Source of the DNA: Octopus vulgaris
Lineage: Eukaryota
DNA: 64,000 nt
Direction of reading: 5' to 3'
Assembly (NCBI GenBank): GCA_951406725.2
Contig: OX597838.1
Coordinates: 42,036,001-42,100,000, forward strand
Shown here: in pieces, positions 1 to 64,000 of the stretch
Layout of the letters: the number at the start of each line of letters is the position of its first letter
Position numbering within the stretch: position 1 is the first letter of the stretch
Made by a program: the position numbers and the translations under genes
The notes under the pieces: model-generated
Seen by the model: the letters and a program-made list of their open reading frames with translations, nothing else
Told to the model about the DNA's origin: nothing
Databases searched by the model: none

Positions 1-122
1 TGCTGTGCAAATGTTAGGACAAAAATCACTCACTTTTCAGTGGCTCAGTACTTTATCAGCTTGGCCATCAGAGTACTCTTTTAGTACTTTGTCAACTTGG
101 CATTTTTCTTTGACAAACTATT

Positions 123-500
123 CATCATCATCGTCTTTTCTTTAAGACAGATTTTCTACGGTTGGATGCACTTCCTGTCATCAACCCTCACCTGTTTACA
201 ATTAAGGTCATATTTCCCCACAGCCAGACATGTTTCATGGAAGATTAGAAACTTATATGATGGTGACACTCGTTTACAACCGTTATGTGATGTCGAGACA
301 AGGATGGAAGCGCGCGCACACACACACACACACACACACGTATGTGTGAGTGAGAGGCTTGCTTCTGTTCCTCTCTGCCAAATCCACTCCCAAGGCTTTG
401 GTCATCGTGGGGCTATAGTAGAAGACACTTGCTTAAGGTGTTGTGCAGTGGGATTGAACCTGAGACCACATGGCTAGGAAGTACGCCTCTCCACCACACA
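123..500 (-). mobile_element. Composite SINE (tRNA-like head, (CA)n, body, RTE-like 3' tail)
   Basis: Collinear with copies near 23768-24135, 42915-43310, 61690-61940 and 61997-62310. Confidence 0.7.
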
Positions 501-899
501 CTCACCCCTGTCTTCACCTTTTCACCTACATGTCTCTCCTTCCATAAATGTTGCAGGTTTACCATTCATTTGATGGCATTTAGAAGATCCGAGTTAATAC
601 AATTTGTTCTCGGGCATTAAAATCCCCTTTATTGTTTGTTTTAATCTACGTAATCTAAATCTTTAATCTTTAATGCCTCTTCCTCTTTCTTACACTTCAA
701 TTGTCTTGCAATCTCTCTCTCTCCAATCCCTTGTTCTGGAATGATCTCTGACCGATTTGAATAATTTCATGAAATCCCAGTTATTTCAGTTGTTTCCAGT
801 CTTCTACTGTGTCTGTTGCAAATTGTTAAACTCCTCATTGGCTCAGTCCACATGGCTGTAAACAGGTATAATGAGTAGTGTTGAATTAGTACATATTTC

Positions 900-1299
900 G
901 GATCTTTTCGGTTTTGAACGGCAGTTTTTTCGAGCGGTGTCAATAATTATGACCCTAGTATTGATCTATTGCATTTCAATCTATTTTAGGGTTAGGGGTG
1001 GGGGGGGGGGAAGGGTATCTTTTTTTTTTCAGGAATGTAAATAAACCCAATCTGTTTCTTAAACGAGGGACATATTCATACGGCACAGAATGTTTTTTAC
1101 CTCAATAGACGTCACTGATTGATTGAAATTGCAGAAATTGAAGAAAAATAACAACATATCTTACAAACCATAGAATTTTCTCAATAAAGCCATGAGAAAA
1201 AGATGTTTTATAAACAACATTCTACCAGTATACGAAGTTTAAAATTTTTTAGTTACGTGGAAATTATGTTAAAAACTGCCGTTCAAACTGAAAAGATCC
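900..1299. mobile_element. Non-autonomous DNA transposon (MITE), about 30-bp TIRs starting GGATCTTTTCGG, 8-bp TSD; copy 1
   Basis: Ends GGATCTTTTCGGTTTTGAACGGCAGTTTTT and AAAAACTGCCGTTCAAACTGAAAAGATCC. Flanks catatttc/cgtatttc (1 mismatch). Confidence 0.9.
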
Positions 1300-4225
1300 C
1301 GTATTTCTTTCATTGCAGTGCTGTGTTGAAGTATTTTTAAGGGGCTGGGATCAGTATGTGTCCCCAGTTTCATTTCATTGTCTATATCACCATTTCAACA
1401 AGAGAGTTTCTCTGATTGCTTGTCTCCCTAGAAATAGCAGCCAAACTTCTCTTACAATGGTAAAGTGGACATTAAAAGCACATCTTATTAGACAATGTCG
1501 TATAGATATATGATGCCATTGCAAAAAAAAAAAAAAAGGTCCTTGCTGGCATCATTTTGATCATGGTTCTGCTCAAAACAACAGTTATCATCACAATTGG
1601 AATAATGTTGTTGTTGATGTTAAGGTTAAATATTATTTGGTTTTCATTTTAAAATTTTATAAATATTTTCCCAAATTGTTCAAATGCCAGCCATAAAATT
1701 TCATTCGATCAACTTTCTTCAGACATTTCAAAATAGTTTTGTTCCAGTTTTACATGGTCTAAATATTTATCCGTTTTATTACAACAACCAAGTTTGAGGG
1801 TAGGCGTGGGGTGGATTGGGGAGTTTGTGATAAATGGTTAAAACAAAAAGCTCTCTTGTGATGTGATCTGCAAAATTTCTGTGAAGAATTGTAAATTTTG
1901 TCAGAAAATTTCCTCTCCTATGTGAGACCTTGAATAATATTACTGCTGTTGTTGGCCAAGGAATATGGTATCTGAAAAGTTTTCTATTAGATTAATGCCA
2001 GGACAAAGTCAGATTTAGAGATAAAATGTCAAAATGTTTATTGGGTATTTGGAAAGAATTTTAGACAACAAAATAACTATTGGTCATTTGACAAAATCTC
2101 AGAACTGTAGGCTCTTAGATATAAAATAATGTCCTACACAAACTCATCTTCTTCAGATCAAAACAGTAAAACTGAAATATTCTGGAATGTTTTTTTTAAT
2201 GTTTTTAGTTTTGTTTCTTTGTGACTTTGTAGTTTTGTGGTGGATTTTGTGTCATCTGTTTCTAATAATACTGATTTTTATTCAATATTCATTGTGGCTA
2301 TTATTATTATTATTATCATTGATAAACCAACGGGAATTTGAGCTTTGATAATTCAGATTCACCTCATTTCAAATCTTGTGAATTTCATTGTCACAAATTC
2401 AAGAATTGTACATTTTTTTGTTTGTTTTGTCAACAAGTTCATCTCTAATGCCAAACTGAATTCTATCACCTCTGTATACCGTTCAAAGTTGAGTGTTAAT
2501 AGGCTACAAGTGTGCTTAATTAAGGTAATATTGCATCTAAAGTCTTTTATAAGATTAAAGCCAGGATTAAGATGGATTTAGAGATAAAATACCAAATTGT
2601 CAGTTGAGTATTTGGAAAGAATGCTTGACCAGAAAATTTTTGAGAGTTTGATCAAATCTTGGGATGATTTGATCAAATTGCCAGACTCGAATGCAGGCAA
2701 TCCAGTGGATGACTCAACTGTAGCAGATGTAATTAAATGAAGATTACTGTTGATCCGTGGACGGTTGAAAGTATTGTCCAAGGATGAGGGACAAATCAGT
2801 CCAGACAAATTATGGCATGGAGTAAGAGATGAAGTCCAAATGAAAATGGCTGTATTAGTTAATACTGTAGTGTTTTCTTGTTTTAAAAAGTAATTTTAAT
2901 GGAAGAATAAAGTAAGGGTAGTGTACGAGGAATGAGACTGCAAAAGCAAAATATGTCTTTAACAGCAGAAGAGAGAGAGAGAGAGACAGGCACCAGTGTC
3001 ACTGCAGAAAGAATTCTACTGCATGTAGAGACTGTTCCTTGTGCATTCCTTGTACTCAGATGGCAACTCCTGCTTCCAGGAAACGAAGGGAGAACTCCCT
3101 GCACACAAATGGTACCATCTTCGTTTCCCATCTCATCTGCTGCCTCAGCTCATAGAATCACATGTAGACATTGGTTTCTGTATCACGTGTAACTCTAGGC
3201 AAATAACAGACACAATTGTAATTTTAAATGTCATTTCTTTTTAACGCTGTCCAAAGAACTGAGGCTATGATACCTTGTGGCCTAAACCCTGGCCACCAAA
3301 ATCTAAGAAACCTTGAGTCAAAATTTTGATGGAAGACTTACAAAGAATAGCAATCTTTTATTTTTAGTGTCACTTTTCTATAGAAAAAGTCTTTTATTTT
3401 ATTGTTTCAAGTTAAACTTTTGATTGTTTATGTTTAGAAAATGTAGTTAAAAAACCAGTTTTTATTGGAATATATCCTACATTGGAGATGAGTTCCTGGC
3501 AATGAGAGTAAATCCTGTCTGATCCTCTTTCGTAGCCCATCAAATGTTTGTCAAAATTCAGCTGAGGTCAAACATGAGTTTCACCTGAGACCTTCAGGTA
3601 TTCCATGATGATAATAATAACATTAACAATGAGTAAAACTTGATTTTCTAAGCTCGAGGAGAGATGTTTGACTTGTACTGTTTTGCTTTTGTATTTGGAT
3701 GCATGGGACGAAGCACATTAACACCGGCTGCACACTTTGCATAACACCAACACGTGCTGATCGTGCTTCTTTGTTGCTACTAACATATTTTATACTGAAA
3801 TGCATTCACAGGTGTCTGGCTACACACCATCATAAAGACACACACACACACACACACCTGTTTGGGAGACCAACAACCAAATTATTATTTAATGATTTTA
3901 GAAAGAATTCTTTCCTTCTGTTAACCCTTTTGATGCCAACCCACCTGTGACCACTTCTGGTTCTCTAATCCAAGCTTGCTGTGATCCAAATTAAAATTTC
4001 ATGTTGTTCCAAACATCAGCTTAAATAACAACAAAGTTATTAAATTCTTTAGTATTTTCAAAATTAATTGAAACAAAGGGAGATCGTTTCAAAAGAAATA
4101 TTGTAACAAAAGGGGTTCTTTTTTTTGTGTGTTTGTATAAGGGACCATATGGGAGTTAGGTAGCCATCACTGTGTGGATTGTTTAATATCCTTTGAAAGC
4201 ATAAAATTTGTGTTACTTAGAAGCC

Positions 4226-4420
4226 ACAGGACTTCCTCGTGGACAGGACTTCCTCGGGGACAGGACTTCCTCGCGGACAGGACTTCCTCGGGGACAGGAC
4301 TTCCTCGGGGACAGGACTTCTTCGGGGACAGGACTTCCTCGGGGACAGGACTTCCTCGGGGACAGGACTTCCTCGGGGACAGGACTTCCTCGGGGACAGG
4401 ACTTCCTCGGGGACCGGACT
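4226..4420. repeat. GC-rich minisatellite, 17-bp unit ACAGGACTTCCTCGGGG, about 11.5 copies
   Basis: Direct reading. Explains the three overlapping periodic ORFs at 4174-4706. Confidence 0.95.
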
Positions 4421-7266
4421 GTCTCCTTCTCCAGTCTTTGGACTTTTGCTTGAGAGCCTCCAGCTTTTTATTCTCTCACATCTTCATTGTGTGGCTGAAT
4501 GGTTGACTTTTGCTTTGCAACCAGGAGTTCCTTGGATCAATCTCAGTGCGTGGCATCCTGAAAAAATGTCGTTTCCTACTATCAGGTTGACCCATAACTT
4601 TGGGAGTGAAATTGGGCAGATGGAAACTGTTCTGAAGCCCATTGGGTGGGGGGATTTTAGCTGGAATTCAAAAGGTATGGCTCTGTGTCATGTTAATTCA
4701 GCCTGACAGTATCCATTGAGGATACTTGCGTGTCTGTGGTATATTCAGCCAGTTTGTACCTTAATTCAAGGGCAGGTAATTCAGTCAAACACTTGAATCC
4801 TCTCTGTCAAATGGAGAGCTGTCATTCTAGGTTTGACTACATGCGTAACAATAAATATTGTCTTTTGAGAGTCAGAAAACTTCTATAAACTGAGGTTATC
4901 TTAGCAATTGGTAGACAAAAACTCCCTCTTGAGGGGCTTAACAGTTAAAGCAAAGAAACAAGGGGAATAACTTCAATAGATTAAAATTGAAATTTTTGGA
5001 ACCAATATAGGAAGTGGGTGGGTGTGCTCTTTTAAGATAATTGGTGGAAGGTAGATGTTTCAGTCTTATTAGATCTCCTCAGCAGAGCATATTTTACTTC
5101 TGTTTATATAAAAATAGTTTGGTTTTGTGTGTAAATGTGTATTTTTTTAGTGTTTTATTAGGTTTTTATTTTTTCATTAAAGCTTTTGTTCTTTTTATTC
5201 TGTTTTCTTTTTGTTAAACTTTTATTTTTGTTTGTCTTCAAATGACAATGACAGCTACATATGTTTGTGTGGACATCATGCCTATTATTATAAATATATT
5301 TCTTTAAGAGCCTTTTCTGAGACCAAGGACCATGGCAAGTGAGGGGCATCTTCTATATGGTTGCCATACATGCTTGAAATAACAGCCAAGTCTTTCTCAA
5401 CTCAAACCCTATCATCTTAATTAAACAAGGAGGGACACATTGAACAGTATAGTCCTAGATACCCTTAAAAACATGGGATGGCCATTGTTTTAGGGACCCT
5501 TTCACCATAGGTTTGCTTACCTTTAATTTATGCAGCTATTTACATATCAGTGCATTTGTTAGCATTATATATATCATCATCATCATCATCATCATCATCT
5601 AACAACCGTTTTCCATGCTGGCATGGGTTGGACGACTTCACAGGAATTGGCAAGGCTGGAGGGCTGCACCAAGTCCCATGGTCTGTATTGGATTGGTTTC
5701 TACAGCCGGATTCCCTTCCTGGGTGCTTTTTACATGGCACCAACACTTCTCATGTGACACCTCGGTTTTAGGATCACTGTTCTGTTGTGGTGGGCAGATC
5801 TTCTGTTAACTGATATTTGTGGATAAGTCATAAATTTGCAAGGTATGAGCCAGGTTGTTGTTGTTGTTGTTGTCGTCGTCCCTGCTGCTTTCATGACTGA
5901 AGATGTGTGAAATAAGAAATCCCTTATTTGAAAAACTGATAAGGGTTAGAAACAGGAAGGGCACCCAACTGTAAAACAATGAGATATTCCTAACCCATGT
6001 CAGCGTAGAAAACCAAATGGCTGTAAGATGGAATGTATGGCGTCATTTTACCTGTTTCTCTTTCTGAATATGTGTTTGTCTCTTTTCATACAATAAATAA
6101 TAACTTTATAAAGTCTTATGTTGACATCATCACGGGGAAACGTATTCATTATTTATATTTTAAAGATTTCAAATATTTAGTTTTTGTTAAGAAAATCTTT
6201 GAGCTACGTTGCTTAATCAGTTTGCTGTTCCATTTTTTTCTGATCCACCAAAGCAGATTAACACCAGCTACAGCCGAATATTTTGTTTTCATTTTTCTTC
6301 TCCAATCAAAGATGGTTTGGTAAAATATTCTTCTTTGCTTGGTTTTGTTTTTTGTTTTATTTCATGCACCCCACTTACTAATACTAATATTTTGTTTTGT
6401 TTTTTACTTTGATGTATTTTTAATTTAATGAATTTTAGTTTAAAAATTGGTATTTTAAAATTATATTTATATATGTGATGTATGTGTAAACTGTGTGTGA
6501 CTAATCTACACATTGAAATAATGTTTAAATATATTTTTGTATTTGAAGCCCTTTAAAAACCTGTTCCCAGATTTCTGTTGAAATACTTTTGATTCGATTA
6601 ATTTTGAAAATAATGAAGAATTTAATGAGTGTTAAGTTGGTTCTTCCATCACAAGAAATTCTGATGGAAGGAGGTTCTGATTCAGGTCACTTAAAAACAG
6701 AAAGTATCATAGATATCAGGGGTGGTCACATGTGGATTGATATCAAAAGAGTTAAATTTAGTTTTTTCGACATGTACTTGTGTACACACATTACCTGTTG
6801 ATTAGTTATTTCTATGAAGCAGGTGATTCGCTCATATTTTGATGCTGTTTTACTCTAATAACACAAATGGTGCTGATGATGGCCAACCAGTTAGAAATGC
6901 ATTCACTGATTCCATTAGAAGCCGTCTTGAAATGCCTGTTGGAGTATTTCAACACCAATGGCCTTCAGTGAGAAATGTTCTCAACAGCAAATTAGTGAAT
7001 CTGGCCTCTGTACAAGTCAAATTACGTCCCAAACCCTTTGGAGCACATCTAAAGACAAATATAGTTAATTATGTATAAAACTGTTGATTAATCAGCCAAG
7101 TCTATAACACAGCTGCATTTGCCATTTTGGTAGTTTTAAGTTCTTACACAATACATAGATATTACATACATGCGTACATGACTTTATACATACATGTATG
7201 AATTCACGTCTGTATGACTCTATGTATTAATACAATTATCTGGATATATTTTATATGTCTGGTGTA

Positions 7267-7505
7267 TCATCATCATTTAGCGTCCGCTTTCCATGCTGGC
7301 ATGGGTTGGACGGTTCAACTGGGGTCTGGGAAGCCAGAAGGCTGCATAAGGCCCAGTCTGATCTTGCAGTGTTTCTATAGCTGGATGCCCTTCCTAACGC
7401 CAACCACTCCGTGAGTGTAGTGGGTGCTTTTTACGTGCCACCGGAGGCTGGCAAATGGCCACGATCGGATGGTGCTTTTTACGTGCCACCAGCACGGGGA
7501 CCAGA
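7267..7505 (-). mobile_element. RTE-LINE 3' end fragment with (GAT)n tail
   Basis: catcatcatttagcgtccgctttccatgctggcatgggttggacgg...ctggatgcccttcctaacgccaaccac. Further copies near 5573, 16690-16975, 20067, 29277-29458, 30860-31172, 48512, 51115 and 60095-60350. Confidence 0.8.
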
Positions 7506-9019
7506 CGAAGCTGGTTATCTACACATGTATGTATGACTCTATGCAAGAGGCGGATCAACAAGAACAGAAGAAAAAAATACAAAACCAAAATGGCTCAAGT
7601 TTACTGGGGAAGAATCTTTTGCATTCACAGATTGGACTATTTAGAAATTTCTATCTGAGATCAGCCTTGGATCTATGATGCAAAATTGTTTCAAACTAAT
7701 CTAAATAAAAACCTCAATTTATGTTCCAACCACCAACATAATAAGGAAAAGTTATTTCAAAAAATCTTTCATTACACTGCCTTTGTCTCAGTTTTTAAAA
7801 GTATTTCATTTGAAATCTGGTAAGAAAGGAGTTGATGGTTTGGAGGAGTTAAACAGAAATAACAGCCTTATTTTTGTTGTCTCCCGACATTCCAATTTCA
7901 GATTCTGTTAATATTTTATAAAAATAATAATTACTGAATTCCTGTTAGCATTTTCAACCTCTACAAATAGTGACCTGGTGCCTAACCAGAAGAAAAACCA
8001 TTTAAGGCCAAGGGTGGGGGAAATAAGTTCTGGTTAGAAACTGTGTGCATTTCTGAGGTAAAAAAAGTGGGTGTTTGGCCCCAGGAGCCCACGAAGTTCC
8101 TAAGGGGTGTTTGTCATTTAACGAAGGATTAATAACACATTGGATCAACATTAGCACACTTCCAGAAACATTTCCCTGGTAACTATTACTGATAGCCGGG
8201 GCCCAGCTGCTGCAATAGATTTGGACCAAATATCCTTTACAAATGTCCATAAGACATGTTATCCCAGCACAAGATGAATACCACAACAGCAACTTGCATC
8301 TTGTATTTTACATAAAATGTTACACACACACACACAACAGAAAGGGATTTAGGAAATTTGGATGGATACCTCAGTCAGCATTCATTTAATCCCCAGATGA
8401 ACATTCTGTGCAAACTTTTGGCCTGTCAGGATTAGTGGCATTGATTTATTTACCAAATGAAAGAGATTGCTACGTCCCAGATCTTTGGTATTTTCCATCA
8501 ACTGAAATATCTCCAAAATGGAATAAAAATTCAGTTTTAATCCATCTGCCCCTCCCCCCATATACTTCAGTATTATTACTTTAATTGGTTCATAGAGATG
8601 CTTAGTGACCACCTTGTTGATTATTGGATGGCTTGGCATGTTTTTTATTTGTATAAACCAAAGTGTAAATTGATGAAATGGTTTGACTAAACCATTCCAC
8701 ATTTAATAAAGACCTGCAATGGGATCTTCCTCGTTCCTTACCAAACACATTGATAAATCAGCAGATTCTCTAGAAAACAAAACATTTTTATCTAAAAGCA
8801 GATCCTGTCCTTGCCTGATTCTTTTCCTTCTTAGTCTATTGACGATTCCTCATAAAAATGAATAATTAAATATTTTAACAAGTAAAATATAAAACGAAAG
8901 TATTAAGTTTAAAAAAGAAAAAAAAAAAGAAGCATGTTAATGCTTTCTCATTCATCAAGCATTGATTTATTTCTGTAGGAAATTGGTAAAGCGCCGACAC
9001 TCTTATGTAGACAACTACA

Positions 9020-9055
<36 letters not shown>

Positions 9056-9107
9056 CACGTCAGCGTTGTACTTGTGTATATAATCGATCTTTTATTTTGC
9101 ATCTCAG

Positions 9108-9320
9108 AACTTTGATCCGAAAGTGGTGATGGAGGAGGTGAAGATGCTGACTGCAACCGTAGAGAAGTTGGACAAACGCATTGAAGAACTGGAGTCGAGG
9201 CTGGCAGCTCTTGAGTGTGATGAAGAAGGAGAAGAAGACGACAACAACGATAACGATGAAGGAGATAATAAGGATAAAAATGATGACGATGACAGCAAAG
9301 TTGATGACATGCCCAGCTAG
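9108..9320 (+). CDS. Terminal coding exon of a + strand gene, probably a coronin family member (C-terminal coiled coil plus acidic tail)
   Basis: Acceptor tttattttgcatctcag|AAC at 9107/9108. Reads NFDPKVVMEEVKMLTATVEKLDKRIEELESRLAALECDEEGEEDDNNDNDEGDNKDKNDDDDSKVDDMPS*, with TAG at 9318-9320. The heptad pattern with R-I-x-x-L-E resembles the coronin trimerisation coiled coil. No WD40 exons recognised in the window, so the family call is an inference. Confidence 0.6.
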   Translation, partial: NFDPKVVMEEVKMLTATVEKLDKRIEELESRLAALECDEEGEEDDNNDNDEGDNKDKNDDDDSKVDDMPS

Positions 9321-9386
9321 ACTGTTTGTTTTTAATTAACTGCTAAATGCCATGACAATATATCTATCTATATATATATATCTATA

Positions 9387-9417
<31 letters not shown>

Positions 9418-10375
9418 CATATATATATATATATATATGTGTATATATATGCACATTTACATATACAACCCCCATCACCCACTAAATGACAGGGGTAACC
9501 AAAAAAAAAAAGAGATAAATGATTCTTTTAAATTTCTAATTCTTTGTTTCTTCATTGCTCCCCCCCCCCTCCACCTGTTCATTGTTACAAACTCTTCTTC
9601 TCTCACATCACTCAATACAATCAGCAGTAAAACTACCCAAATGAGAGTTGTTAGCAAGTTAAGCCACATCTTTACCCACCCACCCACCTTAGACAAATGA
9701 GAAAAAAGACCCACCCCCCCACCCAATATTTTTAAAAATAATTTATCAATGTCTCTCCATCTTTCTTTCCTTCTCCCATTAAACCACTTTTATCTTTCTT
9801 CCTTATTTTCTTTTATATGATACACATAGTCTTTATACACTATATATAATATATACACACACACAGACTTAACCCATTTACATGTATATATTGTATAAAT
9901 ATGCAGCAAAGTTTCGGTCTACTCTCAAGCACGTATGTATATCTGGATATAATACATAAGTGTGTGTATGTGTATATTAAATGTTTAATGTGTGTGTGTA
10001 ATACATATATATGTATTATTTTACATAAAGTTGACAAATTTGAACTATCTTGTATAGCAACAAGACAAGTTTCAACATTTCAAATTTGCAAACTTTATTA
10101 AATGATTTTTATATAGTTTTTATTTTCATCTTTTAAGCACACACAATTTTAGAATATCATTTGAAAACAAAACAAAACCTACACAAGGGTAGACTAGATT
10201 TTCCTTTAATTCTTGTAAACACCTAAACATTATCCAGTTGCTCCTTTTCTTCTTTCTTTTTATTCATGAATGCAAGGAAGTCCTTCTTCAACAAAGAACA
10301 AACCCTCATTCTATTCACACTTTGTTTACAAAACTTTAAGATATGTACTTCACTCTCTCTCATTTATTTCAATGA

Positions 10376-10381
10376 AATAAA
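10376..10381 (+). promoter_or_regulatory. Candidate polyadenylation signal of the + strand gene
   Basis: AATAAA about 1.05 kb after the stop, following an AT/microsatellite-rich 3' UTR. Other AATAAA/ATTAAA hexamers lie nearby, so the choice is uncertain. Confidence 0.3.
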
Positions 10382-12355
10382 TGTGTGGGAGACATGTAAT
10401 CCCTTCAATCTCTCTCTCTCCCCCTCTATCTCTAAATGCATTGCACAGACTTTCATAAAACTCTATCATTCGATATTTGAGTTGGTTTCATTGAAATCTT
10501 TTTGTTGAATAATTTAAATTAGATTACACTCGAAACCATAAACCCTTCCTAGCAACACTAAGTTCTGGCTGGAAGCTTCTAAATCGTTGCTTTACCTGCT
10601 CAATATAACAACCAATTTCTAAGCTATCTTCAAAATGAAGGTCATATGTTAGGTCCAAAATCTCGATGATAATTCATTTGGAGGGGAATCGATGAGAGTC
10701 GGTAGAGCATCTCCTGAAACACTTTGCTGTGTTTAGTTCTGTTCTGACTTCAAGACTTTTCATCATCTTTACCTTTCAGCTTTACAAAGCCAAAGCAATG
10801 AGTACCAGTAATATGCTGAGAGGCAATTCAATTGATTCTATCCTTTATAAATTTTGTGGCCTTGGGCCAATAAAAGAAATCAATATTTGCATATTTAACA
10901 ACACACAGATTATATATATATATACATATATAACACACACATCTGTTTAGTGTTGGAAGAGAGTACTCAATACCAAAGTAGGGATTAATAACATTTTTAT
11001 TTTTGGTAGAATTGTTCTTTGGCTGAAGACCCTGTGTATCTGCAGGCAAAAACTCAGAGTAATAAGAGACGGACCTGACCAAAATATATATACACACACA
11101 CATATATACAAAAATACACGTCTGTTGGTGTAAAATAATCTTACCTACACCCAAGACAGAGACAATTTGATACATCTGCCCTCTTCACGACCATTTTTTA
11201 AAATATTTTTTTTTTCTTTTGAAGAAATAATAATAAAATATTTTGCTGGCTTTCAAAAGTTAGTTGATTCCATCAGTTTGTTCATTAAGCTAATTATGTT
11301 AATCAGTTAAACCTCACAAGTTTTTAACTCTACATTAATTACCTTGATTTGGAAATCCGATTTTAGATTTTACTGTTAAAAAAAAATTTTTTTTTTATTT
11401 TTTGGAGTAAAGCATGGCTGTAGGGTTAAGCAGCTTGCTTTGCAACCAAAGGGTTTTGGGTTCAGTCCCACTGTATGGCACCTCGAGCAAGTGTCTTCCA
11501 TATGCCTTTTGAGAAAATTTGGTAGGTGGAAACTGTGTTGATGCTCCATTGTGTATGTATGTGTATATACGTCTCCATACACCTACATGTGTGAGTTTGT
11601 TCTCCGCACCACCTGCGTTAGTTTATTTATACACCTGTAACAGTTCAACAAGGGACCAACAGAATAAGTACCAAGCTTAAGAGTCCTGGGGGTCGATTTG
11701 TGCGACTAAACCATTCGAGGCAGTGCCCCAACATGGCCACGGTTCAATGATTGTAAGTTTAAAAAAAAAAAAAGGCAAAACATATTTAAAATTTGACCAA
11801 ATTTGAAAACATTTCTCAAAAATTAAAAAAAAGCCAAACCCACACAGAAAAAAAAAAAAAAAACCAAATTGTTATATTTTAATTTTTTTTGTTTGTTTTT
11901 AATGGTGAGGTGAAGTGAAGAATGAACCAAGTAGAACAATAATCTGTTTTACTTTTCTTGGTGGTGGGAGATTTCGGGGGTTATTATAGAAAGTATTTAA
12001 TTTCTACACAAGGTACTATATTTATTTTATCATTTTTCCAGCCTCCCCCCCACACCCACTTGTGTACGTTTGTCTCCCCCCCCCCCGACCCAAAATACAT
12101 TTTACTGTTATTTCATTTTATGTCGTTTTCTTTCAAAATTCCACCTTCTCGCAGTCAAACCAAACCTGCTTTGAAATTGGTATTGCCAACACTGCCTGCA
12201 AAATTCCATTCTTTTAACACATCATGTCCGTATGGAAACCTAAAGAAAAAGAGAAAAGCAAACTTTTATTCATTGCATTATTCCATAATCTAATGAACAG
12301 AAAGATCTTTTACGAATTTATTGTATGTTTCTGCAAATATTTTCCCTCTTATATT

Positions 12356-12561
12356 CTTTTCTACTCTAGGCACAAGGCTCGAAATTTCTGGGGAGAGGGC
12401 CAGTTGATTAGATCGCCCCAGTACGCAACTGGTATTTAATTTATTGACTCCTGAAAGGATGAAAGGCAAAGTCGACCTTGGCAGAATTTGAACTCAGAAC
12501 GTAGCGGCAGATGAAATACCTCCAAGCATGCTAACGACTCTGCCAAGCTTGCTGCCTTTTG
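12356..12561 (-). mobile_element. SINE with 12-bp TSD
   Basis: TSD ccctcttatatt at 12344-12355 and 12562-12573. Same family as 34447-34665. Confidence 0.8.
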
Positions 12562-13457
12562 CCCTCTTATATTAAAATGCTTAAGACAGATTCCTGTGGC
12601 GTGAACAATCTGTCACATTGCAGAAAGGGGGATGGTAAGAGATTCAAACAGAGGCTATTGGTACGCACACAGGTGACACCTTAAAGTGGAATATACATGA
12701 AATCAGCTTAATATTCATTTAAACACATCAACATAGACTGTAAGCAAAGGTGTATTGGTCTAGTAGTTAAGCTGTTGTGCGCACACTGATAAGGTTGTGG
12801 TTTCAATTCTTGAACTGAGCAATACATTGTGTTCTTGAGCAAAACACTTCATTTCACATTGCTTCAGAAATGAGTTTCAAAAATAACTGGGCAGTTCACC
12901 CTGTGACAGACTAGCTTCTCGTTCAGATGGGGACAGTTGTAATTACCATGGAAACTGGGTTAAGTCTCAGTCTTATGAGATGTGGGGCACCCAACTGACC
13001 AACAATTATTGGTTTCAAATTTTGGCACAGGGCTAGCAATTTCGGGGGGAGAGTTGATTATATTGGCGCCCAGTACTCGACTGGTACTTAATTTGTCGAT
13101 CCCAAAAGGATGAAAAGCAACCATGGCAGAATCTGAACTAAAAACAAAGATGGACAAAATACTGCCAAGCTCCCCCCCCCCCCCAGCAATGCTATCGATT
13201 CTGCAAGCTCAACACTTTACAGGCCTCCATATATTGCCAAGGGTAGAGAATTGCTGTGAAGGGGCTCAGCACATGTCGTCTTTCATCCAGGCGACTTAGT
13301 GATGATGAATCACTATGTTGTGTACGAAAAGAATTGCATTTGGTTAATGCTGGGAAAGTCAGGAACCGGAATTTGTAGGGGGGGGGGGGCGAGAAGTAAA
13401 AGAAAACTGAGTGAGAGAAAGAAGAGAAAAGTTTTAGAAACTAAATCAGTTTTGCTT

Positions 13458-13587
13458 CTACTTACGTCTTCTCTTAAACATGACAACCATTACACAGAGT
13501 TTCGTATGGGGCGACAAATCAACAGGAATAGCTTTCACAGGGTAGAAAGCTTTACCTTTCATCGTCTGCGATTTCGGTCTCATCAAA
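13458..13587 (-). CDS. TRMT2A: TRMT2A-like copy A last (or penultimate) coding exon ([42 protein letters not shown])
   Basis: tttcttgttgcag acceptor. TAG at 13460-13458, overlapping a perfect gtaagt donor at 13465-13460. Confidence 0.9.
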
Positions 13588-16500
13588 CTGCAACAAGAAA
13601 ACAGAATCTCTCTGTATTAAGCTTGGGAAAAAAGGTAAAATTGGAAACTGAAGATTAACCTCCAATATTTCTGGCAGATTCTATGATTTCTAAAAACACC
13701 ACTGAAGACTTCATCTTCCAAACTCTACCATTTGTTGACGTCTGTTTCTTTTACTTAAAGTAAGCTCAACAAGTCCTTGGTCAGGTTGTTCCTTCCACTA
13801 AAGACAGACTGGGGAAGGAAGCATTTCAAAGTTGATCGTTTTGTGGTTGATAGGTTTGCTTCTCAACAACATGGCTTCAGGTTCAGTCCCACAGCACAGT
13901 ACCTTGGGCAAGAACCTTCTAATATAAACCTAGGGCCAATCAAAGATGTGTGTGTGTTTACATGTGCTTATATGGAAGTGTGGCAGTTGTTGTGGTTGTC
14001 AGTTTCTGCTGTCAACAAATTGATCACTCGAAAGACACAAAGGGCCTTTGAATCTGCATGAAATAAGAGATCCCTTATTTGAAGAACAGGTTAAAGGTTG
14101 GCACCAGGAAAGGCATCCAGCCGTAAAGCAATATTTCAAATAACCCATCCAAGCACGGAAAAATGGACAAACAAGTCTATTTATTACTTGGTCCAGCGAT
14201 TCAATCATTCAGAAAATGATCGGGGGGTGGGGGGAACAGAATTTTAAAAAGCAGAATAATAATAATAATAAAACGTATGAATAGAAGAACTAAGGCAGCT
14301 GAAAGAGTAGTAATGATGTAAATGCCCCAACATCTAACAAAAAAAACTTACTCAGTGAAATTCTGAATGGCAGCCACGGGGTTACACGAGATGTAGATCA
14401 CTCGATGGATGAAATGACAGCGGCGAAGGGCATATATCACTTTGCTTTCTGTAAAACAAACAGGAGAAACATCAACAATGTCAACAACAACAACTTACTG
14501 AATAGCTGCAGTTGCTTGTGAAGATTTAGGACAATATTCCAGAGTGATGTAGAGATCCAGCAAACTGGGATTAAATGTGCATTACGTTGATAAACACTAG
14601 GTTGTCAGTCGAATTAAGGGCTGCAATTAAGATTATAAGTTTTCATACCAATCCACCTCAGACCATCCTCCCTCATTCTACGATAAAAACTTCTTTCAAC
14701 CCTTCAGTATTCAGATTAAATGGAATTATAATTCTTATCTTTGTTGTTTTGAATTAATCAGGCATTATCTGGTTCCTTTGAGATTTTGATGATGTGATTG
14801 TATATTTTTTGAATGACATTGCAAGGTAAGTGTGAGAGACCCAATCTGGTTGGTTTGAACATAAAACGGAGAATATTTTGGGCTGGAATTGGCCAGTTTA
14901 AATGCGAAATTAAAATCTTCCATCAAAATTTCATTTTATGTTGGAAACATCAGCTTAATAATGGACGTAGGTTATTTTATAAAATTTTTCATTATTTTCA
15001 AAATTAAATGAAACTGAGTGTATTTGGAGAGAAATATGGCAGCAAAGGAGCTACCAATGGTTTTAGTGACATCAATACTTCCGCTCGCACTCAGGTCCTC
15101 TTCCTGAATATGTTGCATTGTACAACGTCCAGGAATAACAAACTGATTGCTGTGTGCAAGTGTTGATGGAAATTTAAACTGTAGGAGAGAGATTAATTAG
15201 AGCAGAGGATGAGACGGCATCATGCAGTGGCAGATTGTGCAGCATAACAATAAGGTTAGGGGTGAGAGGCTGCATCTGGCCAGCTTGAACCTAAAACAGA
15301 ATATTTGGGCCAGAAGTGATTGGTTTAAGAAACCCACAACCAGATAATCCAACATATCATTTTTTTTCTTTAAGATGGTAGGATGTGACTTGAAGAAGAT
15401 TCGGCTGTTATTTCTTGCAAGTCAAGCAACCAAATAGCAAAATTTAAAAAAAAAGAAAGAAAATTGAATACATTAACTTACGCATTTCAGCACAAGGTGA
15501 GTCGAGTACAGCTACTGCACTTTGACCTTTCAGCCACCGGTCTAACTGGTTGGTCACTTCCTCAGCCTTTGCATGGTGGAAGACAACATTAGTCACATCT
15601 AGAGAAGAGAATAACAGGTTGGAGTCATGAAAATCTGGATTTGTAGAAAGGGGCAGAAGCATCAGTTTAAACATTTGACAGTTGGCAGCCTTTCACACCC
15701 AAACCCCTTATTTTCTCTGCCCATGTTTACTATGTCCAAGTTAATTCTTGACAGAAAGGTTTTTCACCACTAATTAAAGACAGGAATGTAACACTGATGC
15801 CGGATCCATTGACTTGAAGAGTCCAATTCCAGCTGAAGGATAAACTTGCCATCAAAGTAAGGATTCTATCCACAGAGATTTCTTCCTCATTTACCTGAAA
15901 CCATGGAAACCAGAGATAAACACAGTCCAGTATGCACGTCTCTGGTCAGAACAGTGTAACACTGTGACATCAATACCATACAACACAAACTTGTAAGAAA
16001 GTTCAACTCATTACAGAGTTTGGAGCCAAATAATAGCTTAACGAACCCTTGGTAGCAACAGAAGAGACAACCTGGCTAAGAGTGGATTTGAACTTTTATA
16101 TCATCAAAAACTGTGAATTTATATTGAAGTACAAAGCAAACTGTGGAGCTGTTAATTGCAATAGGGAGTTTGTTGGCAGAGAGACATTTGGCAACGGTCA
16201 ACTCAAATTCTGGAGAATGGAGTTTGATGCTGTTTAAGTGGGTAGCTTTCTGCTCTCGCAACACAAAATAATGCCACATGAATCCACTGATCCCGTATTC
16301 CACCATTTAATACTCCATCCATTCAACACAACTCCTCCTGTCTTAAAGTGACCTTAAGAACAACAAAGTTATTTACTAAATTCTTTGTTTCTAAAATTCA
16401 CTGAATTAAAGAGTGTATTTCAACAGAAATACAGTGAGAAGAAGAAGGGAAATACCTACTCAAGAGCAATCGTTTCCCTTCATCAATACCTAATTCACAC

Positions 16501-18417
16501 TTTTCTATATAGAAATCAGCAACAACCTAGGACAGTGAGCAGTACAAAGGAATAAATTTATAGAGGAAGGCTGGGGCCAGGTAAATTGAGGGGGGGGGGG
16601 GAGGTCAAACAAAAATTTTATACAGTATTACTCTGGCACATAAGGGCTTTCAAACACCACCACCACCATCATATTTAATGTCCACTTTCCTGATGTAGCG
16701 TAATCGTTACCAGCACCGCTTCACCGGCACCTGTGTCGATGGCATGTGTAAAAGATTCGAGCAAGGTCGTTGCCAGTACTGACTGACTGGCCCCGTGCCG
16801 GTGGCACGTTAAAGCACCCACTACACTCTCAGAGTGGTTGGTGTTAGGAAGGGCATCCAGCTGTAGAAACTCTGACAGATCAAGATTGAAGCCTGGTGCA
16901 GCCATCTGGTTTGCCAGCCCTCAGTCAAATCGTCCAATCCATGCTAGCATGGAAAGCGGACGTTAAACGATGATAAAGTCTTTCCTGTTGCCAATGAAGT
17001 TCATATTTCTTCATAGCCAGACATGTTTTTGCAGAAGATTGGAAATGAATGATGTTCATTTGCAACAATGGTGTGATGTCGGGGACAAAGAAACCCTAAC
17101 ATACATAACACACACACACACACACACGATAGACATCTTTCAGTTTCCGTCAACCCAATCCACTAACTAGGCTTTGGCCAGCCCAGGGCTATATTAGAAG
17201 ACACTTGCCCAAGAAGTTACACATTGAGATTGAACCCAAAACCATCTGATTTGGGAAGCAAGCTTCTTGACCACACAACCACCCTTGCATCTATATCAAC
17301 ATACAAAAATAAACCAAAGAAATGATTGTATTTACTGTTTAATTCAGCATTCTTCTTTGCTTCCTCGATGTTGGCAGCCCACATATCAACAGCGACAACA
17401 CTTTTCACCCTCTGAAACAAACAGGAGAAGACAACGATACATGGAGGAGAAGAAGAGAAAATAGTAGACGAGGGTTGAGAAGGAGAATGACTAAGGTAGC
17501 AGGGAGGCAGGTGGTGGTGGTCAGTTGGTGAAATGGCCAGCTTGATCGAGGAAATGCTTGGTGGCATTTCTTGGATCTTTTTACATTCTGAAGTCAAATT
17601 CTGCTGAGGTCTACTTTGCCTTTCAGGGGTCAACAACATAAAAGTACCAGTTAAATACTGGGGTCATTTACCCTAAAGTTGCAGGCCTTGTGCCAGAATG
17701 TGAAACAATAGTAGAAAAAATCCTTGCAACCAGCAGCTTTTCTTCTGCCATTTCAATCCAACGGAAGCAAGTCAAAGAGTCTTTTTTTAATTAAATTAAT
17801 TACTCTTTTATCAAAATGATTTGATAATATTGTGTTCAACAGAAGGTGGGTGGGATGGTAGGTACCACAGAGCACAATGGTTGAATGTGCTGAAGCTTTT
17901 AATTTCAGGCCCCAAAATTCTGAGATCAAATCTAGTCAAAATTGACTTTGGAATATATTTTATCAGCTTTAATTCTTTAGAATTTAAACCCGCCATATTC
18001 GGCCCAAATATTTTACCTGTTTTGTGCTCAAGCCAGTTAGATCTGGCCCCTCACACCTACCCTACAATGTCATTCTAAAAATATACAATCACATCATCAT
18101 GGTCTCAAAGCTATGAGATTAATTCATGACAATGGGATTAAAGAAGCATTACATTGGACAGAATAAATTCGAATACCAAAGGATTAAATGAATGAAAGGC
18201 AGTTGTGGAATGTGGTTTGGTATTAATGAATCAACCTGGGTAGGTTACAGGGTAGATTTTAACAATGGAAACAGAACTAAGTTCGGTTGTTGGTTTTTAT
18301 GTGCATGTATGTATATTTGTGTGTATACGCAAGTGTATACAGTATATATGCCTATATATATATATATATGCATATATATATATACATATATATGTATGTA
18401 TGTATTTGTGTGTACAG

Positions 18418-18448
<31 letters not shown>

Positions 18449-18663
18449 AATATATGCAAGTAGACTAATGCCTTGATATGTGAGTTAATTTGTACCCGGA
18501 GACCGCTCGTATGAAAACATGTAAACACTTGTAAACCTGGGATCTCGTAAAGTGGGGTACTTGTAAAGTGAGGTATTACTGTATAAATATATATTTCTGG
18601 GTAGAAATGTATAAAGTATATGTGGGTGTATGTATAATTGTGTGTGTGTGTGTGTGCAAGTGC

Positions 18664-18695
<32 letters not shown>

Positions 18696-20739
18696 AAGCT
18701 GGAGAAAATGTGAAGCTGATTCACACAGACCAGCCAACAACAATGACAACAATGTGATTAGCTAACCTTGGCAAGACTCAGTGCCACAGTGCCGGTGCTG
18801 CAGCAGATATTAAAGACAATGTTATTTGGTTCTTCCAAGCATAGATCACCAACCATCGTGTAGAGGAGGGCTGCAGCAGGGTTGTTGACTAAAAGAAAAA
18901 AAAATTGCCATCACAATCATAATAAGTTTAACACATTTTTAAATACTGGTCAAAGGTTTAATTAAAATATAATGAACGTTCTTTAAACTATGTTGGTGAG
19001 GGTTAGAGGAGTCATTAGCCATTGTATTGCTATTCATTTCAAACTTTTTGTTAGATGCTTTCAACCTAACGTTTTAAGGCCTCGACCCAGTATTCCTCTG
19101 ATGTAATACAACCCATTTGAACCCATGACCTTGTGATATCAGTGATCACATTTGTATTCAATAATTATGAATGAGAGACATTCATGCATTATTTCTTTAA
19201 CAAAATCTCATCCTCTGAAAACAATGTCATCACTCTCTAGAAAAAAATTTAAGATGTTTGGATCATTTGAGAAAGTTTGGCACAGAAACATTTCCCATAT
19301 TTAGTTGCCACTGCCAAGTATTCAATTCGTAAACTACAAAGATATAAAGTCTACTTAAAGAACTCTCGGATTATTTCATCAACTTTTATCTCCGTTACAT
19401 ATAAAGCAGTCTTTTGCCTGTCTCCAAAATTCGACAACAGGTCCATGTCTCAACACACACACGTGACATGTACTTAACAAATTCCAACAACTAACAAAGC
19501 TTTGTCCTTAATATGTGACACATATCCCAACAGTGTGTGTGTGTGGGGGTGCACGTGGCTTACTGCTTCAGGCTCATGGTCTCAAGGTGGTGAGTTCGAT
19601 CCCTGATAGGGAATTGTATCCTTGGGCAAGACATTTTACTTCACGTTGCTCCAATCCACTCACAGCTGGCAATTCAAAAAGGGCCGGTCTTGTCACATTC
19701 AGTATGTCATACTGAATCTCCCTCAGAACTATGTTAGGGGTACACGTGTCTGTGGAGTACTCAGCCATTTGCATGTAAATTCCACGAGCAGGCTGTTCCA
19801 TTGATCAAAAACAACTGGAACACTCATTGTCATTATAACCAACAGAATGCTAATCATACAGCACCAACAACAACAACATGAATCCCCTCGTTAAGCCACC
19901 GACAAATCCAATTTAATTTATTTCATCCTTATGTAGTTTTTCAATGTTATTAAATTTACTGATCCCATATTGATCTTAATATCAACAAAGTAATTAAAGA
20001 ACTGCTGCATTCTTCAGGAAATCCTTTTCATATTTTTTTCTCTAATTCATTCGTTTGCCAGCTAACATCATTATCATTTAACGACTTCCTTCCATGCTGG
20101 CATGGATTGGATGGTCTTTTGATTTGGTGCAAGTCAGAAGACTACATCAAGTCCTACTCTCTGTTTTGACAGGGTTTTTACAGCTGGATGCCCTTCCCAA
20201 CACCAGCTACTTTGCACAGGGTGCTTTCTATGTGGCACCAACACTGGTGAGGTCTCCAAGTAACTTACAAGACAAAGATCCCTCAACTGAGAGGGCTTTT
20301 GGCCAGGAGATGAGAGGTTACACTATAACAGATGCACAGAAATAGGTGTGTTGCAGTAAGGAGGTTCATGGCTTCCCCAGGTGGTGAAGATGCAGCACAA
20401 CATGCACACAAGTTACAGGGAGGTGTTAAGTGAAGTGGAAAAAAGGATCGAATAGGGTGAGTGGGTGGGTCAGTTGCAAAAGGAAAGTGAGAGATAGAGG
20501 GGAAGGGGAGGATACAGTGAGTGGACACAGGTCACCTGACAAATCTCATCCATTCTCCTTGTTTTTTCTTTGTCGGAGAAGCAAACATGTGCAGCCCTGA
20601 ATAAGCTCAAGTTGCAATTGCATGGTTCTGGGTTCAATCCCCCAGTGCAGTACCTTGGGGGGAATGTCTTCTAGTATAACCTTGGACCAACCAATGCTGT
20701 GAATGAATTTGGGAGATGGAAACTGAGTACAAGTTCATA

Positions 20740-20804
<65 letters not shown>

Positions 20805-23800
20805 TGCATGTGCACGTGTGTGTTGTCTTTGTCCCCTCCACCACTTGACAGCCAGTGTTGGTTTATTTACATCCATGTGACTTAGCAGTTTGGCCAAAGA
20901 GATTGACAAAACAAGTACTGGACTTAATAACATAAGCAGAGGGGTCAGTTGCTTTTACTGAAACGGTTCATTGATCAGAGTCCAATGAGCAAAACAAGGA
21001 AGAACTCTGGTCAGACTGGAATTGGTGGAGAAGTAAAAACTTGCGTAGACACAAAAACCGGAGAGACTTACATGAGAAGAAAGTGTCAGGATAGATGTGG
21101 AAGCTGAGTTCTAGTAAGACTTCTGTGATACACTGAAACAGACACAAAAGAAAGGTCATTAAAATGGGACAGAGGTAATTGTAATTAAGAGAGAAGAGGA
21201 CTCCTCTTGCAAGAACACAAAACTTTAAATAATTAACCCATTCGTTACTATATTGCTATTGAAATACACTAGTTTTCTTTAAATTGATTTTGAAAATAAC
21301 GAAAAATTTAATAAAATAACTGTCATTATTAAGCTGGTGTTTGGAACTTAACATGAAATTTTGAAGAAAGGCATTTTGTACAGAGTCAAGGGCGGAAAAG
21401 ATTGAACATGGCAAAGGATGCATTCACCATTTTGTTGCCATATTTTAAGTAAAATTACATAATGTGTGATTCAGTTAATATGAAAGAAGCAATCTCTGGC
21501 AGGTTGATATCAAAAGAGTTTAACAGGGATAGGGGTTTATAGAACAGGGATAAATTAAAAGGAAAACTAATTGATGAATTTTATCAAAGCCAAATTTTCT
21601 TTTTCTTTCCACAGATCAATTTTTTAAATTGTACAAAAGATGGATCATACTAATTATTTAAAAAAATATATTTATGCTAAATAGATGTTTTTTCCTCGTT
21701 AATACTTTAATTGTTGTAGGTTAATTTTTTTTCTGTTTTCAATTTCTCAAGATTAGTTTTGTAAGGAAAATGACAAAAAATAATCATGGAAAGAAGTCAA
21801 TGTCTGAAGAAAACAAAAGAAACAAGCGATTATTACCTTCTTCCCCCATAAATGCTCATTGACAGCATGTTGTCTGCAGCTGCCAAGTCTGACAAAGGAG
21901 AGAAAAACGTTTAGAGATGAGAAGCAGAATAGTTCAAAGGTTTAAATTGGAGGTCAGGTTACATCCTCTCTCGTTTACTTCATACAAAAAAAACAAAAGG
22001 AAAGATTTAAAAAAATGAAAAGACAAAAATATAGAAGGTAAAATAGAATAAAACACTATAAAAGAAAAAAATTGCAGGGGAAAAAAAAGGGAGAATAGAA
22101 AGGAAACCACCAAAGTATTCCCCTAGATACAAGGTAAGAGTAAGCGAAAAGTAAGCCCTACCCATCGTACAGAAGTAAAACAAAATAAGGTGTGTGTATG
22201 GGGTGGTAGAAACACCTGCTTTGTTAACCCCAAAGCTGCAAGCAAGAATCATATTCAATAAGAACTTCTGAAGTAATACATTATTTCATAAGAGAGGATG
22301 AATTGTGTCAAGCGTTTTGAGATGCTGGAGCAAAGAGTCCTGTATAGATTAACCCTTTAGTATTTAAACCGGCCATATCCGGCCAAAATAGTTAATCTGT
22401 TTTATGTTCAAACTGACCAGATCCAGGCTCTCACACCTACCCTACAATGTTATTCTACATTAAGTAATTACACCATCAAGATTTTGAAGATATGAGATAA
22501 TGCATGATTAATTCAAATCAATAGGAATCAATAAGCATTATGTTTGATAGAATAATCAGAACACTAAAGGGTTAAACAATTTCCTTCCTGTATGCAAAGA
22601 AGTTCAGCTGAATTGGTTGAATACGAGACCAAAAGCCGAGGCTATTGAAAGCCTTGTGGCTTTTAGCCATCAAAGTATTCCCAATCCTAATGTCAAGAAC
22701 CTGTTTGTCTTTCTCAGTTCCCTATAATTAATTAAATTCTCTAATTTGAGAAGAATGCCAACCATTGTTGGGAGGTTGTATACTTAACCCAATAAGAAAC
22801 TATTTGTCTTTATTCACGATGAAATGTCTACAATCATATCAATTTGTGTGTACGTATCAATATACAGGTACCTGACTTACAAAACCAACTAAAAAACTGG
22901 AGTCAATTCATTCAACTAAAACCCTCCAACATGGCACCCCAATGACCAATAAAAGACATATATATATATACACACACACACACACATGACAGGCTTCTTT
23001 CAGTTTCGGACTACCAAATCCACTCACAAGGCTTTGGTCAATCCAAAGCTGTAGCAGAAGACACTTGCCCTAGGTGCCATGCAGTGGGATTGAACCCAGA
23101 ACCATGTGGTTGGGAGACAAGCTTCTTACTACACAGGCACTTCTGCGCATGCATGTATGGATGTAAACACACAAACACACTCACCTGTTACTCAAGCATC
23201 TGAAATAGAGGGATGTCACACCACACTGGACTCCATCACCATCAGAAAAATACTCTGTCATTGCAGCTTTCTCAGCATCCACTTCATCCTGCAAAGGAAA
23301 AACAGCAAAATCAACTCGAGTCACCTTTCTCCGTTCTAATTCTTCCTTCTTTTATGAGTTTCCAAGAATCTAAAGTTTCAATGAAAGATTTTTCTTCCAT
23401 TTATTTTTTTTTTTGCGAATGTGATATAAAACTAATAATAAATCTCTGAACGAGATGTAAACAGTAACCGCTCGACAACGTAAAGTATACTAGCCATATC
23501 AATATGGCTAACCACTAACACCCACCCTTAGTGGTTAGCCATATTGATATGGCTAGTATACTTTACGTTAATATAAAACTATTTTTTGATTTAATTCAGC
23601 AGAGAGGCAAAGCATCTGGTTCAAAGATGAAGGGAAAAGCCTCAAGGACCTTGACCACAGCACTCCCAGCATGAGCCTTATATATTATATATTAATATGT
23701 TCCTGATACCTATGGTGTGGGGGGGGGGGGAAGCAAGAGAGACAGGCAGAGAGAGAGAGAGAGAGAGCATCATCATTTGATATTCAGCTTTCCCTGCTTG

Positions 23801-26800
23801 CAGAGGTCAGGCAGAATTTGTTGAGGCAAATTTTTCTAGGACCTGTCACCAACCTTGTCCTATTTCCAAGCAAGGTAAATGGCCAGACAAGTTTTTACAC
23901 AGAAGATTGGAAATGAATGACATCCCTTGTATGATGGTGATGTTTATTTACAATCAGGATGTCATGTGGAGACAAAGGGGGTGCACACATACAAGCATCT
24001 AAACATGACAGGCTTCTTTCAGTTTCCGTCTACCAAATTATAGCTCACAAGGCTTTGGCTGGCCTAAGATGCCACACTGTAGGACTGAACCTGAAACCAC
24101 ACGGCTGGAGAGCAAGTTTCTTAACCATAAAGCCACACGTAAAAGACAAGGCAGAGAAAAAAAAAAGAGAAAAATACTTACGTCTGAGAGAAACTGAGCA
24201 TAAAAAACAGGAATGATCATGATATCGTTTTGGCTGGATGTGCGGACAATCAGCTGTCTCCAGTGACCATCATGTGACTGGTCATTATAGACATCGTACT
24301 GGCTCTGACGGACATACTGTTGGAATACTTTAGCAATGAGTTTCATGGAATCGGGGAGATTGTCACAGGCATACGGTTCGCCAACAACACTAGAACCATC
24401 ACGGTAACTGCCGACCCGAAAGCCAACTATTCTTTCTTTAGTGCCATTTGAGCTGCTAGCAATGGTGAATTCAGATTTATTGCGATAAGCATTCAAAACA
24501 GGTGAAGGCCTTATCTTTTCGATTTCACAAAGAACTCCAGAATGGTTCTTCATCTGTTCCTTGAGCCAATTCCTCCATTTTGGACATGTGCGGTGAACTT
24601 CCCAACTAAATTTCACCATGGCATCTCTGACATCAGAAGCTTTACGCTGAAAAAAATTACAAAAAAGAAAAACAAATAAACAAAAATAAAAGAAAAACCC
24701 TCTTTTTACTCTTTTACTAGTCTCAGTCATTTGACTGGCCATGCTGGAGCACCGCCTTTAGTCGAGTGAATCGACCCCAGGACTTATTTTGTAAGCCTAG
24801 TACTTATTTTATCAGTCTCTTTGGTCGAACTGCTAAGTTACGGGGGATGTAAACACACCAGCATGGGTTGCCAAGCGATGTTGGGGGGACAAACATATAC
24901 ATATATATATGATGGACTTCTTTCAGTTTCCGTCTACCAAATCCACTCACGAGGCTTTGGTCAGCCCAAGGCTATAGTAGAAGACACTTGCCCAAGGTGC
25001 CACGTAGTGAGACTGAACCCAGAGCCATGTGGTTGGTAATCAAGCTACTTACCACACAGCCACTCCTATGCCTATTAGCATTGTTTAATTATTCTTTCTT
25101 ATTTTTAATTATGTTTTATATTTTATCATGATTTTGTGAAGAATGACACCACTAGTCCCAAGTTTTTAATTGGACATTAATTGGTTGGTTCATTGAATTT
25201 CTGACAGCAGGAATGAGAAGGGAGTGTCTGTGCAACTCGGGAGAAGAAATACCACAAGGCATATTCTTATTCAAAGCAATTTTTTTCTTTAGTTTATCAA
25301 AGCTTATATCCTTTACCAAAGAATGTATACACACACACACACACACACACAATGTATATATACGTGTGTGTGTATGGGTTATAAAGTCAGACAAAATATT
25401 GCTGAGCATCTTGCCAGGTATGTTAATGGGTCTGCCAGCTCATTACCTTAATAACGATGATGATGATGAAGAAAGCAAGAACGATTTCCTACATTTGGAG
25501 GTAACAAATTTGTAGCAGCTGAGGGGAGGGGGCGGGAGTGGTCAACTTGTAATGGCGGGGGTAATCAATATTGATTGACTGTCATCAATAATAACAAAGA
25601 ATCAGAAGATGACTAATGCCAGGCTCAAAATTAGTAGAAAATGGTCCAGTCCTAAAAGGGGAGTGTTTCTCGACAACTTGCACAAGATTGTCACTTTACA
25701 TCTAACTCAACCAATGCCTCATGCTCCATAACTTGAGAGAAGCCCAGGATGGCACCCCAGGGCACATTCTCACCCTCCTCAACATTAGCCAACTTCATCT
25801 TCTCAAAATCTGGCAACAGTAATTCCATCCTTATATTGTTCCTGTAAGACATTCCAGCCTGGCCTTGCTGTAGGCCAGTTCAGGTAACCTATGCAAAGGG
25901 GAATGTTGCAATAACCAGTGCAAAAGTAAGAGGACTGACGTGGATAAAAGACATTAATACTAACACTACCAAAAAAATTTTGAAAAGAAACCAACATAGA
26001 TGTCATGGTTGGCAAGGCGAGAAAAAAAACAAAACAAAATATACAAAGCAAGTTCTACCTACCCTGAGCTGATCTTCATATGGTACATCACAAAATGGCA
26101 ATAAGGCTCGTTTAACCCTAAGAAAAATGGATAAATTAAAAAAAGGAATCATTAATCACAAAGTCAAATGTCCATTAGATAGATGAGTGGTTGCCAACCT
26201 GTGATCCAAGGACGCCTGGTGGTCTGCAAGCTAAATTCAAAATATCACACACACACAAACTAGAGTACACATGACCTGCTGGGTCACTGACAGTTCAGGT
26301 TATAAAAGACTGGAACTGATTGCTTTTGAAATGAAAGTTAATTTTATGAGGATTCACTTAAATAATTCAATTCGTTTGTGTCTTCTGCTTCACAAGTTCA
26401 TGTTTAAAGGTTTCATTGCTTATTTACAGCATCCAAAAGAAATGGAACTTCCAGGATAAACTTGAACCCCAGTGACAGCCTTTATTCAGGGCTTGTGTGC
26501 AGCACACTTGTACCAAAATGCAAAAGGAATTGCTATGCAACACAGACAGAAAATTAAGGGAACCGATTTTCCCATTTCAGGCTTATGTTACTCGGAGTAT
26601 TTTTCCATTATTAGATTACGATTATAAAGAAATTTGTGGAGAGAGGAGTTTCAGATCAGGAAGACCAAATAAGTTGCAACTAATCTGTTTCGACGGGGAT
26701 CCCTGCCCACAACATTTCTGTTTTTTAAATCAGCTGTTGAAATGATGTGGGCAGGGAACATCTTTTTATGAATAAGGAGTTTTTAAACTATCTTTTGTAC

Positions 26801-29800
26801 AACTCCCTCACCTTCCCATCATCATCATGCTCTGAACTGATTTGGGCCAATTTGTTTTTGCATTTCAAAACCATGGGAAGAACCTTTTTGGTAAAAAAAT
26901 TTTTTTTTAATTCTTAATATTTTCAGAAGAAAAAGTGAGTGATTTAAAGGAGATTTGGCAATTGTTTCTAGCACATCTCATTTCTTTTTCACTCTTGAAA
27001 GTATTGGTGCCTATCAATATTCTTCTCTCCATATGCTATTAAAAAAAATTATGACTATTTTTTGCAACCCCATTCCCTGCCCATGATAGTCTCTGTTTAT
27101 AAATTAAAATATTGGAGAGCCTGAGGTCATTGCTGGCATTTATCCACAATGGTATGTAAACAATAATTTATTTTAACAGCATACTTTTCTGTTAGAAAGT
27201 GTTTTTTCTTACACACACGGCCTCACTTATTTGAGGTGGGGCTAAAAATTTAAATTACAATTTTTTGTTGTTGCTTATATTCCACCAATGCGTGTGTTAC
27301 TTCAGCATCATTATTCCATAAAATGTATTTAATGAGAGAAAAATATTGAGAAAACATCAATACATGTGAGAGTGAAAACAGAAGGTTGTTTGCAATGTGC
27401 TAGAAACAACAGCTGAATCTCCCTTGAATCACATACCCTTTCCTCTGAAAATATTTACAATTTTTTTTTTTTTTAACCAAAACAGCTTCTCCCATGGTTT
27501 TTAAGTTAAATTCTTATATACTCTGAATTCACAGCATCCAAGCAGTATTTGTTGAAAATTTTGTTAAAAAGCATTCATTCTTCTGAAAGTTATGAGGCAA
27601 CAAAGTCTGTGGGGTACACATCTGTAGTTATGCCAACAAAACTATCCAGTGTTCACAGTAAAGGGAAACAACTCCAGGTTTTACTGCTTAAATTTGTGGA
27701 ACCCCCAGCAAAAAACCCCCGCAAATCACAGGAATCTGTGGTCCGGTTTACGCGAACTTTGCTTTATTCCATTTCTATTCACATTTCAGAGCATTTTTCC
27801 ATTATGCGCTGGTTTGGCAGACAAGCAAGCAATAAGAAAATGTTAGTAGTAAATAGATATACACATAAGGATAAGGTTATTAAAAGGGGTCCATGGGGAA
27901 GCTCATTTAAATAAAAGGGGTCGTTGCTAGTGAAACGGTTGGAATCACTGAGATAGATAGATGATGATGATGGTGGTGGTGGTGGTGGTAGGATGGTTGT
28001 GGAGTAGATAAATTGCCATAAAGCACCTAAATCATAATTATTCTAGGTGCACTGCCTTATATACTCAACAAGGAGACAGTTATAGGATGTGTCTATGATT
28101 TCCTGGCCAAAATGTTGACATTAGGAGCAATTCCTGCTGCTTTGCATTCCATTTTGAACTCAGGAATCACTTAAATTTACACGTGCCCCCCCCCTCCGCC
28201 ACCAAATCTTAAATTTGATCAGCCTAAAATAAACAAAAACAGTAAAAATAAAAGCATTAATCAGAAATGAATTGACTGAAATTCCCACTTTGAAATGGTG
28301 TCAGACTTGAACAGAGTTAAATAAAAAAATTTATTTTCTCCAGAATAAGTGTCAAACTTTAGAACCCCCCCCCCCCACCAAAAAAAAAACCCCACAATCA
28401 TCTTAGCATCAACCTAATCCACCTGACAATATTATCTGTTGAATACTAAATCTAAAAGTGGGATTTAGAATAGAACAGCTGAAAAGAGTATGGTACTGGG
28501 GGGTGGGGGGTGCTGGTAGAAATCTGGCCAACAAAGTGAAAGAAAAATTAAAGAAAAACAAAAACGGTTTCCACTTACTTTTCGCCGGCCGTGGTAATTT
28601 CATCTCGCAAGTCTATGGATATTTTACTTCTCTTTGACTCTGATACATCCTGAGATGATCCTGCAACAAAATACCAGGATATTCGTTATTTAATAATTGC
28701 AATGATTAACACGTGTCATCAATAACAGCCTGAAGCTGACCAAAACCTTGTGAATGGATTTAGTAGATGGAAACTGAAAGAAACCTGTATATATGTGTGT
28801 GTGTGTGTGTGTGTGTCTGTGTTTGTCCTCCACCACTGCTTGACAACTGGAGTTGGTGTGCTTATGCCCGTGACTTAGTGGTTCAGCAAAAGAGACTGAT
28901 AGAACAAGTAGCAGGCTTTAAAAATATAAGTCCTGGAGTCAATTTGTTCGACTAAAACCCTTCAAGGCAGTTGCCCCAGTATGGCCACAGTCAAATGACT
29001 GCAACAAGTAAAAGGAAAAGAAGAAAAAAAAAAGAGTTGAAAATAATTAGTGAGATTTCTTTGAACTAATTTGGATGAATTTACAGATCATTTCAACATC
29101 AGCCATGAATTTAATATTCTCAGATTTATTTGGGGTTTTGCTTTATCAGGTCTTGAGGATTCCTTATTTTATTTTATTTCCTGAATTTTATAAAGAACAA
29201 CTTTGCACAGAAACACAACAAACATCTTAAAATGGAAAAAAAGACTCACAGAACTCAAAAGAAGTAAACATACAGCATGTGCTTGTGTCACGTGAAAGGC
29301 ACCCGGTCCACCCTGTGAAGTGGTTGGCATTAGGAAGGGCATCCAGCCTTAGAAACCAAGCCATATCAGGTGGGAACCTAGCACAGCTCTCCAGCTCTGG
29401 TCAAACCAGCCATCCTATGGCAGCATGGGAAATGGACGATAAATGATAATGATGATGACATTACCTCTAAACACTCAATCAAATCTCACTGATTACCATG
29501 GAGACAATGTCAACCAGACTGGAAAATATCCGGTTGCAAGGGCCGTGGGGAAAGAGTTAACATTAATGAATAAAGAATGAGATAGAAAATATCTTACCTG
29601 CGACATCTTTACGCTTAGCAGACAGGTTCTCAAAGCTTCGATCGGATGTCTATGGAATAAAAGAAAATAAATAAATAAATAAAAAATTGGAAATTTGTAG
29701 GGATTAAACAATGTATGCTTATTTCATGAACCACGGAAGGATAAAAAGCAAAGATGATTGGGATCTTTTCGGTTTGAACGGCAGTTTTTTCTAGCAGTGT

Positions 29801-31303
29801 CATATGAAATTGTCACCCATAATTATGACCCTAGTATCGATCTATTGCATTTCAATCTGTTTTAGGGTTGGGGTTAGTTAGGGTTAGGGGTGGGGGAAGG
29901 GTATCTTTTTTTCTTCACAAATGTAAATAAACCCAATCTGTTTCTTAAACGAGGGACATATTCATACGGCACAGAATGTTTTCACCTCAATAGATGGTCA
30001 TTGATTGGTTGAAATTGCCGAAATGCAAGAAATTAAAGACCAAATATCTTACAAACTATAGAATTTTCTCAATAAGAAAAAGATGTTTTATAAACACATT
30101 CTACGAGTATGCGAAGTTTAACATATTTTAGTTACCTAGAAATTATGTTAAAAACTGCCTTTCAAACAGAAAAGATCTGATGATTGCAATAGAACTTGAA
30201 CTCACATTCTAAGGAAAGCAAAAAAAATTCTTTAATATATCAAAACGTTTAATTCATTACCCAACCATTTCTACCAATAGTTATAAGATGTATCACAGCA
30301 ACTGGCAGAGCGTCTCTACCCCCCCCCACCGCAGGTCTATGCACTCCCCAAAGACAACGTATTGTAGTTATCTCCCTTGGTTCGTGTTAGTCACGTGGAA
30401 GGAGGGGCTGTTGGTGACATACTTCTGCCACTGTTCATTAGTATGTAGGAATGTAATTAACTGATAGCTAATGTGATGGCAAAGTCCTCCTCCTCACCCG
30501 GTCGATTAGTTTAGCTAAAGTCTGCCAGCAACTCAATATCAGCCACGTTACTAACGAGCAAATAGGGACCAGAAGCACATTCCCATTTCAGCCTTTACTT
30601 CTGACGCCGTGGCACAACAACTGTGCATTTGTGGTTCATAAATGTAATTGCAAAGAATTGTTCTGCTTCTGATTTGCACATCACACATCATTCAGCAGAC
30701 ACGCAAGTATATTACACAACATCCTCGAGTAGATAGGTGTTCCTCTTCTCCAGCAAAACACCTCTTCCTGTCCTTCTTTCCCGGCACAAAACTACCCCAT
30801 GCAATACTGCACCCTAGGTCAGTAAAGGGGTCTTATCTTGCAAGTCACTTGGTGACCCTACTAATGCTGGTACTATGATATAAACACCCAGTACTCTCTG
30901 TAAAGGGGTTGGCATTAGGAAGAGCATCCAGCTGTAGAAACACTGCCAAAGCAAACACGGGAGACCCTGCCAAAGCAGACACGGGAGACCCTGCCAAAGC
31001 AGACATGGGAGACCCTGCCAAAGCAGACATGGGAGACCCTGCCAAAGCAGACACGGGAGACCCTGCCAAAGCAGACACGGGAGACTTAACACAGTCTTCA
31101 GGCTTATCAGATCTTGTTGAACCATCCAATCCATGTCTGCATGGAAAATGGACATTAGAGGATGTTGATGATGTGTAACAGGGAAAGACAATTCCCAGGA
31201 CCCTTCTCTCAGCAGGATTCCAACATTTAAAAACCACACAAAAGCATGAAAAAGGTCGACTTACGTTGCTGTTATTGTTTCTGTTGGTTTCGGCCTCCAT
31301 CAT
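13458..31303 (-). CDS. TRMT2A: TRMT2A-like paralogue (copy A), 13 coding exons, about 483 aa, divergent and probably catalytically impaired tRNA (uracil-5)-methyltransferase homolog
   Basis: join(complement): 31303-31265, 29649-29598, 28660-28579, 26117-26063, 24646-24182, 23288-23185, 21888-21837, 21132-21072, 18888-18767, 17411-17336, 15598-15482, 14448-14352, 13587-13458. All introns are GT-AG with compatible phases; 1452 nt, no internal stop. Trm2 hallmarks: [31 protein letters not shown], PVDLxPHT. Confidence 0.9.
14352..14448 (-). CDS. TRMT2A: TRMT2A-like copy A exon with catalytic Cys motif VI (VIYISCNP)
   Basis: 97 nt. Cys codon at 14386-14384. 89/97 nt identical to copy B exon 46555-46651. 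Confidence 0.95.
15482..15598 (-). CDS. TRMT2A: TRMT2A-like copy A exon with degenerate motif IV ([12 protein letters not shown])
   Basis: 117 nt, matches copy B exon 48013-48129 ([12 protein letters not shown]). Confidence 0.92.
17336..17411 (-). CDS. TRMT2A: TRMT2A-like copy A exon ([25 protein letters not shown]), motif II
   Basis: 76 nt, matches copy B exon 49915-49990. Confidence 0.92.
18767..18888 (-). CDS. TRMT2A: TRMT2A-like copy A exon with degenerate SAM motif I ([11 protein letters not shown])
   Basis: 122 nt, matches copy B exon 51707-51828 ([11 protein letters not shown]). Confidence 0.92.
20745..20801. repeat. (TA)n microsatellite
   Basis: About 28 units. Many other (TA)n, (CA)n, (GA)n and (CAT)n tracts occur, e.g. 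9023-9052, 18300-18455, 57460-57560 and 57733-57771. Confidence 0.95.
21072..21132 (-). CDS. TRMT2A: TRMT2A-like copy A exon ([20 protein letters not shown]), motif X with Q>S
   Basis: 61 nt, matches copy B exon 52836-52896 (ISPDAFFQ). Confidence 0.9.
21837..21888 (-). CDS. TRMT2A: TRMT2A-like copy A exon ([18 protein letters not shown])
   Basis: 52 nt, matches copy B exon 54477-54528. Confidence 0.88.
22353..22571. mobile_element. piggyBac-type MITE (TTAA target, CCCTTTAG termini)
   Basis: ttaa|ccctttagt ... actaaaggg|ttaa. Degraded relatives near 14697-14900, 17969-18187, 47770-47996 and 50600-50792. Confidence 0.75.
23185..23288 (-). CDS. TRMT2A: TRMT2A-like copy A exon ([34 protein letters not shown])
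   Basis: 104 nt, matches copy B exon 55982-56085, GT-AG. Confidence 0.9.
23477..23569. repeat. Perfect 42-bp inverted repeat with 9-nt loop
   Basis: 23477-23518 is the exact reverse complement of 23528-23569. Confidence 0.97.
24182..24646 (-). CDS. TRMT2A: TRMT2A-like copy A fused exon (155 codons, RKASDVRD...FYAQFLSD)
   Basis: tttttttcag acceptor, gtaagt donor. Contains [18 protein letters not shown] and [10 protein letters not shown]. Equivalent to five exons of copy B. Confidence 0.95.
24705..25072 (-). mobile_element. tRNA-derived SINE (near full length)
   Basis: Head with A/B-box-like ggctgtgtggtaag...gggttcagtc and body gggcaagtgtcttctactatagcc...ggaaactgaaagaag. Related copies near 353-500, 11415-11760, 20600-20950, 22985-23145, 28735-29020 and 41350-41640. 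Confidence 0.8.
26063..26117 (-). CDS. TRMT2A: TRMT2A-like copy A exon ([18 protein letters not shown])
   Basis: 55 nt, same size and phase as copy B exon 63919-63973. Carries the P-x-x-x-x-x-Y-E-x-Q-L motif. Confidence 0.9.
28579..28660 (-). CDS. TRMT2A: TRMT2A-like copy A exon ([28 protein letters not shown])
   Basis: tttgttgcag acceptor, gtaagt donor, 82 nt, phase 1 to 2. Confidence 0.8.
29598..29649 (-). CDS. TRMT2A: TRMT2A-like copy A exon ([17 protein letters not shown])
   Basis: ttttattccatag acceptor, CAG|gtaaga donor, 52 nt, phase 0 to 1. Confidence 0.75.
29761..30178. mobile_element. Same MITE family, copy 2 (inserted into an older SINE-like repeat)
   Basis: Same TIRs and body. 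Perfect TSD gatgattg at 29753-29760 and 30179-30186. Confidence 0.92.
30943..31085. repeat. Minisatellite, 24-bp unit CTGCCAAAGCAGACACGGGAGACC, 6 copies, inside an RTE tail
   Basis: Direct reading. Confidence 0.95.
31265..31303 (-). CDS. TRMT2A: TRMT2A-like copy A, first coding exon ([13 protein letters not shown])
   Basis: Acceptor tttaattttag at 31310, exon 31309-31265, donor gtaagt. Phase 0 matches the next exon. First in-frame ATG is at 31303. Confidence 0.6.
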
Positions 31304-31359
31304 TGAAGTCTAAAATTAAAATTAAAGCAAAATATGAAATTTGAAAGACAGAAACTCAA

Positions 31360-31960
31360 GCAGATGTCTACAATGGCACCCTTTATGCCTCTTCATTGTT
31401 CTACATCCATCTGTCACCTAAGCATCTTCCTTTACACATACACTGCATCCATGAACAATAACAATGGTAACTTGGTGTCCTTCCACCCCCGAGTACAACA
31501 TAAATCAAAGCAAACAGGTTTCTACCTGTACCTTCTCGTTATGAACAACAACACAGCTAAACCTTTCGCAGGTGTTGCAACAACCACAAAAGCTCACAAC
31601 TTCTGGCGATCTCTCATTGAAGCCTCACAGACCATTGCCAAAAGCAGAAATTACAAAAGCCATGGCTTCCACTTCAGAACCCGAAAATCTTTCAGTTACC
31701 ATCATTTGCTGACTCTCTATAATGCTAAGACCAACATTGGAGTATTGCTCGGATGGGATGTTACACAAGCATCTTTGACCCCCGTCATTCAAAAAGCAAA
31801 GCTTCACCTTTCCAGAATGTTTTAAATATTAGCTCATACATTCCGTTTCCTCTCCTTCATTCATCTGTTACCATTTCTACAAAGACCTCTGCTATATACC
31901 CTCCCCCACCACAACCCTCTTCCCAAATGCTGTAATACACACGTCCTTCAGTCTTACCCC
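31360..31960 (+). mobile_element. Highly degraded CR1/Jockey-like LINE fragment (tentative)
   Basis: Relics resembling the post-RT region (NNNGNLVSF; LLTLYNA followed by a frameshifted PTLEYCS). Confidence 0.35.
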
Positions 31961-32085
31961 AGCTCCACCCCACCCCCACCAAATCCACATTTTTCCTGCA
32001 GACATTAACCTACAAAGTGTGAATGCCAATCTCAACAATCACACAAGTAGAGACCAACCTACAAAAGGACTGCAATCAACCAGAG

Positions 32086-32181
32086 TCCAATCAGGGTACA
32101 GACAGCACACACTCATTTCCAATCAGGGTACAGACAGCACACACTCATTTCCAATCAGGGTACAGACAGCACACACTCATT
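32086..32181. repeat. Tandem triplication of a 32-bp unit TCCAATCAGGGTACAGACAGCACACACTCATT
   Basis: Three perfect copies starting at 32086, 32118 and 32150. Confidence 0.95.
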
Positions 32182-33869
32182 TCAGCTACGAAACAGCATT
32201 TGTTTCCCTTGGAAAGCTCTGAAGAAAACCTTCAGCTATCAGCACACTTGGTAGGACTTCTTCATTGGAGATGAGAAATACTTCAACACTAAACACTGAT
32301 CGGACCCAGCTACAGACAATTTGGGAATGTTACTTGTATATTATCTGACCTCCTGCCCTTCACTCAAATCTGAGAAGAATCAAGAAAATAAGGTATGTGG
32401 TTGACTGATAACTTTTGCAACTTTAGCACATCGTGGCCACACTTGTACCTTTCTCTGCATACACACACACACACGTGCATGTAGCAGGAACATTTAGCAA
32501 CCAGGTCACAATGTCCGGTGTTGCAATTCACTATGGTATTACCCATGTTATTGAAAAGACCTGACCAATCAAGGGTTCACCTAGAACCGGCTCCAGCAGC
32601 AATTTCATCCTTTGGCATGTTTCTTTCTGAGTCCAACCTTCATCATAAACATCCAGTGCACTTTAGCTACTACGAGCAGACACAGCGAAGAGATGGTGGT
32701 GGAGAGCAGCCGACAGGAATGAACTGGCAGCAAACAAGACACATTAGAAGATGGCAGCATGACCAGCATCCAACCATATTGCGACTGCTGCTACAATCAC
32801 ACCAATTCAAGAACAATTATCTCAAAACTCATTTGATGCTTTGTCATTTGTAGAATGACAACATTTTTCTTCATTTATGAAAAGAATATTTTTTTAATCA
32901 AAAATTTCCCTAGATATCAGTGTTCTTCTTCATATTCACACAGACAAGCCAAGGAGTAATAATGGGGAGAAGCTCCTATGGCTAAGAAGTGCCTCTCATG
33001 GTAAGCATCTAATGTTCAACTCCTGGCCTTTTCATGCAACTTTGTCTCTAAGTTCAGCACAATTGCTTGTATTGATAGAAGGGTTAATGGCAGGTGCTGG
33101 TACCTTAAAACCAGTTCTTTGGGTATATGGAATTCATCAGCCTCAGAAGGCAGTTTGTCAAAGCCACTCAGGAGTAAAACCTGAGAAAAGTTCCACAATG
33201 TAAGTCTCTAATATTGTAATGATACTGATGCCAAGCTGTATGAGCCTTGCCCTTCCCCTTGGACAACATTTCCTAGGCATGGAGAGAGGAGTGAGCTGTT
33301 GCATGGATAGCTGCTGGCTTCCCACACTAGCCCTGCACCCTTGACAGGACATTCCAACACCACCTCACTGCAATGGCAAAACAACATTCAACTAATTGCA
33401 AGGCTCTGCTTAAATTAGTGTAGAGCTTTGGAGAGAGGGCGAAGCCATTGTGTCTTACTGGACAAACCCCAGCCAATTGGGAATTGTTCTGTTATCCTCT
33501 GCTTGCTTCACTGGGTACCTAGGGCTTAGGGATACAAGTAACCTGAATTAATAGTAGTGTACAAGGCATAACAAGAAACCACCATTCAGGAGGAATAATG
33601 AGACAATGGTCACTAGACTAAAAGCACTGCCAACTGTTTAAGTGTTGAGCAGAATCAGTAACTGTTTTCCCATTGTTTTGGATTGGCTGGAATTCCATGA
33701 GAGGCCACCAAGAGTGCAAAGATCATCCTGCTGTGCCAGGATTGGTGCCACAGGACATGAGAGATTGTACAGAGAAAAGTGACTGCAACAAGTAAAGAGG
33801 AATTCAGTGAGTATCATTGGGAAGGTCTTCACCCATATTGGCCCTAAACAGACTGCAGAAAATCACTGA

Positions 33870-35170
33870 AGGGTAAATCCCTAGTTTTCGTGTAGCTTCA
33901 AACCAGAATGCTCCACAAGTGACACGGCCTTTGATAACAACAAGAAAAACACAAAGAACAAAGACAACCACTCTTGATCACTTTAACTGACCTCATGAAG
34001 GCCTGCAACATTGGGAGTAGAGATGGCCTGTTCAAAAATCCTAATCAGGATTGGGTACCCTCCAAAGTTACTCATTCATTCCATAGACATGAGAGGATGA
34101 TTCGATGACATGGGTCTTCCTTGGAATCCTTTGCCATTCACAGTGGAGTGAAACAGGGCTGTGTGCTTACCCTCACCGTTTGGTATCTTCTCTCCACTGT
34201 CATACTGGAACACACCTTTGGAAAATCAACTGATAGCCTTTTGATCAAACAAGAAATTGCTCAGTCTGTTCTGTCTATGAATGAAAACCAAAATACACGA
34301 AATACTCATCAGGGACTGTTTGCAGATGATACAGCTCTGGTAAACCAACTCAAAAGCGCAACTGCAACACCACATGGACTGTCACCATTGGTCTGAAGAA
34401 AACAAAAGAGCTGGACCAAGGTGTAGAGTACTCCCTTATAATTACCTATTTCTTTACTACCCACAAGGGGCTAAACACAGAGATGACAAACGGATTAAGT
34501 CGATTACATTGACCCCAGTGCGTAACTGGTACTTAATTTATCGACCCTGAAAGGATGAAAGGCAAAGTTGACCTCGGTGAAATTTAAACTCAGAACGTAA
34601 CAGCAGACAAAATACTGCTCAGCATTTCGCCCGGTGTGTTAATGTTTCTGCCAGCTTGCCGCCTTGTACTCCCTTATAATTACCATCAACAACTGCAAGC
34701 TGACGCAGTCCACAAGTTCACATATCTTGATTGCACCATTATGGAAAACTTCTCTCTGGAGTCTTACCTCAATAGTTGTATTGGAAGAGCAGCCTTAACA
34801 TTGGCAAGGCTGACAAGAGCCTGGGAAATAAAGCAAGCTAACAGTGCACAGCAAGGTTGCAATCTACAAGGCTGGCATCCTCAGCACACACAGCTTTATG
34901 GCAGTGTGACACAAAGCATCTACTCCAGGCGGTGCCTCAATAACCTCCTCCTATGCAGACTGAGATAGATTCTTGACATCGAGTGAACTGACCAAGTCAC
35001 CAACAACATGGTTCTGGTTTGCACATGAATGATGCCCAGCCTCTTCATCCGCCTGCAACACAGATGCTTCTGTTGGCCGGGGAATGTACACCACATGTCA
35101 GATGGGAGGATCCTGACGATGGAGCTCGGCAATTTTGTTAGAAACAAGCTCCTTCCTTACAAGAAGATGT
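33870..35170 (+). mobile_element. Degraded RTE/BovB-like LINE fragment interrupted by a SINE
   Basis: Relics FAIHSGVKQGCVL, LFADDTALV and KFTYLDCTI in broken frames. Confidence 0.75.
34447..34665 (-). mobile_element. SINE with 19-bp TSD
   Basis: TSD gtactcccttataattacc at 34428-34446 and 34666-34684. Body shared with copies near 12356, 13010, 39060-39480 and 49645. Confidence 0.88.
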
Positions 35171-35777
35171 CAAACAATTAAAAACAGACATACAAAAGGT
35201 TTCTTTCAAATGTAAAATGCTACAATACTTTGGGAACTCAAGTTTTTTTAGTTAGGAACGTAGGACCAAAATCCACCTGATATGCAGAAACCAACACTGA
35301 AAATGAGGGACCAGATTTCCCTACATATAAAAACACACAAACACAAGAACTTGAGTTTTGAAACAGAACTGAATATCGAATATAACAATGTTTTTAAATT
35401 CAAGAGAAAAAAAACAAAAATCTAGGTTGAGACACCATCATTGTACCCTCCATGTTCCATGTTCTAGGAAAGAGGTAGTCAATATTAGCCTGGCCTCTCT
35501 CCTTTCATCTGTCCAGCATGGGGAAACCTTGCCAAGAGCTTGTGCTCTGCTGGTAGAGCTCTCAGGGCTCATTGAGGTATGTAAGTCATTACATCACAAC
35601 GAGGACTGGACCTTGAGGTGGTTTGTGGTCATATGACAAACCATTATCAATAGCAAAGGAGATGAGACAGAATCAAGATTGACAAGAGGCAAAATGGTTT
35701 TCAGTAATTGTGTCCCTTTCTAGTCAGAATTTCAAGTCCAACCAGAGTTCATTTTACTTTCCGTTTTTTTGTGATAT

Positions 35778-37460
35778 CATCATCATCATCGTTTAACATC
35801 TGCTTTCCATGCTGGCATGGGCTGGACAGTTTGACTGAAAACTAGTAAGCTGGGGGGGGGGGGTGCACCAGATTCTGATCTGATTTGGCATGGTTTCTAC
35901 AGCTGGATGCCCTTCCTAATGCTGACCACTCCAAGAGTGTAGTGGGTGTTTTTTATGTGCCATTGACCCCGAGACTGGTACCAGCCATAACTATGGACTC
36001 ACTTGGCTTAACAGGTCAACACAAGCACAGTATATCGCCAAGGGTCTTGGTCACTTGTCACTGCCCCTACAAGGCCCAATGCTCAAACAGTGCTTTTTAC
36101 ATACCACCTCCACGAGTGCTAGTCAGACGGCACTGGCATCAGCCATGACGATTTTATTCAGTTGGACAGGTCTTCACAAGCACAACATATCACCCAATGA
36201 TTGAAAGATGCTTTTAATGACCCAGTTACACAACTACAATCTCACTTCGCTTGATGAGTCTTCTCAAAGCATGGCACATCTCCAAAGGTCTCGGTCACTT
36301 GTCATTATCTCTGTGCTTTACTACTTCGTTCCATGTCTTCCTGGGTCTACGTCTTCCACAGGTTCCCTCCACCATTAGAATGTAACACTTCTTCACACAG
36401 CTGTCCTCATCCATACGCATCACATGACCATACCAGTGCAATCATCTCTCTTGAGATGCTTACACTCTGTTGTACATGCACACTGACATTACACATCCAG
36501 CGGAGCATACTAGCTTTGTTTCTTCAGCAGACACAGCCCATGTTTCACGGCTGTTGGCATACGGTCTGCTTTTCACTCTGAGCGAGACCCTTTGTTGCCA
36601 ACAGAGGTAGGAGTTCTCTGAACTTTGCTAAGCCTATTCTCAGTTATGCTCTCAGAGCAACCAGCCCCACAACTGATTTGGTTACCTAGGTAATGGAAGC
36701 TATTGGCTACATCTAGTTTTCGCCCCTGACATGCAGTGGAATCTATTTTTTGTACATTTTTGGTGTTTATTGCTCCTGAGCATCTGCCACATACAAAAAC
36801 TGCCTTCCTGGTTAGCCTTCCTTTGACATTGCTGCACCTCTTATGTGTCCATAGCTTACACTAGGTCCATCTTATGGCGTTTCTACCTACACCTTTTCTA
36901 CAGATTGAGCAGGGTCATCTACCTGAAAGGATTTGTGATTTGTCCGCCCTCCTACATACTAAGACTTTGGTTTTTGTTAGGTTAACTCTAAGGCCATTCG
37001 ATTCTAGACCTTGCTTCCACACCTGAAACTTTTTCTTTAGTTCTGGTAAGAGGAAGCTCATCAGCATAGAGGAGCTCCCGGGGCAGCCTGTCTTGAATTC
37101 CTATTATTGCTTGGAGGACTATGATGAACAAGAGGGGGCTGAGGATTGATCCTTGGTGAACCCCTACATGAACCTCAAATTCTTTGCTATACTTGTTGCC
37201 AGGTCTCACCAACCATTCATCTATCCCTAGTTTCTGCAATGACCACCAGATAAAGGATTGTCAGCAAAAACCAAGTGCAGAGGTTTATCTTTGGCGAGAT
37301 ATTTCTCCTGCAGCTGTCGGACCAGAAATGTAGCATCAGTGGTGCTTCTCTCTGGCATAAACCCAAACTGCTTCTCGTCTAAACTAATTCTCTCCCTAAT
37401 TAGTTGGGCTATGACCGTTTCTGTAATTGGGTTTGATATAATCAACTGGGTCCTCCACAC
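35778..37460 (-). mobile_element. 5'-truncated, degraded RTE-type LINE (RT domain to (GAT)n tail)
   Basis: Broken frames QFGFMPERSTTDATFLVRQLQEKY, GVHQGSILSPLLFIIV and ELLYADE. 3' tail catcatcatcgtttaac at about 35778. Confidence 0.85.
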
Positions 37461-37583
37461 TTAGAAATCTTTATAAGAGCAAGGGAATGGCAGATTGAAT
37501 GTAGAATAGCATAAGATGTAATCACACATACATGCAAATGCATAAATGCAGATACATACACACAGCTGCACATAAATGCACAG

Positions 37584-38728
37584 CTGAATCACAACCAGAA
37601 CTAAAGAAGAAGTTTCAGGTATGGAAGCAAGGACTGGAATCAAAAGGGGCCTTAGAGTTAATTCAGCAAAGACCAAAGTATCGATAAGTAGGAAAATGCA
37701 AATTACAGATCCCTTCAGGGAGATGGCCCTGTTTGATATGTAGAAAGGGTGTCAGGAGAAACTCCACACGATGTACCCAGTGCAAGTTATGGACACATAA
37801 GAAGTGCAGAAGTATCATTGGAAAGTAGCATTTACATGTGGCACATGTGCGATACAATAAACACCAAGAATGTACAAAAGATAGACTCCCTCAAATGTCA
37901 GAGTAGCAGACAGTTTCTGTTACTTAGGTGACAAGTTAGTAGCGGTGGAGGTTGTTCTGAAAGCATAGCTGCAAGAATAAGAATAGGCTGGGTAACGTCC
38001 AGAGAGCTACAACTTGTGTTAGTAACAAAAGGCCTGTCCCTCAGAGTGAAAGGCAGATTGTAGGATGCCTGTGTATGAACAGCAATGCTACATGGCAGCG
38101 AGACATGGGCTGTGACTGTTGAGGACATAGAAAGGCTTGAAAGAAATGAAGCTAATATACTCTGCTGGATGGATAATATCAGTGCACAAATACGTAGGTA
38201 TTTGATCTGAGAGAGAAAAACTAGATGTAGAGGACATTAGATGTAGTGTGCAAGAGAGAAGACTGTGCTGGTATGGCCATGTAATGCATATGGATGAAGA
38301 CAGTTGCATCAAGAGGTACCAATCTCTAATTGTGGATGGAACATGTGGAAGGGGTAAAGCTAGCAAGAGATGGGACGAAGTGGTGAGAAAGGATCTCCAG
38401 ATGTTGGGCCTCACAGAAGGGATGACAAGGAGCCAAAACCCCTGGTGGTTTGCTGTGCTTGAAGAGACACGTCAAGCTAAGTAAAATTGAGGCTGTTCTT
38501 GCATACAGGCATGTTCCCTACATCCCTCTGCAGCTGAGTGTTCCTAATCATGTGGGCTCGTGGGTGTTGGTACCATGTAAAAAGCACTATTGCACACTCT
38601 GTAAAGTGGGTGGCGTTCGGAAAGGCATCCAACTGCAGAAACCATGCTAAAACAGACATGAAAGCTGGGCAGCTCCTGTCAAACCGTCCAACTCATGCCA
38701 GCATGGAAAACGGACGTTAAATTATGAT
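37584..38728 (+). mobile_element. 5'-truncated RTE-type LINE, same family, opposite orientation
   Basis: C-terminal ORF2 relic ERRLCWYGHVMHM...GTCGRG...RWDEVVRKDL. Ends ggaaaacggacgttaaa. Confidence 0.85.
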
Positions 38729-40615
38729 AAATATATTTAATACAAACACAAAATGTTTTAATTACACATTTATATATACATAATATACACGTATATGCAT
38801 ACACACACATAATGAACAACACACCACGAATCAGAAGTACTGAAAAAAAAAAGCTTAAATATTTTGACACTCGAAAGCTTTCTCCTCTCTCTGCCTTTTG
38901 TAATGCAACTACTACGGCCTCTGCACCCTCCCACACTATACCCATTCCTTCTTCTACAATTCCCACCGGCCATATCGACAATTTACGGGAAACATTAACG
39001 ATCGGCATGTACCATATCCCAGCACTGTATACAACAAGCTCATCGTCGTTCTCATTATTCGGCGAGCTGGCAGAGTCGTTAGCATGCTGGGCAAAAATCA
39101 TGAGCGGCGGCATTTCGTCTGTCTTCACGTTCTGAGTTTAAATTTCGCCGCGGCTGATAAAAGAACCAGTTGAATACTGGGGATCGAAATGTAATCATTT
39201 TATTCCTCTCTCCCAATCTGCCGGCTTTGGACCAAAATTTGAAATCAATATTTTTTTCTGGCTTTACGTTCTGAGTTCAAATTCCGCCGAGGTCGACGTT
39301 ACCTTTCATCTTTTCGGAATCGATAAAAGAAATACTTGTCAAATACGGGGAAATCAATGAAATTCACTAGCCTCCACCCCCACAGGCTGAGGTCGATTTA
39401 GTTTTTCATCCTTTTGTTGGGTGTAAGGGGGTGTCAATAAAATACAATATCAGTTAAGTAAACATAATCGACTTATCTACCTTCCCTAAATTCAGGCCTC
39501 ATGTCTACTTTAGAAACAATTATAAAGATTGTGGTTGTTCGGAATTTTCTGTTTACTAATCTAGACACAATAAAAGGGGTGGGGTGGGGGTGTTTCTTTT
39601 ACTTCTACCCAATAAAACTTAGATGAAAAGCGCTGTATTTCACCGTTGTTTCAAATACATAAACCAAATAAGCAAAGTGCCTGGTCTTTTTTGCGAAAAT
39701 AAAAATAACATTTTAACTTTTATTTTTGAGGCAAGTCCAAGAAGTCTCTATGTGATTGTTCTAACTTTCGAGAAATAGCAGCCAAATCTCCTTCAAAACA
39801 TACACTAGTCTTAAAGCAAGAAAGTAGAACGGATAATGTAATCTGAGAAGATGGAGTGGTCACGGCTGGAAAAAAACTGATAAGTCTGATCGTCGTGATG
39901 TGTGAGGCAGGTAGACAAGAGAAACTGATTCAGTGTCTTTAAGAATTAAGGCAACATATGTGGTCGATATTCGATGAAAGAGAAAAAGACTGGCTCTCGT
40001 TAAAATAATAATTATTGTTGTGATGGAAGCAACAAAATCTGGGCTGTTTTACGAGGCGGAAGTGAAAGAGGATTCAGTGGCATTCATGCATCTTCTCACA
40101 GGCAAGAATATCAAAAACCAAAGATGAACATTAAGGCATCAAATTTATAACAGAATGAAACAAAGAATGTGTGGTATTCATGCGTTTTTGACGACAACAG
40201 CAACAACAATAATAATAACGGTAACTAAAATATTCCAATAGCAAACAAGAGAAGAAGCGGCGGCGGTAATTAAAGGTATTTTGTGGGTCTGAGGAGGTTC
40301 GGCTGGGAATTTTAATGGTTTTTTGGCTTTTGTGTGGAATTTAGAGGAAAATATAAATAATAGACTGGAGACGAATGGATATTGTCTCTGTGTGAAATAA
40401 CAAATTGATATTCCACACAAAACAAACGATCGTCGTTGTCCCGTCTTTTGCATCAAAACCGTTTCTGGGTTTGGCGAAAGAAAGGGAACACAGGTGAGAA
40501 TGGGAAGAGATTAAAGGAGAAGGAGAACGATTGGGGAGGATTGCAAGGGAATAACATGAAGCATTGAACGACAAAAATATCAATTAATAACGGATACAAG
40601 TGGTTTAGTTCTTAC

Positions 40616-40715
40616 ATTAATGTCGTCTTGCAATATCGAGACTACAACAAAAACGGAGCCATTCACTGCGGAGACACCGCGCTCAGCAGTGAGAGGGCGG
40701 CGAAGGTGGTGGCGG
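40616..40715 (-). other. Putative 5' UTR exon 2 of TRMT2A-like copy A
   Basis: CpG-rich non-repeat block bounded by (gt)n-ag and AAT|gtaaga. No in-frame ATG. Contains a 6-codon uORF (ATGGCTCCGTTTTTGTTGTAG). Confidence 0.45.
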
Positions 40716-40731
40716 CTACACACACACACAC

Positions 40732-40762
<31 letters not shown>

Positions 40763-41127
40763 GATAGACACACGCACACATACACGTGTGTGTGTTAGTT
40801 GGACTTCTACACACAATCGCCTTGATGAGAATTTATATAAATATACACAAACAGAATTTTAAAAAATTTAATTATTTTCATATAAAAATGTAAAAGGGAA
40901 AAAAATCATACTTAAAAATGAGAAACATTTGGGTACATTTATTATGATAATTATATATATATATTTTAATATAATTATTGTAATGATTATTTATTTGAAA
41001 TGTTCCTGTTTTTTTTGTTTTGATATTATTTACATATTTTTTCTTCCAATTATTGTATCGTTTACTGCTGCAACTATTATTAGTGTTACTATTACGAAAC
41101 TAATACTCTATCATTAAACTTAATTAC

Positions 41128-41210
41128 ATTCCCGCGCTACACCTCACAACGAGGCTCCACTGAATCCTCCAGCCCAGCCTCGTTTTCGTTACCGGAAGTA
41201 ACTCTTGCAG
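41128..41210 (-). promoter_or_regulatory. Putative promoter/TSS and first 5' UTR exon of TRMT2A-like copy A
   Basis: CpG-enriched patch in CpG-poor DNA. ETS-type site CCGGAAGT at 41192-41199. Donor GGAAT|gtaatt at 41127. Lies about 2.5 kb downstream of the copy B poly(A) signal. Confidence 0.5.
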
Positions 41211-43679
41211 CACACAAAATAAACAATGTTAATAATTAAAAGAAAATCTTTTCTAATTGTTCTCTGTGAATATGCAGGGAGATCGGAATAATAAAACTGT
41301 TGTCTAAGGTCTTACTACTTCTATTTATTTTTAAGTAAACAAAAGTGGCGGTTGGCTTCTCAACCACATGGTTCCGGGTTCAGTCCCTGTGCGTGACACC
41401 TTGAGCGAGTGTCCTCTACTGTAACCCCGGACCAACTAAAGCTTTGTGAGTGGAATTCGTGGGCAGAAACTGAATCCGTATATATATATATATATATATT
41501 TCTGGGTGTGTATTTGCACACAACCACCGCTTCACAACCGGTATTCGTTTGTTTACGCCCCCACCGGAAACTTAGCGGTTCGGCAAGAAAGATCGATTTT
41601 CAACATTCAATACATTGAAGGCTTTAAACAAAACCTTAGTTGAGATTAGGAGCGTGATTCATGACATCTGCGTTGGTTTTTTTCCTTTCATTGGCTTCAA
41701 TCAACACAATTTAAAGTATAAAGTGTTTTTTTAAGACACCCCATCTTTAAAAGGGGTTTCTTTGGACGAAATATTGCAGCTAAAACGCATTTGACAACAC
41801 AAACACCAAGTATATGACATCCATTATGTTTACAATACAGAGCTGTTGGTGATTGAAGATTTGAATTTTATTTTGCTTGTACAGTGCTTTTGCACATCAG
41901 CAGATAGTGTTTAGGCTCTATGTATATTCAGAGTTAGCAATCTGAATTCATCTTGAGTATTCAGTACAGATGAGCTGAAATAAATGAAATACTGATATCT
42001 GTTTATGCCTTTCAATTCCACATTTAAAAGATACACAATACAACAGTGGTATAAATGATATTTCTGCACTATACAACACAGTATATTATTTCACTCACGA
42101 GCAGGATACATAGATTCAATTTAGTAACATTTGATCATGAAAACTCATTAAATGGATGACCAGCCTGTTAACTTCAGACGACTGAGAAGTCCCAATTGTA
42201 GAATTTCTGCCCAGCCTAGTCATTGGCAGAGCAAGCGAAATAATTGCAATTGGTATTTAAGCCTGTTTGGATTGCAAGGTGCTAATTCCATATGTTAACA
42301 TTTTATTACCATATTCCTGTAAATATACCACCTTTGTTTCAAATGATTTTGAAAATAATGAAGAATTTAGAAAAATAACTTTTTTATTATTAAGCTGGTG
42401 TTTAGAAGAAAAATTAACACAAAATTTTGATGGAAGACAGTTTTAATTTTGATCACCATGAAACAGTAAGTTTTTATCATTAGAACCAGGGTCGTTCTCG
42501 AAAGGGTTGAATTATTCATGTACTACCAACATATAAATAATGATAAACAATTAACAAATGTAACACAAACTGCAATTTATTCCAATAAGTAATAGCAATA
42601 TGGGAGCAACTCAAGGGTCTATTTTAGGTCATCATTGGTGGCCAGGGCTTTATGAGATCGGAGTGCAAATCCTACTTGGACCACTTTTAGTCACCTTTTA
42701 TGACACAGGGAAGAAATGCTGGGTCTATTCTTTGATGGGCCTAAACCTATAGAGGAAATATTTTTGCTAAATTGAACTCATTCTGATTTCCAATCCCAAT
42801 GAAAGTTACTTCACTTTATTAATGCTTCCACCCTAACCCTAACCCCCACTCCCCGAAAGGTCCAAAATCAACAGCATTCAATTCCAGTCAACCTGTAACT
42901 CCCAAGCTGTCACCATCATTGTTTTAATGTCCACTTTTCCATGATTGCATAGCTTGGGTAGAATTTGTTGAGGCAGATTTTTAATGGCTGGATGCTCTTC
43001 CCTTTGCTAACCCTCACCTATTTCCAAACGAGGGAATATTTCTGTGTGACTAGACATATTTTCATAAAAGATGGCAACAAGCAACACCACTTGTATAACA
43101 GTGACACTCATTTACAAATATCACACTATGTCAAGACAAAAACACGCACCCATACACAATGAACTTCTTCCAGTTTCTCCTTATGAAACAGTCACAAAGC
43201 TATGGTAGGCCTTGGGCTATAGTGAAAGATGCTTGCCCAAGATACCATGCAGTGAGACTGAACCTGGAACCATGAGGTCAGGAAGAAAGCTTCTTAACCC
43301 CAGTCACACCTGTGTTACCTATACAAGAAGACAAACAATATGCTGTGACTGATTCAATTCTATGAACCCTAAACAAAATGTCCTACAAATACGACCCAGT
43401 TTTTTGTTCACTTACAGCTGGAACAGGATGAAGAACAGACATGTTTGTGATGAAAATTGACTTCTTCCTTTTCTACTCTCATCTCTCATGCCGAGGCAAT
43501 GTCCCTGTCCAGTATTACACTTCTTAATACACATGGCTATGTCCCCTGGAAGACCAAGCACTTTCTTTGATTCCCCACACCCCCATATATTCTACAGTAG
43601 CCAAACACACAAACTAACCTTAAACCTTCAGATGTTATCTCAAACATAAGACAGATCAGGGAAACCATAAATCAACAGT

Positions 43680-43685
43680 TTTATT
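43680..43685 (-). promoter_or_regulatory. Candidate poly(A) signal of TRMT2A copy B
   Basis: AATAAA on the minus strand about 170 nt after the stop codon. Confidence 0.5.
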
Positions 43686-43851
43686 TTTCATATGTCCATG
43701 TGGTGAGAGACATATGTAGATTGTCCATCATATCAAAAAATATGAAATATAGTTTAAAAATAATATCAATCATTTACACTGTCATGATTATAATCATCAT
43801 CATCATCAGCATTATAATCACCACTGACTTCATTTACTTTGCATATAATTG

Positions 43852-44359
43852 TTAAGACTGCATTGCCACTTCACAATCACTGTTGTCTGGTTTACACACC
43901 ACCTCCGTTTCACACACTTGCTTTGGCTCGCATACTTTCTCTGGTTCATTAACTGCCTCCGGTTCGCAAACTTTCACTGGTTCACAGACTTGTTTTGGTT
44001 CCTGAACTGCTTCCGGTTCACAGACTTTCTCTGGTTCCTGAACTGCCTCTGGTTCACAGACTTTCTCTGGTTCCTGAACTGCCTCTGGTTCACAGACTTT
44101 CTCTGGTTCCTGAACTGCCTCTGGTTCACAGACTTTCTCTGGTTCCTGAACTGCCTCTGGTTCACAGACTTTCTCTGGTTCCTGAACTGCCTCTGGTTCA
44201 CAGACTTTCTCTGGTTCCTGAACTGCCTCTGGTTCTTGTTTTCTCTCAAACATCACAACGAGTTCACAGTGCTTGGTATGTGGGAAAAGGTCGACTGGAA
44301 TGGCTTTCACAGCAAAAAAAGGTTCTCCTTTATTCCTCCGTGACTTCGGCCTCATTAAG
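43852..44359 (-). CDS. TRMT2A: TRMT2A copy B last exon ([19 protein letters not shown] plus repeat tail)
   Basis: tctttttgcag acceptor. Catalytic-base Glu codon at 44265-44263. TAA at 43854-43852. Confidence 0.93.
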
Positions 44360-47300
44360 CTGCAAAAAGAGGAGGTGAGTTTTAACAAAATAAAAGGACT
44401 TTTAGGTCTGAGGTGAAAATAAAAAGTCCAGCTGTAAATTCAGATATGCTTCAGAACTGACAAACATAAGACGAAAGGTGAAAAAGGGAAGATTGTTTCA
44501 CAAAGGTGTGATATCTTTGATTGTTGGTCTGCCTAATTATAAATATTTAGAAAATGAGCAACTCAGTTGAGTGGTTAAGGGGGTTGTTTCACAGTCACAC
44601 GGTCATGTGTTCAATCCCACTGTCTGGTATCTTGTAGTAAAAGTATCTTTTACACAGTCTTGAGTGAACCCAGGTATTGTGAGTGAAAAATTGGGAAGGT
44701 GGAAACTGTGTGGAAACCTTGCAAGTGCATTGTGTTTGTAATCCAAACAGTCAGCCTTGCCCCACTGTGTCACATTGATTCAGCCAGAGAAATTCTACCC
44801 AAGGTAGACAGGTGTCTGTGGAGTACTCAGCCACTTACAAGTTAACTCGGTGACCCTGTACCTTCACATGATTCATTAAATGAGTAATTGTCACTGAAAT
44901 CAACAAAAATCCATTCTTAATAATTAAAACCTATCATTGGCCATTCCAATATTCATTTTGTGTTTTTAAACACAGTACCTCCATAAGAGATGTTATCTCA
45001 AGACAAATACAATAGTGACTTGCCTACCAATTGTATATATACTTTAAATATGATATGTAGATGGCTATTTTAATCTAATACTGTTTCGATTGTGTTTAGC
45101 AGAGACTTAGGTTTACTCAGGAAGTTCTACAACCTATGGTTTGATTCATATATTCCAACATATCTTTTAGTAACCATTCCATGAGTAAAGGATAACTGGT
45201 GCATCAATCTGCTCTATGGAAATAATATACGTACACATTTGGACATGAGGGAGAGAGAGGGGGAGGGAGGGAGAGAGAGAGAGAGTAGGCAAGAGCAAAA
45301 TAGCTCAGGATGGATAACACAGAGTAATGCTCCAATGGAAGTGTATTTATAATTTCTTAATCTAAGGCTGGCACCTCAGCATTGAGAGTCAGCAATAAGA
45401 ACGATCCTATCAAGTGAGATATAAACAGAGGCAGGCTTGAGACATATTTACATGGAGTACAAAATACAGATTAAAACAAAACAGAAAAATTATGGGATCT
45501 TTCCGGTTTGAACGGCAGTTTTTTCTAGCGGTGTCATATGAAATTGTCACCCATAATTATGACCCTAGAATCGATCTATTGCATTTCAATCTGTTTTAGG
45601 GGTGGGGAGAAGGGTATCTTTTTTCCTTCACAAATGTAAATAAACCCAATCTGTTTCTTAAACGAAGGACATATTCATACAGCACAGAATGTTTTTTAAC
45701 TCAATAGACGTCAGTGATTGGTTGAAATAAACAACAAATATCTTACAAACTATAGAATTTTCTCAATAAAGCCAAGAGAAAAAGATGTTTTATAAACACA
45801 TTCTACCAGTATACGAAGTTTAAAATTTTTTAGTTACCTAGAAATTATGTTAAAAACTACCGCTCAAACTGAAAAGATCCAAATTATGTAAAGTCTTTAC
45901 ATAATTCTTCAGATAATCTGTAATCTGTAAATATAGGTCTCAAACCTAGCTGTGTTTATCTGTCTTGCTACCTCTTCCTCTCTTTAGATATACTTACATA
46001 CATATATATAAAAAAAAAACTGATCAAAAGATGGTGTACAACTCAATGAAGTGTTTTGGGTCCTATTTTACTGACAGGATAAAAAAACATCCTGGTAGAC
46101 AAGGGACAAAACTGGAGTGTTTGCAACAGGTTTTACAATATGAGACGGTCGTGAATTTCAAAGTGGACAAGGCTGGCTTTCTTCAGGGTCCTTATAGACG
46201 GCATTTCTCACTATGAAGGAGATCCAAAATCACATTGATGGTACATAGGCTGGGTTTCTAATAAGGGGTCAAAACATGAGACCATAATGGAATCCGTGAA
46301 CCAATTCCACCCATTTCTATGCAGAATAGCCTTTGCTGACCACTGATATTGTGCCGAATAGCAGACCATATCATGTGAGATTTTGGAGACTTTTACCCCT
46401 TAATAAAGGATGAAGACCCTTCAATTACATTGATGTTATTTGGTAGAGATTTGAGGAGCTACCATAATTTATAAGGGACAGAGATTCTTGCTGGGGTGTG
46501 GGAAAAATGGATCTCAGTTGAGGAGGCTTTACACACATCAAAACAATAACTTACTCAGTGAAATTCTGAATGGCAGCCACAGGGTTACATGAGACGTAGA
46601 TCACTCGATGGATGAAATGACAGCGGCGAAGGGCATACATTACTCTGGGTTCTGTAAAAAAAAAGAGAAAAAGTTGATAATGTCACATGGTTGAGAAAGA
46701 AAGATTTGTGTTTTTGCAAATGATAAACACCAAATTGCAGCATGGAAGCAACTACAAACCATCATTTCTAACAAACACACAAAGGATAACAAACACACCA
46801 GGATAACATTAACTGATGATGATGATGAAGACTGAGTCAGTACTTCACTGGTACTTTATTTTTCAAACACCCAGAAGAATCAAAAGGAAAAGTTAACTGT
46901 GATGAGAATTGAACCCTGAAGAAAGACAATAAGTCAAATTCAAATGGTAGTAGATTAAAATTGCCATCTGTGTATCATACTAGATGTACACAAGCCACTG
47001 AGGGACCTGATATTGGGGTTTTGTACGAGAGAAAAATCTCTTCATTCACAAGTTGTGTTAACAACAGAATACACACACACACACACACACATCAATGTGA
47101 AAACGAACATCATTGCTCTGAGACTCCCAAGAAGACAGACATGAGCATAGCATTGACAAGTCCCAAGTAGGGCAAAATCTATAAAAGGCACAGCATCATC
47201 CTTTTCAACATAATTGATACACAGAGGGTGAGGGCAACGCGTTTCGGTTTATGCTCCAATGATTCTACTTCCTCCCACTCACACACACACACACACGCGC

Positions 47301-50300
47301 GCGTATGCATACCTAATTTTATTAAGGATTCCCAAGTGAATGCTCACATTTAAACAGAACATTGGTGTACATATAAGAAATCATCATCATCATCATCGTT
47401 CTAACAATGAGAAGCTTGCTTTCCAACCATGTGCTTTTGTGTTCAATCCCACTTCCTGGCACCACGGGGCCAAGTGTCTTCTGCCATAGCTCTGAGCTGG
47501 CCAAAACCTTATGAATGGGTATGGTAGAAAGATGCCAGATGTTTGTGCGAATATATATATCATCATCATTATTTGAAGATGCTCTTTTCCAGGAAGCAGG
47601 TGATGGTTGGCAGCAGGAAGGACATCTGGCCATGGATATCCAGTCTTAACAAATTCCCATGCAAACATGGAAAAGTTACACCACAGCCATATTGAATTTT
47701 CTTTTTAAAGAAATCTCATAAGCGAAAAGAAAGGTTCGAGAGGACTGGTTTCAAAACCATTCTAATAATTAATTCTTTAGCATTTAAAATGGCCATATCT
47801 GGCCAAAATATTCTACTCGTTTTATGCTCAAACTGGTTAGGTCTGGCCTCTCACACTTACCCACCAATGTCATTGTAAAAATAAACAATCAAACCATCAA
47901 AATCTTGATGATACAACATGATGCATAATTAATTGGAAAAAATGGGAAAAAATATGCATCACATTTTGAGAGAGGAGATCAAAGATTGAAGGGTCAAACA
48001 GGAATTACTTACGCAGTCCAGGTCGAGGTGGATCAACAATGGCAACAGCTTTCTGACCTCTTGACCAGTTTCTCAGTTTCTCGGCAGCCTCTTCAGCTCT
48101 TGAGCAGTGAAACTCAATGTTTTTAATATCTGAAATACAAGAATATGTTGAATTTAATCCAATTTCATAAGAGATTTGTGATAGATGTCTTGCAAACAAC
48201 TTGCACATGCAAGTGCTACCAGTCAAAAGCTCCGTATACCGGAAGCCAGCAAGTGTATGGGGTCATCAGGAGAGAATGCGTGCCGTTTCGGGGCCTACCT
48301 CTCGACGGCATCAATGCGCACCGGCCCCCCTCACTGATATGAGGCCCCGCTTGCTAGACCAAAATATCATTTACACCAGCTTAAGTTGGGATTAAGAAAT
48401 ACCTTACTGCACCCTGACAATGAGACACTTTATACAAGAAAAAAACTTTTTAAGAGCTGAGCCCAAGATGTGATCACCACCATCATGACATCATCCATCC
48501 ATCCATCCATCATCAACGTTTAATGTCCGTTTCCCATGATGGCATTGGCAGGACAGTTTGTGAGCAACTGGAAGCTCAGAACACTGCTGCCTCCTTTGGC
48601 ATGGTTTCTATGACTGGTTACCCTTCATAATACTGACCACTTTACAGAGTGTTTTGGGTGCTCCTTGGGGTGACACCAGCAGTGGTGAGGTCACCAAGTA
48701 ACTTACAAGACAGAATCCCCACAACTGGGGTGTGGGGAAGTTAGTATTGAGGGACAGAAAAGTGCCTTACAATAGAAGACAGACATGGCTTCCTCAGAAG
48801 GAGAGAAAGAAGGCGAAGATATGAGAGGGAGAGCAAGGACCATACACCTAAGTTACAGGGTGGTTTATGTAGTGAAGTGGACTGGGGATATGGAGAGGGT
48901 GGCAAGGTGGGGCAGTTCACAAGATTTTGAAAGGAGAGTCGGAGGAAGGGATTGAACAGGGGCATATTATGTGCAGGTAGGTACATGGACATGTGAGGGA
49001 GAAAAGAGTGATGGTGAGAGGGAGGGATTCATGGACATGGATTTTACTTTGCTGGGCAGGTCTTCTTCACCACAGCATATTGCCAGTTGTCTGGGTCCTT
49101 TGTCATCTCCTCTGTGAGGCCCAACATCTGAAGATCATTTCTCATCATTTCATATCCTCCAGGGTTTTCCTCTTCCACAGGCTCCCTCTGCATGCGAGGG
49201 TGGTGGTGGTGGTACTAGTCTCTACAATTAACAAATATTCAGAAACTATTTCAAAATTCTCTATTAGAAAGGCTTCCTTCTGTCTTCCAGAGTATTTAAT
49301 AAACCAACATTATTACCCCTGCCTTAGCGAAAGCAAAGGTGTTGTTTTCAGTTGTGGTTGTTTGTTTGTCTGTGGGACAAGATATCTCAAGAAATGCTGG
49401 ATGGATTCAGATGAAACTTTCAGGGATGTTTGGTCTCATGACTAGCATGAATTGATTAGATTTTGGGATCGATCTGGTACCGGACAAGGATTCTGGATTA
49501 TTTTTCCGGTTTTTTAACTTAATTTTTGTGAGAGAAGTCGAGTTTATTTCAGATATTCTCATTCTAAAAATCATCTCTGGCTAATCGTTGAGAGGATGTT
49601 TGTGTTGCCTTGGTGGAGGTTTGCGCTCTCTGAGTGCTCTTAATAATAATGTTTTCAAACTTTGGAACAAGGCCAGCAAGTTCGGCGGGTGGGGGGGAGG
49701 CGTAAGTCAATTCCATTGACCCCAGTTCTCAACAGTCACTTATTTTATTGACCCCAAAAGGAAAAAAAGGTAAAGTCAACTTCAGCAGAATTTGAACTCA
49801 CAACGCAAGGACAGACGAAATGCTGCTAATTATTTTGCCCAGCATGCTAACGATTCTGCCAGCTTGCTACCTTAATAATATGATCATTGGTTAATTCCCA
49901 GTGAAAAATCTTACCATTTAGTTTAGCATTCTTCTTAGCATCTTCAATGGCAGCAGGACAAACTTCCACACCCAAAACCCTTCGCACATGCTGAAACATG
50001 AATATAATAAAGTTACTCCATATTAATCATTATTTGTGTGTGTGTGTGTGTGACAGTCGTGAAGCCAGCCAACCCCATCAAAAATCAAGTCGTCTCCCTT
50101 CCTTTTAGGAAGGGCAACTGCATGTAGAAAATCTGCCTAAACAAAACCTGTTGACCCATGCAAGAGTGGAAAAGCAGACTTCAAAACAACGATGATGCTC
50201 ATTACTGGACATCGTATGGCTGTTAAAATCATAAAACAGCCATTGCATCTTTGCTTCTGAACAAAGGACTTAGGGTTGCCTGACTGGTAGACACAAATGC

Positions 50301-53300
50301 TGCTTTATGATGGAATGGCAACCACTGGAAAAATTATGCCACAACAGACACTATTTCATCCATGTCATCATGGAACATGAAAAAAAAAAAAGACTTGAAA
50401 TAATAAAGTAAAAACAAATTTACATGGCTTCAACTGGGGATTGAAACTGAACTGTAGCTATCATTTTCTATGAATTCTTCACTATTGCCACAAATGTATA
50501 AGAAAGACCAGGTATACTGTATAGAGTTGTTAGGGGTGAAGTTTATACAAGGGCATTCTATAATCCACTGCTTTCGTTAATTCTTGGGGTTTGGTAGATT
50601 CAATCTCTTGGAATTCTGTCAAATGTCATTCCTGTTTATCCACATTGTTTTGTAGCTTTAAGATTTCAATGATGTGACTGTTTATTGTCAAAATGACATT
50701 GTAGGGTAGGCGTGAGAGGTTGGATCTGGCTAGTTTGAAAATAGGGTAGAATATTTGGAAAGGATTTGGTCAGTTTAAATGCTGAAGGGTTGAAAGATAT
50801 TCAAACATACTCAAAACATAAATATATATATGTGTGTAATTTGGTTGTTTTCATGAAGAAAAAAAATTCTTTTCCACAAATCATCTCCATTTGGATTTGA
50901 TTATTTTAGCTGAAAATAATCCCACACTCCATTCCATTCTCAATTAGAAACGGACAGGGAACTGATAAGGGTATAAAATGTAGCAAGATGAAAGACAAAG
51001 TTCCTTTTCAATAGAATACAATTCTAAGAATGCAGTCCTTATTCCAAGTGTCTCAGTTATGGTTTCTCCAAAACTAACAGAGGAATGGAGAATTAAGAAG
51101 TTGTACAATTCATTGCCATCGCCTAAAGTTCATTTTCCATGCTGGCATGGGTTGGACAGTTCAACAAGAGCTGCACCAGGCTCCATCTGTCTGTTCTGGC
51201 ATGGTTTTTACGGTTGGATGACTTTCCTTAATGCCAACCACTTTTCAGAGGGTATTGGGTGGTTTTTATGTGGGCCCCAGTGGAGAGAGGGAGTGAGGGG
51301 TGAGAGGTTAGAGTATAATAAAGGGACAAAAATAGTTGTCTTACTATTGAGCAGATAATTGGCTACCCCTAGTAGGAGAAGGAAGGAGAGAGAGAGGGAG
51401 AGTTAGAGAAAAATAGATGGTGTTGGAGATGTATTGGGGTCCATCTATAGGGGACAGTGGGGGAGATGTTTGATGAGAAAAGGTGACCGTGACAAGTGAT
51501 GGTGAAAGAAATTGGGGTAGCTGGGCAGGGTATTAAGTAAATTTTAATTAAAATACAGTAATTAGACTAATGAACAAATATCTGCTCAGTCATTTCACAT
51601 CCACGATTTCTATGCTTCTGTTAATATCCAGAAACTACATAAGTTGTTTCTCATCTAAGCACAAAAAAATAATGAAAATCAGAAAAATGGAAAGCTAGTT
51701 CCATACCTTGGCTAGAGTAAGACCAATGGTACCTGTACCACAACAGATATCAAGAACAACACTGTCTTTTTCAAGTTGACACCAATCAGCAACAAGAGAA
51801 TAAAGTAAGGCTGTGGCTGGGTTATTGACTGCAAAATGAGAAACATTCAAAATGTCAAGAAATTCCACTCAAAAAATATCATAAAAGATTCTTTAGTGAG
51901 AAAGTTAACGGTGCCAATATCAAAAAGTTAATGGCAGTTGGTTTCCTAAAAAACAGCTTGGAATAAAGACAGGCAAATGCTTCCTGGATAGAGAAAAAAA
52001 TTTTAACCCTTGTGATAAACAACTTGCCCAAGACTGCTCTCGGTTCTACTATATGAACTTGCATTTAAAGTGAACTAAATTAAAATCTTCCATCAAACTT
52101 TCATACCAATTTATCTCCCAGACCAACTTAGCAATGACAAAGTTGTTTCATTACATTCTTCATTAATTTAAAAATTAATTGAAACAAACGCAGCGTATTT
52201 CAGCAGAAACAAGATTAAGGTATTGGAACCGGCGAAAGAAGTTAAAACACACAAAGACGAACTTTGCAGATAATTTTTTTCATGGAGACAGAAGGAAAAC
52301 ACGACATAGTTTTAATGAACATACTTTTAGCCTCAAGTAAAAAGTAGGTTCGTTTATTTTTTTTTTAATCTGTGGCTAGAAAAATGAGACTCGCCTGCCA
52401 AGTTTTAGCAATTTTAATGTCCCATCAGAGTTTGGTCACTCATTTTCCTGACAACAAAGAAAACAAAAGCTTACAAAGGAATGACTGGATGGTCAACAAG
52501 TTCTGTCAAAGATTCTGATCTTTACTGGTAACCCCCAATGCCCAATCCCCAACCAGATTTTACATCAAGTTAAAAGACAAAAAAAACCCTGTGACATCTT
52601 CAATGATAACAGCATTTTAACCTCACTGGCACAGAGAGAAATTATGATGGTGCCATAAGTACCAATGTTGACAAGTCCTGAAGAACATGGTATTAACTGA
52701 ACTAATTTTTCTAGATCAACTCACAGGTTAAGTACAACTACACATACTTTCATACTTTAGTGACATCAAATAACTGAGATGATGATGTTGATGATGATGA
52801 TGATGAACATATTTTTATAAAAATTAATGACTTACTTTGAAAAAATGCATCGGGAGAAATTTGAAAATTCAGACCCAATAAATTTTCAGTAATCCACTGA
52901 AATATAAAAAATAACGACCATATAAATGAATTAAAGAGTAAGTGGAAGAATATTGCAGAATAAGAATAATTGGTAATTTACACTAAAGGGGAGTAGACTA
53001 ATAAAATCGGTAGAGCGACAGAAAAAAAAAAAACCTTGTGGTGGTTCTTCTGGGTCTTTATATTCTCAGTTCAAATCCAGCTGAGGTTGATAAAATAATG
53101 TACCAGTTATGTCCTGGGGTGAATTTAATTGGTTAACCCCTGCAACAAAAATTTCATCATCATGATTTTTTTCATGTCTTTTTCTCGACTTGCAGAGGTC
53201 AAATGGAATTTGTTGGGGGAAGACTTTCTTTGGCTGGATGCCCTTCCTGTCACCAACCTTAGTTTCCGATTAAGTAAATATCTCATGGAAGATTGGAAAC

Positions 53301-56300
53301 AAACAACACTGCTTGTATGATGGTGACTTTCATTTACAAATATCACACAAAGTCAAGATGAAGAGGCAAAACACCCACAGCAGCGAGGCAGGTAGAACCC
53401 TTTGCATGTGGAGCAAAATGCTTAGTGGTATTCTTGTGGAAGTTTACATTCTGAGTTCAAATCCTGCCTCAGGCAACTCTGTCTTTCCTCCCTTTATGGT
53501 TGATAGACTTTCAGTGAAGTCCTGGGATCAACGTAATAGACTTATCCCTTGCCACCGTCATAACTGTTGGACTTGACCTCTGCAACAGACCAGTGTCCAT
53601 TTGGTGAGAAACGTTGTGGTCCCGGTCATTCATACCTCATGGAAACCAGGCAACCAACCATACGAGTCCTAAGTCTCAAGAAGAGCACAAACAACCGGAC
53701 TCTTTCAGTTCCTATCGATGAAATCCATTCACAAGGCTTTTGGTCAGCCAGAGGCTAGAGAGGAAGAAGATCCTTGCCTAAGGTGCCATGCAATGGATCT
53801 GAACCATGAACAATGTGATTGGGAGGCCGTGCCTGTGCCTATATTCGAAAATCATCATCATCACCACCTTGATAATATACTTGAATCCAAGAAGAAAAAA
53901 AAATACAAATAATTTCAAACTTGGGATAAACTAGAAGAGGAGGGGGGGAGGGAGAATAAATTGTTTCATATTTTTAGGAGAGAAATTCAGTGTTGAATGA
54001 AGTGAATTGGTTTCAAATGGGAAATGATGAGATTATGTTTGCCTGAAGGGGTCAAAGTCTAGCCAACTCAGTGATAAGGATCCTTGTAGTTCAATCTGTT
54101 AGAAACAACAGCCAAATCACACCATACTATCATAACTACAAAAGGACAAATTGGACAATGTGATATTCAAAAAGGACAGTGGCCATGGTTTTGCTCAGTC
54201 TTTCTGATTTCGACCCAAGGCCAGCAATTTTGAGGGAAGGGGTCAGTAGCTGATACCATTGATCCCTAGTATTTCACTGGTACTTCAAAGGATGAAAAGT
54301 GAGGTTAACCAGAGCAGGTTTTGAACTCAGAACATAAATCCCCAGAACAAACCCTGAAAGACATTTTCTCCAATGCCCTAATGATTCTACCAACCATTGG
54401 CCTAACCTAGGGTCAAATTAAGCAACAACAACAACAATTACAGAAAACTGTAAAACCAAAATCTCCTTCTGCTGACCTCGTTTCCCATCAGATGCTCATA
54501 GTTCGCTGCTTGCCGACAGCTTGATTGTCTGCAAAGAAACGGAAATAGGAATCAAAAATACACATCAATAAGAGAAATCCTTTCTGTTACAGGCACAAGG
54601 CCTGGTATTTGAGGGGAGGGGCAGTCAGTGGTATTGACACTATCTCTTATTGCCAACATGTTTCAGTCATTAGACAGCGGCCATGCTGGGGCAACATCTT
54701 GAAGAATTTTAGTCAAGCAAATCAACCTGAGTACTTATTCTATCAATCTCTTCTGCTGAACCACTAAGTTATGGGGACACAAACACATCAACACCAGTTC
54801 TCAAGTGGAGGTGGTGGAGGAGGGACAAAAATAACCCCATAGATTACATGTATATATACAAGTTTCTTTTCATTTTAATAATGAAAAATTAGCGAATTGA
54901 CAGAAAGTTTCAAAACAGGAAATTTGTGTACCAGCACATGGTTAGAGCATTCAGAAGGTATTGAGTTCAATTCCTGGTCCGAGCTGTGTTGAGCAAGACA
55001 CTTTGTTTCATTACTGATGCCATGCTGTATTGGCCCCTTTGCCTTTCCCTTAGATAACATCGGTGGCATGGAGAGGGGAGACTGGTATGCATGGGCAACT
55101 GCTGGTCTTCCATAAACAACCTTGCCTGGACTTGTGCCTCAGAGAATAACTTTCTAGGTGCAATCCCAAGGTCATTGATGACTGCAGGGTGCCTTTACCC
55201 ATTACCCTTTAGGACTAAGGGACAATCTCAGATGCATTGCTACCAAAAGAGTTGAAGAACACAGGCAATGTGTCTGCTTAAAAATAATAAGTCCATAAAA
55301 GGACCAGACTCGCTTGGTTCCTTCCAATCTGATGCCTTCCTAATTCCCTCGCTCTCCAAAGTTGTGTTGCATTTTAAACCTTTTAACTCTAATACAGTTG
55401 CAATGAAAGAGAAATATGTTTCGTTATTAAATATATGATAATTAGGGGCCAACCGAATCCCTTGAGTGGACTCGGTACATGTCATGTGTGTGTGTGTCCT
55501 TGTCTTGACATCATAGGATAATAACCATTATATTAACAAGCACTACCATCATACAAGTGGAGTTCCTCATTGTCTGTCTTCTGTGTAGACAGGTCTGGCC
55601 GTAGAAAAAAATGGCCACAATGAATTCCATCCATGCCGGTATGGAAAAGTAGACATTAAAATAATGACAACGACGATGATTATATCTGTATCAAAGAGAG
55701 GAAAACATTGTTGAACGATGCTAAACTCAACCAAAGACAAAGGCTGAAACAAATTACGGCACCACTGACATCATCATCATCATCATCAACATCATTTAAT
55801 GTCTGTTTTCTGTGCTGGCAAGGCCAGGAGCTGAACTCAGTTCCATGTTTTGACAGGATTTCTACAGCAGAGTGCCCCTTTGTAATGCTAATTAGAAATG
55901 GTGTGTGTGTTGACAAGGGCTGAGCAGGGTGGGTGGGTAGATGGAATATTGTGTGATCTCTGGCAATCACAGGAAACTTACTTCTTGGTGACGCAATTGA
56001 AAAATAATGATGTCACACCACACACTTTTCCTTCACCCTCACTGAAAAACTCTTTCAATGCCTCTTTCTCAGCTTGAATTTCCTCCTGGAAGAAAAGAGA
56101 AAAGGAAACAACCAAGTCAATCAACAGCAACAGAGGTAAGTTTATTAGAAGAACACCATATAAGGAAACAGAGACAGCAGGAGAATGGGGGGGGGGTGTC
56201 TAAGACAAAGAAAAATAGTGTGCATATATTTGCGTATGTTTCCAACAGGCTGAGCCTGCCCCATGTAGACGGGATTTCTCATACCTGTAATTTATGTGGG

Positions 56301-57730
56301 ACAAATTGACAGGACCGAGTGTTGGATAGACCATCTCACAGTATTTGTTTCAATTCTCACAGATGTTCAAATCCCACCATGATCCACTCCACCTCACATC
56401 ATTTCAGGGTCAATAAATAAGATTCCACACAACAGATCCCATTCGACACATTTCTATCCAATGAAACTCCAGACACAACAAACACGAGCATCGCATCTGA
56501 TGGTGGATCCGACAGAGCAGGGGAGAGATTGCTTTGCCATAATCATTCTGGCTCTTGACAATCTGATATGTCAGCCTTGTCTGATTCTTCCAAGGTTAAC
56601 AAAACACAATACCAGTCATGTACTGGAGTCAATCTTTCCCTTTCTAACTTTTTGACAGTCTTTCTCTCTTCTGGAAGAGACTGTCTGTTGCCAGGCCCAG
56701 AGGAAGATGGCGCCACCAAGCCTACAGCTGTTCAAGACACATCATATATGGTAACAGCAGTGCCACAACTCCATCAAGAAGTTGAAAGCTCAAAGCAAAA
56801 CAGGGCAAGATATGAAGAAAGTTCAAGGCCTTATTAAGGCTTGTTCCAAAGAATTTTTTTGGCTTCCTTCCAGCAATAAGTCTGTCCAATCAGCAGCAAC
56901 ATATCCATCCTTTTAACATCCCCTTTGCCATGCTAGCATGGGTTGGACAGATTCTAAACCACTGAGCCTCCAATCTTGTAATCAGTCTCATAAAACAACC
57001 ACAGACTCTTCAACACTCAATTCCAAAAGCTTCTGCACTTAACAAGTTTAAGGAACTCACGTCGGAAAGCTCAACAGAATGAAACTCAATAATAGCCATC
57101 ACATCCCCTCTGCTGCTCGTCCTCACAGTCAACTGCCTCCAATATCCTTCGTGAGTTTGGGCATCATAAACAGAATATTTACTTTGACGCACGTATTCTT
57201 GGAAAACCTTAGGAAGAAATAAAAAAAAAAAACAATATTTAAACAAATAATTCAATTCAATGAAAGGAGATGCTATCAAAATATGCATTAATTTACAGAG
57301 AAACATATACAAGCCTATTGCACAGGTAATAACAACATGAAAGGTATGTTTTCAAGAGAAAATTGAAGAAACTAAACCAGAATCAAAATTATGGCAAACC
57401 TAAAATGAGTGTAAGAGGATGAAGAGAAAGAAAAGTAACAAATTATAAATAATAATGAGGAGAGAGAGAAAGAGAAAGAGTGAGTGAGTGAGAGAGAGAG
57501 AGAAAGAGTGAGTGAGTGAGAGAGAGAGAGAAAGAAAGAGTGAGTGAGAGAGAGAGAGAAAGGAGGCAGCTTACTTTAGCAACTTTTTTCATGGCCTCAG
57601 GTAGGATAGCACAAAGAGATGGTTCTCCAACTGCACTAGAACCATCTCGGTAACTACCAAGCCGGAATCCAACTATTTTCTCTGAAACAAAACAATAATA
57701 TATATTACAACAACATACAATGTTAACTCC

Positions 57731-57773
<43 letters not shown>

Positions 57774-60700
57774 AGAAATACACACACACACACACATTTT
57801 CTTATTCTTTTACTCGTTTCAGTCATGTGACTGCAGCCATGCTGGAGCACCACCTTTAGTCAAGTAAATTGACTCCAAGCGTTATACTTTGTAAGCCCAG
57901 TACTTATTCTGTTGGGCTTTTTTGCTGAACTGCTAAGTTATGGGGACATAAACACACCAGCATCTGTTGTCAAACGATGTTGGGGGAACAAACACAAACA
58001 CACACACACGATGGGCTTCTTTCAGTTTCTATCTACCAAATCCACTCACAAAGCTTTGGTTGGCCTGCGGCTATAGTAGAAGATCTTGCCCAAGGTGCCA
58101 TGCAGTGGGTCCGAACCTGGAACCATGTGGTTGGGAAGCAAGCTTCTTACCACACAGCCACTCTTGCACCTATGCCAATCCAATACATTTTCAGAATTCT
58201 AGAAAAAACTGGCACTTATACATTAGGCAACAAAATGGGTTTATTATTTATATAATATTAATATAATAAATTTAGTCTCATAACAGCCAATTTATGTTAC
58301 TGAATGGTTTCCTGCTAAAGAACATTTCCAGTTATGGGGAGGTAAATTAACAATTACCAGACATAGCTTGAGCTCTTTGTTACTGGAGGCCTGAAACAAG
58401 CACATCTGGCTCTAAAGGATCTCAGACATGTTTGAGTGGACATCAGTCACTTGAATGCTGACATGCAGGACATTGCCTAAAAGGGATCAATCTAAGGGAC
58501 GTAACTCTGATGGGCTTAGGAGCAACCCTTGTCTGTTTTTTACTGTTTCTTTGTCATTTGTTATTTGTGAGTTTGTGGAGCAAATTGTTTGCAGAGAAAT
58601 GCATAATTGAGTTATGTGATAGAACAACTCAAGCTGAAACCCAATTATTGGCAATATGACAACAGTAGGGATCTCTGCATATGGACCCTAATCAAGACTG
58701 ACAAAGGAGCAAAAAGACTTCCTATCAGGCGCACATTTTGGTCAACAGCATGGCACCTAATTTGGTATAGACGGAGGCTGTGGCTTTGGTATAAAGAACA
58801 AGGTAGCAGCATGATGTTTCTTCTGGTATCTGAAGCTAAATTTCCTGTAGACAATCAACATCTACCTCTTATTCTGATTGCTGAATTAGACTTTGGGATT
58901 CTGGTTCTCTCACCATAAGTCTACCATTCCAACAGACCACCACTTCATGGGAAAATAGACCGATACATGGTAGAATGGTCTATAAATGCAATAGTTCTTG
59001 GATTCAGTTTCACCATTGGGTATTCCTTGGAAAACAAGATCTCAGTGAAATTACCACATACACCTGTAACAGACTGTCGTCCAGAAGTCATGACTGTTAC
59101 AAACAACTGCAGGGTCCACCCACCTGATCTGTTTGTCCCTTAGAGATGAGTTGACAGGCTCAGCAGCAAGTACACCAAACATTAACATCAAATACTCCAC
59201 TTTAAAAAGCAATAGGTCTATCAAGAGCATAAGGTGATGCTGGGGAAATGAAATGAACTGATCAGGACTCAAAATCCACTGTTAAACCCTTTAACAATTT
59301 ACAGAACCATCCCATCACACGTTGAGGAAATAAAAGCTATTTTTAGAAACAAAATGTTAAGAAAGTTGAAAAGAAAAAAAACAACCCCAAAATAGAACTT
59401 ACCAGATCCTTCGTGGTTTGTACCAATTGTAAACTCTGACTTATTACGATAACCAGTTAGTAATGGCTGTGGATTGAAAAAAATACAAGTGAAAGCAAGA
59501 AATGCCTGGGAATTCACAAGAGAAGGTAATGGCAAATTGGGAGAGAAATGGATAAGGAAGAATAGAATTATGTTGATAAATATATACAAGGGGGTACCCA
59601 AGAGTAACTGGAAACGTTCTCTGAGAGAGCAAGCCCTTTGTAGTTCAGGCTTTCGCCACTAGAAGTCACTTGGTGTGACCCTCAGGCATCAGTTTGCCAA
59701 CTGGTATCATCGAATGTAGTGCTACGTGGTGCATCTTTGCTTTGCAGTGCTTTTCCCCTGTTGATATGACTGGGGTGTCCTGGAGCCCCTCCCAACGAAT
59801 TCTGAGCAAGGAATTGTGAATGAAAAAAGTTGCAGCAAAATTTGTGCCTTGCTTGCTCATGGAAGATCAAAAGCAGTCACGACTGAATGCTTGTCATGAA
59901 CTGAAAGAACAGTTGGAAATCGAAGGTCATCTTTACTGACAAAAGCTGATGCTAGGGAATTTGCAGATGTGGAAGAGACGAAGAAAAGAACAACAGAGGC
60001 ATCACTTTGCAAGAGTTCCAGCACTACATCAAACAGTGGCAAAACAGGTCTGGACCGATGCATTGCTTCAAAATGGAGAATACTTTGAAGGCGATCATCA
60101 TCATCATCATCATTTAACGTCCGCTTTCCATGCTAGCATGGGTTGGACAGTTCGACTGGGGTCTGGGAAGCCAGGAGGCTGCACCAGGCTCCAATCTGAT
60201 CTGGCAGTGTTTCTACAGCTGGATACCCTTCCTAACGCCAACCACTCCGTGAGCGTAGTGGGTGCTTTTTATGTGCCAGGCGAGGCTGGCAACAGCCATG
60301 ATCGGTTGATGCTTTTTACATGCCACTGACACAGGTGCCAGGGGAGGCTGTAAACATGTAAAACTAATTTAATAGAATAATATAGCAAAATTCCGGTTTT
60401 TTGGGGGGTACCCCTTGTATGTGTGTGTGTATACGTATCTTTTGGAATCGGACATTTGGGTTGTTACCCACACTCATACATGCATTTAGATATACAAAGT
60501 ACTGAACATTTCACTTAGACAAACTGATGGAAACTAGCAGATACATTACAGAATTGCATATGTATATATGTGTATATATGGTTAGAGTCCAACCCATGCT
60601 AGCATGGAAAGCGGACGTTAAACGGTGATGATGATGATGAACACAACAGGAAGAGTGGACAATCCAACATTTTGGACACGGTCCTTCTTTGTTGAAAAAT

Positions 60701-61663
60701 TAAGAGGAAAGAAATTCATAAGACACAGCAGAGTTTTACATCCTGAACTCAATTGCAGCCAGTTTCTCCGTTTTGTAAAAGTCTGCTGTCCTTCAGTCAT
60801 TTCTCTCTTTTCAATTTTTCCCCCGAAGAAGGACCGAGTCCAAAATGTTGCATTGTCCACTCCTCACAGCAAGTTCACTAGATTCTTTTTTTTTTATTGA
60901 TTTTACTGTATAATATAAGTGTTGCTGACACAGACCAATGCCAGCCTCTTTAGGAGCCTGATCGTGAAGAGAAAGAAATTACTTACGGAAGGCTGAATGG
61001 CAAGAATCTCACAAATACTATCTGAATAGAGTCGTCTGTAAAATAAGAAAGAAATCAAATAAATGATTCAGAAGATGAAACTGGGAAGCCAGTAATTGGA
61101 TGAAATTACTTATGTTAATTACTGAAAGATGCCATTGTCCTAAAAGACAATAGTTAAATTACTATGAAACTATTAATTGTAGTAAATCCCTAACGAATCT
61201 CTCCACAACACTCCTCCCTTGTTCTCCTAAACTCTTATCTACCCACTTACCCAGGCAAACCCTGTCTACCCCTTCAATTATACTCACCCCCATCACAGTA
61301 ACTTGAGAGTATGCTCCAACATATCTTCTCCACCCTCTATTCTCTCACTCACTCTTCCCCTGTTTTTCTATCTGGGGTAAAACGGGTCTCTCCTCTAATG
61401 CAGGAAACCCTTTTTGTCCCCCTATTCATACCCCAACTTCTCATCGTATTGAGTACAAAGCCACCGTACTCAATACTACACCCCAACTTACTTGAGAAGT
61501 TATGCCATGTAAAAAAAAACGCCCAGGCCCCTCAGTAGAGTGGTTCGTGTTAGGAAGGGCAACCAGTCAAAGGAGACAGTAGAGCTTGGCTAGTCCTCTG
61601 GTCTACCAGCTCCTGTCATACCGTCAAACTACACCGGCAAGGAAAATAAAACATTAGATGGAC

Positions 61664-61700
<37 letters not shown>

Positions 61701-63973
61701 ATGTACACACATGCACAAATTCATATGCGTGTGTGTCCGTCTTTGATCTGACATCATGTGATTGTTGTTAATGTGAGTCACTGTTGTACAAGTGGTAGTC
61801 TCGTTTCGAGTCTTCTGTGAAAACATATTTGGCCAGCAGAAGCGAGAGCTAGTGGCAGGTGGGGGGGCATCTGGCCGAAGAAACTCTGCATTAACAAATT
61901 CTGTATGATCCATGCAAGCATGGAAAAGTGGACGTTAAAAAGACATATACATGTAAATACACACACACACACTGGTAGTATATTTCAGCAGAGATTATCA
62001 TCATCATCAGCATTCTTCTGATGTTTCCAAGCAAGGTGATATTTGCCCCATGGCCAGAAATGTTTTCATGAAAGACTGGGAACGAATCACACCACTCGTA
62101 TGAGAGTGACACTTGTTTACGCAATGTCAAGACAGGGTCTCTCTCTCACACATACACACATGGTTTCTTTCAGTTTCCGTCTGCAACACAAGGCACTGGT
62201 TGGCTTAGGAGCCATAGTACAAAACACTTGCCAAAGTGCCATGAAGTGGGATTGAACTTGAAACCATGTGGTTGCAAAGGGAATTTCTGATCCACACAGC
62301 CAAGCCAGCACCTGATGAAATGACAAAATGAAAACACAAAAAATTACTAAAAAGATATTTACTTTTGTTCGTAGATCCATGTCTTGAGATCTGGGCAGTT
62401 TTGTAAGAGTTCCTTGGTCCATCGTTTCATAACATTTCTTATATCATCAAACTTACGCTGCAATCAAAGAAAAAAAAAAGACAACTGGAAAGATTATAGA
62501 AACCATCATAAAACAATGTTTCTGAGTGAAAGCAAGTGGTTTTGTGGTCAGGGTGTTGCATTTGCAATCATTAGATCATGGTTTCAGTTCCTACACAGGG
62601 CACTGTGGAGTGTTCTTGAGCAAAACACTTTTTTGTGTGTTGGTCCAGTCCACTCAGCTATAAATGAGCCACCCTGTCACACACCAGCGTACCATTCAAC
62701 AGGACTAAATTGATTTTGGTCACTTTTATACGACAGAGATAGTAACGAGTCTGACAAGGCCTACAGCTCAAGACAGAACGACTCCACATCTTTGCCTTTA
62801 ATAAAAGCACAAACACTGTTCCCTTCCCCTTTAAATATCATGTACAGAAAGGGCTAGGTTGACTTTTTTATTTTTTGACATAAACCAGTGTCCAACACAA
62901 CAGGAATTGTTCAGTCAACCAATTAAAACTTCTCTAAAGAATTTTAATGTGAGCCAAGAATTACAGAAATTCAGTCACAGCAGGAAGACCATAACCTCCA
63001 TGCGATTGAGGCAAAGTAATAAAACATTGACATTTCTGTATAGCTTGGTTCAAATGAGAGAGACTCAACCCTCTTGTTACCATATTTCTGTTGAAATTCA
63101 TGGCATTCTGTTTCAGTTAATTTTGAAAATGATGAAGAATTTAAGTAATATAACTTTATTATTATTATTCAGCTGAAAGATTTCAATTGAGATCTCTTGA
63201 AAACACCAAGTTTGTGCCATAGAACCACCAAGAGCAGGGTCAGGTGCCCTAGTATCAAAAGGGTTAAACAATCACGAAACAGAAACAGAGAGTCCTGCTT
63301 CAATAAACAAAACAAAACAAAGGTAACCAACTGTTTTCTGCTCGAGTATACCTGAGCTAAGACCACTTTTGATTGGCCTCTCTTGTGGTGACACTTCATT
63401 CTCAAAGATAGACATTCCTATACAAAGATTTATGTTTTTCATTTGTTTTTTTTCTAAACGATGATCTGATCATTATTTAAATGTACCTTATCTAATAATA
63501 ATCCCATCATCATCATTTAGAAACCCTATACACTCCCCCATTTCAAATACACAGAGGTAGGTGCAGACATGGCTGTGTGGTAACGAATTCCACTCTGCAC
63601 AGAACCAGTTGGTTCCAAGTTCAATCTCAGTGTGTTCTATTCTCTTAACCCTACTGACATGACTGAGCCCAGAGGGGGAAATCATTAAAGGAAATCCTGT
63701 CATTACATTAATTAAGTAGGTTTCACTGGCGATACTAAATTTCTGTTGAAAGTTTGGATTTATAACTAGAATTTGAAGCTGGTTGTAGAGTAAGAACTAC
63801 TGTGGTTAGGGGCTGCAGTTGTGTTGGTCATGTATTTAGAAAAGACAGCAGTTAGAATAAACTGCACTTTTTTTTATAGGGTTTGGGTGATTGAGGGCAT
63901 TCAGAAAACATTCTTTACCTTTAGTTGTTCCTCATATGTTAAGTCATACAGTGGCATCACAGCTTTTCTGACT
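43852..63973 (-). CDS. TRMT2A: tRNA (uracil(54)-C5)-methyltransferase homolog A (copy B, canonical), 14 exons visible, 5' part beyond the window end
   Basis: join(complement): 63973-63919, 62457-62363, 61035-60987, 59466-59403, 57681-57575, 57207-57061, 56085-55982, 54528-54477, 52896-52836, 51828-51707, 49990-49915, 48129-48013, 46651-46555, 44359-43852. All GT-AG and in phase. Intact motifs [43 protein letters not shown]. Confidence 0.95.
43885..44238 (-). repeat. Coding minisatellite, 36-bp unit (18-bp subunit) encoding [12 protein letters not shown]
   Basis: Six identical 12-aa units plus degenerate hexapeptides (about 20 hexapeptides in total), in frame at the C-terminus of copy B. Confidence 0.95.
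45495..45880. mobile_element. Same MITE family, copy 3
   Basis: Same TIRs and body. Perfect TSD aaattatg at 45487-45494 and 45881-45888. Confidence 0.92.
46555..46651 (-). CDS. TRMT2A: TRMT2A copy B exon with catalytic Cys (VIYVSCNP)
   Basis: 97 nt, GT-AG. Confidence 0.95.
48013..48129 (-). CDS. TRMT2A: TRMT2A copy B exon with motif IV ([10 protein letters not shown])
   Basis: 117 nt, GT-AG. Confidence 0.95.
49311..49640 (+). mobile_element. Non-autonomous Helitron/Helentron-like element (HINE/DINE type)
   Basis: Starts tattacccctgccttagcgaaagcaaaggtg, then a (gttt/gtct) microsatellite and 'gatatctcaaga...gatgaaacttt'. Ends gccttggtggaggtttgcgctctctgagtgctct (subterminal IR plus 3' hairpin), the typical architecture of this class. 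Confidence 0.65.
49915..49990 (-). CDS. TRMT2A: TRMT2A copy B exon ([25 protein letters not shown])
   Basis: 76 nt, motif II GVE. Confidence 0.95.
51707..51828 (-). CDS. TRMT2A: TRMT2A copy B exon with SAM-binding motif I ([12 protein letters not shown])
   Basis: 122 nt, GT-AG. Confidence 0.95.
52836..52896 (-). CDS. TRMT2A: TRMT2A copy B exon ([20 protein letters not shown]), motif X
   Basis: 61 nt, conserved ISPxAFFQ. Confidence 0.95.
54477..54528 (-). CDS. TRMT2A: TRMT2A copy B exon ([17 protein letters not shown])
   Basis: 52 nt, ttctttgcag / GAG|gtcagc. Confidence 0.88.
55982..56085 (-). CDS. TRMT2A: TRMT2A copy B exon ([29 protein letters not shown])
   Basis: 104 nt, GT-AG. Confidence 0.92.
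57061..57207 (-). CDS. TRMT2A: TRMT2A copy B exon (VFQEYVRQ...[10 protein letters not shown]...ELSD)
   Basis: 147 nt, conserved [10 protein letters not shown]. Confidence 0.95.
57575..57681 (-). CDS. TRMT2A: TRMT2A copy B exon ([36 protein letters not shown])
   Basis: 107 nt, GT-AG. Confidence 0.95.
57800..58172 (-). mobile_element. tRNA-derived SINE (same family as 24705-25072)
   Basis: Collinear similarity over about 370 bp. Confidence 0.8.
59403..59466 (-). CDS. TRMT2A: TRMT2A copy B exon ([21 protein letters not shown])
   Basis: 64 nt, conserved YRNK motif. Confidence 0.95.
59587..60417 (+). mobile_element. Internally deleted mariner-type transposon with a nested RTE-tail insertion
   Basis: TA|CAAGGGGGTACCC ... 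GGGTACCCCTTG|TA TIRs. Transposase relics [31 protein letters not shown] (about 59820-59910) and NGEYFEGD (about 60070-60096). Confidence 0.85.
60653..60862. mobile_element. Small MITE-like element with 37-bp TIRs
   Basis: gagtggacaatccaacattttggacacggtccttctt (60653-60689) pairs with 60826-60862 with 2 mismatches. No clear TSD. Confidence 0.65.
60987..61035 (-). CDS. TRMT2A: TRMT2A copy B exon ([16 protein letters not shown])
   Basis: 49 nt, ttattttacag / gtaagt. Confidence 0.9.
62363..62457 (-). CDS. TRMT2A: TRMT2A copy B exon ([32 protein letters not shown])
   Basis: 95 nt, GT-AG, aligns to the start of the copy A fused exon. Confidence 0.9.
63919..63973 (-). CDS. TRMT2A: TRMT2A copy B exon ([18 protein letters not shown])
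   Basis: atcatttcag acceptor, AAG|gtaaag donor, 55 nt. Confidence 0.9.
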
Positions 63974-64000
63974 CTGAAATGATAATAAAAACAATGTGCC

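Follow-up and report, generated by a model that had tools for sequence, protein, structure and literature searches.

Does the middle of copy A, one of two neighbouring TRMT2A-family genes of Octopus vulgaris, record a block of introns lost from this copy, or introns gained in its neighbour, and if a loss, by which route did it occur? The window, i.e. the whole stretch of 64,000 nucleotides that was analysed, contains the two genes as a tandem pair, copies A and B, both on the minus strand (Table 1). A single exon of copy A corresponds to five exons of copy B, which are separated there by the introns J1 to J4.

Structure of the tandem pair and the fused exon

That the 465-nt exon of copy A equals the copy B exons of 95, 49, 64, 107 and 147 nt (462 nt) had been proposed from the sequence alone, and the sizes, introns and junctions were confirmed exactly. 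The protein alignment also bore out the claim that one extra codon near the third junction is the only length difference; in O. bimaculoides this codon encodes Asn. Removal at J1, J2 and J4 is precise at the splice sites without any indel, and J3 is one codon longer. A spliced alignment with a profile free of cephalopod proteins recovered every junction of copy B and placed none inside the exon of copy A. Beyond the fused block, eight exon sizes match exactly between the copies (55, 104, 52, 61, 122, 76, 117 and 97 nt), as the sequence-only reading had stated. Its further statement that all other comparable introns are shared did not hold, because the 3'-terminal intron of copy A is absent from copy B. 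Nine of the 13 introns of copy B in the window are retained in copy A, in addition to upstream ones, and the A/B intron pairs have no alignable sequence beyond short repeats.

Table 1. Features of the window, with positions counted from its first base.
Feature	Position	Strand	Remarks
Copy A, coding exons	12214..31309	(-)	14 exons, 489 aa; derived TRMT2A paralog, no RRM, degenerate active-site motifs
Copy A, upstream exon	40616..40735 (edges approximate)	(-)	tblastn of P0002, P0005, P0006; in O. vulgaris and O. bimaculoides models
Copy B, canonical TRMT2A	43852..63973	(-)	14 exons in window; 5' RRM exons beyond base 64000
Copy A, fused exon, 465 nt, 155 codons	24182..24646	(-)	CAG acceptor, GTAAGT donor, stop-free translation
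Copy A, former intron sites	J1 24552/24551, J2 24503/24502, J3 24436/24435, J4 24329/24328	(-)	alignment to B
Copy A, extra codon beside J3	24437..24439	(-)	Lys; sole indel in A/B protein alignment of fused block
Copy B, exons of 95 and 49 nt	62457-62363, 61035-60987	(-)	counterparts of fused exon
Copy B, exons of 64 and 107 nt	59466-59403, 57681-57575	(-)	counterparts of fused exon
Copy B, exon of 147 nt	57207-57061	(-)	last of five counterparts; total 462 nt
Copy B, intron J1, 1327 nt, phase 2	61036..62362	(-)	GT-AG; not in A; not polarised
Copy B, intron J2, 1520 nt, phase 0	59467..60986	(-)	GT-AG; not in A; common to outgroup contig L075
Copy B, intron J3, 1721 nt, phase 1	57682..59402	(-)	GT-AG; not in A; common to L075 and Sepia-type ORF P0138
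Copy B, intron J4, 367 nt, phase 0	57208..57574	(-)	GT-AG; not in A; common to P0138 and 14 other genomic fragments
Copy A, 3'-terminal intron	12240..13465	(-)	not in B; exon/intron structure comparison
Copy A, 97-nt catalytic-cysteine exon	14352..14448	(-)	homogenised tract (with B) spans exon base 15 to donor site
Copy B, 97-nt catalytic-cysteine exon	46555..46651	(-)	91.8% identity to that of A
Copy A, first intron, decayed reverse-transcriptase fragment	36991..37260	(-)	Pfam RVT_1, E 9.5e-5, 22.6 bits, cut-off 29.6

Over its 489 aa, the spliced protein of copy A does not differ from O. sinensis XP_029650873.1 or from the corresponding part of O. vulgaris CAI9741051.1. Copy B agrees with the O. 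vulgaris record at positions where O. vulgaris and O. sinensis differ; its motifs are canonical, and the RRM is present in its O. sinensis ortholog. In the public O. vulgaris record CAI9741054.1, the model of copy B runs out of frame past the 122-nt exon and ends early, unlike copy B in the window, whose full-length frame is open (57104-62320 and the region around 50000). In O. sinensis, isoform X3 of copy B skips exactly the 147-nt exon. Where copy A has its last intron, copy B reads on into a repeat tail (43852-44235, minus strand), in which 7.2 copies of a 36-nt tandem repeat encode a Cys- and Glu-rich sequence. O. sinensis has three units fewer, and the tail of Argonauta B consists of a different repeat with the same last three residues. 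An interspersed 400-bp repeat occurs in three copies (897-1298, 29758-30177 and 45495-45880; 83% alike).

Copy A adjoins copy B in Octopus and, judging by the consecutive accessions of the two proteins and the equal length of their contigs, also in Argonauta. Copies A and B fall into a single clade with the decapod gene (100/100). A and B group together with 93/89 support in a tree to which Argonauta B was added, and removal of the homogenised exon described below leaves an open fork; AU tests on the order of A, B and the decapod gene rejected no arrangement.

It had been suggested that long reads or PCR across the fused exon might reveal an assembly artefact. Four of 24 listed sequencing runs were examined, three of the DNA type and one of the RNA type. 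One contig crosses the intron, fused exon and intron unbroken in each of the three DNA-type runs (24011-24737 in X2, 24074-24737 in X6, 24013-24658 in X8), which come from three studies with three organism labels. P0140, an ORF of the genomic type whose residues resemble those of O. bimaculoides, likewise continues through J1-J4 and enters intron-like sequence at J5. An artefact of assembly is thus refuted by independent DNA contigs that span the fused exon and both flanking introns, and the probability that it or mRNA contamination produced the fused exon is practically negligible. In the RNA-type run, the fused exon is intact and spliced to the next exon, so copy A is transcribed and spliced there. 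Because P0140 also runs through J1-J4, the loss predates a split within Octopus.

Polarity of the missing introns

Had outgroups lacked the four introns, they would be gains in copy B. Three of the four, J2, J3 and J4, were found in outgroups, which makes them ancestral, and copy A has lost them. The animal-like outgroup contig L075 has introns J0, J2, J3 and J5 at the same codon and in the same phase as copy B, its next exon also has 104 nt, and it lacks J4 as well as J1. It was the only locus to share any of J0-J5 among the best 80 of 364 matches in a metagenome scan, whose ranking favours intron-less loci and whose matches were mostly intron-poor or transcript-like. In a Sepia-type genomic ORF (P0138), the exon between J3 and J4 encodes the same residues as Sepia pharaonis TRMT2A (37/37), and the translation on either side is intron-like.

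For J4, a query with the 147-nt exon of copy B returned 122 representative matches (33 of the J4 type, 23 starting later than J4, 55 continuing in homologous sequence and 11 uninformative). After exclusion of 17 J4-type matches with fewer than 15 upstream residues, 16 remained. In all 16, 15 or more residues upstream of J4 are unrelated. In 14 of them, J4 is directly preceded by Gln or Lys, as is necessary for an AG acceptor, and 10 of these 14 go on with the Val at J5 that a GT donor demands; these are calls at the protein level from which the splice letters are deduced. One further short J4 fragment matches a protein of the tick Ixodes persulcatus. Most of the later-starting matches (20 of 23) are vertebrate-like and have a different boundary near residue 7. 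The intron positions are consequently not universal, as the vertebrate-like fragments and the lack of J1 and J4 in L075 indicate. Indels among 113 mostly vertebrate proteins marked no boundary at J1-J4, and a scan for the junction pattern of J2 yielded no viral and three bacterial stretches, none of them usable.

Two contigs from distant eukaryotes have introns at 3' positions of copy B (L024, 800-3400, at nt 1609 and 1823 of P0127; L016, at nt 1726 and 1823), which indicates that several TRMT2A introns are very old. A phase-2 intron of L024 lies two codons from J1 and was left uncounted, as this region aligns poorly.

J1 itself was present in none of the best 80 of the 364 metagenome matches, a sample ranked in favour of intron-less loci, nor in any fragment. 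We infer that it was ancestral like its neighbours. If J1 were instead a separate gain in copy B, only J2-J4 would have been lost together through cDNA. The absence of J1 from L075 and from those 80 loci would agree with such a gain, as would the one other intron by which A and B differ, which shows that gains or losses outside the block do happen. The inserted intron would, however, need to have landed directly beside the lost block, and L075 also lacks the ancestral J4, so that its missing J1 says little. A gain of J1 in copy B is therefore considered very unlikely.

Mode of intron loss

The exact joins and the adjacency of the lost introns fit a single recombination with the cDNA of a spliced mRNA. 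Most probably, one such event with cDNA of copy A's own transcript removed J1-J4. The sequence-only reading had arrived at partial processing of a tandem duplicate mediated by reverse transcription, and this is still the best explanation, with the polarity and the reality of the fused exon in its favour. TRMT2A would first have been duplicated in tandem at the DNA level, close to the root of the coleoids or of the octopods. In the germ line, a reverse-transcribed copy of the spliced mRNA of gene A would then have recombined with gene A, with an exchanged tract starting in the old 95-nt exon and finishing in the old 147-nt exon; J1-J4 would have disappeared all at once, with the introns on either side left in place. 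The extra codon at J3 may be a later insertion in a loop of variable length.

In the fused block, A and B have diverged at synonymous sites (pS 0.53-0.85) about as far as in the rest of the gene (0.73). The donor was thus not a recent transcript of copy B, which leaves copy A's own transcript or a very old event. As a mark of cDNA, A-to-G-type changes on the stem of copy A were counted and did not stand out in the fused block (1 of 17 versus 3 of 42 elsewhere, a comparison with little power).

Saturation of the synonymous sites makes one event indistinguishable from several by this measure. Evidence against a single event with cDNA comes from J3, which is not exact in length, from the excess of Argonauta A at the same site and from the missing cDNA mark; that the event took J1 along is weakened by the absence of J1 in the 80 best of 364 loci. 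At least two separate losses, either cDNA-mediated or by double-strand-break repair, could have occurred over a long time, with an imprecise one at J3. The length change at J3 in Octopus, which is larger in Argonauta, points in this direction, and the long stem branch of copy A (0.7-0.8 changes per column) would have left time for several events. On the other hand, adjacency is improbable under independent loss: four losses placed at random among 14 introns would form one unbroken block with a chance of 0.011, and for the three polarised introns among 13 the chance is 0.038, both values being post hoc for a gene chosen for this pattern. In addition, all nine other introns of copy B are retained in A, and microhomology at the splice sites of copy B is 0, 0, 1 and 2 nt for J1-J4 versus 0-2 nt at kept introns, present-day B being a poor proxy for the ancestor. 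Stepwise loss is hence regarded as unlikely, with some small chance of being correct.

At the protein level, Argonauta A (P0003) has seven extra residues exactly at the lost J3, compared with one in Octopus. This excess could be due to a tolerant loop, to imprecise loss or to an intron that was retained with its splice site shifted.

In a processed retrogene or a partially processed retrocopy, exons are joined in the form of the spliced mRNA. The joined exons of copy A have this form, but copy A keeps introns and adjoins copy B; with nine of 13 B introns retained and its tandem position, a retrocopy of the whole gene is excluded. The middle of copy A might also have been converted at the DNA level from a processed pseudogene located elsewhere, which would make the RNA step indirect. 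Paralogs at this locus do exchange sequence, as the homogenised 97-nt exon illustrates, and an old donor could have decayed. Against such a donor stands the depth of the fused exon (22-38 in X2, 46-123 in X6 and 5-13 in X8), which is near that of a single-copy intron (13, 43-55 and 3-13, respectively). Among the matches listed, no DNA piece joins the exons, a weak argument as it covers contigs only; the joint pieces listed were dominated by SINE contigs and contained no usable joints. A pseudogene donor is accordingly judged highly improbable.

The most probable reading, recombination with cDNA of copy A's own mRNA, draws no support from the putative RTE LINE relics at the locus, to which the sequence-only reading had appealed. 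Reverse transcriptase acts in trans. In the first intron of copy A, decayed LINE-like frames extend over 34109-38484, and one of six candidate frames has a weak match to RVT_1 below the Pfam cut-off, which is not evidence for the mechanism. Full-length RTE LINEs are transcribed in Octopus (PMC9115989), which speaks for the cDNA route.

The lost block covers nt 323-546 of the 1470-nt coding sequence, and every intron 3' of it is retained. The usual 3' bias is hence lacking, as had been remarked; the implication that this is unusual did not stand, since internal loss is documented (PMC2395259). According to Sharpton et al. (2008; PMC2395259), introns of Cryptococcus and other eukaryotes are often lost from the interior of a gene while those on the 3' side stay, and duplicates of rice genes are described as losing introns without a 3' bias (PMC1779517). 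With internal and unbiased loss already in print, the absence of such a bias in copy A is not surprising. Adjacent loss is a prediction of the reverse-transcription model (PMC3652778, PMC2395259), and 8 of 10 multi-loss groups reported for rat include adjacent introns (PMC3652778, Zhu and Niu 2013).

The mRNA-mediated losses described for rat and mouse (PMC3652778) resemble copy A in that adjacent introns are gone and the other introns and the locus are kept; copy A differs in its four introns, its tandem paralog and its saturated synonymous sites. The Cryptococcus cases (PMC2395259) likewise show a block inside the gene, spared 3' introns and adjacency from which one event was inferred, but they concern fungal orthologs with short introns, unlike the 4.9 kb of intron in this mollusc. 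Among the rice duplicates (PMC1779517), loss also occurred between duplicates without an overall 3' bias and was sometimes consecutive, although the consecutive losses described for rice affect the 3' end or all introns and are not internal as in copy A. The block loss in copy A is therefore an already well-described kind of event.

Active site and homogenised exon of copy A

TRMT2A, Trm2 and TrmA are m5U54 methyltransferases, and both copies match PF05958 (A 46.6 bits, B 68.9 bits, cut-off 23). TRMT2A is described as an RRM followed by a catalytic domain (PMC8759985); RRM_1 was detected in copy B (24.6 bits, cut-off 20.7) and not in copy A. The motifs of copy A are altered from FFQ to FFS and from DPPR to DSPC, and the Asp and Gly of motif I are changed. 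In these enzymes, Cys acts as the nucleophile and Glu as the general base (10.1101/797472). Copy B has both residues; copy A keeps the Cys, and the Glu is replaced by Val in Octopus and in Argonauta A. The position of the lost Glu aligns with one that is Gln in two solved entries of the RlmCD type.

Argonauta A (GAB1607961.1) has the same active-site changes as Octopus A, and the per-exon identity between Octopus and Argonauta (80-100% for A, 74-93% for B) shows that A is as conserved as B. From its conserved sequence and the shared losses in the active site, copy A is constrained but is probably a pseudo-enzyme and no methyltransferase. A comparable case is bovine TRMT2B, which is described as conserved despite a lost catalytic residue (10.1101/797472). 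There the missing residue is the Cys, which copy A retains; lost from copy A are the RRM, the motif Gln and the Glu.

The exon with the catalytic cysteine departs from the rest of the gene. Its 97 nt are far more alike between A and B than the other exons (49-74% identity), with no more than 3 differences at 21 synonymous sites, compared with 73% elsewhere (binomial 3e-8 at 0.73). At the protein level, the identity of A and B in this exon is 91% in Octopus and 84% in Argonauta, versus 41-68% elsewhere. The homogenised tract comprises 83 nt with three differences, and the flanking introns are unalignable, so that the homogenisation is confined to the exon. In O. sinensis, copy B has an A-type Ile in this exon where copy B of the window has Val; polishing cross-talk in that record is another possible explanation of this residue.

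Gene conversion, possibly repeated, is the simplest and likely reading of the 97-nt exon, and selection on the RNA sequence is an alternative account of the likeness. The donor may have been either DNA or cDNA. A more far-reaching proposal is that RNA-templated recombination acted repeatedly at this locus, so that one cDNA erased the four introns of copy A and further exchange with cDNA keeps the 83-nt tract of an active TRMT2A nearly identical to that of a conserved octopod pseudo-enzyme, which would bind or covalently trap RNA (Cys kept, Glu lost) and not methylate it. This is considered distinctly unlikely.

A literature search, with most subscription journals outside its scope, found no report of a TRMT2A duplication in octopus or other cephalopods. 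The block loss in copy A overturns no model. It provides a clean example of this kind of event, with three of the four introns polarised, in a mollusc whose introns are long, and the presence or absence of J1-J4 in copy A of the various octopods is a datable marker for one event versus stepwise loss. To the specialist, the side findings may matter more, i.e. a constrained paralog with a rewired active site and a homogenisation confined to a single exon.
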